Source: a virus. Taken from it: a stretch of 47,077 nt of DNA. The stretch lies in IMG/VR virus record IMGVR_UViG_3300048080_000070, positions 1 to 47,077 of that record, one strand, 5' to 3'. The position numbers and the translations under genes are program-made. Below are positions 1-47,077 of the stretch, one piece after another; within the stretch, counting starts at the first letter, position 1, and every line of letters begins with the position of its first letter. The notes beneath the pieces were generated by a model. The model was not told where the DNA came from and made no database searches. It saw only the letters and a program-made list of their open reading frames with translations.

Positions 1-127
1 CAAGTTGTTCCGGCTTGGGAACGCCTACTTCACGCATGGCCGCATCGTGTCAAAGTACCATGCGGCGCGGATGGTCGAGCATTACGGGGTGTGTATCTAC
101 TACGGCCACACACACGATGTCTCGCTC
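1..127. repeat. Terminal direct repeat identical to 46951-47077 (circular-assembly overlap or terminal redundancy)
   Basis: Bases 1-127 read identical to 46951-47077. The phosphoesterase reading frame is continuous across the join, since the 46950-bp unit length is divisible by 3. Confidence 0.9.
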
Positions 128-367
128 TTCCCCAAGGTGACGCACGGGAACGACAAGACGCTTGAGGGCGGGTCGCTTGGGTGTCTGTGCAGGTACGACC
201 AGAAGTATCTGCGGGGCGCACCGACGAACTGGCAACAGGCGGTGAGCACGCTGTTCTTGCAGGCGAATGGGAACTACAACCTGTACGTCAGCAGGATCTT
301 CGGTCATCGGTTTGTCGGTCCAGATGGTGTGGCATACTCCGGTATTGGCGCTGGCCGGGCATCGTGA
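1..367 (+). CDS. Calcineurin-like metallophosphoesterase, C-terminal part (same gene as 46538-47077, wraps the circular junction)
   Basis: ORF track 5..367 contains a GHTHD motif. It is in frame with the ORF that runs off the window end. The joined gene is 780 nt (259 aa). Confidence 0.75.
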   Translation, partial: KLFRLGNAYFTHGRIVSKYHAARMVEHYGVCIYYGHTHDVSLFPKVTHGNDKTLEGGSLGCLCRYDQKYLRGAPTNWQQAVSTLFLQANGNYNLYVSRIFGHRFVGPDGVAYSGIGAGRAS

Positions 368-479
368 ACGCGCCTAGGACCGGCGGCGACTGGACCGCCG
401 GGGCGCTGCTCCCGACGCATAGTATCGGGATAACCCGCTGTCCATTACTAACGGACGGCTTGTTTAAGGAGACTTGAAC

Positions 480-560
480 ATGGCGATATTCCTGTCCTAC
501 GTTCTGGTGTTCGCGCTTGGCTTCGCAGCGAAGTGGGCGTATGATCGTCAACGTAACTAG
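480..560 (+). CDS. Speculative 26-aa hydrophobic peptide
   Basis: AAGGAG lies 8 nt upstream of the ATG. Translation is MAIFLSYVLVFALGFAAKWAYDRQRN. It is below the ORF-track size cutoff and sits in a lower-GC spacer. Confidence 0.2.
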   Translation: MAIFLSYVLVFALGFAAKWAYDRQRN

Positions 561-819
561 ATGTTCAAGCGTGAGGTTCACGAGGTTCACGGCAATTCGC
601 CTATCTGTGTCCACAGCCAAGACGCCGCTGGAGGCTCGTCGTGGAGCATGGCTGGCTATCCGAAGCGTTGCCTTTCGCGGGTGTGTGCGGTCAATAATTT
701 CATGGCTTCTCGTCCGACAGATTCCACTTAGATGCAAGATGCGTGAACTTGCGGTTGCACCGTGGAGACTTGCCAGTTTCATGCTCGGATTTCGGAGCGA
801 AGTGGCAATTCTTGAGTGG

Positions 820-828
820 TGCTACAAT
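820..828 (+). promoter_or_regulatory. Candidate extended -10 promoter (TGCTACAAT)
   Basis: A TGnTAnAAT-type element lies about 37 nt upstream of the GTG at 865. There is no good -35. Confidence 0.25.
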
Positions 829-864
829 GATCAGCGGCGAGGAGCCTGAAGAGGAGGAGGTCGA

Positions 865-1077
865 GTGCTGGTATCTATGGACAGTCTGCGTCTACTCGGT
901 CGGGGGCCGGGGTTCTTCCTGTTCGCGGCGCTCTCATTGGCGGCCATGACGGTGCTGGCGTGGCTCGGCAAGGATGTGGCTGCACTCACAGGCCCGCTTG
1001 GAGTAGTTTGTGCTGGTCTCTATGGCGGCGGCGGGTTCAAGGCTTGGAGCGAGGCGAAGAATGGCAAGGTTCCTTAG
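865..1077 (+). CDS. Small two-TM membrane protein (holin-like candidate)
   Basis: GAGGAGGAGG lies 4-5 nt upstream of the GTG. Two hydrophobic segments are present (GFFLFAALSLAAMTVLAWL and LGVVCAGLYGGGGF). Confidence 0.45.
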   Translation: MLVSMDSLRLLGRGPGFFLFAALSLAAMTVLAWLGKDVAALTGPLGVVCAGLYGGGGFKAWSEAKNGKVP

Positions 1078-1279
1078 CCGCACTTGGGCCGTCCTAACCA
1101 CGCCGGCCGGCATCCTCAGCATGGTCGCGTGGTGGGCCTGGGACCGCTGGCGGAAGGGGGCACATGACGAGGCCGCAGGTCGAGCGGAAGATGAGGCGCG
1201 CAAGGTCCGTGAGGCGGGTAAGTCCGGTAAGACCGACGAGGTTCTTGACTCCTTCCGTCGGGCAACGGACGATCAATGA
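1061..1279 (+). CDS. N-terminally membrane-anchored, highly charged small protein (lysis-accessory or spanin-like candidate)
   Basis: Internal ATG of ORF 1010..1279. Translation starts MARFLSRTWAVLTTPAGILSMVAWWAW, followed by a charged tail. It overlaps the upstream gene end. Confidence 0.4.
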   Translation: MARFLSRTWAVLTTPAGILSMVAWWAWDRWRKGAHDEAAGRAEDEARKVREAGKSGKTDEVLDSFRRATDDQ

Positions 1280-1683
1280 GGTCGCACGCTCTGTTTCACT
1301 CAAATCCCCTGCCGAGGGACTTGGTGAAAGTGCTGCGTTGTGCCGGTTCTGTGGCCGCCAAGAGGTTTCGGGCCACCAGTGCCGCCGTCCTTGCCGTCGC
1401 CATCCTGTTAGTGGGCGCGAGCGGAATTGCCGCCGCTGCCGAGCCGAAGAACCCCGACTGGTGTAAACCCGGCTGGATCTGCGTTACCGCGCAGGAGCTC
1501 GCCGAAAGGACGGCCAATGTGTGGGATCTACGAGCCGAGATGGCCCGCCTCAAGGCCAAGTCCCGCCGCTTTGGGTGGACGGTGGGCTGCGGTCTGGGCG
1601 TTGCTGGTGCTATTGACGAGGACTTTCGCGCTCGCGCTATTCCGGCGGCGAACTGCTCGGTGATTTACGGGCTGAGATTCTAG
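1276..1683 (+). CDS. Signal-anchored or exported protein (possible spanin-like)
   Basis: ATGA overlap with the upstream stop. It has a hydrophobic stretch (AAVLAVAILLVGASGIAAAA), then Cys-containing and coiled segments. Confidence 0.4.
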   Translation: MRSHALFHSNPLPRDLVKVLRCAGSVAAKRFRATSAAVLAVAILLVGASGIAAAAEPKNPDWCKPGWICVTAQELAERTANVWDLRAEMARLKAKSRRFGWTVGCGLGVAGAIDEDFRARAIPAANCSVIYGLRF

Positions 1684-1684
1684 G

Positions 1685-3199
1685 CTATGGGTTTGGCCCG
1701 ACGTAGGGCGGTGGGGCTGGCTCTTCCAAGCCAAGCGACCTCAGAAACGCCTCGGTCTGCTCTGAGAGGTATTGCGCTGGCCTTGGACCGGCAACCGCCG
1801 CCGCTGCTGGCCCGATGAAAGGCTGGAGCGGGGCCGTAACTTGCACCGCCGCTTCGAGTGGCGTCTTGAATAAGGTTCCAAACGCTCCGGTTGCCTCCCC
1901 GAACGGCTCGCGTATGTCGGTCGTGAATAATCGTTGCGTGGCGAGTTTCATGGTGGCCTTCGCCAGCCCCTTGTCGGCGTTCTGACTCAAGAAGTTCATC
2001 GCGGCAATCTTGTCCTCGTTGCCAGGGCGACGCAGGGTCCGTATGCGGTTGATGATGCCAGCGCGGTCTCCACCGAACCAGCCCTCGGCATCCTCGACCT
2101 TGCCAAGGAATTGCGAGATTTGGGCGTCGAGTCCGCGGCTCTTCTCCGGCAAGGTGTTTCGCAGCAGTTTCGCCGCCTCGTTCTTGACCTCGCGGATGAT
2201 CGGGCCTATGCGCGTCGAGACCGGATCGCCAGCCATCGTGTAGGCCTTGGGTGCGAGGTTGGTCCTGATAAACTCGTCCCATTCGAGTGGGCTGAACGTC
2301 CCGCCGCGCTTCGCCGCCTCATCCACAATGTTATTGGCAAAGTCGTCCAAATAGGCTGTAAATGGACCCTTAGTACTCGGCTCCATCCTAAGTTTTGCGA
2401 CCTTGCCAAGTAGGATGTCGATGATTGGTTCCGGGTCGATTCTTGCACCAGTCACTTCAGCCTCGGCGATCAACTTGAGTTTCTGTTGACGCATGGGCGT
2501 GGCCGTGTTTCTGAGTCGGGCTACGGCAGACTCGAACCTCGGAACAAGCCTAGATTCTGATGAGATCCCGGCGCTGGCCTGACCAGCTGTGCGCGGTAGT
2601 GGACGAATGACCTTGCCGTAGGCCGGAATGATTCCGCCGGTTGGCACACCAACTTCTCTGGTGGCAATGCTAGGAACATTCGCGACGGCCCCGGCTCCGC
2701 GAATCAGCCCGCGGGCCAAGGTTCCGATTGTAGCCCCACCAACGCCGGTCAAGGCCGAAGTTGTTGGATCCTGTGGCTGTCCAGCGATGGCCCGACCGGC
2801 AACATCGCCAGCCGCAATACCAGCACCTTCCAGGATCGGCTGCGCTGCCTCCACTCCTCGTTCTGCGCCGAACCTGGCGATGCGGCCGGCCGCCCTGCCG
2901 ATCTTGCCACGGGCTCCGGCACCGATGGCTTCGACGGCTGACGCCACCTTCGGATTTGCAGCCAGCCGTGCCCCGAGCCCGCTGGCGACGGAACCGGCGA
3001 GGAACGGCGCGGCGATAGCGGCGACCTGTTGTGCTCCAGCCAGGCCCAATTCCCCGGTGCTGCGCTCGAACACCGAGGGTTTTTTCCCGGCCAGTTCGTT
3101 GATGTCCGGCTCAAGGATAACATCGGCCTCGTCGGGGCTGAACCCGGCCTTGATTAGCGAATCGCGGGCTATCTTCAGTTTCTCAATCGTGATTGGCAT
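1685..3199 (-). CDS. Virion-associated protein, Ala/Gly-rich (internal/ejection protein candidate)
   Basis: 504-aa ORF, last in the minus-strand structural operon. The function is assigned from position only. Confidence 0.5.
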   Translation of the reverse strand: MPITIEKLKIARDSLIKAGFSPDEADVILEPDINELAGKKPSVFERSTGELGLAGAQQVAAIAAPFLAGSVASGLGARLAANPKVASAVEAIGAGARGKIGRAAGRIARFGAERGVEAAQPILEGAGIAAGDVAGRAIAGQPQDPTTSALTGVGGATIGTLARGLIRGAGAVANVPSIATREVGVPTGGIIPAYGKVIRPLPRTAGQASAGISSESRLVPRFESAVARLRNTATPMRQQKLKLIAEAEVTGARIDPEPIIDILLGKVAKLRMEPSTKGPFTAYLDDFANNIVDEAAKRGGTFSPLEWDEFIRTNLAPKAYTMAGDPVSTRIGPIIREVKNEAAKLLRNTLPEKSRGLDAQISQFLGKVEDAEGWFGGDRAGIINRIRTLRRPGNEDKIAAMNFLSQNADKGLAKATMKLATQRLFTTDIREPFGEATGAFGTLFKTPLEAAVQVTAPLQPFIGPAAAAVAGPRPAQYLSEQTEAFLRSLGLEEPAPPPYVGPNP

Positions 3200-3204
3200 C
3201 GGCG

Positions 3205-4416
3205 TTATTGACCACGGAGTTTCTTGAGGATCTCCTTCTTCTTGCGCTCCGCCTCTGCGTCAGGCGCATCTCCGGCAAGAGCCTCACTGACAGACGGGAG
3301 CGGCATGGACAGAATCGACTTGCGCTCCTCTTCGGTGAATACCTCTGGGGTCGCCAGCGCGTTTGTCTTGAGAATCGTCAAGAAGAACCTCTGCGCTTTG
3401 GCCATCTGGGCCGCGAAGGTGCGCTTCCCGCCCTCCGTCGTGAGAAGTGCGGCGCTTGGCAGTTGGTTGATGAGCCGCCCAGCCTGCTCCTCGCCCATCT
3501 GCTGCCCGGTGACAAGGAAAGCCACCTGCTCGCCGATCAGTTCCTTGGTACTCTGGAGCAATTCGAGTTCCGGGTCAAGCATACCAACGCCGGTTCGGCC
3601 AACCTCACCTATTCGGAGAGTCTGCTTGAGGAGCGCCCCGGCGGTCGAAGGTTTCTTGGCGGCATAGGCTCCGGCAAGGTCGTTTAGTGTCTTGAACGAG
3701 TCAATAACCGAGAGTGAGAACGCGCCACGGCGGACATCTTCGGTTCTTGGGTGCGGCTGGAGTTGTGGTCCTCCAGGCGCACCAGGCGCTCCGCCACCAG
3801 GAGCCGCTATGGGCGCGGCACCGAGATTCATCCTGTTCACCCCAACAAGTCCGCCCAAAACCTCGCGGATATCCAGGCCCTGACTGGCCGGTCGGAGTTG
3901 TCCGAGAGGGGTCTGTGGGGCATTGGCGGATAGCGGGACGTATTGTACCCCACCACCAAGTCCGCCACCCTCAACCCTTGGCGTGGCGACGAAATAGGTG
4001 TTGCCCTTCTCGTCCGTTACGAACGCCGTCTCTGGTGCGAGGCCCCCGCCACTCGACTTCCGAATTCTGCCCTCAATCAACTTGAGCACAATCTGTTTCT
4101 TGAAGTCCTGCCTTTCGGATTCAGCATCGGCGATGGACTTTTCATACGCGCCCTGTCTGGCCTGCGTCCGCGCCGCGAACGCCCCGATCTGTGGCGGGGC
4201 ACCGCCAGCGCGGACGGCGGCCATCGCCTGAAGAGCATCGCCAAGAGAGCCGAAAATCTGCTGGCCGACGCCGACTCTCGGTTGCTCTGGAGCCTTCGCT
4301 TCTCCAAGAAGTGACAGTAACTCCTCCACCTGCTGTGCCAACGTCTGAGAGGTGCCCTGTGCCGCTCCCGGCTGGCCTTCCATGTAAGGATCGACGCCGA
4401 ATAGAGGTGATGGCAT
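3205..4416 (-). CDS. Virion-associated protein (internal/ejection protein candidate)
   Basis: 403-aa ORF packed tightly in the structural operon, with Gly-rich tracts. I recognised no enzymatic motif. Confidence 0.5.
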   Translation of the reverse strand: MPSPLFGVDPYMEGQPGAAQGTSQTLAQQVEELLSLLGEAKAPEQPRVGVGQQIFGSLGDALQAMAAVRAGGAPPQIGAFAARTQARQGAYEKSIADAESERQDFKKQIVLKLIEGRIRKSSGGGLAPETAFVTDEKGNTYFVATPRVEGGGLGGGVQYVPLSANAPQTPLGQLRPASQGLDIREVLGGLVGVNRMNLGAAPIAAPGGGAPGAPGGPQLQPHPRTEDVRRGAFSLSVIDSFKTLNDLAGAYAAKKPSTAGALLKQTLRIGEVGRTGVGMLDPELELLQSTKELIGEQVAFLVTGQQMGEEQAGRLINQLPSAALLTTEGGKRTFAAQMAKAQRFFLTILKTNALATPEVFTEEERKSILSMPLPSVSEALAGDAPDAEAERKKKEILKKLRGQ

Positions 4417-4426
4417 GGTGTCCTCG

Positions 4427-5623
4427 CTACCCCGGCCCGCGCTGGTTCCCTAGATACTCCGGGAACCTTACATTCGACAGCAGGCTCCCGAAGGCCGCCA
4501 GATTGGACGCCTGCCTCTGTTGGGCATTGTTGGATGCCGCGCCAAGCCCCTGAATGGCCTGCCCGCGGCCAGAGGATGTGAACTGAAGCAGCGCGTCAAG
4601 GAGATTGTAGGTCTGTCCAAGATCCTGACGCCGAAGTGCGTCGCTATCGATCAGGGCCTCGCGTCGTGCCCCCCTTTGGGCGCGCTCCTGCGCTACGTCA
4701 AGGGCTGAACCGAGCGCCGTCTTGATAGAGACCGGGACGTTTTCGCGGGCTGCTCTCCCGGCCTGATTTGCTCCAATACCGCGGAAGTTCTGCGCGATGG
4801 ACTCAGACTCGGCCGCCAACCTCTGTCTGATGGCGTCGGAGACAGTCGGGGAGAGCCCGCCCGGGTTCCGAATGAGATCCCCGATGCCCTCTATCCCGGC
4901 ACCGAGAATTGGGTCCGTGAATGGTGCCCGCAGAGGCCCGGGCAAGAAACCTTGGATCGTCCCGCTTGAAAACGGCGCGGTGGATATCTTCCGCAGGTCT
5001 CTTTCCTCCCGCGTGCTTCCCAGCTGCGTGCCACCTCCGGCCAAACCCAGTATCGTCCCGATGTATTTCAGCCAGTCTGCGCGCGATCCATTTGGACCCG
5101 GTGACGTTGGGGTGCTTGGACTGGACGGCGGGGTGGCCGACGACGGAGGCGGCTGTCCAGCTGGTGGCTGTGCTCCGGGTGGCTGTGTCCCTGGTGGCTG
5201 CCCGCCCGGAGGCTGCGTTACGGGCCGGGGCGGTATAGGCGGCGGGGTGAGTGGCGACCCCGGCGTTCCAGGCGGTGGCGGTGGCGTCCCTGCCAGTGGC
5301 GACCCGGCCGGTGGCCTTACGCTCGGATCGAAGTAACGAGAGTGCGGCGGCCCGGTTATTCGTTGGCCGGTAAATGGGTCGTTATAGATAGGGTCGCCGT
5401 TGGGGTCGAACTGTCCAGTAAAGACCGGCGGCCTGGAGAAACTTGGGTCTTGCAGGAGCCAAGTTGGGAAAGTCCCATAGACTTGACCAGTTATCGGGTT
5501 GTAGCTACCGCTCGATTGTCTGCCCTGATCACCCGGAAAGAAATCTCCGGTCCCGGGATCGTAATAGCCGAACTGCCCGGCCGGGCTTGAGAAGTAGACC
5601 AGATCTCCTATGTCATGGGGCAT
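4427..5623 (-). CDS. Pro-rich virion-associated protein with a PPGxQ low-complexity tract
   Basis: 398-aa ORF containing TQPPGGQPPGTQPPGAQPPAGQPP and long P-rich segments. Confidence 0.5.
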   Translation of the reverse strand: MPHDIGDLVYFSSPAGQFGYYDPGTGDFFPGDQGRQSSGSYNPITGQVYGTFPTWLLQDPSFSRPPVFTGQFDPNGDPIYNDPFTGQRITGPPHSRYFDPSVRPPAGSPLAGTPPPPPGTPGSPLTPPPIPPRPVTQPPGGQPPGTQPPGAQPPAGQPPPSSATPPSSPSTPTSPGPNGSRADWLKYIGTILGLAGGGTQLGSTREERDLRKISTAPFSSGTIQGFLPGPLRAPFTDPILGAGIEGIGDLIRNPGGLSPTVSDAIRQRLAAESESIAQNFRGIGANQAGRAARENVPVSIKTALGSALDVAQERAQRGARREALIDSDALRRQDLGQTYNLLDALLQFTSSGRGQAIQGLGAASNNAQQRQASNLAAFGSLLSNVRFPEYLGNQRGPG

Positions 5624-5626
5624 CGC

Positions 5627-5821
5627 TCATCCCTCCACGGGCTGCTCGGACGCAATGGCACGGGGTCCGAGGGGCGGCTTATCCTCGGCCTTTCTGACGT
5701 GCTCATTGACGAACGCGGCCAATGCCTGTGCGGCCTGCTCGATCTGAATATGCTCCATCTTGGTCAGCCGCGCAAGGCTGGCGGCCTGAATGAGTACGTT
5801 GAGTGCGTCGGCTGGATTCAT
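5627..5821 (-). CDS. Hypothetical small protein
   Basis: 64-aa ORF. Its start overlaps the upstream stop. Confidence 0.4.
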   Translation of the reverse strand: MNPADALNVLIQAASLARLTKMEHIQIEQAAQALAAFVNEHVRKAEDKPPLGPRAIASEQPVEG

Positions 5822-6018
5822 TTCGGGTTCGTCCTTTCGAGCGCAATGCCTTCGTGGATGCCCTCGATGCGGCTGGTGCGTTCGACCACCTCATCGAGAC
5901 GCAATTGAATATGCGGCAGATCGTTGAATTTCACACGGTACACGATCCACGCGAGGAACGCGAGGATGGGCGTTCCGAGCGCTTCCACGATGTCGAGAAG
6001 TACCCTGAAGTCGGTCAC
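5818..6018 (-). CDS. Small membrane protein
   Basis: 66 aa with one hydrophobic helix (GTPILAFLAWIVY). Start and stop are both coupled to the neighbouring genes. Confidence 0.45.
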   Translation of the reverse strand: MTDFRVLLDIVEALGTPILAFLAWIVYRVKFNDLPHIQLRLDEVVERTSRIEGIHEGIALERTNPK

Positions 6019-8282
6019 GCTATCGTCCCCACAGGAAAGTACCGCGTTAGGCCGCCGGGTATCGTCACTTTGACGAAGTGTGTCGTCGTGAGCACCTTCG
6101 CAGCGACGGCCTCGATGGCGTTGCCGGTGCCGATGGTCGTGTTGAACTCCATCATCTCTTCGCTCACATCGGCCTGGTTCAGGTAGAGTGACGGGATGGC
6201 GGCGGTCGTGGATGCCTGATCCACGCTACATTGTCCGGTTGAGACCGTGGCGGTTCCGACGCTGAGTTTACCAAGCAGCGCAGAGTCATCAGCCGCAGCG
6301 TAGAACGCCCACCTGTTCGTCCCTGCACCCCACCCGGGCCAATACACACCAAAGGCGTTCGTGAGGGCGCCCGTGACGGTAATCGCCCCGACCTCGAAGC
6401 GGATTCCGTAGGCGTTGGCAAGCGTTCGAGCCGCACCGACCGTCCATGTTCCGCCGAACTTGAGGTTGAGGATCCCGGCCACGTCACCAGAATTGTTGCC
6501 GAGCGTGTTCCCGGCAGTTGAGTTGATGCCAAAGTGGCCGGAGAATATCTCCTTGGCGGCTGCATCTGTTGTTGTCGCGCCGTACCGAAACAGGTTTCTG
6601 TGACCCTGACGGAGCCCAATCGCTCCGCTCGTCGGGGAGAAGGAGCTGTTCATTAGAAAGGCGGCTATATTGGCCCCCGTTCCAGTGTGTTCCGGCGGCG
6701 AGCCGGAGAATACCCCACCGCCAGTCACCCCAACGTCCACCTCGAATCCGATGGTTGTTCCGTCCGCCTGATACCATCGGTAGCGGGCCAGCGGCGAGAT
6801 GTACCGCTGCTCGCGCTGAGAGTTCTTGATGGCGAAGTAGCCGACTCCTGGCTCTACGGCGGTCAGCGTCAGGTTGGTGGCGTCGTCCGTAAGCGTCAGC
6901 GGCGCGTTGTTCGCTGTGCTCATCAACTGCGTCGTGAGGTCGATGGTCGCGGCGGCACGACGATACTTGAGCGTGCCTGCGTTGCGCCAGAGGCCGCCCG
7001 TCGTGGGAGATGGCGGGTCGCCTGCCTTGTCGTTGAAGGTGATGTGCTCACCCGCCACGCCCCCCGTGTTCGGCTGCGTGATCTGACAGGTTGCGGTAGC
7101 CGCTGCTGCGGTCCCGCTCATACTCACGGGGCCGCTTAGGACGACAAAGGCGTTTCCCTTTGGGTCGAGGACAAGATCGATGCTGGCATCTGTACCGACT
7201 GTTGCAAGGGTTGGAGCGCCAGCCGCAAGGGCGTTCGTCATCGAGAAGTAGTTAACGGCACTCGTCTGACTCACGGGCTGCAAGACGCTCGTATGCACGG
7301 ATGGCCCGACGAGGAACGGCGTACTCAGGCTGTCGTCTGTTTTGAGGATGTCTGCGCCGCCGCGATAGAGGTTGATGTCAGTCAGGCCAGCCCCATCGCC
7401 CCAATTCACCAAACCGTCCTTACGAAGTTGCCAGAGCAGATCCCCTGCCGCATCGACGAGACGGAACACGCCGATGGTGGTTTGACCAACGTCCGAGAGT
7501 GGCCGTAGGTCAAGCATAACAGAATCTTCACGATGGAGTTCTACAGTACCCGACGCCGTAATCGTTAACTTTCCACCTGGTTGATACCCGCCAGGAACCG
7601 CCACTCCCCATGTGACGATGCCCATGATGCGGCCGGTTCCAGGACCCTCAAGCGCCCCCTCGATCTCTAATGCCGATCTGGTGTTGTGAGCCGGGCGGCA
7701 ATACAGCGCATCCGTCTCCCCGTCCTCGGGCAGAACCCACAGCGCGCCTCTCGTCCGCAGGCGTGGCCCCTGAATCAGTCCGTCGCCGTTGTCCTTGACA
7801 ATAGCGACTGTTCCAAGAACGGTACTTGGTCCGTCTGGATACTTAATTTCGATGGATCCATAGCCCAAGGTGCCGGGAGCGGGGAAACCAGGCAGACCTA
7901 TGACTCTCGCGGCTTGCATGGTCGCGGTGTAGGTTGTGCCGGAGTGCAGAAGTGATGTTGGGAACAGCAGCGTGGCGTTGTTTCGTAGTGCGTTCGTTCC
8001 GGTTCCTGCCGCATAGGCTGTACCGTACCCAATGGTCGGCGTGGCGAACGCCGTGGACGTGCCAGAGACCGCCGACACGATTGACGGCGTGATGCGCGTC
8101 AGGGCCACGCTCTCCGACTCGCGGCGGACGATGCTGCCGTCGCTCCGGCTGACCTGTCGCGGGTCGCTGATCGTCCCCTCCAGCCCGAACAGGTCGCGCA
8201 ACTCCATGTTCAGGCGGGCGATGGACGGACGTGCGGCCTCGGGGAATACGTCGGGCGGCAACGGATGGAACCGTATCGCCAT
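6015..8282 (-). CDS. Large beta-rich tail fibre/spike-like structural protein
   Basis: 755 aa, rich in Gly, Thr, Ala and Ser. ATGA-coupled to the upstream tail gene. Confidence 0.55.
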   Translation of the reverse strand: MAIRFHPLPPDVFPEAARPSIARLNMELRDLFGLEGTISDPRQVSRSDGSIVRRESESVALTRITPSIVSAVSGTSTAFATPTIGYGTAYAAGTGTNALRNNATLLFPTSLLHSGTTYTATMQAARVIGLPGFPAPGTLGYGSIEIKYPDGPSTVLGTVAIVKDNGDGLIQGPRLRTRGALWVLPEDGETDALYCRPAHNTRSALEIEGALEGPGTGRIMGIVTWGVAVPGGYQPGGKLTITASGTVELHREDSVMLDLRPLSDVGQTTIGVFRLVDAAGDLLWQLRKDGLVNWGDGAGLTDINLYRGGADILKTDDSLSTPFLVGPSVHTSVLQPVSQTSAVNYFSMTNALAAGAPTLATVGTDASIDLVLDPKGNAFVVLSGPVSMSGTAAAATATCQITQPNTGGVAGEHITFNDKAGDPPSPTTGGLWRNAGTLKYRRAAATIDLTTQLMSTANNAPLTLTDDATNLTLTAVEPGVGYFAIKNSQREQRYISPLARYRWYQADGTTIGFEVDVGVTGGGVFSGSPPEHTGTGANIAAFLMNSSFSPTSGAIGLRQGHRNLFRYGATTTDAAAKEIFSGHFGINSTAGNTLGNNSGDVAGILNLKFGGTWTVGAARTLANAYGIRFEVGAITVTGALTNAFGVYWPGWGAGTNRWAFYAAADDSALLGKLSVGTATVSTGQCSVDQASTTAAIPSLYLNQADVSEEMMEFNTTIGTGNAIEAVAAKVLTTTHFVKVTIPGGLTRYFPVGTIA

Positions 8283-10162
8283 CAGGCCCCTGCCCTTCCG
8301 CCGAGCGGGCCGACTTCCAGCCCCTCGATGTCGATCCAGTGGACGCCGTAGGAGGTCGTGCCCGCGCTCTCGATCTCAAGCGACAGGCTATTCACGCTCC
8401 GGCCAAGGTAGACCTCGCTGGCGTTCCGTGTGGTCGTATCCGGCATCAACTTGACTTCCGGGTTGGAGTCGCGCCGGTCATGAAAGTAGCGGTGCCGGAT
8501 GGTGGCTGGCCCGGCATCGTGCATCCAAGTTGCCTTGCCGAGAGATACCGCGCCACGGGGCCCTGCCGGCATGAACTCCTTGGTCCTCATGCGGAAGCGG
8601 ACGGACCCAGAGGAATCTCTGAGCAGAGAATCGTCCACGTCCTGTGTCGCCTCCAGATAGACCTGCCCGTTGTTGGATCGGGAATCGATAGAGACGACGC
8701 GGCGGTGGCCGTCACTCGCGGCGACCGTGATGGCGTCGGCCAGAGGGCCATGATCCGCGAAGGTGATGCGGATGCCGTGGGTGTCAAACCGCTGGTAGTC
8801 CAGATACCAGAGGCCGGTGTTGTGGGTCGTGTCGGCTGCCCGGCGGTGGATGAAGATGAGGCGGCGGTTGATCGGGTCGTCCAGCAACCGACACGAGGAC
8901 AGATTCGCCACGCTCACCCGGCCAGCCCAATCAATCCCATCGGTGAGAGGCGACGGAGCGGACGATGGGACAAGGTTGCTGGCCCAGATTCCGTCACGCG
9001 ATACAAATACGGCGAGCGCACCGGCCCCGGGGGCCGTGAACATGGTTGCCCCCCTGCGACTGACGCACCCGCGGGCGTCGGTAACGACATCCTGCGCCTC
9101 GCCCCCCGCAAAGATGGAGTCGGAGTCCCGCGGAAGCCGGTAGATGACATGGACTGAATCGTTCGTGAATACGCCGATGCGGCCGGGGAGCACCACGCCG
9201 GTCAGGATCTCGTCGCGTCGGTGGGTCTCCAGCGGGATGCCGTAGCCGGAGGGCCAGGAGTCGGGGTAGCCAGCGGGCGTGAATCGCAGCACCCGGGGCT
9301 CCGCAACGGCCACCCCGAGCAGCGAGTCCTGAAACGGACCGAAGATGGTAGAGAGAGCCGTCGGGGCTTCGTCGCGGTCAGTGTCCAGCCCACCGATGCT
9401 GATGATGCCGTACTGAGGGACGGTCAGGCTGCCGGTGGTCGTGTTAGCGTCGGTGATCTGCGTTGTCCCGATGGCGGTGGTGTTGATGAGGCCGCCGTCA
9501 GGGAAGCCGCCGCCGTCCACGCTCCGATACCAGCGGATCTGGTTGGCGCGGGCGTTGGTCGATACGCCCGTGACCGTCACGATGACGCTGTTGAGTAACG
9601 AGAACGCGCCAGTGTGGACCGTCGCGCCGCGGATGCTCTCTATGCCCCGGACGCTATCATACTCCGTGACCCAGTATCCGAGGCCAGTTGTGGCCGACAT
9701 GGTGCCCACGCCCTGCGTCACGCTCACCCCGACGGCGAATGTCGTGGTTGACATACCGATGGGGAACGACGTGATGCCGGTGGCCGTGGCCTCGAGGCGT
9801 CGGTTATTGACGTTGTTGGCCGTGTAGTGGCGGTTGGCGTAGTGCGTGCCGACGACGGGGAGCGTGCTCGCGCCCAAGTTGTCAATGAGCGAGAAGGCCA
9901 GCGTGCCCGACACGATCCGCGCCGCGTGGAAACTGTTCCCCTCGTGCGCCACGATATACTGTGAGGTGCCGTCAAAGCCAGCCTCGTAGAGTCCGGAGCC
10001 GGTGACGCTACCAACATCGCCGTATTGATCCCGCCCACGCGCCACGAACAGGCCGGTCTCACCGACACGGTACTCCGCGCCGTCCGTGTCCTGTAGCGCC
10101 TCGTCCGCGATCAGGGTGGGCTCGCGTTCGTTGACTCCGGCTGTGGGACTAAAGGTTGCCAT
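8282..10162 (-). CDS. Tail structural protein (nozzle/tubular-B-like by size and position)
   Basis: 626-aa ORF between the fibre gene and the 755-aa protein. Assigned from position only. Confidence 0.5.
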   Translation of the reverse strand: MATFSPTAGVNEREPTLIADEALQDTDGAEYRVGETGLFVARGRDQYGDVGSVTGSGLYEAGFDGTSQYIVAHEGNSFHAARIVSGTLAFSLIDNLGASTLPVVGTHYANRHYTANNVNNRRLEATATGITSFPIGMSTTTFAVGVSVTQGVGTMSATTGLGYWVTEYDSVRGIESIRGATVHTGAFSLLNSVIVTVTGVSTNARANQIRWYRSVDGGGFPDGGLINTTAIGTTQITDANTTTGSLTVPQYGIISIGGLDTDRDEAPTALSTIFGPFQDSLLGVAVAEPRVLRFTPAGYPDSWPSGYGIPLETHRRDEILTGVVLPGRIGVFTNDSVHVIYRLPRDSDSIFAGGEAQDVVTDARGCVSRRGATMFTAPGAGALAVFVSRDGIWASNLVPSSAPSPLTDGIDWAGRVSVANLSSCRLLDDPINRRLIFIHRRAADTTHNTGLWYLDYQRFDTHGIRITFADHGPLADAITVAASDGHRRVVSIDSRSNNGQVYLEATQDVDDSLLRDSSGSVRFRMRTKEFMPAGPRGAVSLGKATWMHDAGPATIRHRYFHDRRDSNPEVKLMPDTTTRNASEVYLGRSVNSLSLEIESAGTTSYGVHWIDIEGLEVGPLGGRAGA

Positions 10163-10165
10163 AGA

Positions 10166-11458
10166 TCACGCAATCTTGACGGCACCAAAATGACTTAGGC
10201 CGATTGTATTGTCGGAGCTCACCGTTTGAGACGAGCCAGAGTTTTGACGAACGACAACGCTAAATAGATCTGCGCTCACGGCCTCGGCAATGCCGGACAT
10301 CATGTAACGCAGAACACCAGTTGTTGCACCCTCTACCCGAACGGATGCGACCGTTGAAGTAGAGTCATCATTCTTGCGGATCGAAGCAACCCTGAATCCG
10401 CTGTATCCATCGGCCCATTGAATCTGCGCGGTTAGCAGGTACACCCCACCGTATCCGCCCGGGATTGTAATGTATGACGAGCCAGAGGCGTGAAATCCAC
10501 CGACATCAAATGCCTCGGTTGACCATGTGACTCCGTGGTCGGTAGAGTTTGCTGTAGCAAGGTTGTTTGTAAGGGCTAGAAGCACCCTGCCTTGGTTGCT
10601 GCACCCGAAGATTCCCGTCGTGATGGAGAGTCCGCCAATGATGCCGCTGATGCCAAAGGTTGCGGCTCCGGTCACACCAAACGCCCCGTCAATGCTGACG
10701 CTGTGGCCGAAAGCAGCACGCCCACTTAGGGTCGCAACGCCAGTTACCCCAAGCGCCGCGTTCATGGTCACGGTCGAGCCGAACGTGGCCCATCCGGTGA
10801 CGCCAATCGCTGCGTTCATCGTGACGGTGCTGCCGAACGTCGCCCAACCAGTCACTCCAATCGCCCCGTTGACTGTGAGACTTGCCCCGAATAGTGCGTC
10901 ACGGCCAGTGCTGACACCATCAATCGCGCCAAGTGCCAAGTCGATAATCGACCCTTGATTCGCCTGGTTGCCATCCTGAATGATGCAGTCGTAGAAGTTC
11001 GGCCCGGCGAACCCCTGCACAAGCCCGTCCGAGTTCGACGTGATCATCGAGTTGGTGTAGAGAGTTGCGCCGTCGTCGTCCCGCTGGCGAATTAGCGTGG
11101 CAGGCACGGTATAGGTTGCGCTGCCCCCGGTGATGGTCGGCTGCGTGTTGCCGATGAGGAATATGCGGTCGTTCGTTGTGACCGTGAGTGCCGCGCCGGA
11201 GATGGAGATGGAGTTGCCACCGACCGCCGACACCTGCCGGATGTCCGCCGTGGCGAGTCCGCGCTGGAGCCAGTTGTTCGCTGCGAATCGGGAGGCCACA
11301 GCCGCCGAATCGAACGTGATGAGCGTTCCAGTGGAGTCCTGCGATGCATAGCCGCCACGCGGCAGGACATAGACGCGCCAACTGTTCTTCGGCCCGAGTA
11401 GGCCCGTGCTGCCCGACGCACCAGTGATATCGAATCGGAATCCAGGTATGCTAGCCAC
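10166..11458 (-). CDS. Tail fibre protein with tandem 17-aa repeats and a C-terminal jelly-roll-like domain
   Basis: The repeat AIGVTGWATFGSTVTMNA occurs twice exactly, with degenerate copies beside it. The C-terminal ~130 aa (GGYGGVYLLTAQIQW...FRVASIRKND...DLFSVVV...LSHFGAVKI) resembles a C1q/TNF-type pattern. Confidence 0.65.
   Translation of the reverse strand: MASIPGFRFDITGASGSTGLLGPKNSWRVYVLPRGGYASQDSTGTLITFDSAAVASRFAANNWLQRGLATADIRQVSAVGGNSISISGAALTVTTNDRIFLIGNTQPTITGGSATYTVPATLIRQRDDDGATLYTNSMITSNSDGLVQGFAGPNFYDCIIQDGNQANQGSIIDLALGAIDGVSTGRDALFGASLTVNGAIGVTGWATFGSTVTMNAAIGVTGWATFGSTVTMNAALGVTGVATLSGRAAFGHSVSIDGAFGVTGAATFGISGIIGGLSITTGIFGCSNQGRVLLALTNNLATANSTDHGVTWSTEAFDVGGFHASGSSYITIPGGYGGVYLLTAQIQWADGYSGFRVASIRKNDDSTSTVASVRVEGATTGVLRYMMSGIAEAVSADLFSVVVRQNSGSSQTVSSDNTIGLSHFGAVKIA
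10652..10882 (-). repeat. Tandem ~51-nt coding repeats inside the tail fibre gene
   Basis: Residues ~193-269 are LTVNGAIGVTGWATFGS / TVTMNAAIGVTGWATFGS / TVTMNAALGVTGVATLSG / ...GAFGVTGAATFG. Confidence 0.8.
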
Positions 11459-12146
11459 GGGCCATCACCTCCCTGCTCCGGTCGCCCGGGCTATTGACGT
11501 GCGCCGACATCTCACGGAAGGCCAGCCTTGCTTCGCCGAGCGCCATGTCGATTGGCATAGTCCTCTGCCCCTGCGGCAACCGCTTCGACAACTCGTACCA
11601 GGCCCGGCTCATATAGACCTCGATGGCGTAGTCGGGAATCTCCACGGGCTCGTTCTCCGCTCTTGGCGCGGGCGTCACGCGATAGAAGTTCAGCCGGGCA
11701 TTGTCGTTGGCCGACGGCACCGGAAACCAGCGGATCTGGCCCGTCTCGAAGAGGTTTGGCACCGTGTAAGTGTGCGCTTCTCCGGCAACGTCCAGCGTAT
11801 ATTTCTCCACGAAGCGGTCGTAGGGCGTGTACCGGATGGGCTGGTCGGGGGTGCCGCCGGCGGCTGTGAGATAGTGCATGGCGAGCGGCTTCTTGATGGC
11901 GCTGGCGACCGATGAGAACCGCTCGTTCGCTGTGATGGTGATGTCCTCGTCTTGAATCTCCCAAGGCCACATCCCCTTGCGGTTCATAGTGCGGACGGCG
12001 GCACGGAAGGCGTCGGCGGCTAGCGCCCGGACGGTGGTATCGGAGGCGTCAACGGGTCTTGACAATTCGTCAACTATGTCGAGGAGCGTCCGCCGCCCCG
12101 ACGCCTCTGTGCCGGTTGCGACGACGATTCCAGAGACGGTTGGCAT
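11451..12146 (-). CDS. Head-tail adaptor / tail-tubular-A-like structural protein (by position)
   Basis: 231-aa ORF between the capsid-side genes and the fibre gene. Confidence 0.4.
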   Translation of the reverse strand: MPTVSGIVVATGTEASGRRTLLDIVDELSRPVDASDTTVRALAADAFRAAVRTMNRKGMWPWEIQDEDITITANERFSSVASAIKKPLAMHYLTAAGGTPDQPIRYTPYDRFVEKYTLDVAGEAHTYTVPNLFETGQIRWFPVPSANDNARLNFYRVTPAPRAENEPVEIPDYAIEVYMSRAWYELSKRLPQGQRTMPIDMALGEARLAFREMSAHVNSPGDRSREVMARG

Positions 12147-12509
12147 CTAGCGAATCCCCGGGAATACCTGCCCGACACGCAGGGCCTTCGTGATATGCCG
12201 CATCTGGACTTCGGTGAGATGTCTCATGGCCTTGCGGAACTCCAGCCGCCAGCCGGGCCGGACAAGTTTCAGCCCGGAATACAGCGTGGCCGAGGTTACG
12301 TTCCCCCGCGGCAAACTCAGGAGGGTGATTGCCGGAGCCTGCCGGTAGACCTTGCGCGTTGACAACTGATCGTTCCACGGCATGTCCTTGTAGCCGCGGC
12401 ACACGTTGATGTAGCCGCCGTTCTCGCGGTTGTCGCGGACGTAGCAGTCGGGAACGTGCCGCTCAAACGCCGCGATGATTTTTCCGTGTTCGATGGAGCC
12501 GTAATACAT
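12147..12509 (-). CDS. Hypothetical structural-module protein
   Basis: The internal ATG at 12509 has GGAGGG 3-4 nt upstream. The ORF-track start at 12560 is a TTG. Confidence 0.5.
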   Translation of the reverse strand: MYYGSIEHGKIIAAFERHVPDCYVRDNRENGGYINVCRGYKDMPWNDQLSTRKVYRQAPAITLLSLPRGNVTSATLYSGLKLVRPGWRLEFRKAMRHLTEVQMRHITKALRVGQVFPGIR

Positions 12510-12567
12510 GAACCCTCCGAAGTATTGGGGGCAGGGGCCGCAGCCCCCACCCCCGGCCAACTTACTG

Positions 12568-13671
12568 TTACTGCCAGTTCTGGTCGTCGTCCTGGGCGAC
12601 GCTCTTCGCTCTGGTCGTGGCGACCTTGATGATCTGTCCGGCGAGTGGGTTCAAGACGCCCCCGCTGCCGACGTAGATCTTCCAGGTCATGATTCCCACC
12701 AGCCCGTAGGGATCGTTCTTGTCGGGCTTGCTCGGCGGGATGTAGTTGACCTGCGGAACCCCGACACCCTTCGCGTGGCTGATGCGGGCGGCGTAGCCCT
12801 CACCGACCACCGGGCAACGGATGATCTGGTCCGCGGTGTCAACCGTGCCGGGGAAGTTGACCGACACGTTCTCGTCCTCGATGACTCGGATTCCGAAGAC
12901 TTCTCCGATCATCGCCCTCTCGAACTTGTCCTCACCCCGCAAGTCCCCCTTGAGGGCGATGTCCTGGAAGGTGGCGTCGGTTCTCAGGTCGCCGGCGATT
13001 TCCGGCGAGATGAGGCAGTCGTAGGCCCGGCGTGCGCCCATCCGACGACGGGCGCTCCGAGACCGCAGCCCGGTATAGGCGCTGTTGAACGTCTCGGCGG
13101 CGATCCGGTGCGACGGAATGTCGGCGTCCAGAGTCGCCTCGGTGAGTGTCTGCGACCCGTCCCCCCACGTCACGGCGACGGAGGTTGACGCGCCGAAGTA
13201 GGTCACGCTCGGCACCGTGCTGCTTTGGGAAGCCCCAAAGTCGGTTGTCCCGGTTGAAGAGACCATGATGTTGATGGCCCGCTGATCCAGCGTGTCCTTC
13301 GCGTTGTAAAGGAACCGCTCAGACAGCACCGGGACTGGGTTGGGCTCGGCCGTCATGATCGACTGCTCGGAAAGCTGCAAGTCGTTTCCGATGAGCCGGA
13401 GCGAATAGACAACCGAATCGACTGTGAACGACCGGCCCTTGAGTCCCGCGAAGGTCGCGTACCCAAGAAACTGCGAGATCCCGGCCACCTGCTTCGGGAA
13501 CGAGTTGATGCGGTGGAACTCGATGACCGTGCCTGCGTTGGCAGGAATAACCTGCGATTCCATCAGGTCAGTAGCCATCAGGTCGTTTTGGAGAATCCCG
13601 AGCAACTGCTGTTTCCAGTAGTTGCGAAGGATTGCCTCCGGTCCCCCGGAGGTAGTTATCAGAACTGCCAT
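12568..13671 (-). CDS. Major capsid protein (HK97-fold type inferred)
   Basis: 367-aa ORF immediately downstream of the scaffold-like gene. Size, position and overall sequence character are typical of an MCP. Confidence 0.7.
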   Translation of the reverse strand: MAVLITTSGGPEAILRNYWKQQLLGILQNDLMATDLMESQVIPANAGTVIEFHRINSFPKQVAGISQFLGYATFAGLKGRSFTVDSVVYSLRLIGNDLQLSEQSIMTAEPNPVPVLSERFLYNAKDTLDQRAINIMVSSTGTTDFGASQSSTVPSVTYFGASTSVAVTWGDGSQTLTEATLDADIPSHRIAAETFNSAYTGLRSRSARRRMGARRAYDCLISPEIAGDLRTDATFQDIALKGDLRGEDKFERAMIGEVFGIRVIEDENVSVNFPGTVDTADQIIRCPVVGEGYAARISHAKGVGVPQVNYIPPSKPDKNDPYGLVGIMTWKIYVGSGGVLNPLAGQIIKVATTRAKSVAQDDDQNWQ

Positions 13672-13698
13672 TGGTCGAACCTCACTCTATGGCCGGTC

Positions 13699-14610
13699 TT
13701 AGCGGAACTGTTCGACTGATTGCTTGAGAAGCGCGGACACATCGTCCCTGGTGAGCTTCGCCACATCAATCGTTTCCGCCTTGCCGGCCGGTTGTTTTCT
13801 TGGTCCAGTTGGCGATGCTGACGCAGCCTTGGCGGCTTCGCGCTGTACGCGCTGGACGCTTTGGACCGCCACAACAGCATCGCTCCTCTTGGTTTCCTTC
13901 ACGCTCTCACGTACCCCTTCCTGCCAGCGGTTGTGGGCGATACGGAGGAATCCGTCAAGGCTCTCGCGTGGCAACTCCTGTTCACGCGGGCTGAGCACTT
14001 TCACGGCCTCTGTACGCATCCACGTCCCGAACTCATCGGCCTCCGCACCAGTCATGCCCTTCTCGTTGAGGAAGCTGTTGAGGACGAGCGCCTGATCCTC
14101 CGTCGTGGCCGTTCGTGTCTCGGGCGGAACGTAGCTGGCGGACGACGGGTGCATCGTGCTTTCGAGTTCGCTGATGACCCGATCAACGTCCGCCTCCGGT
14201 ACACCCTGTTCGGAACGGCTGGCCCTGAGTGTCTTGAGGGCCTTGTCGGCGACGGTGGCCTTGCGGATATAGCGGTCGCGCAGGATGCGCTCGCTCTCCG
14301 CCTGTCGCTGCTGGAGCGCCTGGGTTCGGAGGTTGGCCTGCTCTTCGATCTGCTTGCCGCGGGCCTCCGAGTCGTCGAGACGCTTCTTGAGGGATACGAG
14401 GTCGTCGCTTTCGACAACGGCCCCTTCGGCACCTTCGGTTACTGCTGCTTCCGCCTGCACGGTCTCGGCTGCGGGTGCTTCTGCGGCCGGTGGCTCCGGT
14501 GCGGCGGTTGTGACCTGCGCAGACTCCGACTCGTCTGGATGCGCGAGTTGCTGGAACGCTGCGTTGGCCTGCTCTTCCGTGATCTTCTCGGTGCCGGCTG
14601 ATGCTGGCAT
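13699..14610 (-). CDS. Scaffolding protein
   Basis: 303 aa, rich in Ala, Glu and Gln with coiled-coil character. It lies between the portal-side genes and the MCP. Confidence 0.6.
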   Translation of the reverse strand: MPASAGTEKITEEQANAAFQQLAHPDESESAQVTTAAPEPPAAEAPAAETVQAEAAVTEGAEGAVVESDDLVSLKKRLDDSEARGKQIEEQANLRTQALQQRQAESERILRDRYIRKATVADKALKTLRASRSEQGVPEADVDRVISELESTMHPSSASYVPPETRTATTEDQALVLNSFLNEKGMTGAEADEFGTWMRTEAVKVLSPREQELPRESLDGFLRIAHNRWQEGVRESVKETKRSDAVVAVQSVQRVQREAAKAASASPTGPRKQPAGKAETIDVAKLTRDDVSALLKQSVEQFR

Positions 14611-14634
14611 AGCCCGTCTCCTTTGGCGTCCCGG

Positions 14635-14967
14635 CTAGGCCGGTGGCTCGCCCTCTGTGTCTCCCGGTTGCGATGCCGGCGAGTGATAGACCTGCTCCAG
14701 CCGCGATAGAAGCCACTGGAGTTCCCTGTCTCTCGCCAACATCGACTTGCACATCAACGGGTCGCTGGGCTCCGGGAGTTTCGCCCGCCCCGTCACTCTG
14801 GACTGAATGATGCCGGTCAAAGCCTCGTACATAGCGGTGTTGCCGCGGAGATGGACGCCAAGGCGCTGCTCGTCCGCGCTGAGACGGTTCCGCATAAACG
14901 GGAGGATGTCCCGAACCATGTCGGAGACGCGCCGCGTGGCGGCTTGCACGCCTCTAGGCACCGTCAT
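14635..14967 (-). CDS. Hypothetical protein
   Basis: The internal ATG at 14967 has AAGAGG 7 nt upstream. The longer ORF-track start at 15030 would overlap the neighbouring gene heavily. Confidence 0.45.
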   Translation of the reverse strand: MTVPRGVQAATRRVSDMVRDILPFMRNRLSADEQRLGVHLRGNTAMYEALTGIIQSRVTGRAKLPEPSDPLMCKSMLARDRELQWLLSRLEQVYHSPASQPGDTEGEPPA

Positions 14968-15151
14968 TCTTGAGCCTCTTGAACGCAGCGCACAGTTCCC
15001 GCGCATCGACGGTCGGCAGGCCGGACGCACTCACCATGCGGATGAAGGCATCGAGCGGGACCGCCTTGATCATGGCCTCGAAACCCTTGATTGGCCTGAT
15101 AATCGTGCCCGGCTCATCGAATCTGCGATGTTTCACTCGCTCCTCCCTCAT
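14954..15151 (-). CDS. Hypothetical small protein
   Basis: 65-aa ORF. Its start overlaps the portal stop. Confidence 0.45.
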   Translation of the reverse strand: MREERVKHRRFDEPGTIIRPIKGFEAMIKAVPLDAFIRMVSASGLPTVDARELCAAFKRLKNDGA

Positions 15152-17115
15152 GAAGATTCACCGGCGCTCTGGGTTGGCGTTACGCCGCCGGTTGCGCCAC
15201 CGCTGCCGGGATTGCGGCGACCCTTGCTCGGTGGAGCGCCGCCACCCGCTCCGGCACCCGACGCTGGCCCAACCGTGTTCGAGAGTCCCATTGCCTGCAT
15301 CCGGGCCACGATCTCTTCCGGGTCTTTGATCATGAGGCGCTCGAGGCCCTTCACATCAAGCACCTCGTCGCCATAGCGGCGGACGAACTCGTGCCAATCG
15401 GTCGAAGCGAGCGTCAGCGGGTTCGACGCGAGAATGTTGGCGAAGTCGCGGAATTGGTTCGCCTTGCCAGCCTTGCTCAAGAGACTGCGCGCTCCAACAA
15501 ACGTGATGTCGGTCACTGCGTCGATGTCGAAGTACGATACCGACGTGGTTTCCATTTCGCCGATCCGCCGGAACACCTTGGCCTCGTCGTCGAGGTTGAT
15601 GTAGTAGAGGTCGTTCACCAGCCGCCCCATGACCGGCAATTCGTCGCGCTCGATGAGGACGGCGAGTTGGTCGGTGTTCTGGAGGGCCGCGGCTGTCACC
15701 GTATTGACCTCGGTGGCAGTTGTGTCCCCGCTCTGACGAATCTGGCCCTGCACCGGGTCGCGGGCGTTCATGGCGTTCCGCATGGTCTGGGAGATGACGT
15801 TGAGTGCGCCGACGGCAATCTGGAGGCCGCTGTAATCCTTGGGAAGCGGCACGAGTTGGTCCACCTCGCCCTGGAGAGTAAAGACCTCGCGTGGCCTGCG
15901 CGTCTCAAGGTCGTGGGCAAAGTTCGGCCCCTCGCCACCGCCGACAAGATAGTTTTGATACACCGACTCGATGAGCGCCTGCACGGTCAGGATGAGTTGC
16001 GTGTCGCTCACGTCTTGGAGATAGCGCACGACGGTCAGGGGCGAGAGGCCGTAGATGCCGCGGCCGGTCGGCAGAATCGTGATGGTTCCGCCCTGGATCT
16101 GACCGTTCCGCTGTGGCGACTGAATGGCTTGGATGCAGATACCATTGACCATGCGGATGACAACCGCGCCGTTGTGGTCGATCTTACCGATCTCCTCGGC
16201 GACTTCCTTCGGCACCATACCCTCGAACATCCAGCCACCGTAGTAGCCGTATTGCGCCACGTCCTTGACATCTTCGAGCGTCAGGTTCTCGGTGAGGAGT
16301 TTGGGGTGCTGCGACTGATCTGGGCCGGTGGCGTGTTCGTCCGGCTCGCCTTCCAGCACACGCGCAATGCCATCGGCATCCCAATTCTCGTCGCTCTTCA
16401 ACGCTTCCAGTGCCTCGTCTCGGATGCGGAACCGCTTGACCTTGTAGTGAAGTTGGTCGAAGCGGTTGGCGGACGGGTCGAACCATGTGTCGAACAGGTC
16501 GTCCGTTTCGAGCGTTGGGTCATCGTGGATTGGCACCTTGACGTTTTGGAGCACCGTCATGATGGCCCCGGTATCCGGGTTGCGGAGGAAGTCGCCCGGA
16601 TTCGTCGGGTCGGGCACGGGCATCCGGCGCGGAACCAGCCGGAGGTCGCGCCGCCAACGGGCGCTGTACGAGCCAAGCCCAAAGACGAGGCCGTCTCCGA
16701 TGGTCTCGAAGTTCGTGCGGAAGTTCCCCGGGCGCTCCAAGCCGTACATGACAAGTCGCCCGACTTTCTTGGAGGAGTCGATGTCCTCATCGCCCACCGG
16801 GTCGGCCTGAACGTAGTCACGGACGCCGAAGAGGCCCGCAAGCAGTAGTGCCCTGAGCGTATTGACCCCCTGATGCGATTCCGGCGTCTTGAGGAAGTTG
16901 ATGGGCGACATGTCGAAGCGGTTGGTAGTGCCACTCGCCATCGGATACGTCTTGTTTGGAGACCGCGAGTTAAGCGTGGATTCGACGCGATAGTTGGCCC
17001 AATTTTCGTACCACCCGGGCTCGTATTCTTTGCGAACGGAATTGGCCTGCTCGACGCAATCGTTGATGAAGTCCATTGCGGCCTGGTCGCGCTTGCGGAA
17101 GGCGAAGTTACTCAT
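15148..17115 (-). CDS. Portal protein
   Basis: 655-aa ORF upstream of the scaffold and MCP genes. Size and gene order are canonical for a portal. Confidence 0.65.
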   Translation of the reverse strand: MSNFAFRKRDQAAMDFINDCVEQANSVRKEYEPGWYENWANYRVESTLNSRSPNKTYPMASGTTNRFDMSPINFLKTPESHQGVNTLRALLLAGLFGVRDYVQADPVGDEDIDSSKKVGRLVMYGLERPGNFRTNFETIGDGLVFGLGSYSARWRRDLRLVPRRMPVPDPTNPGDFLRNPDTGAIMTVLQNVKVPIHDDPTLETDDLFDTWFDPSANRFDQLHYKVKRFRIRDEALEALKSDENWDADGIARVLEGEPDEHATGPDQSQHPKLLTENLTLEDVKDVAQYGYYGGWMFEGMVPKEVAEEIGKIDHNGAVVIRMVNGICIQAIQSPQRNGQIQGGTITILPTGRGIYGLSPLTVVRYLQDVSDTQLILTVQALIESVYQNYLVGGGEGPNFAHDLETRRPREVFTLQGEVDQLVPLPKDYSGLQIAVGALNVISQTMRNAMNARDPVQGQIRQSGDTTATEVNTVTAAALQNTDQLAVLIERDELPVMGRLVNDLYYINLDDEAKVFRRIGEMETTSVSYFDIDAVTDITFVGARSLLSKAGKANQFRDFANILASNPLTLASTDWHEFVRRYGDEVLDVKGLERLMIKDPEEIVARMQAMGLSNTVGPASGAGAGGGAPPSKGRRNPGSGGATGGVTPTQSAGESS

Positions 17116-17117
17116 GT

Positions 17118-17960
17118 TTAGCCAATCGAAAGCCTCTGCTCGTCAGTCGTCTGCTTGCCAGCAATTTCCATCCCCCGCCGTGCCTTGTAATACTTCTCGA
17201 CCTGCATAAGCGGCAATTCCTTCATGTGGTCGAACCAGACGAGCGGGTGGACGGCCAGCGTGAAGCCTGCGCGGTTTGCCTCGACCCCGAAGTTGATGTC
17301 CTCGCCGGCACGCACCTTGCGGTCGTCAAGATAGGTGAAGTAGAACGGCGCAGAGCCGAGGCCGTGTGGCTTCGGAGCGAACACCCGGCGACGGATGGCG
17401 ATACAGCCCGTGCCTACAATGGGCACGCGGTATGGCTGCTTCACGGATTCGTCTGGAATGGGCAGGTTATAGCACTTGCTCTCGTCGTTCACGCCATAGT
17501 TGTTGACCCGGTACATTGATTCGGCGTCCATGTTGCCGACCCACACGGGCGTCAGGCCGCTCACGATGTCCGCGTTCGTCACCGTGCAGAGTTGCCAGAA
17601 GTTCTCCGGGACGATCTGATCGTCGTCGATCATCATGAGCCAGTCGGCGTCGGTCTCGGCCAGGAACGTGTTGACGATGCAGTTGCGGGCGTAGTCCGGG
17701 CCGCGTTTGCCAGCCTCGATATGGATGCCGAACCGGAACGGGCACTCGGGGAGGTGAGAGGACGCCATTGCGCGGGCAAACATGAGCGCGATGGAATAGT
17801 TCACCTTGCCACTCACAGTCGGAACCGCGATGAAGACGGACGGCTTCCGACCCGGCTGAATAGACTCCCGGCGCGACCGCTCCTGCGCGATGTTGACGAT
17901 TGGAGCGGGGGCGGACGAAGCGAACGAGCGCGTCCGCTGGTGTCTGTGGCGTACGCTCAT
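17118..17960 (-). CDS. GT-A fold (family-2-like) glycosyltransferase embedded in the structural operon
   Basis: Motifs: VFIAVPT...; a DxD-type motif (LMMIDDDQIV); GTGCIAIRRRVF; EDINFGVEANRAGF. The start at 17960 is ATGA-coupled to the upstream stop. Confidence 0.7.
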   Translation of the reverse strand: MSVRHRHQRTRSFASSAPAPIVNIAQERSRRESIQPGRKPSVFIAVPTVSGKVNYSIALMFARAMASSHLPECPFRFGIHIEAGKRGPDYARNCIVNTFLAETDADWLMMIDDDQIVPENFWQLCTVTNADIVSGLTPVWVGNMDAESMYRVNNYGVNDESKCYNLPIPDESVKQPYRVPIVGTGCIAIRRRVFAPKPHGLGSAPFYFTYLDDRKVRAGEDINFGVEANRAGFTLAVHPLVWFDHMKELPLMQVEKYYKARRGMEIAGKQTTDEQRLSIG

Positions 17961-18151
17961 TTGAATCCGACCCTCTCTCTGCGGCAAACACGAAACTTCT
18001 CGCCGTCCACCTCGACGAACAGTAGCGTCTCGTCGTTGTATTCTTGAATGGTTAGCGTCCGATCCTTCGGCGGATCATCTGGCCAGAGACGATGAACATG
18101 CTTACCGCTCCATCCATCATCCCACGTTGCTTTGACGTTACGGCTTCCCAC
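17957..18151 (-). CDS. Hypothetical small protein
   Basis: 64-aa ORF, coupled at both ends. Confidence 0.5.
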   Translation of the reverse strand: MGSRNVKATWDDGWSGKHVHRLWPDDPPKDRTLTIQEYNDETLLFVEVDGEKFRVCRRERVGFK

Positions 18152-18356
18152 GCATCTTCCTCCGTCTCATGCGACTCGCACCAAACGCACCGGCAAGGGA
18201 TCCAAGGTTTCCACCAGCCCGCCCAATCGGAATGTTGGGCGGCGGCTCGGGAAGTTTATTAGGCGGCGGCAATCTCCTGATTGGCCCAGTCGCCTTCTTG
18301 CGTCGTCCGGCAAGTGCCCCGAGTGCTCCACTAAAGTAACTACCTGTGTGTGGCAT
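18138..18356 (-). CDS. Small, very basic Pro/Gly/Arg-rich protein
   Basis: 72-aa ORF of low complexity. Confidence 0.4.
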   Translation of the reverse strand: MPHTGSYFSGALGALAGRRKKATGPIRRLPPPNKLPEPPPNIPIGRAGGNLGSLAGAFGASRMRRRKMRGKP

Positions 18357-18367
18357 GGACTTCCTCC

Positions 18368-18727
18368 TCAGTATTCTCCGGCCATACCGATGGCGATTGT
18401 TGCCCCTCCAGAAAACCCCTGAACTAGAAATGTTGACGGTCTCGGGATAAGACTGGTTGCGTCAGCCGTCGTACCCATCAGGTAATTCCCATTGGCGGTT
18501 ATTGCCGTCACGCCAGCAATCACGAATGTTGCGCCTCCAATGGCCCCAACAAGTACGACTCCAAAGTGGCCGCCAGATCCAGTAGTAAACCCCGTCACCC
18601 TGGCGCCGAACACCGCACTAGAGAACAACTTAGCTGGAATCTCCGCTGATACAGGCCCACTTTCAGCACCCGAACCAGAGAGAATATTCTGAGTGCTACT
18701 CGCAATCACTCCATTCCACGACCCCAT
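18368..18727 (-). CDS. 'IGGATF' family paralog B (119 aa), unknown function
   Basis: Shares FGVVLVGAIGGATFVIAGVT...IPRPS...AGEY with the adjacent 118-aa gene. Confidence 0.6.
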   Translation of the reverse strand: MGSWNGVIASSTQNILSGSGAESGPVSAEIPAKLFSSAVFGARVTGFTTGSGGHFGVVLVGAIGGATFVIAGVTAITANGNYLMGTTADATSLIPRPSTFLVQGFSGGATIAIGMAGEY

Positions 18728-19084
18728 TCAGCTATAGTCCCCGGCCAGATAGACCGACGCCGTGAAGCCGGTGACGGTTCCAGCCGACTGGAACGCGACG
18801 TACATCGGGCGCGGGATGCCGAAGGTTGCGCCACCAGTCGTGCCGATGATTCTCGACGCCGCGGAGTTCACGGTTGTCACCCCGGCGATGACGAACGTTG
18901 CCCCACCGACGGAGCCAACGATTTGTACCCCGAAGGAGCCGGACACACCATCGAGTGTCTTGATCGCAAAGAGCCCCGTGCGAAACCACTTCTGCGGCAC
19001 TTCGGCTGAGACGGTGACATAGGACACCCCCCCAACCTGTAACGTCTGTGTGAGAGAGGCGAGATGTCCGTTGAACGATGCCAT
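18728..19084 (-). CDS. 'IGGATF' family paralog A (118 aa), unknown function
   Basis: Contains FGVQIVGSVGGATFVIAGVT...IPRPM...AGDYS. It abuts paralog B with no spacer. Confidence 0.6.
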   Translation of the reverse strand: MASFNGHLASLTQTLQVGGVSYVTVSAEVPQKWFRTGLFAIKTLDGVSGSFGVQIVGSVGGATFVIAGVTTVNSAASRIIGTTGGATFGIPRPMYVAFQSAGTVTGFTASVYLAGDYS

Positions 19085-19094
19085 ATCAGCCCCC

Positions 19095-19967
19095 TCAGTT
19101 CTTGAACATCGAGCCGCGCCCGGACTTCGCCATCACGACGACTCGGGCATCGGAGACTCCGCCAGCGTTCACCTCGGTCCAGATGATCGCGGTCGGGTTG
19201 GGTGACAGGCCGGCGACGTTGCTAGCGATGGCGACTTTCTCGCCGGCTACGTCCAGCGCACCGCCGGTTCCAGTCGTGGCGATACTGAACGTCGCCCCGC
19301 CGATGGTCCCGATGATGTCAACGTCGTGGGTGCCGGCCATGCTGACTCCCGCAACCGCCCAATAGAGCGCGTTGTCCCACAGGCGGATCCGGTGGAGACC
19401 CATCGTCGTGCCGGACGTGCCGAGCGTGAAGGTCGCGTCCTCGGTCATGCCGCGGCCATCGGTGAATGGCCCGCCTGCGAAGGAAGCGCCCCGAAGCATC
19501 GTGCCGTGGACCACGCGCTCCGCGGTTCCAGAACCCGACGCACTCAGCGCCCCGCGATACTGCTTGGCGAGAACGTGACACTGGAACCAGATGCCCCCGC
19601 CCGTTGCCGTCTGGTCAATGAAGATGTGGGTGGGGAGCGGCGCGGACGGACTGTTGTGCAGGTTGGTCAGGACGACCCGGCTGGCCGTCAGCGGGCCGAT
19701 ACCAGCCACGCGGGCGATTGGCATCCCGGTGTATCCGGTAATGGCGTCGGTCTCAATGGTGACGGTCCATGAACCCCCAGTCGCCCCACCAGCGACGCTC
19801 ACGCCCTGCAACACGAACATGCAGTCGTCCCACATGAGCGTGCCGCGGAGCGGGTTGTTCTGGCGGGTGAATGTTCCCGCCGAAGAGTCTCCAGCGGTCA
19901 GGCGTACATCTGCGTTCTGGTTCGTGACGCCCCAGATTCTTGCTTGGACTGTCTTGTCAAACCCCAC
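19095..19967 (-). CDS. Two-domain 'IGGATF' family protein (290 aa)
   Basis: The C-terminal half carries DVDIIGTIGGATFSIATTG...NPTAIIW. The N-terminal half shows a weaker copy of the same pattern (WTVTIETDAITGYTG...LPTHIFID). Confidence 0.6.
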   Translation of the reverse strand: MGFDKTVQARIWGVTNQNADVRLTAGDSSAGTFTRQNNPLRGTLMWDDCMFVLQGVSVAGGATGGSWTVTIETDAITGYTGMPIARVAGIGPLTASRVVLTNLHNSPSAPLPTHIFIDQTATGGGIWFQCHVLAKQYRGALSASGSGTAERVVHGTMLRGASFAGGPFTDGRGMTEDATFTLGTSGTTMGLHRIRLWDNALYWAVAGVSMAGTHDVDIIGTIGGATFSIATTGTGGALDVAGEKVAIASNVAGLSPNPTAIIWTEVNAGGVSDARVVVMAKSGRGSMFKN

Positions 19968-20014
19968 GTCTCTACCTCCTGTTTACGGACCTCTTCGGCG
20001 TCCGCTGGCCGTGC

Positions 20015-20371
20015 TCAGAATTTCCTACCTGCTCCGCCACTACCGCCACGACGGTACTTGGTTGTAGCATCACGAACATCCGGCGGACCAATTACGCCAC
20101 GGAAAAGTCTGGCGTACTTTGGAATTGCCTCAACAGCCCTTGCCGCCAGCCGACCAGGTGAGTAAGGACTGGCCGCCATACTTGATCCACCACCGGATCG
20201 GCCACGCCTCGTCACCTCGATGATCTTCTCGCCCAACTTGTACCAATTAGTGTCCCGATAAGTGGCGAGATGTTTGCCCTCTCCACTTGCCTTGAGCGCC
20301 AAGTCGGTTGAACTTGGACTTCTTGCGGCCGGGTTGAACTTCCCTCTTCGTCCAGACAGATCATCTGCCAT
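20015..20371 (-). CDS. Hypothetical basic Gly-rich protein
   Basis: The internal ATG at 20371 is ATGA-coupled to the TerL stop. 118 aa. Confidence 0.45.
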   Translation of the reverse strand: MADDLSGRRGKFNPAARSPSSTDLALKASGEGKHLATYRDTNWYKLGEKIIEVTRRGRSGGGSSMAASPYSPGRLAARAVEAIPKYARLFRGVIGPPDVRDATTKYRRGGSGGAGRKF

Positions 20372-22152
20372 CAATGCACCATGACCGCCGGCAGCCCCGT
20401 GTACCTGGACACGAACTGTATCGGCGGACGCTCGTACTTCTCTTCGATCACCGGGATGGCGACCGGAACCCATCGGGACAGAACCTCATCGGCGTTCGCG
20501 TTCGCCATCATGTCGAGCGTGTCGCGCTTGACCGACGCGGGATACTCGTTCACCGTCGTTCTCAGAACAGAGAGTGCGGCCTTGTTGATCGTGCTCAGGT
20601 AGTACCAGTGGCCCATCTTGGCCTGGCCGGCCACGGTTGAAATGCGGTCGTTCTTGGCCCGCTTGCTCCACGACTTCGCGTCGATGAAGCGCGGCTGGTT
20701 CGTCGGGCGGGCCTCGCGTGGCGTGGACTTCCAGATCCGCTTCATGAACCCGACCATCGGCTTGTCGGCCTGCTGCTCGATGACGTAGAAGTGGGTGTGC
20801 CAGACGCGCATCATACGGAGGATTTCGTCGGCCCCTTCGTCGGACTCCATGTCGTTGCTGACGTTGAGGTCGAGGAGCACGTTGTCGATTTGACCAGCGA
20901 TTGAATATGAGTCAATGCAGCCGATGGCAGCATCAGCGCCCTCTTGGTGGTTGTCATCGCCTTTCCATGCCGGATCACAATACACGGCGCGAAACTTCGG
21001 GAGATTGCCGAACCGCTTGGCGAACTCTTCCGGGGTGAGCGGCTGGAAGAACTCCCACTGTAGGGCCTGCTCGCCGGTCAGGGTCGGGTCGAGTTGGTAC
21101 TGGAGATACCAGAATCGGTCGGTCCCGCGGCGGCGGATCTCGTTCGCCCGCTCCTTCGCCAACGCTTCAACGGATAGGCGCGGAATCGTCGGAAAGTTCG
21201 GCTTGTTGTCGTCGGTGAGCGCGGGCGTGCGGATGACGTAGTAGCGCGGGGTGCCGTCCTCATGCTTCTCCTCGATCATCGGCTTATAGAGGCTCTGGAT
21301 GTGGTAGGGCGTCCCCGCGACCCACTCGCGGGTCCAAGGCGGGGCGTTCAGCTGGCGCAACTGGTCGTAGCGGTCCTTCAAGTCCTCGCGGACGGATTCG
21401 GAATTGCGCGAGTCCTCCGCTTCCCAGTCGTCCAGCCCCTTGTAGTTGTAGCCCGATCCGGCTTTCCTGGATAGGGCGGCATCGGCATTCATGTTCTTCT
21501 CGTCGGCCATGAACTGGAGATCGCGGCACGGCCAGTTCCAGTGCCCCTTCTCGCCCCACTCGGCCAAGGGGATGGCGAAGTTGGCTGGCCCGCCTGTCAC
21601 GGTCTCGCAGCCGTCCCCGAAATGCTTGCGGATATATGGGTTGTGCCGGTTCATGTTCTTGATGGATTCGAGGGCGCCAGTGGCGCGGAACTCCAGGTTG
21701 TGCGAGTAGAGAAACAGGAGGTCGAGATCTTCGATGATCTTGTGCCGCTTCGGCAGCCAGTCGAAAGCCATCTTCAAGAAGAACGACTTGAGCCCCCGGC
21801 GCGGGTACTGGTGATGGATGCCGTCGTATTTGTCTAACTGGCCTGCCGCCATCAGCACAACGGTCTTTGCCACTTCGTCACGGTGCCGCGGCGGGTGCAG
21901 AAGCTTCCGGAACCGCGGCTGCTTGTACCAAGTCTGGAGCGCGTAGTGCCAGAACGGGTTATGCTCGACCGCAACGTCCGCCACGGGCCGGCCGACAATG
22001 TGCTGGAACACAATGCTATGGGGCTCCTTGCCGTACTTGGCGAGGAGTTCGGCCCCAAGCATGATGGAAAGGTCGCGCTCCACCGACACGGCGGCGGCGA
22101 GCAGCACGTTGGGGTCGATGTCAGGCGTTCTTGCGCTGGTCGTTTCCGTCAC
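20371..22152 (-). CDS. terL: Terminase large subunit
   Basis: 593 aa with a P-loop-like YPRRGLKS. The C-terminal half has RNaseH-like acidic motifs (AVYCDPAW and DTLDMMANA). It sits at the head of the structural operon. Confidence 0.7.
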   Translation of the reverse strand: MTETTSARTPDIDPNVLLAAAVSVERDLSIMLGAELLAKYGKEPHSIVFQHIVGRPVADVAVEHNPFWHYALQTWYKQPRFRKLLHPPRHRDEVAKTVVLMAAGQLDKYDGIHHQYPRRGLKSFFLKMAFDWLPKRHKIIEDLDLLFLYSHNLEFRATGALESIKNMNRHNPYIRKHFGDGCETVTGGPANFAIPLAEWGEKGHWNWPCRDLQFMADEKNMNADAALSRKAGSGYNYKGLDDWEAEDSRNSESVREDLKDRYDQLRQLNAPPWTREWVAGTPYHIQSLYKPMIEEKHEDGTPRYYVIRTPALTDDNKPNFPTIPRLSVEALAKERANEIRRRGTDRFWYLQYQLDPTLTGEQALQWEFFQPLTPEEFAKRFGNLPKFRAVYCDPAWKGDDNHQEGADAAIGCIDSYSIAGQIDNVLLDLNVSNDMESDEGADEILRMMRVWHTHFYVIEQQADKPMVGFMKRIWKSTPREARPTNQPRFIDAKSWSKRAKNDRISTVAGQAKMGHWYYLSTINKAALSVLRTTVNEYPASVKRDTLDMMANANADEVLSRWVPVAIPVIEEKYERPPIQFVSRYTGLPAVMVH

Positions 22153-22282
22153 CGTTGGTGGCTATCACGAATGGCTGCAACGCGAAGTTGAGTTTCCGGC
22201 ACATCATCCGTCGAAGGTCGGGTGTGTCGCCGTGGAGGGATGCGGCGGCGATGGCCTCCAGCAAGACCTCCTCTGGTGTCAT
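22121..22282 (-). CDS. Hypothetical 53-aa protein
   Basis: MTPEEVLLEAIAAASLHGD... ATGA-coupled to the upstream stop. It overlaps the TerL start by 32 nt and is below the ORF-track cutoff as a separate gene. Confidence 0.3.
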   Translation of the reverse strand: MTPEEVLLEAIAAASLHGDTPDLRRMMCRKLNFALQPFVIATNGDGNDQRKNA

Positions 22283-23001
22283 CAATGCTCGGTTTCCTCC
22301 GTGGCGCTGCCGGGCGCGAGCGCAATGGCGTCCTGCGTGGCGAGAATGGACGCGGCTGCCTCTTCCATGATGGCCTCGCGGGCGCTGTCCTTCTGCTCGG
22401 ATGGCAGCCCGAAGCCCTTGACGGCCTGAGCCACCATGCGGAAGCATTGGCGGAAGGCCTGGGCGGTGATGGGCTCGCCCTGCCACGGCTGGCTGTCCAG
22501 GTGGGCGCGCATCTGGCCGGCGATGCCACGACGACCGAGCGCGAACAGGTCGTTGAGGGACGCGATGGCCTCGCGGGCCTCCTGGCGGACACCCTCGACG
22601 GCGGCCTTAGCCTCCTGTTTGAGGGCCTTGATGTCGAAGGTCAGCTTGGCCTGAGCCTGCTTGATCTCCTGTTCACGGCGGCCAGCATCGTTGAGGGCAG
22701 AGTTACAGGTGGCCTGCTTGCGCTTGTAGGCTTCCGTGGCACGCCGGAGATACTGGGCCCCGGCGTTGGTCTGTCGTGGCGGAATTGGGATAGAGGCAAG
22801 AAGTGATAGCTCCTGTCTGTACGAGGGTAGTGGGTAGGTTTTGCCGAAATCCTCGGCGCGGAAACCCTCGGGCAGCAGGAGCCATACCTTGCCAACGCGG
22901 GCGGACTCAACGTCCAGGCGCAGGGACTCTATGGTGTGGCGCGAGGGGCTTGGCTTTGGCGGCGCTTCCTCACCCATAGGCATTTTGTCACCCATGACCA
23001 T
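22282..23001 (-). CDS. First gene of the leftward operon, a coiled-coil protein (small terminase candidate by position only)
   Basis: I trimmed ORF 22282..23325 to the ATG cluster at 23001/22995/22983, because the upstream part overlaps the promoter region. Confidence 0.45.
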   Translation of the reverse strand: MVMGDKMPMGEEAPPKPSPSRHTIESLRLDVESARVGKVWLLLPEGFRAEDFGKTYPLPSYRQELSLLASIPIPPRQTNAGAQYLRRATEAYKRKQATCNSALNDAGRREQEIKQAQAKLTFDIKALKQEAKAAVEGVRQEAREAIASLNDLFALGRRGIAGQMRAHLDSQPWQGEPITAQAFRQCFRMVAQAVKGFGLPSEQKDSAREAIMEEAAASILATQDAIALAPGSATEETEH

Positions 23002-23032
23002 GCATACTACCACAAGCGCATAGTCACTGTGA

Positions 23033-23060
23033 AGTATAACGCATATCTGACATCTTGCAA
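23033..23060 (-). promoter_or_regulatory. Sigma70-like promoter for the leftward structural operon (TTGCAA-N16-TATACT)
   Basis: Read on the minus strand: -35 at 23060-23055 and -10 at 23038-23033. It lies in an AT-richer divergent intergenic region. Confidence 0.5.
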
Positions 23061-23071
23061 GTCGTATATGC
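23041..23071. promoter_or_regulatory. Imperfect 31-bp palindrome (GCATATCTGAC-N9-GTCGTATATGC), operator candidate
   Basis: The arms match at 9 of 11 positions. The palindrome is centred on the -35 of the leftward promoter and lies next to the HTH gene. Confidence 0.4.
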
Positions 23072-23089
23072 GAATGGTCAGTCGCTACC

Positions 23090-23118
23090 TTGACGTTCCG
23101 TTGCGAATGGCGTACACT
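23090..23118 (+). promoter_or_regulatory. Sigma70-like promoter for the rightward HTH and glycosylation operon (TTGACG-N17-TACACT)
   Basis: Hexamers and spacing were read directly from the sequence. It lies about 25 nt upstream of the GTG at 23144. Confidence 0.5.
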
Positions 23119-23143
23119 TGGTTGCGTGGGCGGAGAGTTGGAC

Positions 23144-23338
23144 GTGCTGGTGAGGCGGATCGAGGCGGCCAGGCTTGAGCGGTTGCTATCCAAGACCGCC
23201 CTTGCCGCGCTCGCCGGGGTCAGCCGACAGAGGGTAAGCGAGTTGCTGAATGGCCGGAACAGGTCGCTATCCACGCTGCGGGCGCTGAAATTCGTGCTGT
23301 GGCCACCGGAGGAATTGAAACCCAATGCCCCGCGTTGA
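23144..23338 (+). CDS. XRE/Cro-like helix-turn-helix transcriptional regulator
   Basis: RIEAARLERLLSKTALAALAGVSRQRVSELLNGRNRSLSTL fits an HTH_XRE pattern. A GTG start at 23144 is preferred over the ORF-track start at 23090. Confidence 0.6.
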   Translation: MLVRRIEAARLERLLSKTALAALAGVSRQRVSELLNGRNRSLSTLRALKFVLWPPEELKPNAPR

Positions 23339-24074
23339 GCGCAACGCCGAAGTCACGCTGGTCGTACTCGTCTACCGCTCTCTGCGGTGGCTTGACTGGT
23401 GCATGGAGGGGGTCGATTCAATTAGAACCGACACGCGGTATCGGTGGCTAGTCGTGGCGAACGACGCGACCGAGGAGGTTCGGGCCGACCCGCGCATCTC
23501 GGTGGACTTCCGCAACGATGACCCCGGCGAGTTCTACATCAATCGCGTGTATCGAGCCTGGAACGAGGGTGTCCTGAACGCGCCGACACCGTGGGTCGTA
23601 ATGCTCAACTCCGACATGTTTGGAAGCGACGGGTGGATCGACGAACTCATGGATGTGAAATGCAAGACGCCAAAACTCGTGCCGACTTCTCTGCTTATCG
23701 AGTCTGGCCGCCTGCCGTCTGGGATGCCAGAATACGTCAGGGATTTCGGCAAGAACCCCGACGAGTTCAAGGCAGATGAGTTCAAGGCTCACGCCGCGTC
23801 CATCGCCAAGCCTGCCATACGGCAGGAAGGGATGGGGGCGATGGGAGTCGGGACGCTTGTATTCCCGCAGACGGAACCAGGCCGCCTCTACATGCCCATC
23901 CTCGTAGACCGCCAGGAGTTCATGGACGTGGGCGGCTACCCGGAGGGCAATCCACCGGGCACGACCGGCGACAAGGATCTCGTCCGGCGGTATGCGGAGG
24001 CCGGATTCACACACGTCACGGCGCTGGGGAGCGTGGTCTATCATTGTCAAATCGGTGAGCAGACATGGCCCTGA
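23325..24074 (+). CDS. GT-A fold (family-2-like) glycosyltransferase
   Basis: Motifs: VTLVVLVYRS, VVANDAT, YRAWNEGV, VVMLNSDMF and DKDLVRRYAEAGF. Confidence 0.6.
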   Translation: MPRVERNAEVTLVVLVYRSLRWLDWCMEGVDSIRTDTRYRWLVVANDATEEVRADPRISVDFRNDDPGEFYINRVYRAWNEGVLNAPTPWVVMLNSDMFGSDGWIDELMDVKCKTPKLVPTSLLIESGRLPSGMPEYVRDFGKNPDEFKADEFKAHAASIAKPAIRQEGMGAMGVGTLVFPQTEPGRLYMPILVDRQEFMDVGGYPEGNPPGTTGDKDLVRRYAEAGFTHVTALGSVVYHCQIGEQTWP

Positions 24075-24667
24075 CGGACTGCGGCTTCGCCCACGACACG
24101 TCGATAGACTACGAGGCCATTGGCACAATTCTTGGTCACTGTGAGTCCTTGGCCTATGTTGGTGCCCTGTGCGCCTATGAGGCCGGCGTATTGGCGGATC
24201 GGTTGTCGTGCAAATACACAACCGTCATCGAGGCCAGTCCATACAACTTCTCCAGCGTTACATTGTCTGGGCCGTGTAGGCAGAAGAACTCCGTTGCACT
24301 ATGCGCGATCATCTCCGACACCAACGGACTTGGCAGGCTCTACATCACAGAGCATCCGTTTGCGTGCAGCGTTGTACCATTAAGCACCAATTCGGTGCGA
24401 GTCCCCATGCTGCGGCTGGACACCCTGTTGAAAGACCGCCCCCCGGAGTTCCTGGTCATCGATGCGGAGGGAGCGGCCTTGGCGGTTCTGCGCGGAGCGG
24501 CCGGGATAGCCAATAGTATCCGAGCCGTTCTGGTCGAGACCGAGGACGACGCCCACCGCATCGGCGATGTGCGCGATGATGTCTTTACCTATCTGAGGAA
24601 TGGCGGTTATGCTGTGCGGCACGATCCTGGCGGAAAACAAACAAACTCCCTGTGGGTTCGGCCCTGA
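24065..24667 (+). CDS. FkbM-family SAM-dependent methyltransferase
   Basis: EFLVIDAEGAALAVLRGAAGI...AVLVETE, plus an upstream YVGALCAYEAG motif, is typical of Methyltransf_21/FkbM. Confidence 0.6.
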   Translation: MALTDCGFAHDTSIDYEAIGTILGHCESLAYVGALCAYEAGVLADRLSCKYTTVIEASPYNFSSVTLSGPCRQKNSVALCAIISDTNGLGRLYITEHPFACSVVPLSTNSVRVPMLRLDTLLKDRPPEFLVIDAEGAALAVLRGAAGIANSIRAVLVETEDDAHRIGDVRDDVFTYLRNGGYAVRHDPGGKQTNSLWVRP

Positions 24668-25572
24668 TGGGCACGGTTATAGCCATGACCGTTCACGACC
24701 GCACCGACGAGGTCTTGGACGCCGTATTCGCGGGAATCAGCCTTCCAGGCAACAGACCCGACAGGATAGTGGTGTGCTTCGACCGGGCGCGCCAAGAGAC
24801 AATAGCCAAGACACAGAAGAATTGCCACACTCTCAATATCCCACTTGACTACACGGTCCTCGATGACCCGGCCATCGGGCCACGCTGCCCGTCAATGGCC
24901 TGGAACAGGGCGCTCGGTCTCGTCACGGAAGATTACGCCTTCTGCATTTCATCTGATGTTATTTTGGGGCCGCACAGCGTTGGAATGGCTTATCACCTCG
25001 TCAAGGAACGTCCGGAAAGCATCGTTTGCGGCAAGGCGGATCACTGTGGCAGTTCATACGTTTGGCAATGGCTTCTAGCCAACGGAGAAAAGGTAACACA
25101 CAGAACGATGACCTGCTCTATTGCGGGCAGACCGCTCGGCTTCGACTGGCTCCTTCCCATGAAACTTGTCCGAGAAATCGGAGGATATGACGAAGCCTTC
25201 ATGAACGGACTGTGCTATGAAGATGACGATTTCACAATTCGCATGTGGCGGGCGGGGGCCGACATCATCTTCTGTGACGATGTTTCCGGGATTCACTTGG
25301 AACACAAACGGGATCACCTGAAAGACGCCGACGGCAGGGTGGCCCATAACGAAAGGTTGTTTAAGGATCGCCACGGGGACATAAACTATCTCAGGGATGC
25401 CAAGTTCCAGAGATATATATGGAAAGATCCGAATGTGCCGGGGTTGAGCGTTTGGTTCCATGTTGAAGACCCAAACACCCCACAGAAGCTCGCCACTGCC
25501 CAGCAACTCTATGGGGTTGATCAGCCATGGAGGGCGATAATTCCCCACGATCCGGCGGAGATTAAGCCATGA
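24667..25572 (+). CDS. GT-A fold glycosyltransferase (paralog of 29141-29923)
   Basis: Motifs AWNRALGL...FCISSDVIL and GGYDEAFMNGLCYEDDDFTIRMWRAGADI. The ATG at 24667 overlaps the upstream TGA. Confidence 0.65.
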   Translation: MGTVIAMTVHDRTDEVLDAVFAGISLPGNRPDRIVVCFDRARQETIAKTQKNCHTLNIPLDYTVLDDPAIGPRCPSMAWNRALGLVTEDYAFCISSDVILGPHSVGMAYHLVKERPESIVCGKADHCGSSYVWQWLLANGEKVTHRTMTCSIAGRPLGFDWLLPMKLVREIGGYDEAFMNGLCYEDDDFTIRMWRAGADIIFCDDVSGIHLEHKRDHLKDADGRVAHNERLFKDRHGDINYLRDAKFQRYIWKDPNVPGLSVWFHVEDPNTPQKLATAQQLYGVDQPWRAIIPHDPAEIKP

Positions 25573-25742
25573 GCCGCGTAATGTTCTACTGTCCAGTCTG
25601 TGGGCGCACCATACTCCACACATACCCAAATTATTACGAGCCGAATACAATTTGCAACTGCGCTTTCCCTGTGCAAGTGACCGGGATGGTCAAAGTGCCA
25701 ATGTCAGACCCGGTGCCCTTGGGAAACCTGAAAATAACATGA
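25569..25742 (+). CDS. 57-aa Zn-ribbon mini-protein
   Basis: MSRVMFYCPVCGRT...ICNCAF. ATGA-coupled at both ends. Below the ORF-track cutoff. Confidence 0.5.
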   Translation: MSRVMFYCPVCGRTILHTYPNYYEPNTICNCAFPVQVTGMVKVPMSDPVPLGNLKIT

Positions 25743-26731
25743 GACGCCTCCTCGTGAACGATCAACTCTCCGCGCTGCCGGATCACCGGACGTTCTGGCA
25801 CGATCTGATGGAGTGGTTTGACATGGAATTCGCCGGAGCAGACTTCGGTGGACTTGTCAAAGAAGCCGATGAGCGTATCGATTTCTTCCTTCAAGACGGC
25901 TACGCTGGAGATGACATCCCTCGGTTGATTATCCGCAACGCAACGTGGTTCGGGCCGCTCAAGGCGAGCGCAACCGTCCCGACCATCTCGCTCTTGCAGG
26001 ACATTATCACCGAGGGGCCGCAGCGCCACATGCAGTTGGCTGTTATCGCTTCATCCAAAGCGACGGTGTTTAACTCCATCTTCACGGCCGACAAATACAT
26101 ACCACACCCGGAGGACGAGTCCACAACACTCGACATGCCACACAGAGTCATCCCGCTCCCCGTTGACTTCACCCTCTTCGAGCCAGGCAACGCGATGGGC
26201 CTGCAACAGTCGCTCTCGCTTCCCGACGGCTGCGTCTGCTGGATTGGAGCGTCGGTTGGGGCCGCCGGGGCCGTCAAGGGGTGGGACATCTTCGTGCGGA
26301 TTGCCAGGCTCAACCCGGACATTCCATTCGTGGGGGTGTTCAAGGATGCTGCGCCGGAGTACGGGCCGCCCAACCTGCGGACGTTCGTGAGGGCCACCCA
26401 CGAGGAGTTGGTCAAGGTCATCGGGGCTTGTCGCGTCGGACTCTGTACCTCACGCATGGAGTCGCAGCACCTCGCCGGCATCGAGATGGGGGCGTGTGGG
26501 CTCCCGATGGTCGCGCCGCCCGTGGGGTGCTATTGGAAGCGGGAGGACATGCCGGGCATTCTGGTTGGCGAGCCCACGCCGGAGTCCTATGCCACCGCAC
26601 TCCGGGCCATGCTCAAGCAGCCGGGCGACCCGCAGGCGATACGGGAGTATTGGCAACGGGAGTATGACAAGCCTGTTATAAGAGCGGCGTGGACGACACT
26701 TATCGAGGAGGTCGAGTGCTCTGGTCGATAA
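25739..26731 (+). CDS. GT-B fold (group-1/GT4-like) glycosyltransferase
   Basis: KGWDIFVRIA and ESQHLAGIEMGACGLPMVAP form an EX7E-type motif. I used the internal ATG at 25739 of ORF 25652..26731. Confidence 0.65.
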   Translation: MRRLLVNDQLSALPDHRTFWHDLMEWFDMEFAGADFGGLVKEADERIDFFLQDGYAGDDIPRLIIRNATWFGPLKASATVPTISLLQDIITEGPQRHMQLAVIASSKATVFNSIFTADKYIPHPEDESTTLDMPHRVIPLPVDFTLFEPGNAMGLQQSLSLPDGCVCWIGASVGAAGAVKGWDIFVRIARLNPDIPFVGVFKDAAPEYGPPNLRTFVRATHEELVKVIGACRVGLCTSRMESQHLAGIEMGACGLPMVAPPVGCYWKREDMPGILVGEPTPESYATALRAMLKQPGDPQAIREYWQREYDKPVIRAAWTTLIEEVECSGR

Positions 26732-27342
26732 TGATCGCCGCGATTCCAGAGAGGTTTCATTCCGTCCAGCCACTACTCTATTCGCTCTTGGAGGCGCAGT
26801 CCGTGGCGCGGATGCCAGACGTTGAACTGCTCTACTTCATGGATAGCCGCAAGCGGCCGGTTGGGGCGAAGCGGAACGATCTGCTGGCGATGGCCCGTGG
26901 CGAGTACGTCTCGTTCATCGACGACGACGACGAGGTGGCGAGCGACTATGTGCGCCGCATCCACGACACCATCGTATCGGCCAGGAAGTCCGATCCGCGG
27001 GCCGACGTGATCTGCTTCCCGCAGCGGGCCACGCTCAAGCCCCACGGCGTCACGCACGAATGTACCTACTCGCTGGCGCATTGGCGGGACCGGAAGCCGG
27101 AGGAGCGACGGCAACTCGCGCATGGCTCGGACGCCAATACGCTGCTGTGGAGCGGCCCGCCGGCCCACACGATGGCATGGAGACGCGAGACTATCGGTGA
27201 CACGCGGTTCCCCAACAAGACCTTCGGCGAGGATGTGGATTGGGTGAACGCGGTATGCGCCAAGGCCACGACGGAGATTGTGCTGACAGGCGCGCCGCTA
27301 TACTTCTACAAGTTCGATGAAGAGAGGACGGCGACACGATGA
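26731..27342 (+). CDS. GT-A fold glycosyltransferase
   Basis: MIAAIPERF..., GEYVSFIDDDDEV (DxD motif) and GEDVDW. The start overlaps the upstream stop (TAATG). Confidence 0.65.
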   Translation: MIAAIPERFHSVQPLLYSLLEAQSVARMPDVELLYFMDSRKRPVGAKRNDLLAMARGEYVSFIDDDDEVASDYVRRIHDTIVSARKSDPRADVICFPQRATLKPHGVTHECTYSLAHWRDRKPEERRQLAHGSDANTLLWSGPPAHTMAWRRETIGDTRFPNKTFGEDVDWVNAVCAKATTEIVLTGAPLYFYKFDEERTATR

Positions 27343-27542
27343 AACCAAAGTATTGTTCCATGTGCGGCCACGAAACGGTCTTACAACCGAGCGGAACGTT
27401 CAATTCTCAAACCGGCGAACCGGACAGCTGGGCGTATTGTAATAACCCGGGCTGTGAAGCGTTTAGAGCATCGCGGTCTGCAAATAGCGTGTTCGGGGCG
27501 GTGGGCGATTTCTTTCGTTCATTCAGGACGCCGATGCGATGA
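27339..27542 (+). CDS. 67-aa Zn-ribbon mini-protein
   Basis: CSMCG...CNNPGC. ATGA-coupled at both ends. Confidence 0.55.
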   Translation: MKPKYCSMCGHETVLQPSGTFNSQTGEPDSWAYCNNPGCEAFRASRSANSVFGAVGDFFRSFRTPMR

Positions 27543-28660
27543 GTCAGTCCGGTATCTACTCAGAATCCAAGATGATTTGGTGGTTTGCCCGCGACCGTGG
27601 GTTGCCAGCGGCCCCAAAACAGGTACAGCTGATTTTATCCGATCTGTGCAATCAGGACTGCCACTTCTGCGCCTACCGCATGAGCGGCTACACGTCGAAT
27701 GAGTTGTTTGTGGGCGACTCGAAGCAGGCCGCCTACGGCCACAGCAATCCCGTCCGGTGGATACCGACGGAGCGGGCTCTGAAACTAGTGGACGAAATCA
27801 AGGAGGTCGGGGCGCTCTCGATACAATTCACAGGCGGCGGCGAGCCAACCGTGCATCCAGAGTGCGATAAGATATTCTCACGCGCCTTGGAGCACGGGCT
27901 GAGGTGTGCCCTGGTAAGCAACGGCGTGAAGTGGAGTGCGGACCTTATCAAGAACCTGTTGCCACGCTTCGATTGGGTTAGGGTGTCGGTGGATGCCGGC
28001 GATGCGGCTTCGTATTCCCGCATCCGCCGCACACCAACGGCACATTGGGGCCGCGTGTGGGCTAATATCAAGGGTCTGGCCGAAGCTATTCGGTTGGGCG
28101 AAACGCACACCAACCTCGGCATTGGATTCGTCGTCACGCCGGACTCCTACCGCGAGATACCAGAGTTTGCCGCGGTCGCTGCGAAGAGCGGAGCGCACAA
28201 CATCCGCTTCTCCGCCATGTTCAGCCCGGAGGACGAGAAGCCGTTCGTGGGCATCTATGACATGGTGCGCGTATTCATCGACAAGGCGCGCCGGGTCCAT
28301 GAGACTGACACGTTCAAGGTCCACGACAACTTCGGGTCCAGGTTCGACGACCTGCGCCAGCACGCGCCGGACTACTCGTTCTGTTCGTACCAGCACTATA
28401 CGGCCTATGTCGGGGGCGACATGAACGCCTACCGCTGCTGCGTTCTGGCCTACAACAAGCGCGGGCTGGTGGAGGGCGGGAACCTCAAGGAGCGGTCGTT
28501 CACGGAGTTCTGGAGGTCGCCGGAGCGTCTGGCCGACATGAACGCGCTTGACGCCAAGGGATGCGAGCGGTGCCAGTTTAACGTGAAAAATCGGCAGATG
28601 CTCTACGTCATGGGGAATACCGAGTCGGATACCACATCGAGGCACATCGAATGGCCGTAG
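27539..28660 (+). CDS. Radical SAM enzyme with a C-terminal Cys cluster (SPASM/twitch-like?)
   Basis: Contains CNQDCHFC (CxxxCxxC), GGGEP, and C-terminal FCSYQ...RCCVLAYN...GCERCQFN. Confidence 0.75.
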   Translation: MSQSGIYSESKMIWWFARDRGLPAAPKQVQLILSDLCNQDCHFCAYRMSGYTSNELFVGDSKQAAYGHSNPVRWIPTERALKLVDEIKEVGALSIQFTGGGEPTVHPECDKIFSRALEHGLRCALVSNGVKWSADLIKNLLPRFDWVRVSVDAGDAASYSRIRRTPTAHWGRVWANIKGLAEAIRLGETHTNLGIGFVVTPDSYREIPEFAAVAAKSGAHNIRFSAMFSPEDEKPFVGIYDMVRVFIDKARRVHETDTFKVHDNFGSRFDDLRQHAPDYSFCSYQHYTAYVGGDMNAYRCCVLAYNKRGLVEGGNLKERSFTEFWRSPERLADMNALDAKGCERCQFNVKNRQMLYVMGNTESDTTSRHIEWP

Positions 28661-28821
28661 AGAAGCGCAGAAAACTCTATTCGGTGGTCGTTCCATACGA
28701 CTGCACGCAACAAATAATTCTCGAAGCGTTCGAGGCTAACAGAAAATTCAGAGCAGAGTACGCAAGGACGCGCCGAGCCAACAGGAGGAACTATCGAGTC
28801 AAGCCAAGGAAACCGCAATGA
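28651..28821 (+). CDS. 56-aa strongly basic protein
   Basis: MAVEKRRKLYSVVVPYDCTQQ...RRANRRNYRVKPRKPQ. It overlaps both neighbours and is below the ORF-track cutoff. Confidence 0.35.
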   Translation: MAVEKRRKLYSVVVPYDCTQQIILEAFEANRKFRAEYARTRRANRRNYRVKPRKPQ

Positions 28822-29138
28822 AGCCTCGGATCGTCAAGGTCAAACGGAGTTGGCTTAGCCGGGTTTGGTGGACAACACGCCACGAGTATTTCTGTCTGCT
28901 GCGGCACGTTGGACTGCGCGACCGCCTTCGCTGTCCGTATTGCCACAAGGTCGGCACATGGAAACCACACAAGCAGCCGCGGAGGTGGCTGTGTAAGTGG
29001 TGTGGGGTCTATGGTGACATCGGAAGGTGGGGGCCGGCTTGGCCGTGTGGCAAGAAGAAAGTGTGGATGCTCAAGCCGATCAAGAAACTGAAGTTGCCGA
29101 GCGAAAGAGTGGTCAACGTCAATCCGTGGAGGGGATAG
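28818..29138 (+). CDS. 106-aa basic Zn-ribbon protein
   Basis: CPYCHKVG...CKWCG, loosely reminiscent of transposase-type N-terminal Zn-ribbons. Confidence 0.5.
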   Translation: MKPRIVKVKRSWLSRVWWTTRHEYFCLLRHVGLRDRLRCPYCHKVGTWKPHKQPRRWLCKWCGVYGDIGRWGPAWPCGKKKVWMLKPIKKLKLPSERVVNVNPWRG

Positions 29139-29140
29139 AC

Positions 29141-29923
29141 ATGAGGCTCTCCGCTTGCATCACCATCAACGCCCGCTCCGCGACCGACCTGGAGTTGGTG
29201 TTTGACTCCATGCGCGACCAGGCCCACGACGAGTTCATCATCGTGCTTGATGCTCCAACGCCGGACATCGCCCACTACTGCCGGACCTATTGGGAGGACG
29301 ACCAGCGCACCGTGTTCATGCCCATCGACCGCCCACCCGGCTGGCGCTCACCGGTCAAGGCGTGGAATGTAGGTTACAGCCGCGTCACCGGCGACCTGCT
29401 CTACTGCTTCTCCAGCGAGACCGTCCAGCAGCCCGGCAACGTCGCCAAGGCCAAGGCCATGCTGGAACAGGAGCCCGCTGTCATCTTCGGCAAGGCGGAG
29501 TGCTCATGCGGGCCGGACGGGCAGGAGGTCTATTGGGGCGGCACGGCCCCTGGCAACCTGCTCTCCAACGCCGCCCACCCCCGCCCCCTTGGCTTCATCT
29601 GGGCCGCGCCCATGCCCAACGTCCGCAAGATGGGCGGTTGGGACGAAACCTTCGACCGCGGCCTCTGGTTCGATGAATCCGACTTCTTCTACCGCCTCTG
29701 GCGTACCGGCCTCAACTTCGTGTTCGATGACGCAATCGCCGGCACCCACCTCCACCATGCCAGACCAGGCCTCGAAACCCCAGAAGGCAAGGCCGCCATC
29801 CAGACAAACCTAGCCTACATAACCGCCAAGCTCGGCTCCACCAACCCCATCGCTGACCTCCCCAAAATCATCTCGGCCAACCCAACCCATCCCGGCCGTA
29901 CCGTCTGGAAACACCTCGCCTGA
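29141..29923 (+). CDS. GT-A fold glycosyltransferase (paralog of 24667-25572)
   Basis: AWNVGYSRV...CFSSETV and GGWDETFDRGLWFDESDFFYRLWRTGLNF. GGAGGGGA lies upstream of the ATG at 29141. Confidence 0.65.
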   Translation: MRLSACITINARSATDLELVFDSMRDQAHDEFIIVLDAPTPDIAHYCRTYWEDDQRTVFMPIDRPPGWRSPVKAWNVGYSRVTGDLLYCFSSETVQQPGNVAKAKAMLEQEPAVIFGKAECSCGPDGQEVYWGGTAPGNLLSNAAHPRPLGFIWAAPMPNVRKMGGWDETFDRGLWFDESDFFYRLWRTGLNFVFDDAIAGTHLHHARPGLETPEGKAAIQTNLAYITAKLGSTNPIADLPKIISANPTHPGRTVWKHLA

Positions 29924-30196
29924 AAATTCTGCGGAAAATGGCGGAGGGAACACTTCGATTTCGCCACCGCCAAGAACCGGCACCCCCCCACGGGTACCCC
30001 TACCTATGCCTATCCACACCCATACCTATGCGTCCTGGCTCATAACACATAGGCCACTCGCTCAGACGCCGTAAGTCTAGTGCTGTCAGCGACCTGGGCC
30101 TGCTGGGGGCAGGTCCACATAACATGAGTTATCGGACGTAGCGCAGACCCCTAGTGCCGCAAGGCCTACACAGACCCATGATCATTCCGGGCCGCC

Positions 30197-30256
30197 AGTC
30201 TCACGCCAGTCTCAACTAGTCTCAAGCGCGGTCTCAAGTCTCAAGGATTAGTCTCA
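30197..30256 (+). repeat. Iteron-like array: six direct copies of (A)GTCTCA in 60 bp
   Basis: GTCTCA occurs at 30198, 30209, 30219, 30231, 30238 and 30251, with spacings of 7-13 bp. Confidence 0.85.
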
Positions 30257-30258
30257 GG

Positions 30259-30385
30259 TACGCCATTTTGGCGTAGTAGTCTGCACCGAGGTGCGTCATT
30301 ATGGCGTACCTCGCCATGTCCTCCACAGGTATCAATCATGTCATTTTGGCGCGGTCTAATTCGTCAGGTGCGTCAATTTGGCGTG
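30259..30385 (+). repeat. Four copies of a ~15-bp motif, GCGTCAWTTTGGCGT (partly palindromic)
   Basis: TACGCCATTTTGGCGTA at 30259-30275 (6-bp inverted arms). Core copies at 30297-30306 (CATTATGGCG), 30342-30351 (CATTTTGGCG) and 30374-30383 (CAATTTGGCG). Confidence 0.8.
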
Positions 30386-30451
30386 GTGGTGTGGGCAATG
30401 ATCGTGCCGTGTTGTGTGACTTTTGGTACTGAGATAGTCGGTTGATTGCCA

Positions 30452-30480
30452 TTGCACCGTGTCGCGGTGCGCTACATAAT
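30452..30480 (+). promoter_or_regulatory. Sigma70-like early promoter (TTGCAC-N17-CATAAT)
   Basis: Read directly from the sequence, 24 nt upstream of the ATG at 30504. Confidence 0.5.
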
Positions 30481-30503
30481 GAGGGTGGAAAGAGGAGGGT
30501 GCT

Positions 30504-30851
30504 ATGTACGAGAGGCCGGATGGATCCTGGGATTGGGACAGAGAGGAAGCCGATCACGACACGCGGTCACTTCAAGAGGCTGCGGAAGTAGCCTACCAGA
30601 TGCGGCGCAAGAGCCTAGCCGCGCTTCTCAAAGGCGAACCTGAGAAGGCGGCACGCCTTTGTCCACACTCTGCCGTTGGCGCGGGCAGCATCTGCCGGGA
30701 CTGCGGCGCAAGGCTCAATCTCAAGCACGAGGTGGTCGAGATTAGGGCTGGATTGGCTGGATGTCCAAGGTGCGGCGAACCCTTAAACATCATCGGTGTC
30801 ATCGCCGAGTGTTGCAACACGAAGCCGCACAATTGGCAACTCAAGTCTTAA
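30504..30851 (+). CDS. Cys-rich (Zn-ribbon) early protein
   Basis: CRDCG...CPRCG. GGAGGGTGCT lies directly upstream of the ATG. Confidence 0.6.
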   Translation: MYERPDGSWDWDREEADHDTRSLQEAAEVAYQMRRKSLAALLKGEPEKAARLCPHSAVGAGSICRDCGARLNLKHEVVEIRAGLAGCPRCGEPLNIIGVIAECCNTKPHNWQLKS

Positions 30852-30958
30852 TGCGCCGGTCATCGGCGCGGGGAGGGTGCTGACTGCGGTCCGGTACTTA
30901 CTCGGACGCCGCCGTGGATGATTACTTGGCGCGGTGGAACGCTACTCCCGGAGGTACC

Positions 30959-31114
30959 ATGACGGACAATCGCAAGGCCCGGACGTGCGAGTGCTGCGAG
31001 CGTAAATGTCTGGACGTGACGTGGCGGTGTCCTTACGCCGACGGGCTCGCGGCCATGCTTTGTTCGACCTGCGCCATGCAGATAGCGGAGGCACGCTTGG
31101 AGGTGGCGTCATGA
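30959..31114 (+). CDS. 51-aa Cys-rich protein
   Basis: GGAGG lies 4 nt upstream of the ATG at 30959. Translation is MTDNRKARTCECCERKC... The ORF-track GTG at 30914 has no SD. Confidence 0.5.
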   Translation: MTDNRKARTCECCERKCLDVTWRCPYADGLAAMLCSTCAMQIAEARLEVAS

Positions 31115-31581
31115 CGGACAATCGGATCGTCGCGGAGTGCTGGACGTGTGCGGAGAAGGATAAGCGGTATCCGGGTCCGATGGCGCACTACCGGGGACGC
31201 TTTCACGATCCATCCAGGCCGCCACTGCAACTAGATTCTACCGGCGTGCCTTACCATGCCGCCGCCGGTCACGACGTTCGGCCCGTGGTGCAGGTCGAGC
31301 ATACGACCGACGCAGACTGCACCGTTGACCCGGCGACCGATACCTGCGGCGTGTGCGGAGTGATGCATGGCGAGCCGTGTCGGGTGTGCGGGGACCGTGG
31401 GTTTCACAAGGTCGGATGTTCCAAGAGTGACGCGCCGGACGTTCAGCCCGTGGCGCAGGCCGAAACGCGCCAAGATGAACACCCGGCGAACCATTCAACG
31501 CGGTGCTACGGGTCTGTTGGCTGCGTCTGCGGCCTATCGACTACCGGAGTTAATCGCTTGCGCCTTGGATTAGACATCTAA
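31111..31581 (+). CDS. Cys-rich hypothetical protein
   Basis: ATGA-coupled. MTDNRIVAECWTCAEKD...CGVCGVMHGEPCRVCGDRG. Confidence 0.55.
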   Translation: MTDNRIVAECWTCAEKDKRYPGPMAHYRGRFHDPSRPPLQLDSTGVPYHAAAGHDVRPVVQVEHTTDADCTVDPATDTCGVCGVMHGEPCRVCGDRGFHKVGCSKSDAPDVQPVAQAETRQDEHPANHSTRCYGSVGCVCGLSTTGVNRLRLGLDI

Positions 31582-31618
31582 CCAGGATTCCGCCCGCTAG
31601 GGCGAGGGAGAATCGACC

Positions 31619-31957
31619 ATGACCGAGAGATTCAAGGGACACACGCCGGGGCCGTGGATTGTATGCAGCCCGACGCATGGCACCGTCGATGTCATGGCGG
31701 AACGCGGGCCAGCAGTTTGCCGACTCTACACCGATCCGGCCATCAACTACGAGACGCCCAATCTTGCAGAGGCCGGGAGTAATGCCCGTCTTATCGCCGC
31801 CGCCCCTGACCTGCTCGCGGCGTTCGAGGCGATGCGGGAGGCGCTGACGACTATCAGAGCTCTCGTCGAGGCCCCTTACTGGACCCCTGACCGCAAGCAG
31901 AAGATCGAACGCCTGTGCAGCTCTAACCTCGCGCTGGCTGACAAGGTGGGCCGGTAG
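31619..31957 (+). CDS. Conserved phage hypothetical protein (GHTPGPW / NARLIAAAPDLL motif type)
   Basis: I recall seeing these motifs in many uncharacterised phage proteins. No function is assigned. Confidence 0.55.
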   Translation: MTERFKGHTPGPWIVCSPTHGTVDVMAERGPAVCRLYTDPAINYETPNLAEAGSNARLIAAAPDLLAAFEAMREALTTIRALVEAPYWTPDRKQKIERLCSSNLALADKVGR

Positions 31958-31958
31958 C

Positions 31959-32204
31959 ATGACCGACCGAGACCGCCGCTATCGAATCAGCGTCAAGGGA
32001 CGGGCGACCGAGGCCCGGCGAGCTCAGACCGAAGGCCGGAAGGCGTACCGGCGCAAGTGGGCGCGGGACAAATACGAGGCTGTCAGGATAGACAAGGCAA
32101 TCAACGCCTTCGAGGTAGCCAAGGCGGCGCAGCCGGCTCAAGTTACTGTAGGCGAGAATCCCGGCGTGGTAGAGGTCAAGGCGAGCGAAGATCGTTCAAC
32201 CTAG
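31959..32204 (+). CDS. Basic hypothetical protein
   Basis: 81-aa ORF rich in Arg and Lys. Confidence 0.5.
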   Translation: MTDRDRRYRISVKGRATEARRAQTEGRKAYRRKWARDKYEAVRIDKAINAFEVAKAAQPAQVTVGENPGVVEVKASEDRST

Positions 32205-32258
32205 TCCAACGTAGCGCGTACTTTCAGGCGGTAGAGGCCGCCTAGAGGAGATTGGGCC

Positions 32259-32867
32259 ATGTCCAGGGGAATCGTGATTGACCGGGCGCAGGCAGACGCG
32301 GTGGAGTTTGCATCGAAAGAGGTCGGACGCGGGGCCATCGAGTCAGTCCGCGTGACGCCGGAGTATGTCGAGGCCACGAATAGTCACATCCTGGTCCGCG
32401 TGCCGTCGTGCGGGCTACCTGTTGAAGAGTACCCCGAGGTGGCCGGCGCTGGTACCGAGGAGTTGACCGAGGCGTTGATCAAGGCCGACACGCTGCGGAA
32501 AGCCATCAAGGCGCTACCCAAGCGCGGCCACCTGCCGGTCTTGGAGTGCCTGCACATCGGTCGGCAGAATGGCAACTTCACGGTCACGGCGACGGATCTT
32601 GAGTCGCCCACCGTGCTGTCTCAGAAGGCCGAGGAATCCAGGTTTCCAGATACCGAGGCGGTCATCCCAATGGCCGACCTGCCTGTAACCATCGGATTCA
32701 GCGCCGACCTGCTAGGCTCGATCTGCAAGTGGGCCACGAGGCATGGCGACGGTGGGCGGAATCCCATCGCCTTTCAGATCCGCAGCCCCGAGGATGGAGC
32801 CCGCCTGACCGTCAACATGAGGGACGGGCGAACGGCTGTATTCGTGATCATGCCGGTCAGGGTGTAG
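32259..32867 (+). CDS. Half-size DNA polymerase III beta-clamp (DnaN)-like protein
   Basis: ATNSHILVRV, SRFPDTEAVIP and the C-terminal VFVIMPVRV resemble the clamp signatures ATDGHRLA, FPDY..V.P and ..MPMRL. It is only 202 aa. Confidence 0.5.
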   Translation: MSRGIVIDRAQADAVEFASKEVGRGAIESVRVTPEYVEATNSHILVRVPSCGLPVEEYPEVAGAGTEELTEALIKADTLRKAIKALPKRGHLPVLECLHIGRQNGNFTVTATDLESPTVLSQKAEESRFPDTEAVIPMADLPVTIGFSADLLGSICKWATRHGDGGRNPIAFQIRSPEDGARLTVNMRDGRTAVFVIMPVRV

Positions 32868-32910
32868 CAGTCCAACGTCAAGGCGCAAGGTTTGCGCGGA
32901 GGGTGCTACG

Positions 32911-33273
32911 ATGACGTATCAGAAGGAGCGCGAAGAGTTTATCGCTGTGATGATGCAGGAAAGCGACCACAACGGGGAGGCGTTCGAGGCGGTTGAGGGT
33001 ATTCTACGGCTGGCACAGCGCCTCCAGCGGATTGCCGAACGGGAATGCAACGGCCACCAGACGCCAGCTGGCGATTGGGATGCAAAGGCCGCGCAGAAGG
33101 ACGAGCGTGCCGAGGTGGTTGCACAGACCAGGATCGCAACGCTCTGCAAGCCGTTCGGGTGGGTACCCGACTTTCAAGGCGATCCCCGCGGCGCAGTCGT
33201 CAAGATCAAGGTCCCGTCCGGGCGCACCAATGATTGGGGCAAGGTTGGCATCTGCGTCCCAACGAGGATGTAG
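32911..33273 (+). CDS. Hypothetical protein
   Basis: 120-aa ORF. GGAGGGTGCT lies 3 nt upstream of the ATG. Confidence 0.55.
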   Translation: MTYQKEREEFIAVMMQESDHNGEAFEAVEGILRLAQRLQRIAERECNGHQTPAGDWDAKAAQKDERAEVVAQTRIATLCKPFGWVPDFQGDPRGAVVKIKVPSGRTNDWGKVGICVPTRM

Positions 33274-33322
33274 GACGGACAATCTCTCCGGCGGCTAGCC
33301 GGACAAAACGGGAGGGTGCTTT

Positions 33323-33511
33323 ATGAGACTTGTTCCTGTAGATAATCCGCGGCCGGGCCAGCGCCTTGCTTGCCTTGCTTGCGGTGGCATGGTTGACGCT
33401 AACAAGGCGTTCGCAGACCTCGACGGACCCGCCTTCACCGCCTACTATCACAACGGGTGCAGGCCGGACAACTTCAGGGTGAAAACTTCAGACGACCTCT
33501 CCGGCGGCTAG
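33323..33511 (+). CDS. Hypothetical 62-aa protein (CLACGG motif)
   Basis: GGAGGGTGCT lies 2 nt upstream of the ATG. The gene is flanked by a 16-bp direct repeat. Confidence 0.5.
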   Translation: MRLVPVDNPRPGQRLACLACGGMVDANKAFADLDGPAFTAYYHNGCRPDNFRVKTSDDLSGG

Positions 33512-33525
33512 CACCCTCCGAGAGA

Positions 33526-33565
33526 CCCCGGCGGTGTGGCATCCCAAGCCCGCCGCCGGGGTTTT
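33526..33565 (+). terminator. Rho-independent terminator between convergent units
   Basis: CCCCGGCGG, an 18-nt loop, CCGCCGGGG, then TTTT. Confidence 0.65.
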
Positions 33566-33679
33566 GGTGTCTAGCCCCCCAACAGGGCAATTTCTCCCCT
33601 TCAACGGCTCCGAGCGTCAAAACTCGGGCTTGGAACGCGCTAGAACGGTCGGAGAGGCACGATCTGGCGGTGGGTGGGG

Positions 33680-34126
33680 CTACGGCTCGCCGGGGTTGAT
33701 TGCGGTCGGCACTAGCGATACCTTACGACCGGCCTTGTTCAGTTCACACACATCGATCTCAAGGATCGGCCCCGCGCTGCCTCTGACTTGCCTGTAGATA
33801 AACTCGGCCGAGGCTGCGTTGTCGTTGTCGATAATCCCAACGTCCACAAGGGCGTCACGCACTGGTTTTAGCCCGCCAATTAGGTTATCATCGTCGTACA
33901 GACGCTCTCTCTTACCCATTATCCGAGTGAAGGTTATGAACTTTTTGGTGGCCGAATCCCAGTCTCCCTCCGGGAGCAGCATTTCACTGGCCCACGAACT
34001 GCGCATATTTCGGGCCTCTAGGCTGTACAAGTACCGCCCGCGGCTTGTGTACGCCAACCGTGCCCCGTGTTGTAGCCGCATAAGCTCATTCAACGAAGGC
34101 GTCTTGCGATGGATCCTGAATTTCAT
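33680..34126 (-). CDS. RusA-like Holliday junction resolvase
   Basis: TPSLNELMR... and YDDDNLIGGLKPVRDALVDVGIIDNDN fit a RusA-type pattern. I used the internal ATG at 34126. Confidence 0.55.
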   Translation of the reverse strand: MKFRIHRKTPSLNELMRLQHGARLAYTSRGRYLYSLEARNMRSSWASEMLLPEGDWDSATKKFITFTRIMGKRERLYDDDNLIGGLKPVRDALVDVGIIDNDNAASAEFIYRQVRGSAGPILEIDVCELNKAGRKVSLVPTAINPGEP

Positions 34127-34231
34127 TGGCTTGTGCCCCAACGCGCGCCGACAGAACGGGCGCGGGGAATAACAGGGTTTTTGCATACTCTAAACATGTA
34201 TGCACCCAAAATGCACGTGATTATCGGGGAA

Positions 34232-35017
34232 TTACTCAACTGTTTTCGCATCGAATTTCACTCCGTCGCCGTCACAGACCGGGACTATTTCAAGTGGCTG
34301 CGTCAGACCATAAGCACGTGATTTTGTGGGCCATAGGAAGGTATTGCGATAACGGCCGTGCGCTGGTGGACGCCCACGAATGGCGCTATGGACGATCACG
34401 CCGTCAAGCTCGCCCTTCCAAGCCTTTGCGCCCCTGATGTCCCGGTATTCGTTGCCGCGGCGGTCATGGGTGACTTTGGCGTGTTTCAGGACGAGGACGG
34501 TGCAGTCCTCGCGGCCAGCGGCTTGGCGCATGGCCCGGAGGGTCTTGATGGCGGCGCTAGCCTGGGCGTTGTCGTTCTCATCGGCCACGCGCAGGGCTGC
34601 GTTGGCCGTGTCGATGATGACGAGGGCAGGGCGGACCTCGGCGGCGGCCCGGATTAGATCGTTGGCGTAATTCACCCCGAGCGCGAAATGGCATAGAAAT
34701 AGGTTGGCGTCAAGGAGTTCGATGGATGGCGAGCCCAACCCCCTCCAGACGCGCCGGTGGTAGGCGTCCGAGTCTTGGCGGCTGTTCTCCTCGTCAAAGT
34801 AGAGCACGCGGTCGGCGGTCAGTTTTCGCCCGAGAAATTCCCCGCCCGACGCCAGCGCCAAGGCTAAACTATACGAAAGCATAGACTTGCCTACGCCAGC
34901 GTCCCCGGCCAAGACGATCATCGACCCCTTGCAGAGAATTCCTGGCACAAGCCAATTTGCCCCCGCCTGCTCTCCGGTGAGGACATCACTCGATTTCAAG
35001 CGGTTTTCGATGGTCAT
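34232..35017 (-). CDS. RecA-fold P-loop ATPase (RepA / DnaB-C-terminal / AAA_25-like), replicative helicase or loader candidate
   Basis: Walker A is GDAGVGKS and Walker B is ALVIIDT. Confidence 0.6.
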   Translation of the reverse strand: MTIENRLKSSDVLTGEQAGANWLVPGILCKGSMIVLAGDAGVGKSMLSYSLALALASGGEFLGRKLTADRVLYFDEENSRQDSDAYHRRVWRGLGSPSIELLDANLFLCHFALGVNYANDLIRAAAEVRPALVIIDTANAALRVADENDNAQASAAIKTLRAMRQAAGREDCTVLVLKHAKVTHDRRGNEYRDIRGAKAWKGELDGVIVHSAIRGRPPAHGRYRNTFLWPTKSRAYGLTQPLEIVPVCDGDGVKFDAKTVE

Positions 35018-35168
35018 TGGCCTCTTGTGGTATTGGAGGCCCCCGAGGCCGCACGAGTCGCCTTGGAGGCAGGCTCTGCGAGAGGATGCTTCCGAACGGT
35101 CGTTTCGACCTCGGGGGCTACAGGATGACGACTAGACACCGTTGCGGCTCCTCTCGCAGCACGCCAGT

Positions 35169-35197
35169 AGTATACGCCAAGACGGGAAGTTGTGCAA
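35169..35197 (-). promoter_or_regulatory. Sigma70-like promoter for the leftward ATPase-RusA unit (TTGCAC-N17-TATACT)
   Basis: Read on the minus strand: -35 at 35197-35192 and -10 at 35174-35169. Confidence 0.5.
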
Positions 35198-35250
35198 GGT
35201 GCGCGGAATCACAGAGTTGCGCAGCCCTCAAAATAACCCGCAGAAAGTTC

Positions 35251-35279
35251 TTGACATCGGGCGGCGGGGATCGTAGATT
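35251..35279 (+). promoter_or_regulatory. Sigma70-like rightward promoter (TTGACA-N17-TAGATT)
   Basis: Read directly from the sequence. It shares TCTTGACATCGG with the promoter at 39940. Confidence 0.5.
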
Positions 35280-35301
35280 CGCGGACGTGGAGGTGGCCGA
35301 C

Positions 35302-35493
35302 ATGGATACTAGTGAGCGACCAGATGGCATCACCGAGGAGCACCTGCTTTACCTCGATGGCCTGCGGGAGAGTGGCATCACGAACATGTACGGTGCCACC
35401 CCATACGTCATGGAGGAATTTGACATCAGCAAGGCCGAGGCTAGCAAGATTCATCTATATTGGATGAAGTCCTTCGGCAACCCCAAGAGGTGA
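35302..35493 (+). CDS. Hypothetical 63-aa protein
   Basis: Internal ATG of ORF 35017..35493 with GGAGGTGG upstream. MDTSERPDGITEEHLLYLDGLRESGITNMYGA... Confidence 0.5.
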   Translation: MDTSERPDGITEEHLLYLDGLRESGITNMYGATPYVMEEFDISKAEASKIHLYWMKSFGNPKR

Positions 35494-35497
35494 CAGC

Positions 35498-35596
35498 ATG
35501 GACGAACATTACCGGCGACAGGTTGTGCGCGAGGTGGTCGTGTTCGTGCTGGCGATTGCCGCCGGCCTGTTCCTGGCGGTCTGGTGGGTGTCGTGA
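35498..35596 (+). CDS. 32-aa single-TM peptide
   Basis: MDEHYRRQVVREVVVFVLAIAAGLFLAVWWVS. Below the ORF-track cutoff. Confidence 0.35.
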   Translation: MDEHYRRQVVREVVVFVLAIAAGLFLAVWWVS

Positions 35597-35766
35597 GTCT
35601 GCATTGGCGTTGTGGTGACTCGCCCCCGCCCTCGTACTATGACCCGCCCGATGAGCGCCACTGTCAAGACTGCGCGGGGTGTGACGAGGACGTGTGCGAC
35701 GGCCCGCACCGGCTCTGCAAGTACCACGGGCGGCAGGAGGAGTTGTCGCGTGAGGATGGCGTGTAA
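35593..35766 (+). CDS. 57-aa Cys-rich protein
   Basis: GTGA-coupled start. Contains CQDCAGCDEDVCDGPHRLC. Confidence 0.4.
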   Translation: MSLHWRCGDSPPPSYYDPPDERHCQDCAGCDEDVCDGPHRLCKYHGRQEELSREDGV

Positions 35767-36367
35767 TGGGGTGGTGCGTCCAGGGCGGGCGTCTGATGGA
35801 GATGGGCACCATCAGAGACATGCGTGGCAGAGGTGCCGTGCAAAAGCCGCAAGGCCAATACCAAACGAGCCGCCGGTGACGACTCCGGCATGACGCGAGA
35901 TGGCGATGCCTACCCCAGCCCGCCAGCATCAGACTTGGGCGCGCCGGAGCGCCTTTGAGGTCCGTGCGCTTGAGGCAGGACCAATCCCCCGAGCGGTCCT
36001 CTCTTTCTCCAGGATCGCGCACGGGCCATCCGGAGGACATCAAGCCGGGCCAAGCGATGCAGCGGCGCAAGCAGATCGGGCGGCCTGGCTCAGACATCCG
36101 GAAGCAGGGGACCGGGCGGCAGAGGGCTCTGTCGCAGGTCACATTCCCTCCCGCGTACTCTCCCCGGTCGGGGGCGCGGGCCGGTGGCCTGATGGGAGAT
36201 GCGTTGGTGGCCGTGCAACATTGTCCTGTTAAGACAATGCCCGCCCACGAGGCGGAGACATCAACGCAAGCCGCGCGTCCGCAACCGACAGCGTTGCGTG
36301 CGTCCTAGAGTGCGTGACCCCGTGCCTCTGCGGCGAAAGACGGGGTGTGGTGGCCTGATGGGAGGTG

Positions 36368-36682
36368 ATGCGGATGATATTGAAGGAACTCATCGAGCGG
36401 TTGACGAAGGAGCCTCCTGAGAAGCGGCTACGAGTCGGCTTTTCTAACCCGCACTCGTACAGGGGAATCTACGCCGACGTTGCCTTCGAGCCGACTGGCG
36501 GAGTGACCGTCGCCGGCATGCTTCAACAGGCACGGGCCGCTGTCGGCACCGTCTATCGAGGATGGAAGGGCGGCGACTTTCCGATGAACGAATACACCGA
36601 TGTTCACCTTGCAGAGGTAGGGTGTTGCGGAGAGGAACTCGGGGTGCGGCTTCTTGACTACATGCTCAAGGATACGATGTGA
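36368..36682 (+). CDS. Hypothetical protein
   Basis: GGGAGG upstream. MRMILKELIERLTKEPPEKRLRVGFSNPHSYRG... Confidence 0.6.
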   Translation: MRMILKELIERLTKEPPEKRLRVGFSNPHSYRGIYADVAFEPTGGVTVAGMLQQARAAVGTVYRGWKGGDFPMNEYTDVHLAEVGCCGEELGVRLLDYMLKDTM

Positions 36683-36953
36683 GCGGGGGCCGGTGACGGG
36701 GTGAGATGTGCTGGCGGCGGCGCGGCGCTACAAAGGCCGAGATACCCAATCCGCGAATTTGGACGGCCCGCCAGCATCAACGATGTGCCGACAGCGGCGA
36801 TACGACGCCGGGGTAAGAGGTCGCGTGGCGCAGCGTAGGGGCGCAGCAGACCAAGGCCGGGTCAGTACGGCTGAAGACGACGCGACCAGCCAGTTGATCG
36901 GGTGCCGGGTGTGGAATCCGGCCTGTCGGCATCAGACTTGAGGAGGGAGGGCC

Positions 36954-37106
36954 ATGCCGGATCTAACCACGCCCATCTGCCCGGACTGCGCGAGCACGGA
37001 CAGGAAGGTGCGCGGCGTCATCAAGACCGACTCTCGCTATGGCTACGAGTGCGACTCCGAATGGCACGACGCGCCGAACCGGAAGGAGGATGAGGGCGAT
37101 GCCTGA
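36954..37106 (+). CDS. 50-aa Zn-ribbon-like protein
   Basis: GGAGGGAGG lies 3 nt upstream. MPDLTTPICPDCAST...YECDSEWH. Below the ORF-track cutoff. Confidence 0.5.
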   Translation: MPDLTTPICPDCASTDRKVRGVIKTDSRYGYECDSEWHDAPNRKEDEGDA

Positions 37107-37347
37107 CGACCTGACCGCCCGCCCGACCGCCGAGATCGTCAAGGCGCTGCACGCAACATGCCGTGTGTATGGCTGTCGCAGACGCAGCGATGGAACGCAT
37201 GGAACGTACAGTCGGTGTAGACGCTCTCTCCACGTCCTCACCGACGAGTTGGGGAGGAGGGCGAATCCGTACAGAGGCCGGTCGCTCGATAGCGTGGTCG
37301 CTGAGAAGTACCCCGATGGCATACCGGAGGTGCCCGATGCCGAATGA
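37099..37347 (+). CDS. Hypothetical 82-aa protein
   Basis: Internal ATG of ORF 37039..37347, overlapping the upstream stop. Confidence 0.5.
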   Translation: MPDDLTARPTAEIVKALHATCRVYGCRRRSDGTHGTYSRCRRSLHVLTDELGRRANPYRGRSLDSVVAEKYPDGIPEVPDAE

Positions 37348-37636
37348 AGCGAAGGCGGCGGTGGAGAAGGCGACGAAGGAGGCGCACGTTCCGCATCTCA
37401 TTGTGGATGGCGACTGTTGGTTCTCTTGCCCCCTGAGCGGCGAGTGCTGCAACGACGAGGAGCCCGAGCGGTGCAACTGCGGCGCTGACGAACGCAACGC
37501 CGCAATCCAGAGCGCCCTCGCGGCGGTGCGGTGGGAGGCGCTGCAACAGGCGGGCGATGTAGTTGCAGACTCCGACACCCTCTGGAAGATGATCGACGCC
37601 GCCCGCCGGGCCCACGAGGAGGGAAGCCGTGCCTGA
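37337..37636 (+). CDS. Cys-rich hypothetical protein
   Basis: Internal ATG of ORF 37163..37636. Contains CWFSCPLSGECC...CNCG. Confidence 0.5.
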   Translation: MPNEAKAAVEKATKEAHVPHLIVDGDCWFSCPLSGECCNDEEPERCNCGADERNAAIQSALAAVRWEALQQAGDVVADSDTLWKMIDAARRAHEEGSRA

Positions 37637-37868
37637 GATGTGGACCTGGGCCGCCTCGCCATCCCCCGACGTGGCGATGTACGTCCTGTTCGTGGCGCTT
37701 TTCGCCGGGCCGGCGCAGCCGGGAGAGTGGGTTCGCAAGGCCGACACGCCGACGCTATCGCTGGCCTATCGACTGCCGGTGCCGCCGGTCGGGAGCGTGA
37801 CGCTGCTCACCGTCGAGGCGCAGGATTGGGCGGGGAATGTCAGTTGGCTCGGAGGTTCCGATGAGTGA
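37629..37868 (+). CDS. Hypothetical protein
   Basis: 79-aa ORF. The start is uncertain (GTG 37629 or ATG 37638). Confidence 0.45.
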   Translation: MPEMWTWAASPSPDVAMYVLFVALFAGPAQPGEWVRKADTPTLSLAYRLPVPPVGSVTLLTVEAQDWAGNVSWLGGSDE

Positions 37869-38244
37869 CCCGACGCGGGAGGAGGTCGAGAGGTTACACG
37901 CCAGCATCCGCGATAGGGCCTTCCAAGTCCCGCAAACGCACGGCGTACACCCACGAATGGTCCTGCGTGAGGCCATCGTGAACGCATCGTTGCAGCAACG
38001 CGACCTCGCCCTCTCGCTGCTCAAGGAGCGGGACGACTTGCAAGGGCGCGCCAACATTTACGCTGACAACGAGCGCGCATGGAAGGAGCGGGCCAAGAAG
38101 GCGGAGGATGGGGCGCTGGATCGTGTCATCGAACACATCGACACGCTAATCCCGAGTGGGCCAGTTGTACGCGCCACGCTCGACGCGCTGGTAATCGACA
38201 TTCGCGCCCTGAAGTCCGGCGGCGGGGGGGGGCGTGACATCTAA
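37861..38244 (+). CDS. Hypothetical coiled-coil protein
   Basis: The ATG at 37861 overlaps the upstream stop. 127 aa. Confidence 0.55.
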   Translation: MSDPTREEVERLHASIRDRAFQVPQTHGVHPRMVLREAIVNASLQQRDLALSLLKERDDLQGRANIYADNERAWKERAKKAEDGALDRVIEHIDTLIPSGPVVRATLDALVIDIRALKSGGGGGRDI

Positions 38245-38260
38245 CAAGAGGAGGAACGCC

Positions 38261-38437
38261 ATGAAGCGGCAGACGTTTGACGAGGTTCTACAATGGTTCA
38301 CGGGCTGGTCACGCGGACTGCCGCTTGAGCAGCATCCGAGCGAGAAGGTCTGGATGAAGCGGATCAACGATCTGCGCGCGGCCCACAAGCGGGAGGTCTT
38401 GGCGCGGGTGCGGCGGGAACATCTGAGGACGGCGTGA
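38261..38437 (+). CDS. Hypothetical 58-aa protein
   Basis: AGGAGGA upstream of the ATG at 38261. Confidence 0.5.
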   Translation: MKRQTFDEVLQWFTGWSRGLPLEQHPSEKVWMKRINDLRAAHKREVLARVRREHLRTA

Positions 38438-39009
38438 GCGACAAGCCGATGACGTTCGAGGAGGCGCTTGCCAAGTTCCAAGAATACTGTACCGGCGTAC
38501 GTCTTGATTGGAGCGACTTCGACGGCCGCGATCTGCTGAACTCCTGGGACTGCGCCAGACAAGAGATCGCCGAGGCCCACGCCCGCGAGGTCGCCGCCGC
38601 CTTCGAGCGCGGCCGGAGGGAGCAGGCGGAGAGGGATGCGGACACGATGGATGGGGTGTACGGGCCATCGTCAGAGGGACGGGGGCTCAGCGATATGGCA
38701 CGGGATGCCATCCTCACCCCCTTCCGGCCCACACCGCTGATCTGCGACAAGTGCGGGAGTCTTGCCCGTAGCACACGGCGGTTTATGCCACCCGATTACG
38801 CAGGTGGTGACATTGCTGCCTGTATCAGTTCGTGGCACGACGAGCCCGACCCCGAGCGCGCCGTGACGGAGGCGGATGAATCTCTGTGGAGGGGCCGCCC
38901 CATCAGGTCGATGACACGCGAAGAGCTGGTCGCCGCGCTCAAAGAACAGGCCGAATTGTACCGGCGTGTCTTGACGGAGCACGAGGCGGACAGGAGGGAG
39001 GGACAATGA
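38434..39009 (+). CDS. Hypothetical protein
   Basis: GTGA-coupled. 191 aa. Confidence 0.55.
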   Translation: MSDKPMTFEEALAKFQEYCTGVRLDWSDFDGRDLLNSWDCARQEIAEAHAREVAAAFERGRREQAERDADTMDGVYGPSSEGRGLSDMARDAILTPFRPTPLICDKCGSLARSTRRFMPPDYAGGDIAACISSWHDEPDPERAVTEADESLWRGRPIRSMTREELVAALKEQAELYRRVLTEHEADRREGQ

Positions 39010-39046
39010 CCCCCGACGACTCCGGCGCGGTGGATCGGGGTGATGC

Positions 39047-39316
39047 GTGACCGCTTGCGTCCATCCAGACTTCGCTGCAACCGTGGACGTTATTCGTCTG
39101 GAGGATTCAGGTCGTTTCGCGGCGGACGTGCGGATCGTCTGCTCGGCCTGCCAACAGCCCTTCCAGTTCCTCGGGCTCGAAGCAGGCTGCGACCTGAACG
39201 GGGCGCGGGTGTCAATGGACGGGCTCGAAGCCCGGCTCGCCATCTGTCCCCAAGGTGAGCAACCGTCGCCGCTCAACGACATGGCACTCGGCTTCAGCGT
39301 GCGAAAGGTGATGTGA
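39047..39316 (+). CDS. Hypothetical protein
   Basis: GTG start. 89 aa with protein-like composition (VDVIRLEDSGRFAADVRIVCSACQQPFQFLG). Confidence 0.5.
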   Translation: MTACVHPDFAATVDVIRLEDSGRFAADVRIVCSACQQPFQFLGLEAGCDLNGARVSMDGLEARLAICPQGEQPSPLNDMALGFSVRKVM

Positions 39317-39630
39317 TGACCCGCGCCGACTTCGTAACGGCCATGAAGGAGGCGGAGGGGGCGTGTCGCTGTGCGGCCCTTCCGCTCGCACAAGGTCCGC
39401 ACTCTTGCCGGACCTGTGCGTACTGCCGCCCTCTCCACGCCGCGCACCGGAGACTCGCGGAGGCGTTTCAGGATGCGGTGTGCTGCCATGAGTGTACGGA
39501 TCACCATGAGCGGATGCAGCAAGTAATCCACGCCACATGCCGCGCCGACTTCGCCAAGACGTGCTTCGGGCCAGAAGAACCCGAGACCACATTCGGCGGC
39601 GAGTACCCGATGGATCGAGGAGACGCATGA
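39316..39630 (+). CDS. Cys/His-rich hypothetical protein
   Basis: The ATG overlaps the upstream TGA. Contains CRC...CRTCAYC...CCHEC. Confidence 0.5.
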   Translation: MTRADFVTAMKEAEGACRCAALPLAQGPHSCRTCAYCRPLHAAHRRLAEAFQDAVCCHECTDHHERMQQVIHATCRADFAKTCFGPEEPETTFGGEYPMDRGDA

Positions 39631-39731
39631 CCGTCTGTCCGGCCTGTGGCTGCACGATCACCTTGGAGATTCACTGCAAGGTGTTTTGCGGGTGCTGCGG
39701 GGCGCTGATAGTGAATTGCGCGGGAGACTGA
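39627..39731 (+). CDS. 34-aa Cys-rich peptide
   Basis: ATGA-coupled. MTVCPACGCTITLEIHCKVFCGCCGALIVNCAGD. Confidence 0.4.
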   Translation: MTVCPACGCTITLEIHCKVFCGCCGALIVNCAGD

Positions 39732-39939
39732 GGAAATGTGCTGGCGGCAGGTGCAGCGCGGGTGTGAACAGGATGGGGCGATGGTACAGCCGATGATGCT
39801 GTCGAAAGGGACTGCATATCCGCCATCGCTTGACATTACGCCCCGCCCGGCCGATGCCTTGCCTGTTCGCGGGTCCGTTGCAGCGGCGGTGGCCCGCCGG
39901 TCTGTACGGAGAAATTCGGCCCGCCAGCACAGATTTCTC

Positions 39940-39968
39940 TTGACATCGGTGGTTCCATGACGTACATA
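39940..39968 (+). promoter_or_regulatory. Sigma70-like promoter (TTGACA-N17-TACATA)
   Basis: Read directly from the sequence, 17 nt upstream of the ATG at 39986. Confidence 0.5.
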
Positions 39969-39985
39969 GAGTGCGGAGGATCGAG

Positions 39986-40522
39986 ATGACCGAACCGGCA
40001 CAACTGAGTGAGACGCCACCATTCGAGTTCGGCCAAAGACTTCTTCTTGTTGAGGCACACTCGCACAAGCAAATAGAGGTTCCGTGCCCACTGTGCTTTG
40101 GCAAGTTGTTCGTGACGATCATCTTAGGAAACAACGAGCAGCAGAAGGTTGAGTGTGATGCGTGTGGAAGGGGGTATGAGGGGCCAACCGGCAGGACGCA
40201 CGAATACACTCCATATTCCGCGGTGCTTCCTGTTACTGTTACGGGGATGGTGCGCTACTACGAGGATTGGCATATTGGGGTTGGTTCTCACTCGGTTCGG
40301 CTATCGGATCGCCGGTTATTCACCAATGCCGAAGAGGCAGAGGCCCGACGTGCCGAATTGCACACGGTAGCCGAGCACAACGCCAAGATGTCATTCGAGT
40401 CCCAATTCAGGGGCAGAAAAAAGGACGCGACATGGATGGCTGCATACCACCGCAAGTGTCTGGCAGATCTACAACGACAAGTCAAATGGCACGAAGCGAA
40501 GTTGTGTAAGGAGCCAAGATGA
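39986..40522 (+). CDS. Zn-ribbon-containing hypothetical protein
   Basis: GGAGGA upstream of the ATG at 39986. Contains CPLCFG...CDACG. Confidence 0.6.
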   Translation: MTEPAQLSETPPFEFGQRLLLVEAHSHKQIEVPCPLCFGKLFVTIILGNNEQQKVECDACGRGYEGPTGRTHEYTPYSAVLPVTVTGMVRYYEDWHIGVGSHSVRLSDRRLFTNAEEAEARRAELHTVAEHNAKMSFESQFRGRKKDATWMAAYHRKCLADLQRQVKWHEAKLCKEPR

Positions 40523-41346
40523 CCGAACCGGCACCGCAGGCACAACCCGACGCAAGCCCACCTACCCCGATAGCCGCGATAACGCGGAAAGTGGCGCTGC
40601 ATGGTTCGTTTGCCACGCAGAAAACCCTCCAGATCGCCCACCTCATAGACCGCTTCGGTGCTGATTCGGTCGTCGTGATTTCCGGCGAGAAGGGCCTGGG
40701 GACCATCGAGAGCAAGATGGCCACAGTGCCAGCAGCCAACATCATTCCGGTGGCGACATTCGATGAGTTCCGGGCCGCCATCAAGACAGTCGTAGACCAC
40801 CACAACACGCCCGACAAGTGGGTCTGCATCGACGGAGCCACGCGCATCCTCAAGTGGGAGATCAACCGCTACATTACTGAGGTGGACCGCATCCACGACA
40901 TCGTTGCCCGCGGAGAGACCGTCCACAAAGACGATGTCATCTACAAGCGTTTCATCAGCAAGGAAAAGAATATCGACACGGTGAAGATTTATGGCCACTT
41001 CGGGATCATCTGCGAGCGGCTGTGGTCGATGATCGTCAACATGGGGTGCAACTTCTACGTCAACTTCCTAAGTGACGAGACGAAGAACGATGACCGCACC
41101 AAAAAGCCGCCGTTTGGACCAGATGTGCCGGGCAACATGGGTCTCAAGGCGGTCATGTCGTCATTCGATTTCACGCTGGCGCTTTACTACGATGCAGCAC
41201 ACCAACTCATCGCACGCACTCAGCCGTCTGGCATGTATTTGGCCAGGACACGGGAGGACCGGGCGGCGGGGATTGTCATACCGGAGGAGATTGTCGGGTT
41301 CGATTTGGCTGAGTTCGTTGACCTGATCAACGGAGGGCGGAAATGA
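40519..41346 (+). CDS. Sak4/AAA_24-like recombination-associated ATPase homolog with a deviant Walker A
   Basis: HGSFATQKT sits where GxxxxGKT is expected. WVCIDGATRI is Walker-B-like. Size and context fit Sak4-type proteins. Confidence 0.4.
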   Translation: MTEPAPQAQPDASPPTPIAAITRKVALHGSFATQKTLQIAHLIDRFGADSVVVISGEKGLGTIESKMATVPAANIIPVATFDEFRAAIKTVVDHHNTPDKWVCIDGATRILKWEINRYITEVDRIHDIVARGETVHKDDVIYKRFISKEKNIDTVKIYGHFGIICERLWSMIVNMGCNFYVNFLSDETKNDDRTKKPPFGPDVPGNMGLKAVMSSFDFTLALYYDAAHQLIARTQPSGMYLARTREDRAAGIVIPEEIVGFDLAEFVDLINGGRK

Positions 41347-41525
41347 TCTCTAGGGTAATAGCCAGTCTTGCGCTTCTCGCAACTGCCATCTGCCTTTCCA
41401 TCCTTGTCATGATCAATGGATGGGGCCTAACGCCGCGCTCGTGGTGGTGGATCATTGGCGCGGGGTTGTGCATCCAAGTGATCATTCACGCCCTAGTGGA
41501 TATGGTCAAGAAGGAGGGCAAATGA
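41343..41525 (+). CDS. Two-TM small membrane protein
   Basis: 60 aa, ATGA-coupled, with two hydrophobic helices. Confidence 0.55.
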   Translation: MISRVIASLALLATAICLSILVMINGWGLTPRSWWWIIGAGLCIQVIIHALVDMVKKEGK

Positions 41526-41674
41526 CCGAATCCGCACACTGCTGCTGGTGCTGGTACGACGCGCATCCGGCTAATATGGTCTGGTGCCACGGGGTAGACG
41601 AGGAGACGCTGTGTCGGGAACACATGGAGGAGGCGGGGGACATCGTGGGGGAAGCCGTGGGAGGGACTGCATGA
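41522..41674 (+). CDS. 50-aa Cys-rich protein
   Basis: ATGA-coupled. MTESAHCCWCWYDAHPANMVWCHG... Confidence 0.45.
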   Translation: MTESAHCCWCWYDAHPANMVWCHGVDEETLCREHMEEAGDIVGEAVGGTA

Positions 41675-41847
41675 ACGTTGTGGCGATAAGCGCCATCGTG
41701 TACGCCCGCTGCCTCATCATGGCGCTGGCCGCGATGGACGCCAGCATGGAGGAGCGCGGCGCAATTATTCGGCAGATACGGGAGATGCTTGAGAAGTTGG
41801 ACTCAACGCTCGAGGGTAACTTGGAGGATGGGGTGCATGTCCACTGA
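41671..41847 (+). CDS. Hypothetical 58-aa protein
   Basis: ATGA-coupled internal ATG of ORF 41584..41847. Confidence 0.45.
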   Translation: MNVVAISAIVYARCLIMALAAMDASMEERGAIIRQIREMLEKLDSTLEGNLEDGVHVH

Positions 41848-42322
41848 ACTGAACATCGATGAAGTCAACCGGATTCTGGCGGATCTTGACCGGGACGACC
41901 GCGAGGGGACGCACGTTGCGGAGGTTGCAGAAGTAAGCAAGGGCACTTGGGCACCCGAATACGGTGGCGGGGGGTACACAAGTGTTGACCTGCTACTCAC
42001 GACAGCCCGCGGGGTGAAATTTAACACGCGCTTCAATGACGACATACCAACATTAGCAGAGTACGAGGCACAGAAGGGCACCATGGGCCTTGGGAAGATG
42101 AAGGGGCTCGGCAATTCACTCCGATGTAGGATGAATCTACTCTCAATGTATCAAGTAGCCGACCCGGCCAAGCTGACCCGCGGGTTCAAGCTCGGTGTGG
42201 TCATCGTGAAGGACAAACAGGGGTTCCCGCGGCTGGCGAACGTGGTGCCTCTGGCCGATGCCGTCGCCAAGCACGCCGGCGGGGCGGTGGCGGCGCAGGG
42301 CAAGGATGACATACCGTTCTGA
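41837..42322 (+). CDS. Single-stranded DNA-binding protein-like (C-terminal DDIPF tail)
   Basis: It ends in ...AAQGKDDIPF, the canonical SSB protein-interaction tail. The N-terminal domain is not obviously a classical OB SSB. Confidence 0.5.
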   Translation: MSTELNIDEVNRILADLDRDDREGTHVAEVAEVSKGTWAPEYGGGGYTSVDLLLTTARGVKFNTRFNDDIPTLAEYEAQKGTMGLGKMKGLGNSLRCRMNLLSMYQVADPAKLTRGFKLGVVIVKDKQGFPRLANVVPLADAVAKHAGGAVAAQGKDDIPF

Positions 42323-42543
42323 TGACGAAGCCTCCGGCGGGAATTTACTGCCAGACAGAGCAGGAAAAACAAACGGCGGGAAACCCGGAGGCCGCCCGCC
42401 GCCTGCTCTTACTGGCCCCGTGTTGCGTTCCCGCAGAGCACGGTCGATGGTCAGTATAGTGGCCGTTGTTGTTGCTGTCAAGCCTGCTCTACATGGCAAC
42501 AAATTCCGGGGTGCGGGGCAGAGCCCCGCTAGAGTGAGGTGAC

Positions 42544-42717
42544 ATGCAATATCTACTTGGAGTGGTGTGTATATTCTTGGCGCTGTTCAACCTGCCAGGA
42601 ATATACAAAGGTCTGTGGTATAGCATCGCGGCGTTCGGGTTCGTCTGTGTTTGCGCCGGAATCAACTTTGGGCTTGGTTTGTCTAATATTGCTTTGTCTA
42701 ATAGACGATGCCGATAA
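42544..42717 (+). CDS. 57-aa two-TM membrane protein in a locally AT-richer segment
   Basis: MQYLLGVVCIFLALFNLPGIYKGLWYSIAAFGFVCVCAGINFGLGL... I prefer this over the other-frame ORF 42539..42733. Confidence 0.45.
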   Translation: MQYLLGVVCIFLALFNLPGIYKGLWYSIAAFGFVCVCAGINFGLGLSNIALSNRRCR

Positions 42718-43505
42718 CCGCCTGGATCTGTAAGCCCTGCGGCGGCCGCGAAGTGCCGCTGGACCATTTCGAGACCACGGACTGCGGCCTCAAGATCCAC
42801 CCGGACTTCGCTGCTGCGGTACTCTACTCCGAGCGCAGCCACTACCGCTTCGGCCAGCGCGCCATTGGCATCACCGACACTCTAGGATGCCCGCGTGCTG
42901 CGGCAATAAAGCACGAGGTCGATTACGCGGTGGACCCGCTCACGCTCAACGCGCCGTTGACCGGGACGGCGTGGCACGCCTATATGGAGGAAGTGGCCAG
43001 CGATAATAATGTAGAGGTTGAGGTTGGTGGCACCATCGCTGGCGATGGAATCATCACGAGCGTTGACCGCCTACGTCCAGCCTTGGGACTCATCGAGGAC
43101 TGGAAGAACACCAACGACTTCGCCGTCAAGTACGTCAAGGAGAAACCGAAGGATGAAGCCGTCGCCCAACTTGCCATAGGTGGCGAGTTAATGCAACAGA
43201 CCTTGGGGTGGCGGCCTACGCGGGGCATGGTGTGGTATCACAACGCGGCGAGCCCTGGGTTGACGCCTCACATGGTTGATCCCCTGCCGTCGCTGGATTG
43301 GGCGCTTGCCATGCGTCCGCACGAAGGGACGGCCACGGTTCGGGACAGCCTCGTCTGGATGGGCCGGTGGAAGCGCCAAGAGGTCAAGTGGGAGGACATG
43401 CCGCTCACCGGGGAGTCGTTCGTGTACGGCGGGGGCAAGACGGGGTGCGATTACTGTCCGGTGCAGAGGGTGTGCTGGACGCAGGCAAAGGGCACATCAT
43501 TTTGA
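42708..43505 (+). CDS. Cas4/RecB-like PD-(D/E)xK exonuclease with a Cys cluster
   Basis: SVDRL...LIEDWKNT fits a D...ExK motif. C-terminal CDYCPVQRVC plus N-terminal cysteines suggest a 4Fe-4S-type arrangement. Confidence 0.65.
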   Translation: MPITAWICKPCGGREVPLDHFETTDCGLKIHPDFAAAVLYSERSHYRFGQRAIGITDTLGCPRAAAIKHEVDYAVDPLTLNAPLTGTAWHAYMEEVASDNNVEVEVGGTIAGDGIITSVDRLRPALGLIEDWKNTNDFAVKYVKEKPKDEAVAQLAIGGELMQQTLGWRPTRGMVWYHNAASPGLTPHMVDPLPSLDWALAMRPHEGTATVRDSLVWMGRWKRQEVKWEDMPLTGESFVYGGGKTGCDYCPVQRVCWTQAKGTSF

Positions 43506-43735
43506 GCGCCCAACTCTACTCCTCCCCGCCCGGCTGGACGAAGGCGCTCGCCATCCGCCGCGAGGTCATCACCCTCAAGCACGAAGTCAAGGCCGCGCTC
43601 AAGGCGGGTGTGCCGTGGATTAACACAGACCGCCTCAACGAACGGCTCCAGCACATCGCCAAGATACCGCGGCCAGGGCTACCCAAACTGAGGTGCAACG
43701 GTCGGTGCCGGTGCAGGAAGGGGATTGTCGGATGA
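43502..43735 (+). CDS. Hypothetical protein (start uncertain)
   Basis: Possible TTG start overlapping the upstream TGA. Same frame as ORF 43298..43735. Confidence 0.35.
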   Translation: MSAQLYSSPPGWTKALAIRREVITLKHEVKAALKAGVPWINTDRLNERLQHIAKIPRPGLPKLRCNGRCRCRKGIVG

Positions 43736-43893
43736 AGATCGAAGATAAGTGCGTGGGATGTGACCGGAAGGCGGTGCATCCGAATGACAACTTTTCCGAT
43801 GCGGATGAGAAAGTGGTTTTGTGTGAAAAGTGTGCTAGACGAATCATGCTGGAGTTGTTCGAGTGGTGGTGGCATGTGAAGTTGGTGGGATGA
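43732..43893 (+). CDS. 53-aa Zn-ribbon protein
   Basis: ATGA-coupled. CVGCD...CEKC. Confidence 0.5.
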   Translation: MKIEDKCVGCDRKAVHPNDNFSDADEKVVLCEKCARRIMLELFEWWWHVKLVG

Positions 43894-43897
43894 GTAC

Positions 43898-43972
43898 GGT
43901 GACGTTAGCTCAACTGGATAGAGTCCGCGGCTGTGGCCCGCGTGGTGGGGTTCGAGTCCCCGCGTCACACCA
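43898..43972 (+). tRNA. tRNA-His (anticodon GTG), slightly non-canonical
   Basis: Cloverleaf folded by eye. Acceptor stem GTGACGT/GCGTCAC (one G.U). U8-A9. D arm GCTC-AACTGGATA-GAGT. Anticodon arm CGCGG-CTGTGGC-CCGCG. T loop TTCGAGT. Discriminator A. CCA is encoded. G at -1 (43898). The T-stem/acceptor junction is 1 nt short. Confidence 0.75.
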
Positions 43973-43973
43973 A

Positions 43974-44059
43974 GCCAAGGTGCCCGAATGGCTAAGGGAT
44001 CCGGCTGTAACCCGGAAGTCGGCAAGGCCGTGGAGGTTCGATTCCTCCCCTTGGCACCA
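43974..44059 (+). tRNA. tRNA-Tyr (anticodon GTA), type II with a long variable arm
   Basis: Acceptor stem GCCAAGG/CCTTGGC. D loop with GG. Anticodon arm TCCGG-CTGTAAC-CCGGA. Variable arm CGGC-AAG-GCCG. T arm GGAGG-TTCGATT-CCTCC. Discriminator A. CCA is encoded. Confidence 0.9.
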
Positions 44060-44197
44060 ACCCTGCGTGTTATTCCTATGAACCACGGCAGCTGGCCCGG
44101 CAGCAAGGGCGGACAGCGTAGCGGCACGAAGCATTGCCCGGTCTGCGGGGAGTGCTCGCCCACGTTCTGCTGGAAGGCGTCGATTGGGCGCAGGGGC

Positions 44198-44203
44198 TAT
44201 AAT
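44198..44203 (+). promoter_or_regulatory. Consensus TATAAT -10 element just upstream of the ERCC4 gene
   Basis: TATAAT ends 8 nt before the GTG at 44212. I found no convincing -35. Confidence 0.3.
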
Positions 44204-44211
44204 CATCATGG

Positions 44212-44700
44212 GTGCAAGAAACACCGGAAGGCGGGGGAACCGCCCGCGCTGCATTACGTCCGTCCGAAATCCCGGCCATCGTCATCGACACGCGGGAGCA
44301 ACTAGCCTATGGCTTCGACGGTTTTTTCACTGAGCGGCGGAAACTTGACACCGGGGACTATTCGCTTGTCGGCTACGAAAACCGTGTCGCGGTTGAGCGG
44401 AAGTCGAAAGCCGACGCCTACGGATGCGTGGGAGCGGGCCGCGATAGGTTTGAGCGATGTCTACGCCGCCTTGGTGAAATTGAGCGACCGGCTGTGGTTA
44501 TTGAAGCCGACCTCGCGGACTTCGCGGTCCCGCCGCCCCGCACCCGCATCACGGCGGCTCAAGCGGTCGGCTCCTACGTCTCGTGGAGTTGCACCTACCG
44601 GATCCCGATCTTCTTCTGCGGGACGCGGGCGTATTCTGAGAGGGTCACGTTGAGGTGGCTCATGGCGTTTCTGAAACACGTTGCGGGAGGTGGCGCATGA
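44212..44700 (+). CDS. ERCC4/XPF-Mus81-type nuclease
   Basis: IVIDTRE...GDYSLVG...VAVERKSKADAYG matches the GDxn-ERKxxxD signature. The start codon is uncertain. Confidence 0.65.
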   Translation: MQETPEGGGTARAALRPSEIPAIVIDTREQLAYGFDGFFTERRKLDTGDYSLVGYENRVAVERKSKADAYGCVGAGRDRFERCLRRLGEIERPAVVIEADLADFAVPPPRTRITAAQAVGSYVSWSCTYRIPIFFCGTRAYSERVTLRWLMAFLKHVAGGGA

Positions 44701-44888
44701 TCAGAGAGGGCAAGTTCTACTATGTAGTGATGACCTTCGGCAGCGGAGTCACGGAACACGCAATGACAGTCATTGTTCAGGCGGACGACTTCGACGACGC
44801 CCACGGCAAGATCCGCCGACAGTGGCCTAACGGGCGCATCGGGAAGTTCGAGAGGTGGAGCGTGGAGGGCGTGTTGGTGAACGACTAG
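44697..44888 (+). CDS. Hypothetical 63-aa protein
   Basis: ATGA-coupled internal ATG of ORF 44655..44888. Confidence 0.5.
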   Translation: MIREGKFYYVVMTFGSGVTEHAMTVIVQADDFDDAHGKIRRQWPNGRIGKFERWSVEGVLVND

Positions 44889-44893
44889 CGCCC

Positions 44894-45145
44894 ATGTTCC
44901 TGACCATTAAGCGGTGGTGGAGTTCACACATCCAAGTGAAGGAGTTCCAGTGCGATGCACGTCCTCTCTCCGCCAGTGGCGATTCGCCCCTGGACTACTG
45001 CCGTCATCCGTTGTCTGACTGTCAACGGCTTGAACACGCGACGATGGTCGCATGGCGCTGTGGACGCTGTGGTGGATTGATCGTCGAGGACTGGAAAAAA
45101 GATGACAACGTGGTGAGAGGGCCGTGGCCGAGCGATGTCCGATGA
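44894..45145 (+). CDS. Cys-rich (Zn-ribbon) protein
   Basis: Internal ATG of ORF 44855..45145. Contains C..C...CGRCGG. Confidence 0.5.
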   Translation: MFLTIKRWWSSHIQVKEFQCDARPLSASGDSPLDYCRHPLSDCQRLEHATMVAWRCGRCGGLIVEDWKKDDNVVRGPWPSDVR

Positions 45146-45380
45146 CTGGCCCGGCCGCCGCCCCATGCCCGAGGGCTTCGATTCCGTCTACAAGCGGCCC
45201 CTCACGCACCGGAAGCGCGGGCCGAACGGGGTGGGGACGGCCCAACTAATGTGGGCGCTCTGGGTGGTCAAGGACTATAACCACGCGAGGCGGTTTGGAT
45301 ACACCGCGGACTTTCCGCCGGAGCCGAAGGAATGGGCGCAGAGGGCAAGGCGTGGCGGATACAATTTCAGGAGGCCATAG
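45135..45380 (+). CDS. Hypothetical basic protein
   Basis: 81-aa ORF overlapping the upstream end by 11 nt. Confidence 0.5.
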   Translation: MSDDWPGRRPMPEGFDSVYKRPLTHRKRGPNGVGTAQLMWALWVVKDYNHARRFGYTADFPPEPKEWAQRARRGGYNFRRP

Positions 45381-45381
45381 A

Positions 45382-45591
45382 GTGGACGACCCAACCGACC
45401 CAAGAGTCACCCTAATTCTCCCGCTCTCGCAACTCCAGCCCATCGTCCTCGGGCTCAAGATGCTGGTCAAGTTTGCCGGCAAGAACGGGCATATCAACGA
45501 GGCGTTCCTGGTGGACGACGTGATGCGGGCCGTGCAGGGGGCGATGGATGATGCGGTCAGGTCGGCACACCGGGCCATGCCTTCGCTGTAA
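45382..45591 (+). CDS. Hypothetical 69-aa protein
   Basis: AGGAGG upstream of the GTG at 45382. Confidence 0.45.
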   Translation: MDDPTDPRVTLILPLSQLQPIVLGLKMLVKFAGKNGHINEAFLVDDVMRAVQGAMDDAVRSAHRAMPSL

Positions 45592-45665
45592 CGGCACGGG
45601 CCGCCTGGAGCATTGGGTGTGGTCCCGCCGCCAGACATGGCCCTGTCCGGGCGAACAGGCGTATA

Positions 45666-46136
45666 ATGGGGGTGATGGCCGTAGAGGTAGGCCCGCCGAC
45701 AAGTCCCTACCGGGGCCTCCGGGGCGTAGACGCTTGGGGGTCCGGCGGCTTCGGGGCAAGCCGTGATGGTGGCCTTCGCAGGCACCTCGGCTGCGACTTC
45801 CTCGCCCAACCAGGCGACATTGCTCTTGCACCCATCGGCGGCCGCGTCGTCGTCGTTGGCACGGCCTACCCCGGCTCCAGCCTCGGGTCCATCCACATTC
45901 AGGGCGACGGCCCATACGCCGAATACTACGTCAAGATCCTCTACGTTGACCCCGACGTGTACGTTGGGACGACCGTGAAGGCCGGCGACCGCATCGGGCA
46001 GGTCCAGAACGTCACGGCGTACTACGCGGCTAAGTCACCCGGCAAGGGGCCGATGCCAAACCACGTCCACCTCGAATTGAAGGCGTGGGTCAATCCCGTG
46101 GCGTATCTGGCTCAAGACGTGGCACCGGAGACGTGA
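45666..46136 (+). CDS. M23-family (LytM-like) peptidoglycan endopeptidase, probable endolysin
   Basis: HLGCD (HxxxD) and HVHLE (HxH) motifs with the expected spacing. Confidence 0.7.
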   Translation: MGVMAVEVGPPTSPYRGLRGVDAWGSGGFGASRDGGLRRHLGCDFLAQPGDIALAPIGGRVVVVGTAYPGSSLGSIHIQGDGPYAEYYVKILYVDPDVYVGTTVKAGDRIGQVQNVTAYYAAKSPGKGPMPNHVHLELKAWVNPVAYLAQDVAPET

Positions 46137-46321
46137 TGGAGAAGCCGCTGGTATATGGTCTTCGAATCACCCTGACTTGTATGAATTGCGGAAATGATGT
46201 TGACATGGAGAATCCGTGGCGGCAGTACCGAAAATCAGAATCCGTTGCGGATCGTCTCATCGAGGACATTCGAATTGCCTCTTGCGAGCATCGGGCACGA
46301 AACGAGTGCAAGACGCGATGA
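46136..46321 (+). CDS. 61-aa Cys-containing protein
   Basis: The ATG overlaps the endolysin TGA. Contains CMNCG...C. Confidence 0.45.
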   Translation: MEKPLVYGLRITLTCMNCGNDVDMENPWRQYRKSESVADRLIEDIRIASCEHRARNECKTR

Positions 46322-46434
46322 AGGACTCAACGCGCTGGCGGCTCAAGATCGACCCGCCGGGCACGGTCGTGACCCAGAAGGATGGGCGAGAGTACGTCGT
46401 CCAGAGCGACGGGTCGTGGAAGAGGGTGAGGTGA
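46318..46434 (+). CDS. 38-aa hypothetical protein
   Basis: ATGA-coupled. MKDSTRWRLKIDPPGTVVTQKDGREYVVQSDGSWKRVR. Confidence 0.4.
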   Translation: MKDSTRWRLKIDPPGTVVTQKDGREYVVQSDGSWKRVR

Positions 46435-46435
46435 C

Positions 46436-46537
46436 ATGGAACTCCACATCGGCCTGACCGTTGGGTGTGTGATCGCCGTGGTAGTGGCCGCGGCGGTGGG
46501 CGCGCTCGTGGTGCTGGCCCTGCGGAAGCGCGGCTAG
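46436..46537 (+). CDS. 33-aa single-TM peptide
   Basis: MELHIGLTVGCVIAVVVAAAVGALVVLALRKRG. It abuts the phosphoesterase GTG. Confidence 0.4.
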   Translation: MELHIGLTVGCVIAVVVAAAVGALVVLALRKRG

Positions 46538-47077
46538 GTGGAGGGGCAGCGATGGATCATCCTCCCCGACATGCAAATTCCATACCACGACACTCGCTCC
46601 ATGGCGGCGGTCGAATCCTACATGGCCGCGCACCGATGGGACGGTTATCTCAACCTTGGGGACTTTCTGGACTTCAACGAGTTGAGCTCGTTCGTGGAGG
46701 GAAGGCCCGGGGCGGTCACGGAGGACGTGGCCTCAACCTTTGCGGCTGGCAACGCGATCCTGACGCGCCACGTTGCCCTGACGCGGGCCAAGAATCCGGC
46801 GGCGAGGATGGTTCTGCTGCAAGGCAACCACGACTACCGAGCCGTGTCCTACGCGGAGAAGCGCCCAGGCCTAAAGAAGCATCTGGACGTGCCGCTCAAC
46901 CTACACTTGGCAGAGCGCAAGATCGAGTGGGTGCCATCGTGGGAGAAGGGCAAGTTGTTCCGGCTTGGGAACGCCTACTTCACGCATGGCCGCATCGTGT
47001 CAAAGTACCATGCGGCGCGGATGGTCGAGCATTACGGGGTGTGTATCTACTACGGCCACACACACGATGTCTCGCTC
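46538..47077 (+). CDS. Calcineurin-like metallophosphoesterase, N-terminal part (runs off the window and continues at 128-367 after circularisation)
   Basis: From the GTG at 46538: ILPDMQIPYHD, LGDFLD, GNHDY and then GHTHD. Absent from the ORF track because there is no in-window stop. Confidence 0.75.
   Translation, partial: MEGQRWIILPDMQIPYHDTRSMAAVESYMAAHRWDGYLNLGDFLDFNELSSFVEGRPGAVTEDVASTFAAGNAILTRHVALTRAKNPAARMVLLQGNHDYRAVSYAEKRPGLKKHLDVPLNLHLAERKIEWVPSWEKGKLFRLGNAYFTHGRIVSKYHAARMVEHYGVCIYYGHTHDVSL
46951..47077. repeat. Terminal direct repeat identical to 1-127
   Basis: Compared base by base, by eye. Confidence 0.9.

Follow-up and report, generated by a model that had tools for sequence, protein, structure and literature searches.

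Epsilon15 gp10 is similar to Bbp16, the jellyroll cement protein of Bordetella podophage BPP-1, and PRD1-like viruses carry a single-jelly-roll penton protein, which invites comparison with an adjacent ~120-aa single-jelly-roll gene at the locus described here. Bbp16 dimerises via its F strands, and its dimers are bound at two-fold positions of the capsid (PMC3863775). Double jelly-roll proteins such as PM2 P2, DUF2961, PNGase F and PHM have two jelly rolls in a chain of ~270-300 aa, as does the predicted structure of the 290-aa protein of this locus, and in DJR-MCP and DUF2961 alpha-helices follow strands F and F' (PMC8812541).

The locus lies in a 47,077-nucleotide stretch of viral DNA (IMG/VR record IMGVR_UViG_3300048080_000070, hereafter the window), where three adjacent ORFs of 290, 118 and 119 aa, all on the minus strand, were confirmed at the positions first assigned to them. 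The 290-aa gene (19095..19967) begins with a GTG preceded by AGGAGG 8 nt upstream; a 246-aa gene call in the window is a truncated form of it. The 118-aa gene (18728..19084) starts 10 nt past the stop of the 290-aa gene, and the ATG of the 119-aa gene (18368..18727) follows immediately after the 118-aa gene stop, giving the module a spacing of 0-10 nt and a tight late-operon position. The upstream boundary is the large terminase gene (20371..22152, minus strand; phrog_38, E 1.7e-20), separated from the 290-aa gene by a basic 118-aa ORF (20015..20371, minus strand) whose ATG overlaps the TerL stop and whose N-terminus, MADDLSGRRGKF, resembles that of a 99-aa ORF in the related locus L004, MMADDLKGRRKRMG. 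Confirming the position originally described, the module is followed by a very basic 72-aa ORF with a pI of 12 and a strong GGAGG site (18138..18356, minus strand), a 64-aa ORF of low GC3 (0.57; 17957..18151, minus strand) whose TGA overlaps the ATG of the next gene, a GT-A/GT2-like glycosyltransferase of 280 aa from the ATG at 17960 (17118..17960, minus strand; Pfam Glyco_tranf_2_3 E 6.6e-4, phrog_1574 E 1.6e-10) and the portal gene, which forms the downstream boundary (15148..17115, minus strand). The portal assignment draws on a weak phrog_1216 match and 71-78% identity to the genes found at the portal position in relatives; for one of these genes Pfam gives a faint SU10_portal match. A small basic gene similar to the 72-aa ORF occupies the same position in L001 (96 aa) and L004. 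The glycosyltransferase profile found no relative among PDB sequences, and a promoter and terminator scan of 17000-22500 gave nothing above shuffles. Elsewhere in the genome, a 137-aa gene directly after the MCP gene is an alternative decoration candidate.

The three ORFs are real paralogs. Profile comparisons and AF2 models agree with the preliminary description in placing four domain copies in the three genes (two in the 290-aa protein and one in each small protein). Homology between the 118-aa and 119-aa proteins extends over their full length at 43% identity (E 2e-23), and they carry VGGATF (18893-18910, minus strand) and IGGATF (18524-18541, minus strand), respectively. By BLASTP, the IGGATF stretch alone aligns between the 290-aa protein and the small proteins (E 1e-3 to 1e-4). 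Profile alignment with hhalign recovered the proposed small-protein signature in the C-terminal half of the 290-aa protein (probability 91-94%, E ~1e-6 to 2e-7); the small-family profile matched columns 195-267 of the 290 family with a probability of 91-93.5% (E 1e-6 to 2e-7), and the longer, 143-aa small subfamily matched the C-terminal domain with 93.7% (E 2e-7). The N-terminal half likewise proved to be a diverged copy, aligning to the C-terminal half with a probability of 85% (E 6e-6) and with PLPTHIFID opposite PNPTAIIW. Against 120 controls (60 column-shuffled and 60 block-shuffled versions), which scored 12-18 +/- 2-4 with a maximum of 29, the real scores were 39-46. The link between the small proteins and the N-terminal half is weak (score 20-24), yet it exceeds every control. 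HMMs of the 290 family and the small family also match each other's members in several loci.

AF2 models bore out the earlier guess of a jelly-roll fold. The 118-aa protein is predicted to form one 8-stranded jelly roll (pLDDT 89.4) and the 290-aa protein two beta-sandwich jelly rolls, spanning residues 6-135 and 152-281 (pLDDT 84.4, pTM 0.84). The N-terminal domain (aa 1-138; 19554..19967, minus strand) contains LPTHIFID (19614-19637) and ends with the motif AKQYRG. It is joined to the C-terminal domain by a variable, low-confidence linker (aa 139-150; 19518..19553, minus strand), with pLDDT below 50 at residues 139-149 and with insertions directly after it in distant homologues. The C-terminal domain (aa 151-290; 19098..19517, minus strand) contains IGGATF (19287-19304) and NPTAIIW (19179-19199), and also carries AKSGRG and a basic tail. 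Foldseek matched the small-protein model to viral single-jelly-roll capsid proteins, CBMs, nucleoplasmin and Ena pili, and the 290-aa model to two-jelly-roll proteins; for both predicted structures the matches are to the generic fold only, at TM 0.25-0.53. None of the three protein sequences shows a signal peptide or a membrane segment.

The family had not been recognised from the sequence, and database searches likewise gave it no name. None of the three proteins had a match in Pfam, PHROGs, NCBIfam or PADLOC, and none of 87 family members (24 + 63) matched PHROGs, whose decoration and cement families were included. Profile searches of PDB sequences returned nothing, or compositional noise only (Fab heavy chains, E >= 5e-4). 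Among GenBank phages, neither megablast with the region nor tblastn with the 118-aa protein, the 290-aa protein, portal and TerL found a match, and no relative was found in GTDB genomes, so there is neither a prophage nor a host clue. An exhaustive profile search of 1.84 billion representatives matched 37 clusters and no more; all full-length members were two-domain, and the 37 clusters held no informative domain fusions. P0225 and P0226 were judged to be noise.

Relatives are plentiful in metagenomes. The 290-aa protein has more than 175 homologues of 285-307 aa, covering 100% of its length. A survey of copy number in related contigs, proposed in the preliminary description, found the two-domain gene followed by one small gene in all 41 of the other metagenomic loci surveyed, each with exactly one small copy (0/41 without), always after the large terminase gene and upstream of the glycosyltransferase and portal genes. 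The gap between the two genes is 6-25 nt across the clade, and the pair persists even where TerL identity drops to 45%, in one distant relative. The pair belongs to the TerL-to-portal late operon of an uncultured podovirus-like clade. The genes are conserved across relatives, and the suggestion that they might be dismissed as not conserved therefore fails. What had been described as a tandem expansion is not mainly a local one: the two-domain gene and one small gene are a clade-wide core pair, and the 119-aa gene alone is extra.

The second small copy is limited to the window and one 744-bp contig. Relationships among the small-protein copies were assessed with an identity bootstrap. The 118-aa protein is the orthologue of the single small gene product of related phages (54-57% identity, and 77% to that of L023). 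The nearest relative of the 119-aa protein is P0167, from another metagenome (61%), compared with 43% identity to the neighbouring 118-aa protein. GC3 is 0.49 in the 119-aa gene, 0.75 in the 118-aa gene and ~0.8 in core genes. The 119-aa gene is not a fresh duplicate; it represents a separate, faster-evolving lineage of foreign codon composition, and its product retains the near-invariant residues of the family. Across the clade the small proteins form two subfamilies, of ~120 aa and ~143 aa.

Identity among relatives is 60-75% for the two-domain protein, 66-76% for MCP, 71-78% for portal and 29-47% for the small protein. In conservation the two-domain protein is on a par with portal and MCP (the major capsid protein), and the evolution of its small partner is two to three times faster. 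Family-wide invariants of the two-domain protein are W46, P112, K135, R138 and G139 in the N-terminal domain and W197, D198, G224, P258, K281 and G285 in the C-terminal domain. Several fall at positions that correspond between the two domains (W46/W197, P112/P258, K135/K281 and the RG), in members down to 24% identity. Conservation of catalytic-looking residues was not seen. In composition the module proteins are rich in Ser and Thr (18-22%) and Gly (15-18%), with few charged residues, similar to p430 and p755, two tail-type proteins encoded by this genome, and on this basis they resemble exposed virion beta-proteins.

Our tentative reading, plausible although by no means assured, is that the module encodes a virion-surface accessory complex built from an unnamed jelly-roll family. 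In this family the 290-aa protein fuses two diverged jelly rolls, and the 118-aa and 119-aa proteins are single jelly rolls sharing an origin with its domains. The two-domain and small proteins would be produced together and bind one another, most probably by beta-sheet augmentation at the E-F hairpin and edge strand (IGGATFxIA), which are conserved. The complex might decorate the outer face of the HK97-type capsid, or else its vertices or neck, and either stabilise the particle or contact host glycans, with the conserved two-domain protein as anchor and the small protein exposed and variable; a second variant of the exposed subunit would come from the extra 119-aa copy, and the adjacent glycosyltransferase may modify the module proteins. 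Fold, composition and operon position are compatible with decoration, fibre or glycosylation-substrate roles. Decoration genes usually adjoin the capsid gene rather than occupying the terminase-portal interval, which counts against this reading.

Several features of the small protein would also suit a tail- or neck-associated adhesin, in which the small jelly roll forms a receptor- or glycan-binding tip that the two-domain protein attaches to the particle. The small protein evolves fastest in the module, its two subfamilies and second, horizontally exchanged copy are what receptor-binding proteins typically show, it resembles fibre proteins in composition, and in the distant locus L021 a beta-helix-like ORF of 654 aa is inserted directly after the small gene. 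We nevertheless consider an adhesin unlikely: the operon has, toward its 3' end, larger genes of lower GC3 (p398, p403, p504, p430 and p755) that are more usual receptor-binding candidates, the module genes are far from the tail genes, and no adaptor or collar motif was found.

About as unlikely, in our estimation, is a non-virion glycan role alongside the adjacent glycosyltransferase, with the module proteins acting in the infected cell as lectin- or CBM-like binders or carriers, or as acceptor substrates. The glycosyltransferase always lies between the small jelly-roll gene and the portal gene (67-74% identity in relatives, 43% in L021, where it is kept farther downstream), and the genome also encodes at least four further GTs, an FkbM methyltransferase and a radical-SAM/SPASM enzyme. 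The module proteins are S/T-rich, and their top fold matches include PNGase, SGBP-B, AlgX CBM, CBM29 and CBM11. A glycosyltransferase that is always nearby and fold matches of CBM and PNGase type fit such a role equally well. However, these are generic fold matches at TM 0.25-0.53, Pfam gave no CBM or lectin match, and no conserved acidic or aromatic binding constellation is seen beyond the structural W, P and G. That the two-domain protein is so highly conserved, and that the pair has a fixed place in a head-assembly operon, better fits a structural part. A protein may be both a glycosylation substrate and a virion component, as the one does not exclude the other.

The terminase-portal position, the co-transcription with scaffold and MCP genes and the strong conservation could also point to assembly factors absent from the mature particle, serving portal incorporation, procapsid nucleation or packaging. 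We regard this as improbable: helical proteins predominate among the known chaperones and scaffolds of phage assembly, a rigid tandem beta-sandwich paired with a rapidly evolving paralog would be atypical of such factors, and the genome already has a 303-aa scaffold-like gene. That the 290-aa protein works as a two-jelly-roll enzyme resembling PNGase F, PHM or the bicupins, as its top Foldseek matches to PNGase (TM 0.37), PHM (0.32), allantoicase and bicupins might suggest, is very improbable, given low TM scores, no Pfam match and no invariant Asp/Glu/His set across its members; the cupin/bicupin/PHM-type His/Glu metal ligands are not conserved, with His104, His114 and His214 present only in close members and lost in distant ones, so the invariant pattern looks structural rather than catalytic.

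Returning to the virion-surface reading, Bbp16 offers a close parallel in kind: a small (~120-140 aa) 8-stranded jelly roll from a phage that is short-tailed and has an HK97-fold capsid. Bbp16 is a BIDG/CHEF jelly roll of ~140 aa; the 118-aa protein is likewise modelled by AF2 with eight strands and matches jelly-roll proteins in Foldseek, and the part corresponding to the edge F strand by which Bbp16 dimerises is the most conserved in the present family. There is no sequence or profile similarity between the two (hhalign against the present family, probability 0.4%, E 0.15), and Bbp16 is absent from the top 50 Foldseek matches of the small protein. The bbp16 gene adjoins the MCP gene (bbp17), whereas the present module lies ~4.7 kb upstream of MCP, between TerL and the glycosyltransferase and portal genes; Bbp16 also has no fused two-domain paralog, unlike the present family. 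CBM29, CBM11 and the AlgX CBM share the generic fold of the small protein (TM ~0.45-0.53), here with a glycosyltransferase as neighbour, but no Pfam CBM match and no conserved ligand-binding residues were identifiable, the invariant W/P/K/R/G lying at repeat-equivalent positions. Among phage proteins of similar position, gp52 of Caulobacter phage Percy, a hypothetical protein of 293 aa, is a tandem beta-sandwich match in BFVD (probability 0.98) with the same length, a similar G/A/T/S-rich composition and a gene just downstream of TerL. As a relative it was rejected (hhalign probability 1%, TM 0.24), and it is a positional and structural look-alike with no sequence link. The Syn5 knob proteins gp55 and gp58 were dropped as analogues because their folds differ.

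The family marks a widespread phage clade of soil, groundwater and sediment with no cultured member, and, though among the best-conserved genes of the clade, it is nameless in any library, so that any function assigned to it would annotate hundreds of metagenomic genomes. Hainich groundwater samples are rich in the clade, an example being locus L036 (contig ERZ1292629, length 43229, coverage 493). If the proteins are on the particle and are modified by the phage's glycosylation genes, an unusually large set, a new phage group would be added to those with virion glycosylation and jelly-roll decoration.

Comparison with double jelly-roll proteins is instructive for the origin of the fusion. The 290-aa model aligns with PNGase, PHM and PM2 P2 at TM 0.37, 0.32 and 0.25 only, with an rmsd of about 10 Å (Foldseek), and a shared inter-domain geometry is not established at such scores (0.25-0.37). 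Unlike DJR-MCP and DUF2961, it has no helix of four or more residues by DSSP and none after the F strands. DJR capsid proteins form trimers that make up pseudo-hexameric capsomers, and their viruses use an FtsK/HerA packaging ATPase, whereas the present genome encodes an HK97-type MCP, a portal and a terminase (phrog_38), a packaging enzyme that argues against a PRD1-type virus. The duplication in the 290-aa protein is younger than that in DJR families, as its halves are still similar in sequence; with the duplication and fusion still readable and the unfused paralog adjacent, the locus is useful for tracing how double jelly-roll proteins arose. One improbable further reading is that a double jelly roll evolved independently in this tailed-phage lineage, by duplication and fusion of a single-jelly-roll gene with the single-domain paralog kept adjacent, and that pseudo-hexameric trimers of the two-domain protein and pentamers of the small protein overlay the HK97 hexamers and pentamers as a second outer layer. 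Such an outer jelly-roll layer might be glycosylated by enzymes that the phage itself encodes, as happens in chloroviruses. If true, the locus would offer a living model of how single jelly rolls gave rise to double ones, a transition that has been proposed for the PRD1/adenovirus lineage.

Three adjacent genes of the window encode the proteins that the preliminary description had grouped as an 'IGGATF' family: a 290-aa two-domain protein (p290) and two single-domain proteins of 118 and 119 aa (p118 and p119). The homology first proposed for the two small proteins is borne out by 43% identity over their full length (E 2e-23), and in BLASTP the IGGATF stretch was the sole link between them and p290 (E 1e-3 to 1e-4). 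Profile comparison with hhalign, using a 50-sequence alignment of the 290-aa family, matched the small-protein alignment to columns 195-267 of that family (probability 91-93.5%, E 1e-6 to 2e-7), which agrees with the original placement of the signature in the C-terminal half of p290. A longer small subfamily (~143 aa), which matches the short subfamily at 99%, gave 93.7% (E 2e-7) against the same C-terminal domain. Within the 290-aa family, the N-terminal half also matched the C-terminal half (85%, E 6e-6), with WD paired with WD, PLPTHIFID with PNPTAIIW and AKQYRG with AKSGRG, so that the diverged copy suspected around LPTHIFID is recovered as well. Real scores were 39-46, against 12-18 ± 2-4 (maximum 29) for a null of 60 column-shuffled and 60 block-shuffled controls; the match of the small family to the N-terminal half was weak (score 20-24), yet higher than every control.

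The jelly-roll fold raised as a question in the preliminary description is what AlphaFold2 predicts. The models, built from family alignments, are confident: that of p118 is a single jelly roll of eight strands (pLDDT 89.4), and that of p290 (pLDDT 84.4, pTM 0.84) consists of two beta-sandwiches (residues 6-135 and 152-281) separated by a disordered linker (139-149). In the models IGGATF comprises the tight GG turn in the E-F hairpin together with the start of strand F, an edge strand of the jelly-roll CHEF sheet. Foldseek matched the small protein to generic single jelly rolls (TM ~0.45-0.53), including nanovirus and bromovirus capsid proteins, PirA, nucleoplasmin, CBM29, an AlgX CBM and Ena pili, and p290 to two-jelly-roll proteins (PNGase, TM 0.37; a Bacteroides hydrolase, 0.34; PHM, 0.32; PM2 P2, 0.25; also IBDV VP2, allantoicase and bicupins). 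Four double-jelly-roll families are recognised: PNGase F, PHM, DUF2961 and the DJR capsid proteins (PMC8812541). TM scores this low do not establish a shared inter-domain geometry, and the p290 model lacks the helices that follow strand F in DJR capsid proteins and DUF2961; we therefore term p290 a tandem jelly-roll protein.

The jelly-roll genes and their neighbours all lie on the minus strand in a single densely packed late operon. The large terminase gene (TerL; 22152-20371; phrog_38, E 1.7e-20) is followed by a 118-aa basic ORF (20371-20015), whose ATG overlaps the TerL stop, and by the p290 gene (19967-19095), which has a GTG start with AGGAGG 8 nt upstream. The p118 gene (19084-18728) starts 10 nt past the p290 stop, and the p119 gene (18727-18368) follows with a gap of 0 nt. 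Next come a very basic 72-aa ORF (18356-18138), a 64-aa ORF (18151-17957) whose TGA overlaps the ATG of a GT2-like glycosyltransferase gene (GT; 17960-17118; Pfam Glyco_tranf_2_3, E 6.6e-4; phrog_1574, E 1.6e-10), the portal gene (17115-15148), a scaffold-like gene (14610-13699) and the major capsid protein gene (MCP; 13671-12568; phrog_1357, E 7e-18). The GT start is most likely the ATG at 17960, which gives 280 aa, like the relatives' genes, and forms an ATGA overlap with the stop of the 64-aa ORF; the TTG at 17987 in the mechanical ORF list is probably not the true start. The collection's gene call for p290 (P0005, 246 aa) begins 44 codons too late (19836-19967, minus strand); every homologue extends over all 290 aa encoded from the GTG. 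Upstream of TerL, a 347-aa ORF read from a TTG (22282-23325, minus strand) had no match in the family search and aligns to relatives' 222-239-aa genes only from about residue 125 onward; the true gene is likely shorter, and is probably the small terminase (TerS). An exact 127-nt direct repeat at the window ends (1-127 and 46951-47077) shows that the assembly is complete and closes into a circle of 46,950 bp. Adjacent tRNA-His(GTG) and tRNA-Tyr(GTA) genes occupy 43898-44059 (plus strand).

Gene order was compared across 42 loci, including the window, with enough downstream sequence, some being one contig from two collections. In all 42 a small jelly-roll gene begins 6-25 nt downstream of the 290-family gene. 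The wider arrangement, TerS-TerL-p290-small-(0-2 tiny basic ORFs)-GT-portal-scaffold-MCP, is constant, and it is kept in a relative (L021) whose TerL is only 45% identical. The tiny basic ORFs shift position within the module among relatives, and L021 carries, between its small jelly-roll gene and GT, an inserted 654-aa secreted-looking ORF (3731-5695) that begins with a signal-like segment, has beta-helix-like repeats and ends in a Cys-rich region. The tandem expansion described earlier thus holds for the window, with its two small copies, but not for the other 41 loci, each of which has exactly one. Judged by sequence relationships, p119 is no fresh duplicate: p118 clusters with the single-copy orthologues (54-57%), the nearest relative of p119 is another protein, P0167 (61%), and p118 and p119 were nearest neighbours in none of 200 bootstraps. 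Because P0167 directly follows a p118 orthologue (77%) on a 744-bp groundwater contig (L023, 2-698), the only other two-copy case found, a two-copy sublineage exists, and its second copy evolves faster. GC3 is 0.49-0.57 in the p119 gene and the 72-aa and 64-aa ORFs (17957-18727) and in the 118-aa basic ORF, 0.75 in the p118 gene and 0.79-0.84 in core late genes. This suggests that the p119 gene and the next two tiny ORFs form a block gained by recombination with a lower-GC relative; the 118-aa basic ORF also looks like such an import.

Metagenomes of soil, groundwater, sediment and freshwater yielded more than 175 members of the 290-aa family (57-78% identity), carried by contigs 43-49 kb long; the small family numbers about 70. 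When 1.84 billion representatives were searched exhaustively by profile, only 37 clusters matched, and their full-length members are all two-domain proteins of 270-330 aa. Neither family, nor TerL or portal, had a tblastn match among 50,697 GenBank phages, no member of either family matches a PHROG, and no relative was found among 185,579 GTDB species genomes. The family, not recognised in the preliminary description, is new to all libraries searched. The phage clade is uncultured and apparently lytic. Judging by the ~493x coverage given in the name of one related contig (L036) from Hainich groundwater, the clade can reach very high abundance at that site, from which material for metaproteomics or isolation could practically be drawn.

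Compared with three full-length relatives, p290 is 60-75% identical, MCP 66-76%, portal 71-78%, GT 67-74%, scaffold 48-55% and the small protein only 29-47%. Across 24 p290 representatives, down to 24% identity, W46, G78, P112, K135, G224, P258 and G285 are invariant and K5, R138, G139, G190, W197, D198, T226 and K281 nearly so. The conserved positions make up a W / PxP / AKxxRG motif at equivalent sites in both domains, which points to equivalent contacts by the two domains.

We favour, tentatively, a virion accessory complex. Here the conserved tandem p290 would serve as anchor for the single jelly roll, which evolves fast and would be the exposed partner; the two would meet at the conserved E-F/F edge, and the complex would lie on the capsid surface or at capsid vertices. 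That the complex forms a jelly-roll outer layer of pseudo-hexamers and pentamers over an HK97 capsid seems a long shot. In composition the jelly-roll proteins, with much G, S, T, A and V and only 6-13% charged residues, resemble p430 and p755, tail-type proteins of this genome; neither signal peptide nor membrane segment is apparent in their sequences. A tail or neck adhesin is unlikely. A glycan-related role outside the virion, played jointly with the invariant neighbour GT, is similarly doubtful; a large, divergently transcribed glycosylation island on the opposite strand (23325-29923, plus) lends it some added weight. The island encodes an FkbM methyltransferase, three GT2-like proteins, one GT1/4 and a radical-SAM/SPASM enzyme, and two other loci (L006 and L007) have a similar island. 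An assembly factor is less probable still. The p290 histidines are conserved in close members and lost in distant ones, the conservation pattern reads as structural rather than catalytic, and an enzyme is very improbable.

Jelly-roll accessory proteins are already known from tailed phages. The fused tandem form, with an unfused paralog retained alongside at a fixed site between terminase and portal, seems to be a variant not described before; a literature search returned no account of such an arrangement. Foldseek matched the p290 model to gp52 of Caulobacter phage Percy (L020, 42789-43670; 293 aa, hypothetical), which, like p290, is encoded just downstream of TerL and has no sequence similarity to it; gp52 may be an analogous, equally uncharacterised autographivirus protein. 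The podophage precedent for a jelly-roll auxiliary capsid protein is Bbp16 of BPP-1, a 140-aa protein that dimerises through strand F and binds the HK97-type shell (PMC3863775). Bbp16 has no profile similarity to the present family, and its gene adjoins the capsid gene, whereas the window module lies between terminase and portal.

Follow-up and report, generated by a model that had tools for sequence, protein, structure and literature searches.

What a phage with a genome of less than 47 kb gains from a large set of glycan-building enzymes is the question raised by the DNA analysed here. The window, which is the whole 47,077-nucleotide stretch of virus record IMGVR_UViG_3300048080_000070, has ends that share a 127-bp overlap, giving a complete phage genome of 46,950 bp, for which no cultured relatives were found. 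As estimated in a preliminary description of the sequence, a cassette at positions 23325–29923 (6,599 bp) takes up about 14% of this genome. That description suggested three roles for the cassette, namely glycosylation of virion proteins, remodelling of the host surface and hypermodification of DNA, and we weigh them here against the organization, conservation and relationships of its genes.

Results

Organization of the cassette

The listing of open reading frames and independent gene calls on an identical Logan contig agree with the preliminary description on 12 consecutive plus-strand genes at 23144–29923, which start at 23144, 23325, 24065, 24667, 25569, 25739, 26716, 27339, 27539, 28651, 28818 and 29141, the last ending at 29923. 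Neighbouring genes overlap by 1–16 nt throughout, five of the junctions being ATGA, the sole exception being the last gene, which follows after a gap of 2 nt, and no plus-strand terminator-like site convincingly splits the 12 genes. Because the genes are so tightly packed, the cassette is very probably one translationally coupled unit, in line with the earlier proposal. The first gene (23144–23338) encodes a 64-amino-acid XRE/Cro-type HTH protein (PF01381, 1.2e-7) that has an equivalent position in the relatives L005, L006 and L007 and may regulate the cassette. The sigma70-like promoter described previously does exist as a site on the plus strand (TTGACG-17-TACACT, 23090–23118, matching the consensus at 9 of 12 positions) and lies in the spacer from which the cassette and the packaging/structural arm diverge. 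However, such sites are not commoner in the region than chance would have it (4 found versus 3.1 expected in shuffled sequence), and the site is therefore only a candidate promoter. Transcription of the cassette points away from the structural arm, and the cassette leads an arm with recombination and replication genes; because of this position it could be expressed early, an observation that speaks against a role in the virion.

Five glycosyltransferases, a methyltransferase and four small open frames

Five plus-strand genes of the cassette encode glycosyltransferases, here called A, C, E, F and K. Enzyme A (23325–24074, 249 amino acids) belongs to the conserved core and to a phage-restricted family; it matched nothing in Pfam or PHROG, and its assignment comes from an AlphaFold model (pLDDT 93) with a GT-A fold, for which the best Foldseek matches are the chondroitin polymerase K4CP and ppGalNAc-T2 (E about 1e-9). 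All 32 homologues compared share residues D47, D97 and H240. The core enzyme E (25739–26731, 330 amino acids) is a GT4-type GT-B glycosyltransferase (PF13692 Glyco_trans_1_4, 30.4 bits against a cut-off of 27; phrog_2170) with an EX7E signature whose residues E241 and E249 are invariant; it is 52–66% identical to its counterparts in relatives, and its closest PDB sequence match is WbaZ-1. F (26716–27342, 208 amino acids), also core, is a GT2 enzyme (PF00535, 26.5 bits against a cut-off of 23.3; phrog_8858, 2e-22) with invariant DDDD and ED motifs. The two remaining enzymes, C (24667–25572, 301 amino acids) and K (29141–29923, 260 amino acids), are GT2-like GT-A paralogues with about 30% identity and a common, conserved W-Y-D-D-D-D-F motif. 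Core enzyme K has a weak PF00535 match, PDB profile matches to heparosan synthase and the 5tze glycosyltransferase, and 39–62% identity to its counterparts in relatives. C is accessory, with weak Glyco_tranf_2_3, Glyco_transf_7C and GT2 matches; its orthologue was found only in L006, and a C-like glycosyltransferase at the locus L043 is 34% identical. Across relatives, none of the core enzymes shows a change in its catalytic motifs. No transmembrane segment was found in any cassette protein, and all of them appear soluble. GT2 and GT4 are generic families, and both polysaccharide synthases and protein O-glycosyltransferases are among their fold neighbours, which counts against reading a virion role from the enzymes themselves.

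Between A and C lies B (24065–24667, 200 amino acids), an FkbM-family SAM methyltransferase by its PF05050 match (36.3 bits, cut-off 22.7; phrog_8156), although it scores under the cut-off of TIGR01444 (33.8 versus 37.7). Its slot is variable, and relatives have a Methyltransf_24 or Methyltransf_23 enzyme there instead. Taken together, profiles, motifs and the model of A uphold all of the enzyme calls made from the letters (four GT-A enzymes, one GT-B enzyme with EX7E, an FkbM methyltransferase, a radical SAM enzyme and an HTH protein). The interleaved mini-ORFs described alongside them fared differently. The 57-residue D (25569–25742, with CxxC…CxC), the zinc-ribbon-like G of 67 residues upstream of the radical SAM gene (27339–27542, weak Phage_zn_bind match), the basic 56-residue I (28651–28821) and the basic, Cys-rich J of 106 residues (28818–29138, two CxxC) are real plus-strand open frames, yet none is conserved in related loci, where small frames at matching positions have unrelated sequence and one encodes an HNH-like protein. 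As judged by this comparison, the four are incidental and lie outside the conserved system.

A radical SAM enzyme related to sugar-tailoring enzymes

The core gene at 27539–28660 on the plus strand encodes H, a radical SAM enzyme of 373 amino acids (PF04055, 1e-18) with a twitch/SPASM-type auxiliary-cluster domain (PF13186). In 24 homologues, its CxxxCxxC motif (C37/C41/C44), GGGEP and the residues C282, C300, C301, C342 and C345 never vary, and these last five C-terminal cysteines suggest an auxiliary cluster. BlsE (1e-10) and DesII (7e-6), together with PqqE, are the closest PDB matches by sequence; by structure, DesII ranks first (E 3e-17, TM 0.63–0.66) and BlsE second, followed by the RiPP maturases SuiB, SkfB, PqqE and CteB. 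The two enzymes that match H best by both sequence and fold use nucleotide- or nucleoside-linked sugars as substrates: DesII acts on a TDP-sugar, as the TDP-4-amino-4,6-dideoxyglucose deaminase, and BlsE on cytosylglucuronate, as a decarboxylase. H differs from them in its five invariant C-terminal cysteines; it is just 17–19% identical to them and falls far under the DesII/BlsE equivalog cut-offs (TIGR04426, 24 versus 450; TIGR04466, 42 versus 400). Because its closest solved relatives are DesII and BlsE, H may be the route by which the phage obtains an unusual sugar, and the earlier statement that nucleotide-sugar synthesis genes are missing needs to be qualified to that extent. The cellular homologues of H are 34–41% identical and adjoin sugar-pathway genes (Maf-like, PseB/CapD-like, GT2 and methyltransferase genes).

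A sixth glycosyltransferase in the head operon

As reported from the sequence, another glycosyltransferase is encoded in the structural operon. GT6 (17118–17960, minus strand, 280 amino acids) is GT-A-like, with DDD and ED motifs, a weak PF13641 (Glyco_tranf_2_3) match of 6e-4, and matches to phrog_1574 (1.5e-10) and phrog_34859. Its gene lies in the morphogenesis operon directly upstream of a gene for a 655-residue portal-like protein, and it occurs at the identical position in all close relatives (66–74% identity). In the loci L042 and L043, the terminases of which are only 41–43% identical, GT6 is likewise adjacent to the portal gene (44–48% identity), and L043 carries GT25, radical SAM, GT2 and Methyltransf_24 genes in the head operon itself, between the terminase and portal genes. 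The major capsid protein (12568–13671, minus strand; phrog_1357, 7e-18) is a candidate glycan acceptor. Three aligned capsid proteins, otherwise 70–75% identical, show a single internal difference in length, in a Ser/Thr-rich loop at about residues 137–165, and this loop could, speculatively, be the acceptor site.

Conservation of the module

In metagenomic relatives, the core A-E-F-H-K adjoins the terminase gene. Every related locus covering the positions concerned has the order of major capsid protein, portal and GT6, then TerL, a 239-amino-acid gene, A, a variable part, E, F, H and K; what varies is the type of methyltransferase and the presence of extra glycosyltransferases. The order and content of the cassette are kept in phages with terminases as divergent as 73–78% identity, and an equivalent enzyme set (35–42% identity) is present on an unrelated 166.8-kb viral contig. 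By this comparative evidence, the cassette is the conserved core of a phage lineage and not a variable moron. The preliminary description had allowed for a common host O-antigen or LPS module, and a recently captured block of this kind, carried as passive cargo with no phage-specific role, is largely refuted and now hardly credible. The Pfam and NCBIfam names of its enzymes are those of LPS/EPS enzymes, and G+C dips slightly at 25–26 kb (0.535, genome mean about 0.61). However, beyond the conserved gene order, even the best cellular homologues of H are distant and lack the remaining cassette genes, whereas the A family (351 proteins) and the best 120 matches to H are 52–77% identical to the proteins of the window and stand in phage gene context on all contigs inspected, many of them 42–50 kb long.

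Relationship to actinophage glycosylation genes

When F was compared with 50,697 phage genomes by tblastn, it matched just 61 phages, all of them Mycobacterium or Gordonia phages. The best was Che8 gp108 (34% identity, 94% coverage, 3e-17); the profile of F scores 91.7 bits against gp108, and the homology is to its glycosyltransferase domain. K aligns with Che8 gp109 (hhalign probability 94%, E 1e-7; common motif G-x-[YF]-D-E-x-F…W-Y-D-D-D), and its profile matches Corndog gp37 with 37.7 bits; gp109 and gp37 are homologous to both K and C and have the W-Y-D-D-D motif in common with them. The clusters concerned, Che8 108–110 and Corndog 35–38, are annotated as glycosyltransferases and a methyltransferase, and in Corndog and Gordonia phage Forza the homologous glycosyltransferases are likewise encoded within the structural operon. 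PMC12363180 and PMC12619734, both with reference to Freeman et al. 2023, describe the virions of Che8 and Corndog as glycosylated and identify Che8 gp110 and Corndog gp38 as the essential glycosyltransferases. No homologue of these two proteins was detected in the phage studied here (hhalign probability against gp110: GT6 5%, A 2%), a result that counts against a virion role for the cassette.

Discussion

We put the probability at about one half that the cassette is a self-contained cytoplasmic machine that decorates virion proteins with a methylated, radical-tailored glycan. The six glycosyltransferases would act in sequence with host NDP-sugars and build an oligosaccharide on Ser/Thr residues of nascent structural proteins, with GT6 presumably co-expressed with the head genes. 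H would make an unusual sugar or sugar nucleotide out of a common one, by deamination, dehydrogenation, decarboxylation, dehydration or epimerization, and would stand in for a multi-gene NDP-sugar pathway; B would O-methylate the glycan, and the HTH protein may time expression. Methyltransferase swaps and the gain and loss of glycosyltransferases among relatives would then diversify the glycan. The lack of transmembrane segments in the cassette proteins points to a cytoplasmic acceptor. Homology of F, K and C to the actinophage enzymes, the fixed position of GT6 beside the portal gene and the head-operon cassette of L043 favour the virion role that had been listed as a candidate; the acceptor itself stays speculative.

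The resemblance to Che8 and Corndog lies in phage-encoded soluble enzymes accompanied by a methyltransferase and, for Corndog and Forza, in glycosyltransferases encoded within or beside the structural operon, as with GT6 and the L043 cassette. The differences are substantial: the methyltransferases of Che8 and Corndog are not homologous to B, the present system has in addition the phage-specific A, E of the GT4 type and the invariant radical SAM enzyme H, and it has six glycosyltransferases where they have three. Moreover, glycosylation of the virion is a prediction for the phage described here, which belongs to an unrelated lineage, apparently short-tailed with an SU10-type portal. In the chlorovirus PBCV-1, cytoplasmic glycosyltransferases (A064R and others) and methyltransferase activity furnish the major capsid protein with a methylated oligosaccharide, and host membrane machinery is not needed. 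By description, this virus-encoded, cytoplasmic set of several glycosyltransferases with a methyltransferase is similar, but PBCV-1 is a eukaryotic giant virus with N-linked glycans, and we know of no radical SAM enzyme in its glycosylation system. Pelagimyophages and cyanomyophages, which are uncultured or marine phages, also carry glycosyltransferase and radical SAM cassettes near structural or tail genes (PMC7029224; PMC12801897). Unlike the conserved core of a 47-kb phage seen here, these sets belong to large myoviruses, where they are accessory, lie in hypervariable islands and are read as LPS-related.

It is less probable, though arguable, that the soluble enzymes act on lipid-linked intermediates at the cytoplasmic face or on a host surface protein and so remodel the host envelope. 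An O-unit, LPS core, capsule or teichoic-acid-like polymer could be the target, or pilin, flagellin or the S-layer, and the changed receptor would provide superinfection exclusion or keep progeny from adsorbing to debris. Most PDB and NCBIfam neighbours are indeed polysaccharide or teichoic-acid enzymes (heparosan synthase, RmlT, WbaZ, PglI, WcaA), and homologues of H adjoin a PseB/CapD-like dehydratase gene in Magnetococcales and an MptE/Maf-like gene in Zixibacteria. The MptE/Maf-like family is linked to flagellin glycosylation. Host remodelling is also how phage glycosyltransferase islands are usually interpreted (PMC7029224). The proposal is nevertheless weakened by several results. Because the Pfam/PHROG sweep of essentially all genome ORFs detected no integrase or other lysogeny gene, classical seroconversion is unlikely; the cassette has no GtrA/GtrC-like membrane protein, flippase, polymerase or initiating phosphoglycosyl transferase, besides lacking transmembrane segments; the module belongs to the core of the lineage, with one glycosyltransferase fixed in the head operon; and its homologues in cultured phages occur only in the actinophage clusters tied to virion glycosylation.

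Hypermodification of DNA, in which a hydroxylated base would be glycosylated and H and B would tailor base or sugar for restriction evasion, was already disfavoured in the preliminary description and is improbable on the present data. Phage GT-A and GT-B enzymes that glycosylate 5hmC or 5hoC DNA are known, with relatives of GT2-like fold, and some, like the present cassette, lie beside terminase genes (bioRxiv 10.1101/2023.12.21.572611; PMC13326640); the cassette is a core feature, abuts packaging genes and leads the DNA-metabolism arm, and glycan diversification would make sense if phage and type IV restriction were locked in an arms race. The phage DNA-glycosylation systems (T4 AGT/BGT, 5mYOX/ThyA-associated, and arabinosyl-5hoC of RB69/DLP3) are similar in their clustered glycosyltransferases, sometimes with sugar-tailoring enzymes, and in being lineage core. 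However, all described routes require a maker of the hydroxylated base, be it a ThyA-like hydroxymethylase, a 5hoC synthase or a C5-methyltransferase with 5mYOX/TET, and the same sweep detected no ThyA-like enzyme, TET/5mYOX, C5-methyltransferase or phage DNA polymerase. E has a GT4 EX7E signature, unlike T4 BGT, FkbM is not among the known DNA methyltransferase families, and the only cultured-phage relatives of F are actinophage glycosyltransferases. Quite improbable, too, is the making of a small product, in which H would mature a mini-ORF peptide that is then glycosylated, as in a glycocin or sactipeptide, or would serve a glycosylated nucleoside or aminoglycoside-like metabolite. The SPASM/twitch domain of H, the RiPP maturases among its structural neighbours, the small Cys-containing ORFs that flank it and the antibiotic pathways to which BlsE and DesII belong would all suit such a product, but the lack of conservation of the mini-ORFs means that there is no conserved precursor peptide; no RRE/PqqD-like domain, protease or exporter was seen; five or six glycosyltransferases far exceed the needs of a glycocin; and the module is linked to genes of the head.

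If the reading of the cassette as a virion glycosylation machine is correct, phage self-glycosylation probably extends to a new and widespread group of phages.

Results

The window carries the genome of a tailed phage. Bases 1-127 are identical to bases 46951-47077, which indicates that the genome was assembled as a circle of 46,950 bp and is probably complete, and the same phage is represented by a 46,958-bp contig in the Logan assembly of run SRR35513625. Pfam and PHROG searches identified the major capsid protein (12568-13671, minus strand; phrog_1357), the large terminase (20371-22152; phrog_38), an internal-virion-protein-like gene, an AAA_25 ATPase, an M23 peptidase and recombination genes (Sak4-like, PD-(D/E)XK and ERCC4). 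No integrase, DNA polymerase, thymidylate-synthase-like enzyme, TET/JBP dioxygenase or DNA methyltransferase was found when essentially every ORF of the genome was scanned with Pfam and PHROG, scans that could miss very divergent enzymes. Adjacent tRNA-His(GTG) and tRNA-Tyr(GTA) genes are located in the right arm (43898-44059). Single matches carried metagenome-assembled genome (MAG) labels such as Planctomycetota and Saccharibacteria, which are probably binning artefacts.

The preliminary description had proposed a coupled run of plus-strand genes, and twelve successive genes at 23144-29923 were recovered both by a mechanical ORF listing and when genes were called independently on the identical contig from Logan. 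Neighbouring genes overlap by 1-16 nt, five of the junctions being ATGA, with a 2-nt gap preceding the last gene as the sole exception. No convincing terminator was detected within the run by a promoter/terminator scan, in which no signal rose above that of shuffled sequence. The run opens with an XRE-type HTH gene (23144-23338, plus strand; PF01381, 1e-7). The sigma70-like site that had been placed ahead of it (23090-23118) is indeed present, but the region is not enriched in such sites over shuffled sequence. From gene A to gene K, the island occupies 6,599 of 46,950 bp, in agreement with the share of about 14% estimated earlier, and its G+C content (0.54-0.63) is near the genome mean of ~0.61. 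The cassette is followed by a repeat-dense gap of 580 bp (29924-30503), in which AGTCTCA occurs in five exact copies within 60 bp (30197-30256) compared with only three in the rest of the genome. On the 3' side of these copies are four copies of a ~30-nt unit with GCGTCAnTTTGGCG (30254-30393), and two of these units form an inverted repeat of 18 nt; the repeats of this gap look like iterons or operator sites of an origin or regulatory hub.

Profile, motif and fold searches showed that the enzyme annotations first assigned to the cassette ORFs were correct. A, C, F, K and the sixth glycosyltransferase of the genome, GT6, were assigned to the GT-A class, with its Rossmann-like fold and DxD-type metal/NDP-sugar motif. 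Gene A (23325-24074, plus strand) has no Pfam, PHROG or NCBIfam match, but its AlphaFold model, built on an alignment of 32 homologues (pLDDT 93), is a GT-A fold whose best PDB matches in Foldseek are the chondroitin polymerase K4CP and ppGalNAc-T2 (E ~1e-9), and D47, D97 and H240 are invariant among the 32 homologues. PDB profile searches returned nothing significant for A, GT6 or a 290-aa protein encoded at 19095-19967; A is assigned from the Foldseek result. Residues ~163-180 of A form a 17-residue insertion (AIRQEGMGAMGVGTLVF...) that is missing in all five aligned orthologues and has the lowest confidence within the model (pLDDT 73-84).

C (24667-25572) and K (29141-29923), both on the plus strand, are GT2-like paralogues with ~30% identity. 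Their matches to GT2 and Glyco_transf_7C are weak and under the Pfam cut-off; they conserve SS[ED] ... W-Y-D-D-D-D-F, with SS[ED] ... DDDD invariant, and PDB profile searches matched GT2 enzymes at 2e-5, including heparosan synthase and the glycosyltransferase 5tze. The GT2 enzyme F (26716-27342, plus strand; phrog_8858, 2e-22) scores above the PF00535 cut-off and has invariant DDDD and ED motifs. E (25739-26731, plus strand) belongs by sequence to the retaining GT-B family GT4, as judged from its C-terminal domain (PF13692, 30.4 bits; cut-off 27) and from an EX7E motif (E241-x7-E249) that is invariant in seven orthologues. B (24065-24667, plus strand) is assigned by profile to the FkbM methyltransferase family (PF05050, 36.3 bits against a cut-off of 22.7; TIGR01444, 33.8, slightly under the cut-off of 37.7). 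GT6 (17118-17960, minus strand) is GT-A-like, with a Pfam match under the cut-off and invariant DDD and ED motifs, and is directly upstream of a 655-aa gene whose orthologues show weak SU10_portal matches. The four small plus-strand ORFs of the cassette, D, G, I and J, include CxxC pairs in D, G and J. Since phmmer found no homologues of them in the related loci, where small ORFs at the same positions are unrelated in sequence, they are treated as incidental.

H (27539-28660, plus strand) scores above the cut-offs of both the radical SAM domain (PF04055, 1e-18) and SPASM (PF13186). In 24 sequences, C37/C41/C44 (CxxxCxxC), the SAM-binding motif GGGEP and the C-terminal cysteines C282, C300, C301, C342 and C345 are invariant, placing H by sequence in the twitch/SPASM subclass of the superfamily, with a predicted auxiliary [4Fe-4S] cluster. 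The spacing of the C-terminal cysteines resembles the BtrN-type twitch auxiliary-cluster motif, and the score against the twitch subfamily NF033640 was 70, under the cut-off of 170. The best PDB matches by sequence were BlsE (1e-10), DesII and PqqE. The predicted fold (pLDDT 84) matched DesII best (E 3e-17, TM 0.63-0.66) and BlsE next, with RiPP maturases, anSME and viperins ranking lower. As all NCBIfam equivalog scores were far under their cut-offs (for example, TIGR04426, 24.4 against 450; TIGR04466, 41.9 against 400), H represents a new family, similar to radical SAM enzymes that tailor sugars, such as DesII and BlsE, but orthologous to none of them. In a Zixibacteria MAG, the neighbours of an H homologue are an MptE/Maf-like gene, methyltransferases, a radical-SAM-methyltransferase fusion and a DXD glycosyltransferase; the homologue of a Magnetococcales MAG adjoins a PseB/CapD-like dehydratase, and that of Desulfamplus a GT2 gene. 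We infer that H may make an unusual sugar out of a common sugar or sugar nucleotide, a conversion that would compensate for the missing NDP-sugar pathway genes.

Among 50,697 GenBank phage genomes, neither a nucleotide search with the island nor tblastn with the terminase, A, E and K gave a match, and GT6 gave a single one, to an uncultured phage. An IMG/VR scan with the H protein alone returned nothing, and one with the terminase alignment returned no contigs beyond those already collected. Metagenomic homologues of H number more than 1,000, and the best 120 share 52-75% identity and often lie on 42-50-kb contigs; the A family has 351 members, with 52-77% identity among the matches listed. 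We compared fifteen related loci, whose terminases are 73-78% identical to that of the window. The search for the same gene order proposed in the preliminary description succeeded: capsid, portal, GT6 ... terminase, a 239-aa gene, then A, a variable segment, E, F, H and K, were found in this order at every related locus covering these positions. The type of methyltransferase (FkbM, Methyltransf_24 or Methyltransf_23), the presence of C and insertions of HNH endonucleases vary, and one locus (L008) additionally encodes GT25 and another radical SAM enzyme. In two more distant loci (L042 and L043), the terminases are only 41-43% identical, yet GT6 (44-48%) is still directly upstream of the portal gene, and in L043 genes for GT25, radical SAM, C-like GT2 and Methyltransf_24 enzymes are placed between the terminase and portal genes, within the head operon.

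An unrelated viral contig of 166,852 bp (L033, IMGVR_UViG_3300020057_000496) encodes homologues of H, A and E (40-42% identity) along with two F-like genes (34-36%). The ~13-kb island recorded for L033 (1-20675) and L034 comprises about ten glycosyltransferase-like genes, including C/K homologues, an intein-containing GT4 and GT32-, GT2- and GT17-like enzymes, together with radical SAM and Methyltransf_24 genes. The occurrence of the enzyme set on this contig implies that it moves between unrelated phage lineages and, together with the conserved order among the relatives, that it behaves as a co-inherited functional unit.

Several cassette enzymes of the relatives are interrupted by inteins. 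A 500-aa radical SAM homologue (P0120) contains PF14890, the H homologue of L017 (9893-11506) is split by a ~150-aa insertion just past the CxxxCxxC region, and the intein in the GT4 enzyme of L033 (775-2973) bears a LAGLIDADG endonuclease. HNH homing-endonuclease genes are located inside the cassettes of L005 (5930-6677), L006 (5539-6072) and L008 (9498-10025); behind the L005 insertion lies a duplicated piece of gene A with 76% identity to residues 182-249 of the A protein, a pattern that looks like the footprint of endonuclease-mediated insertion. Orthologues of the 655-aa protein (~50%) with weak or faint SU10_portal matches are encoded in L042 (16170-18059) and L043 (9437-11359), and an SU10_adaptor match was found downstream of the portal-like gene in L042 (20853-21527). 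By these matches, the head-tail connector of the lineage is distantly related to that of SU10-type podophages. L008 and L042 also encode a tailspike with a pectate-lyase fold.

Homologues in cultured phages came from actinophages, in which Che8 genes 108-110 and Corndog genes 35-38 have been annotated as clusters of glycosyltransferases and methyltransferases. A tblastn search of the 50,697 phage genomes with F gave 61 matches, all in Mycobacterium or Gordonia phages, and the top one was Che8 gp108, with whose glycosyltransferase domain F shares 34% identity (94% coverage, 3e-17; profile score 91.7 bits). The K/C profile aligned with Che8 gp109 (hhalign probability 94%, E 1e-7, 153 columns), both having a ...YDEAF-G-WYDDD... 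motif, and scored 37.7 bits against Corndog gp37 in hmmsearch; as pairwise tblastn of K against the phage genomes gave no match, the relation of K to gp109 and gp37 is a distant one. No cassette protein matched gp110 or gp38 by BLAST or HMM, and neither GT6 nor A qualified as a gp110-like initiating enzyme (hhalign probability 5% and 2%, respectively). We found no homology between the cassette methyltransferases and the C-terminal domain of Che8 gp108 or Corndog gp35, and a Rosetta-stone link of A to the C-terminal half of Forza gp93 was too weak (18.7 bits) to be retained.

Discussion

That the cassette builds a glycan can be stated with high confidence. All cassette proteins lack transmembrane segments (Kyte-Doolittle 19-residue maximum ≤1.47), and neither a flippase nor a polymerase or initiating phosphoglycosyl transferase was found, which points to a cytoplasmic acceptor. 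The most likely function, with a probability of about 0.5, is that the cassette and GT6 glycosylate the phage's own virion, in which case their six glycosyltransferases, together with one methyltransferase and one radical SAM enzyme, would constitute a conserved machine acting on the particle. In Corndog and the Gordonia phage Forza, the corresponding glycosyltransferase genes are inside the structural operon, as are GT6 here and the cassette of L043. According to PMC12363180 and PMC12619734, which both cite Freeman et al. 2023, the virions of Che8, Corndog and Myrna carry glycans on capsid and tail-tube subunits, and Che8 gp110 and Corndog gp38 are essential glycosyltransferases.

An S/T-rich capsid loop (residues ~137-165), which contains the only internal length difference among three aligned and otherwise conserved capsid proteins, is a speculative candidate acceptor. 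Pro/Ser/Thr-rich segments are frequently O-glycosylated in other systems. A 398-aa protein encoded in the tail/injection region (4427-5623, minus strand) has a Pro/Ser/Thr-rich linker (SSATPPSSPSTPTSPGPNGS, from ~residue 161), which might, equally speculatively, be another acceptor. Always between the terminase gene and GT6 lies the gene for the 290-aa protein (19095-19967, minus strand), which is rich in Gly, Thr, Ser and Ala and consists of two similar halves; it retains 27-31% identity even in distant relatives, has no Pfam, PHROG or PDB match, and could be a structural or decoration protein.

Remodelling of the host envelope is the customary reading of such genes in the literature and matches the family names of the glycosyltransferases, but we consider it unlikely, as the phage has neither membrane components nor lysogeny genes and the cassette is tied to head genes. 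Nor does the cassette resemble the GtrABC-type seroconversion (O-antigen modification) modules of temperate phages, which encode membrane proteins (a flippase, a bactoprenol glycosyltransferase and a serotype-specific glycosyltransferase): no membrane proteins were predicted in the cassette, and no integrase or recombinase family was found in the genome. Glycosyltransferases near terminase genes have a role in DNA hypermodification in known cases; however, all described routes require a ThyA homologue or a C5-methyltransferase with 5mYOX. Pfam and PHROG scans of essentially all ORFs of this genome found neither such a co-encoded maker of hydroxylated bases (ThyA homologue, or C5-methyltransferase plus 5mYOX/TET) nor the phage DNA polymerase that usually accompanies it, and DNA as the target is therefore quite improbable.

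Synthesis of a RiPP or another small molecule, which would lack a conserved precursor peptide here, seems very improbable, and a cluster of the sactipeptide or glycocin type was dismissed because the mini-ORFs are not conserved. It is scarcely credible that the cassette is passive cargo, given the conservation data, and the preliminary concern that it might be a host O-antigen or LPS module was not borne out: the nearest cellular homologues of H are only 34-41% identical and lack syntenic partner genes, which also excludes recent host cargo.

Glycosylation of the virion by the phage itself is already a known kind of system, although to our knowledge it has been experimentally proven among bacterial viruses only in a few mycobacteriophages. 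The glycans of mycobacteriophage virions shield the particles against antibodies. The actinophage systems have two enzyme families in common with the cassette, but the present lineage is unrelated to those phages and abundant in metagenomes, and its cassette is twice as large as those of mycobacteriophages and always includes a radical SAM enzyme. What is new here is thus the larger size, the unrelated, abundant and uncultured lineage, the invariable radical SAM enzyme and a glycosyltransferase fixed to the portal gene; our literature search found no paper describing such a cassette. More tentatively, we propose that a widespread and uncultured lineage of short-tailed phages of ~46 kb, as well as at least one phage represented by a ~167-kb contig, may bear an obligatory virion coat of lineage-specific methylated oligosaccharide. 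Its unusual sugar would come from a radical SAM enzyme dedicated to this purpose and not from a nucleotide-sugar pathway, and GT6 would be hard-wired to the genes of the portal and head assembly.

Should this reading hold, the system would be the first for virion glycosylation in bacterial viruses outside the actinophages, and the first viral glycosylation pathway with radical chemistry. Even if DNA or the host envelope were the target, the pathway would still be new, since it lacks the partner enzymes usual for those targets. With the virion as the target, H would offer a compact new route to rare sugars for glycoengineering and for phage particles with altered surfaces, and the varying methyltransferase and glycosyltransferase content would suggest selection on the surface chemistry of the particle in soil and water. 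Self-glycosylation would then be far more general among phages than is now assumed.

Follow-up and report, generated by a model that had tools for sequence, protein, structure and literature searches.

Organization of the locus

The window analyzed here is the full 47,077-nt stretch of IMG/VR virus record IMGVR_UViG_3300048080_000070. A sequence-only reading of this DNA had singled out four ORFs at 27339-29138, a radical SAM gene among small Cys-rich and basic ORFs, and the coordinates, the + strand and the quoted motifs are all present in the sequence. The four ORFs are tightly packed:

27339..27542, + strand: 67-aa CxxC...CxxxxC Zn-ribbon ORF, read here as an incidental filler gene (sub-threshold matches only)
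27539..28660, + strand: 373-aa radical SAM enzyme with a predicted C-terminal twitch-type domain (Pfam, homologs, AF2 model, fold matches)
28651..28821, + strand: 56-aa basic ORF, read here as incidental; coding status uncertain
28818..29138, + strand: 106-aa CxxC...CxxC very basic Zn-ribbon protein, a roaming small phage gene and facultative neighbor

The proposed coupling of the radical SAM gene to the small ORFs was also found, as an ATGA overlap with the 67-aa ORF and a 10-nt overlap with the 56-aa ORF, which in turn shares an ATGA overlap with the 106-aa ORF. The source gene call for the enzyme (P0001, 326 aa) begins at M48 and loses the CX3CX2C motif; we favored the long, 373-aa form because its homologs are 372-373 aa. 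The glycosyltransferase gene that follows the 106-aa ORF most likely starts at ATG 29141, 2 nt past the 106-aa stop; the ORF finder puts the start of this gene (29141-29923) at GTG 29027.

The four ORFs lie within a cassette of glycosyltransferase (GT) genes, and one further GT-like gene is found elsewhere in the window:

23325..24074, + strand: GT-A-like protein, first of the cassette and divergently oriented to the terminase block (weak Glycos_transf_2 match)
24065..24667, + strand: FkbM-family SAM methyltransferase (Pfam Methyltransf_21, E 7.8e-9; TIGR01444; PHROG methyltransferase)
24652..25572, + strand: second GT2-like glycosyltransferase, paralog of 29141-29923 in the same ORF cluster, cluster 1 (Pfam Glyco_tranf_2_3, Glyco_transf_7C below cutoff)
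25652..26731, + strand: GT1 (GT-B type) glycosyltransferase (Pfam Glyco_trans_1_4; orthologs in relatives)
26689..27342, + strand: GT2 glycosyltransferase directly upstream of the 67-aa ORF and radical SAM gene (Pfam Glycos_transf_2; PHROG glycosyltransferase, E 1.8e-22)
29141..29923, + strand: GT2-like GT-A glycosyltransferase, conserved partner of the radical SAM gene, ORF cluster 1 (locus counts, AF2, fold matches)
17118..17987, - strand: additional GT-A-like gene within the structural module (PHROG glycosyltransferase, E 4.8e-4; Pfam Glyco_tranf_2_3, E 6.6e-4)

The cassette (23325-29923) adjoins a minus-strand block that encodes the terminase at 20371-22152 and the capsid protein at 12568-13671. 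The capsid protein has an S/T-rich loop at residues 138-165. Orthologs of the opening gene, 55-77% identical, head the cassettes of relatives, and the one in L104 weakly matches PF00535. The position of the upstream GT2 is conserved within the window's phage clade: orthologs 55-69% identical precede the radical SAM gene in L001-L003, L005, L006, L044, L105, and L106. The partner GT downstream has 130 homologs and an AF2 model of pLDDT 94, whose fold matches (WrtF, K4CP, RmlT, and ppGalNAc-T2) are all GT-A; on this model its fold appears to be a generic GT-A that does not indicate the type of acceptor, be it protein, glycan, or other.

A viral radical SAM enzyme closest to DesII and BlsE

The 373-aa protein carries C37-NQD-C41-HF-C44 and G99-GGEP103 and, toward its C terminus, F-C282-SYQ, R-C300-C301-VLAYN, and G-C342-ER-C345-QFN. 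The first two motifs map as follows:

27647..27670, + strand: codons of C37-x3-C41-x2-C44, predicted ligands of the SAM-binding [4Fe-4S] cluster (conservation)
27830..27847, + strand: codons of T98-GGGEP103, the GGE SAM-binding motif (conservation)

C37, C41, and C44 are invariant in 26 close homologs and 99% conserved in 93 family representatives that reach down to ~30% identity, and G99-GGEP103 is invariant in both sets. The Pfam Radical_SAM model (PF04055) matches with E 9.5e-19 and 68.6 bits against a gathering cutoff of 29.5. By sequence, then, the protein belongs to the radical SAM superfamily, and its CX3CX2C and GGE motifs are those predicted to be needed for SAM cleavage.

We retrieved 1,272 homologs of the enzyme. 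Relatives number 148 in IMG/VR, whereas 185,579 species genomes yielded about a dozen, each on a MAG or short draft contig; judged by these homologs, the family is large, almost exclusively viral, and uncharacterized. In one member (P0211), a class-I methyltransferase domain is fused to the radical SAM/twitch enzyme.

An AF2 model of the enzyme (pLDDT 84.7, pTM 0.87) gave DesII (E 1.5e-16) and BlsE (E 2.6e-15) as its best and second-best fold matches, with TMq 0.59-0.63 (0.62 for DesII). BlsE was also the best sequence match in the PDB (E 1.4e-10, residues 83-227), with the next match five orders of magnitude worse. DesII has no auxiliary cluster (PMC11434129), and BlsE is not known to have one; the analogy to the pair covers the core domain only. 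DesII is the TDP-4-amino-4,6-dideoxy-D-glucose deaminase/dehydrogenase of the desosamine pathway and acts on a nucleotide sugar; in it, as in our model, the core is followed by a C-terminal beta-hairpin and helices (PMC11434129). It differs from the window enzyme in its origin in an antibiotic pathway rather than a phage, in sequence (~18% identity), and in having only one cluster and, at the N terminus, a domain of six helices (PMC11434129), whereas the phage family is almost without an N-terminal domain and has four or five conserved C-terminal cysteines. BlsE, the cytosylglucuronate decarboxylase of the blasticidin S pathway, takes hydrogen from a nucleobase-attached pyranose (PMC3715490), but its similarity is limited to the core barrel and leaves the Cys-rich C-terminal domain unaligned. 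Neither family's cutoff was reached (TIGR04426 for DesII, 24 bits versus 450; TIGR04466 for BlsE, 42 versus 400). DesII and BlsE are thus the closest solved relatives, yet the enzyme is, on its profile scores, a member of neither family. Indeed, every curated NCBIfam model scored far under its cutoff, the best being N_Twi_rSAM at 70 bits versus 170, and the enzyme therefore falls in no characterized sugar subfamily. The peptide-modifying enzymes SuiB, SkfB, PqqE, CteB, and anSME were nearly equal to DesII and BlsE as fold matches (TMq 0.52-0.59).

A twitch-type C-terminal domain

Behind the core lies a second Cys-rich region, which had been compared with a SPASM or twitch domain:

28382..28573, + strand: twitch-type region C282-C345 (C282, C300, C301, C342, C345), predicted beta-hairpin then helices (Pfam SPASM, conservation, model)

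The loss of these cysteines in homologs, which had been named as grounds for abandoning the earlier interpretation, did not occur. They are invariant among the 26 close homologs, and across the 93 representatives C282, C300, C342, and C345 are 100% and C301 98% conserved; the enzyme has no cysteine beyond C342-x2-C345. SPASM domains have seven or eight conserved cysteines, including CX2CX5CX3C, and bind two [4Fe-4S] clusters, while twitch domains, C-terminal and placed as SPASM, have three or four and bind one (PMC9477430). With five conserved C-terminal cysteines rather than seven, the region is therefore better described as a twitch-type domain with a single auxiliary cluster, so that the twitch half of the comparison stands and a full SPASM domain with two auxiliary clusters was rejected. 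The Pfam SPASM match over residues 282-345 is marginal (23.5 bits, barely over the 21.5-bit cutoff), as expected from a truncated version of SPASM. The AF2 model places strands at 288-291 and 296-298, helices at 321-325 and 328-336, and a helix at 349-358 just past C345, and the predicted beta-hairpin and helices would thus sit directly behind the partial TIM barrel, as in a twitch domain. Conservation and model together fit C282, C300, C342, and C345 as cluster-type cysteines, C301 as an extra cysteine, and one predicted auxiliary Fe-S cluster.

This domain bears on two other assignments. One is a nucleotide or DNA target, either through viperin-like chemistry or through DNA hypermodification in which the GTs would glycosylate modified bases. 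DNA glycosylation by phages is known, and models of prokaryotic viperins, enzymes with nucleotide substrates, match the enzyme at ~58-61 bits. These matches cover only the core, however, with NF038283 at 57.8 bits versus 180 (residues 31-206) and the PADLOC pVip model at 60.6 bits, and viperins lack the twitch cysteines; with a score under cutoff and a twitch Cys cluster in place of the viperin C-terminal extension, which has no auxiliary cysteines, we rejected membership in viperin/pVip. Among the window's larger ORFs we saw no thymidylate-synthase-like hydroxymethylase, base-modifying, or nucleotide-metabolism gene, and the gene set, with its five or six GT-A/GT-B enzymes and one FkbM methyltransferase, suits an oligosaccharide better than base modification. 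We consider a nucleotide or DNA target very improbable.

The other is the typical automated viromics label, an auxiliary metabolic gene of a cofactor pathway such as the heme synthase AhbD, MoaA, or a tungsten-cofactor maturase. The ahbD label is frequent for viral radical SAM genes (PMC13452462), and the enzyme does match W_rSAM_matur (59 bits), AhbD (44), and MoaA (32-37), though only weakly and in part. These scores are 5- to 10-fold under curated cutoffs of 284-500 bits, and AhbD membership was rejected on TIGR04545 (44 bits versus a cutoff of 500). Moreover, AhbD has two auxiliary clusters, according to a reference cited in PMC13452462, against one predicted for the window's family, and the surrounding genes are those of glycosylation rather than of tetrapyrrole or molybdopterin synthesis. 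The probability of a cofactor role is close to negligible.

Small flanking ORFs are probably incidental

A RiPP-like locus was one of two roles put forward by the sequence-only reading. The enzyme would then cross-link or otherwise modify a flanking small Cys-rich or basic peptide, and the GTs would decorate the product in the style of glycocins or mycofactocin. The small ORFs are indeed packed tightly against the enzyme gene, and SuiB, SkfB, CteB, PqqE, and MftC share with the enzyme a radical SAM core followed by a Cys-rich C-terminal domain, these maturases being among the good fold matches (TMq 0.52-0.59). The mycofactocin maturase model spans the C-terminal region, though at 39 bits versus a cutoff of 265, and in the mycofactocin system, too, a radical SAM enzyme and a GT2 occur together. 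In addition, L105 and L106 have a homolog of the 106-aa ORF beside their radical SAM gene, which with the window makes three phages of the clade.

Across relatives, homologous loci do not keep the small ORFs; this check had been recommended at the outset, and such an outcome had been named in advance as counting against the earlier interpretation. The 67-aa ORF has only sub-threshold Pfam matches (Phage_zn_bind and Lar), and the 56-aa ORF, which is very basic as described (net charge +11), has no family match in Pfam, NCBIfam, or PHROG scans. Neither has any homolog among 109 related loci, and both show weak codon bias, with a GC3 of 0.57 (67-aa) and 0.58 (56-aa) versus 0.74-0.84 in most cassette genes. 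The 106-aa ORF (net charge +23) belongs to a family of 219 homologs with the motif RDRLRCPxC...RRWLCKxCG, but none of the 104 loci retrieved by way of the radical SAM gene has a member, and L107-L109 have one without the enzyme. We conclude from its homologs that the 106-aa ORF encodes a genuine conserved phage Zn-ribbon protein that roams among phages as a facultative neighbor; an accessory role in the window's clade is a remote possibility. In the closest relatives the flanking small ORFs are unlike the window's and unlike one another, and in L104 and L003 the GT2, radical SAM, and GT genes follow without any intervening small ORF.

The machinery of a RiPP pathway was likewise not found. The AF2 model has ~30 residues, with one short helix, before the first barrel strand, and no RRE. 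No PqqD/RRE family was detected by Pfam in the window's cassette, and none of the PqqD/RRE, peptidase, or transporter (including ABC-transporter) families among 270 neighboring ORFs. Nor is there a conserved precursor, and the C-terminal cysteines are five, not the seven of the maturases. The RiPP-maturase models StsB, MftC, PqqE, ScmE/F, and GeoRSP scored 23-42 bits versus cutoffs of 265-625. The RiPP-like role is thus not borne out and is in our judgment highly improbable, while the accompanying caveat that small Zn-ribbon ORFs may be incidental was well placed; the best explanation is that all three small flanking ORFs lie outside the enzyme mechanism.

The enzyme gene resides among glycan genes

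Glycan-related genes accompany the family in most loci. At least one gene for a GT, a methyltransferase, or an NDP-sugar enzyme was found within 3 kb of the radical SAM gene in 59 of 62 non-redundant loci; the remaining 3 of 62 have no recognizable glycan gene nearby. Glycan-related ORFs make up 44% of those within 1.5 kb versus 7.7% at 5-8 kb (odds ratio 9.4, p 4e-19), a contrast inflated somewhat by the use of gene clusters defined from the same loci. Cluster 1, which holds the GT2-like partner, occurs in 60 of 84 loci; its distance from the radical SAM gene is no more than 100 bp in 30 of 76 and no more than 1.5 kb in 47 of 76. Pfam GT2 models match 34 of the 120 nearest neighbors, others match further GT families or methyltransferases, and the second neighbor shell adds the Epimerase/GDP_Man_Dehyd, RmlD, and DegT families. 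A subset of phages ties the radical SAM gene to NDP-sugar 4,6-dehydratases, reductases, and aminotransferases, and some loci pair the enzyme with a 4,6-dehydratase and a DegT aminotransferase, reminiscent of DesIV/DesI logic. The enzyme is therefore set in a sugar-nucleotide and glycosyl-transfer gene context. L010-L019 carry the radical SAM gene and GT2 with structural genes on one side and the terminase gene on the other, and a nearby structural gene in these loci encodes a protein with a Ser/Pro-rich tail. This tail and the S/T-rich loop of the window's capsid protein are possible hints of virion glycosylation.

The same context can be read with a protein as the substrate: the enzyme might oxidize, epimerize, or cross-link a virion-protein residue, creating or tuning a glycosylation site or acting independently of the GTs. 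Most characterized SPASM/twitch enzymes use peptides or proteins, SuiB, SkfB, CteB, and anSME are good fold matches, and the minimal conserved module is a radical SAM gene with one GT2 beside structural genes. In sequence, on the other hand, the enzyme is clearly nearest to BlsE, whose substrate is a nucleoside-linked sugar; its gene is found together with those for NDP-sugar dehydratases, reductases, and aminotransferases, a methyltransferase of the small-molecule type is joined to one family member, and a peptide-recognition domain is absent. We regard a protein residue as an improbable target.

Proposed role in a phage glycosylation cassette

We propose, with a probability of roughly 0.55, that this viral twitch-type radical SAM enzyme works in a phage glycosylation cassette and modifies a sugar, with a virion protein as the likeliest acceptor. 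Sugar modification was the other role suggested by the sequence-only reading; the gene context, the nearest homologs, and the methyltransferase fusion speak for it, but the robust clustering with a known sugar subfamily that had been looked for was not seen, all NCBIfam scores being under cutoff.

The twitch-type sugar dehydrogenases and epimerases of aminoglycoside pathways, BtrN, HygY, and NeoN, have one auxiliary cluster and a carbohydrate substrate, and carry out oxidation or Cys-mediated epimerization. By analogy we take them as a mechanistic model for the window enzyme, including a possible role for C301. The spacing of the BtrN ligands (C169, C188, and C232-x2-C235) resembles that of C282, C300, and C342-x2-C345; BtrN itself differs in being only a weak fold match (rank 42, TMq 0.38) and no sequence match. 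In this scheme the 5'-deoxyadenosyl radical would remove hydrogen from a carbon of the sugar, which could be a nucleotide sugar or one that has just been transferred. The auxiliary [4Fe-4S] cluster might then accept the electron, so that a keto sugar forms by BtrN-like oxidation; alternatively, C301 might give back a hydrogen atom, with epimerization as in HygY and NeoN. The product would be a sugar not supplied by the host, which the adjacent GT2 would install and methyltransferases would then decorate.

As to what is glycosylated, the same sugar chemistry could instead serve to remodel a host envelope polysaccharide (LPS, O-antigen, capsule, or S-layer glycan), for example against superinfection, with the virion left unglycosylated. 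Phage GT and NDP-sugar genes are commonly interpreted as modifying the host surface (PMC13452462, PMC12801897), the partner GT fold matches WrtF, K4CP, and RmlT act on glycans or teichoic acid, and Caps_synth and Gly_transf_sug families occur among the neighbors. Against this, no hydrophobic or transmembrane segment was found in any cassette protein, and no flippase, polymerase, priming transferase, or membrane-spanning protein in the cassette or among the most frequent neighbor families. General scans of the ~40 window proteins showed no integrase, classic seroconversion being a temperate-phage trait, and in several phages the radical SAM/GT pair lies inside structural or packaging modules. 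These points are not decisive, because the phage could use the host's lipid-carrier machinery; an envelope target is possible, if unlikely. For our preferred reading, the soluble cassette, the lack of lipid-carrier machinery, and the site beside packaging and structural genes make a virion protein the most likely acceptor, and virion proteins are, by analogy, our best guess for the glycan target.

That analogy is with the cassettes of mycobacteriophages Che8 and Corndog, an O-methyltransferase with two to three GTs; there, too, these soluble enzymes are encoded next to virion genes or among them. The Corndog O-methyltransferase and GT cassette sits among virion genes (PMC4351075) and, according to Freeman 2023 as cited in PMC11600133, modifies the capsid and tail tube; no radical SAM enzyme is mentioned for those cassettes (PMC4351075). 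The partner GT, the one GT searched, had no tblastn match at E 1e-3 in 50,697 cultured phage records, including proven virion-glycosylating phages. The window agrees with these systems in the layout of the gene block and not in homology of the partner GT.

Some members of the enzyme family contain inteins, which occupy one insertion site at the CX3CX2C motif and a second just upstream of the GGE motif.

Gene layout of the locus

The phage genome in the window (47 kb, ~61% G+C) carries its terminase and head protein genes in a minus-strand block, beyond which the plus strand opens with a glycosylation cassette; recombination and replication genes come next.

Landmark genes and the glycosylation cassette, with window coordinates
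12568-13671, minus strand, major head protein gene, in the same block as the terminase
20371-22152, minus strand, large terminase gene
23325-24074, plus strand, GT-A-like protein, first cassette gene
24065-24667, plus strand, FkbM methyltransferase
24652-25572, plus strand, GT2-like enzyme
25652-26731, plus strand, GT1
26689-27342, plus strand, GT2, upstream of the radical SAM gene and its small neighbours
27339-27542, plus strand, 67-aa ORF, CxxC...CxxxxC Zn-ribbon
27539-28660, plus strand, 373-aa radical SAM ORF with C37-x3-C41-x2-C44, G99-GGEP103 and C-terminal cysteines
28651-28821, plus strand, 56-aa ORF, small neighbour of the radical SAM gene
28818-29138, plus strand, 106-aa ORF, very basic (+23) Zn-ribbon
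29141-29923, plus strand, GT2-like enzyme (the partner glycosyltransferase), after the 106-aa ORF

A sequence-only reading had described four plus-strand ORFs in 27339-29138, and these were found as claimed, their consecutive ends overlapping by 4, 10, and 4 nt. The ATG at 29141, 2 nt past the stop codon of the 106-aa ORF, is most plausibly the start of the next glycosyltransferase. In the source's annotation the enzyme (P0001, 326 aa) begins only at M48, which drops 27539-27679 and with it the CX3CX2C cluster motif, and the call for the downstream glycosyltransferase (P0271, 294 aa) overlaps the 106-aa ORF, so automated annotation would conceal the motif as well as the small gene. The 373-aa long form, to which our residue numbers refer, is correct, since homologs of 372-373 aa align across 100% of it. 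No hydrophobic segment was detected in any cassette protein. No DNA-level relative among cultured phages emerged when 23000-30000 was compared by megablast with 50,697 phage records, and tblastn of the enzyme against phage records gave only four matches, at ~24% identity.

The enzyme is predicted to combine a radical SAM core with a twitch-type domain

The sequence-only reading had noted CX3CX2C, GGGEP, and a second Cys-rich region in the 373-aa protein and had likened the last to a SPASM or twitch domain. All three elements are present, the second region comprising C282, C300, C301, C342, and C345, and Pfam matched Radical_SAM (E 9.5e-19) as well as SPASM at 23.5 bits, barely above the 21.5-bit cutoff. 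All eight cysteines were invariant in 26 homologs of 53-75% identity. Conservation of the C-terminal cysteines, named by the earlier reading as a point on which it could fail, also held across 93 representatives drawn from 50%-identity clusters, the most distant at ~30% identity, with C282, C300, C342, and C345 at 100%, C301 at 98%, and CX3CX2C at 99%. SPASM domains have seven to eight conserved cysteines and two clusters, and twitch domains have three to four cysteines and one cluster (PMC9477430). With only five cysteines, and none beyond C342-x2-C345, the C-terminal region is predicted to be a twitch-type domain in which one cysteine is spare; the twitch half of the likeness therefore stands, and a full SPASM domain is excluded by cysteine count.

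An AlphaFold model of the enzyme (pLDDT 84.7, pTM 0.87) placed a beta-hairpin (288-291/296-298) and helices beyond the barrel. The C-terminal architecture of DesII likewise consists of a beta-hairpin and helices, yet DesII binds only one cluster (PMC11434129). Judged by its conserved residues, our enzyme has the predicted machinery of a two-cluster radical SAM enzyme. We had considered the invariant R148 and S150 as diphosphate binders and dropped this assignment, as DesII has the equivalent residues in its SAM ribose motif (PMC11434129).

The closest characterised enzymes act on sugars

By sequence, the best solved relative was BlsE (E 1.4e-10), with PqqE and DesII well behind, and the top fold matches were DesII (E 1.5e-16, TMq 0.62) and BlsE (E 2.6e-15). 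The closest enzymes all take hydrogen from a sugar ring bound to a nucleotide or nucleobase. Lower fold matches comprised SuiB, SkfB, PqqE, CteB, anSME, viperins, MoaA, and BtrN. That the radical SAM enzyme itself acts on a protein substrate is in our view a minor possibility. PADLOC defence models indicated a viperin likeness at the level of the core only, where the viperin models matched, and modification of DNA or nucleotides is in our estimate very unlikely. A viral structure library held no fold match above TMq 0.56.

None of 35 matches to curated NCBIfam models reached its cutoff, the best being N_Twi_rSAM (70 bits versus 170), and PHROGs labels were limited to a generic "radical SAM." With every curated model below cutoff, the enzyme belongs to a separate, uncharacterised subfamily. 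The sugar-modifying role that had been offered as one of two possibilities finds support in the glycosylation context, without the enzyme reaching a known subfamily. The AhbD model scored 44 bits against a cutoff of 500, and a function in cofactor synthesis is the least credible of the alternatives we weighed. Viral radical SAM genes are often labelled as the auxiliary metabolic gene ahbD in viromics papers, and viromics pipelines often report them as cofactor "auxiliary metabolic genes"; given the AhbD score, members of this family may be among the mislabelled ahbD genes.

The enzyme gene is embedded among soluble glycosyl-transfer and methyl-transfer genes

We clustered all ORFs from 84 loci. 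A single GT2-like cluster, which contains both window paralogs (24652-25572 and 29141-29923), was present in 60 of the 84 loci, lying no more than 100 bp from the radical SAM gene in 30/76 and no more than 1.5 kb away in 47/76. Other recurrent clusters were GT1, GT2, four methyltransferase families, and an NDP-sugar 4,6-dehydratase/epimerase. Among the 120 nearest neighbours from 61 non-redundant loci, 34 matched Pfam GT2, and the remaining matches included DXD sugar-binding glycosyltransferases, capsule-synthesis proteins, GT8, and methyltransferases; the next shell of 150 ORFs also held Epimerase/GDP_Man_Dehyd proteins, RmlD-type reductases, and DegT aminotransferases. A glycan-related gene lay within 3 kb of the enzyme gene in 59 of 62 non-redundant loci. 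Glycan-related genes made up 44% of ORFs within 1.5 kb versus 7.7% at 5-8 kb (odds ratio 9.4, p 4e-19), a contrast that is somewhat inflated because the gene clusters were defined on the very loci tested. The enzyme gene is embedded among genes for glycosyl and methyl transfer whose products are soluble.

The small ORFs are not conserved partners of the enzyme

The other possibility offered from sequence was a RiPP-like locus, in which the small Cys-containing ORFs would accompany the enzyme. Tblastn with the three small peptides against 83, and later 104, related loci gave no homolog at E < 0.1. The small ORFs beside the enzyme in the closest relatives (loci L001-L003, L102, and L103) are unrelated to those of the window and to each other, and in L003 and L104 the GT2, radical SAM, and glycosyltransferase genes follow one another with no gene between. 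The 67-aa and 56-aa ORFs had weak codon bias (GC3 0.57-0.58 versus 0.74-0.84 for most cassette genes); GC3 of the 106-aa ORF was 0.72.

The 106-aa ORF does belong to a family, with 219 database homologs that share the motif RDRLRCPxC...RRWLCKxCG and are very basic Zn-ribbon phage proteins of ~100-125 aa. A homolog adjoins a radical SAM gene downstream in L105 (2711-2995) and upstream in L106 (10001-10342). Three other loci have a homolog but not the enzyme, with the homolog placed next to a UDP-GlcNAc 2-epimerase (L107:10001-10315), in a glycosyltransferase-methyltransferase cassette lacking a radical SAM gene (L108:8001-8309), and among replication genes (L109:8001-8336), so that six contexts divide into three cassettes with a radical SAM gene, one cassette without, one by the epimerase, and one in replication. 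A profile of the family had no match in the 104 loci retrieved by way of the radical SAM gene. The 106-aa gene is a roaming Zn-ribbon gene and not an obligate partner of the radical SAM gene.

Slots between cassette genes hold differing small genes from phage to phage, HNH endonucleases included, which is ordinary phage mosaicism. The surveys of the 120 nearest and next 150 neighbour ORFs contained no RiPP-associated family among the most frequent families. We rejected the RiPP reading, which we now regard as highly improbable, because the small ORFs are not kept beside the enzyme across related loci, a result that the sequence-only reading had itself named as refuting, and because the most frequent neighbour families include no RiPP-associated one. 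Small Cys-rich ORFs packed tightly on a radical SAM gene are insufficient grounds for a RiPP call in phage genomes. The sequence-only reading had itself cautioned that Zn-ribbon ORFs are scattered through this genome, and another case bears this out: a 57-aa Zn-ribbon ORF (CxxC...CxC) at 25569-25742, flanked by the GT2-like and GT1 genes, shows low GC3 (0.60) and lacks homologs in related loci.

A large viral family colonised by inteins

The enzyme had 1,272 scored homologs in a large protein database, many from 40-50-kb contigs, and an exhaustive search of 50%-identity representatives gave 207 at E <= 1e-30 and 1,353 at E <= 1e-10. IMG/VR held 148 relatives, on contigs of 7-223 kb, versus about a dozen in bacterial and archaeal genomes (one each for 185,579 species), all on MAG or short draft contigs; the family is therefore essentially viral, and it is widespread in environmental phages. 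The literature we searched contained no description of the family or of inteins in phage radical SAM genes.

Many family members reach 480-967 aa owing to inteins (Hint and intein-splicing domains, often with a LAGLIDADG homing endonuclease), which use one or both of two sites, inside CX3CX2C (query residue ~41) and just upstream of GGGEP (residue ~96-97). Members bearing them are P0120, P0123, P0125, P0130, P0143, P0148, P0159, P0175, P0196, P0214, and P0254; the window enzyme has no intein counterpart. The family is conserved enough that inteins have colonised both SAM-binding motifs. One further member, P0211 (531 aa), carries a class-I SAM methyltransferase domain (residues ~20-150) naturally fused to the radical SAM/twitch enzyme, which we read as a functional link between the enzyme and the cassette methyltransferases.

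Proposed function and target

The auxiliary cluster of BtrN oxidises a substrate radical to a keto sugar, and in HygY and NeoN a Cys-donated hydrogen yields an epimer. In the scheme we propose, the 5'-deoxyadenosyl radical would take a hydrogen from a carbon of a sugar, be it nucleotide-linked or newly transferred. Oxidation of the resulting radical by the auxiliary cluster could then give a keto sugar, as BtrN does, or the spare invariant C301 could give a hydrogen to the opposite face and produce an epimer, as in HygY and NeoN. The adjacent GT2 would take up the product, and methyltransferases would then decorate the glycan.

Virion proteins are the favoured acceptor, since the enzymes are soluble, the cassette has no flippase, polymerase, or priming transferase, and the radical SAM/glycosyltransferase module abuts or sits inside packaging and structural genes. 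That the cassette instead acts on the host envelope seems to us a lesser but appreciable possibility. The partner glycosyltransferase, examined as a clue to acceptor type, gave a confident but generic GT-A fold (pLDDT 94), about equally similar to WrtF, K4CP, RmlT, and ppGalNAc-T2. A precedent exists in phages Corndog and Che8, whose cassette of an O-methyltransferase and glycosyltransferases is reported to modify the tail tube and the capsid (PMC4351075; PMC11600133, citing Freeman 2023). The major head protein (12568-13671, minus strand) has an S/T-rich loop at residues 138-165, with 12 Ser/Thr per 25 residues, and loci L010-L019 encode, two genes away from the enzyme, a structural protein that terminates in a long tail rich in Ser and Pro (L012:1656-2594). 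Both are possible O-glycosylation acceptors by composition and weakly hint at a virion target.

The enzyme is a variant on two established themes, the sugar-modifying twitch radical SAM enzymes and the glycosylation cassettes of phages, and its family is of note mainly as large, nearly phage-specific, and wholly uncharacterised. Tentatively, at a probability of roughly 30%, we propose the first recognised radical SAM enzyme devoted to viral glycosylation: a phage-specific twitch enzyme that, by chemistry new for the scaffold, would turn a nucleotide sugar common in the host, or a sugar that has just been transferred, into a non-host sugar, which would then become part of a methylated glycan coat covering virion proteins. 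To our knowledge, demonstrations of phage-encoded virion glycosylation are recent and limited to a few mycobacteriophages. There it alters antibody recognition, and the known enzymes are transferases and methyltransferases of ordinary kinds. A radical SAM enzyme consistently wired into the glycosylation cassettes of hundreds of environmental phages implies unusual sugars made by radical chemistry, which would be a new functional class within the poorly understood viral radical SAM pool. If true, enzymologists would gain a twitch enzyme that is compact and soluble and has a defined genetic partner, and phage biologists a marker gene of glycan-decorated virions.

Additional features of the cassette region

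A further GT-A-like gene (17118-17987, minus strand), with weak matches to a PHROG glycosyltransferase and Pfam Glyco_tranf_2_3, lies within the structural module, apart from the main cassette. Relatives' cassettes are headed by a small HTH_3 (Cro/CI-type) gene (L002:1711-1908, L003:3074-3301, L102:913-1140, L103:888-1049, L106:6622-6801). The window cassette has no such head gene, and its first gene abuts a divergent minus-strand gene at 23325 with zero intergenic space; the start codon of at least one of the two is probably mis-assigned. G+C dips to 0.568 at 40001-42000 and to 0.558 at 24001-26000, versus ~0.61 elsewhere in the window. The latter dip spans the FkbM methyltransferase (GC3 0.69) and first GT2-like (GC3 0.64) genes and suggests that these two were acquired later than the rest of the cassette.
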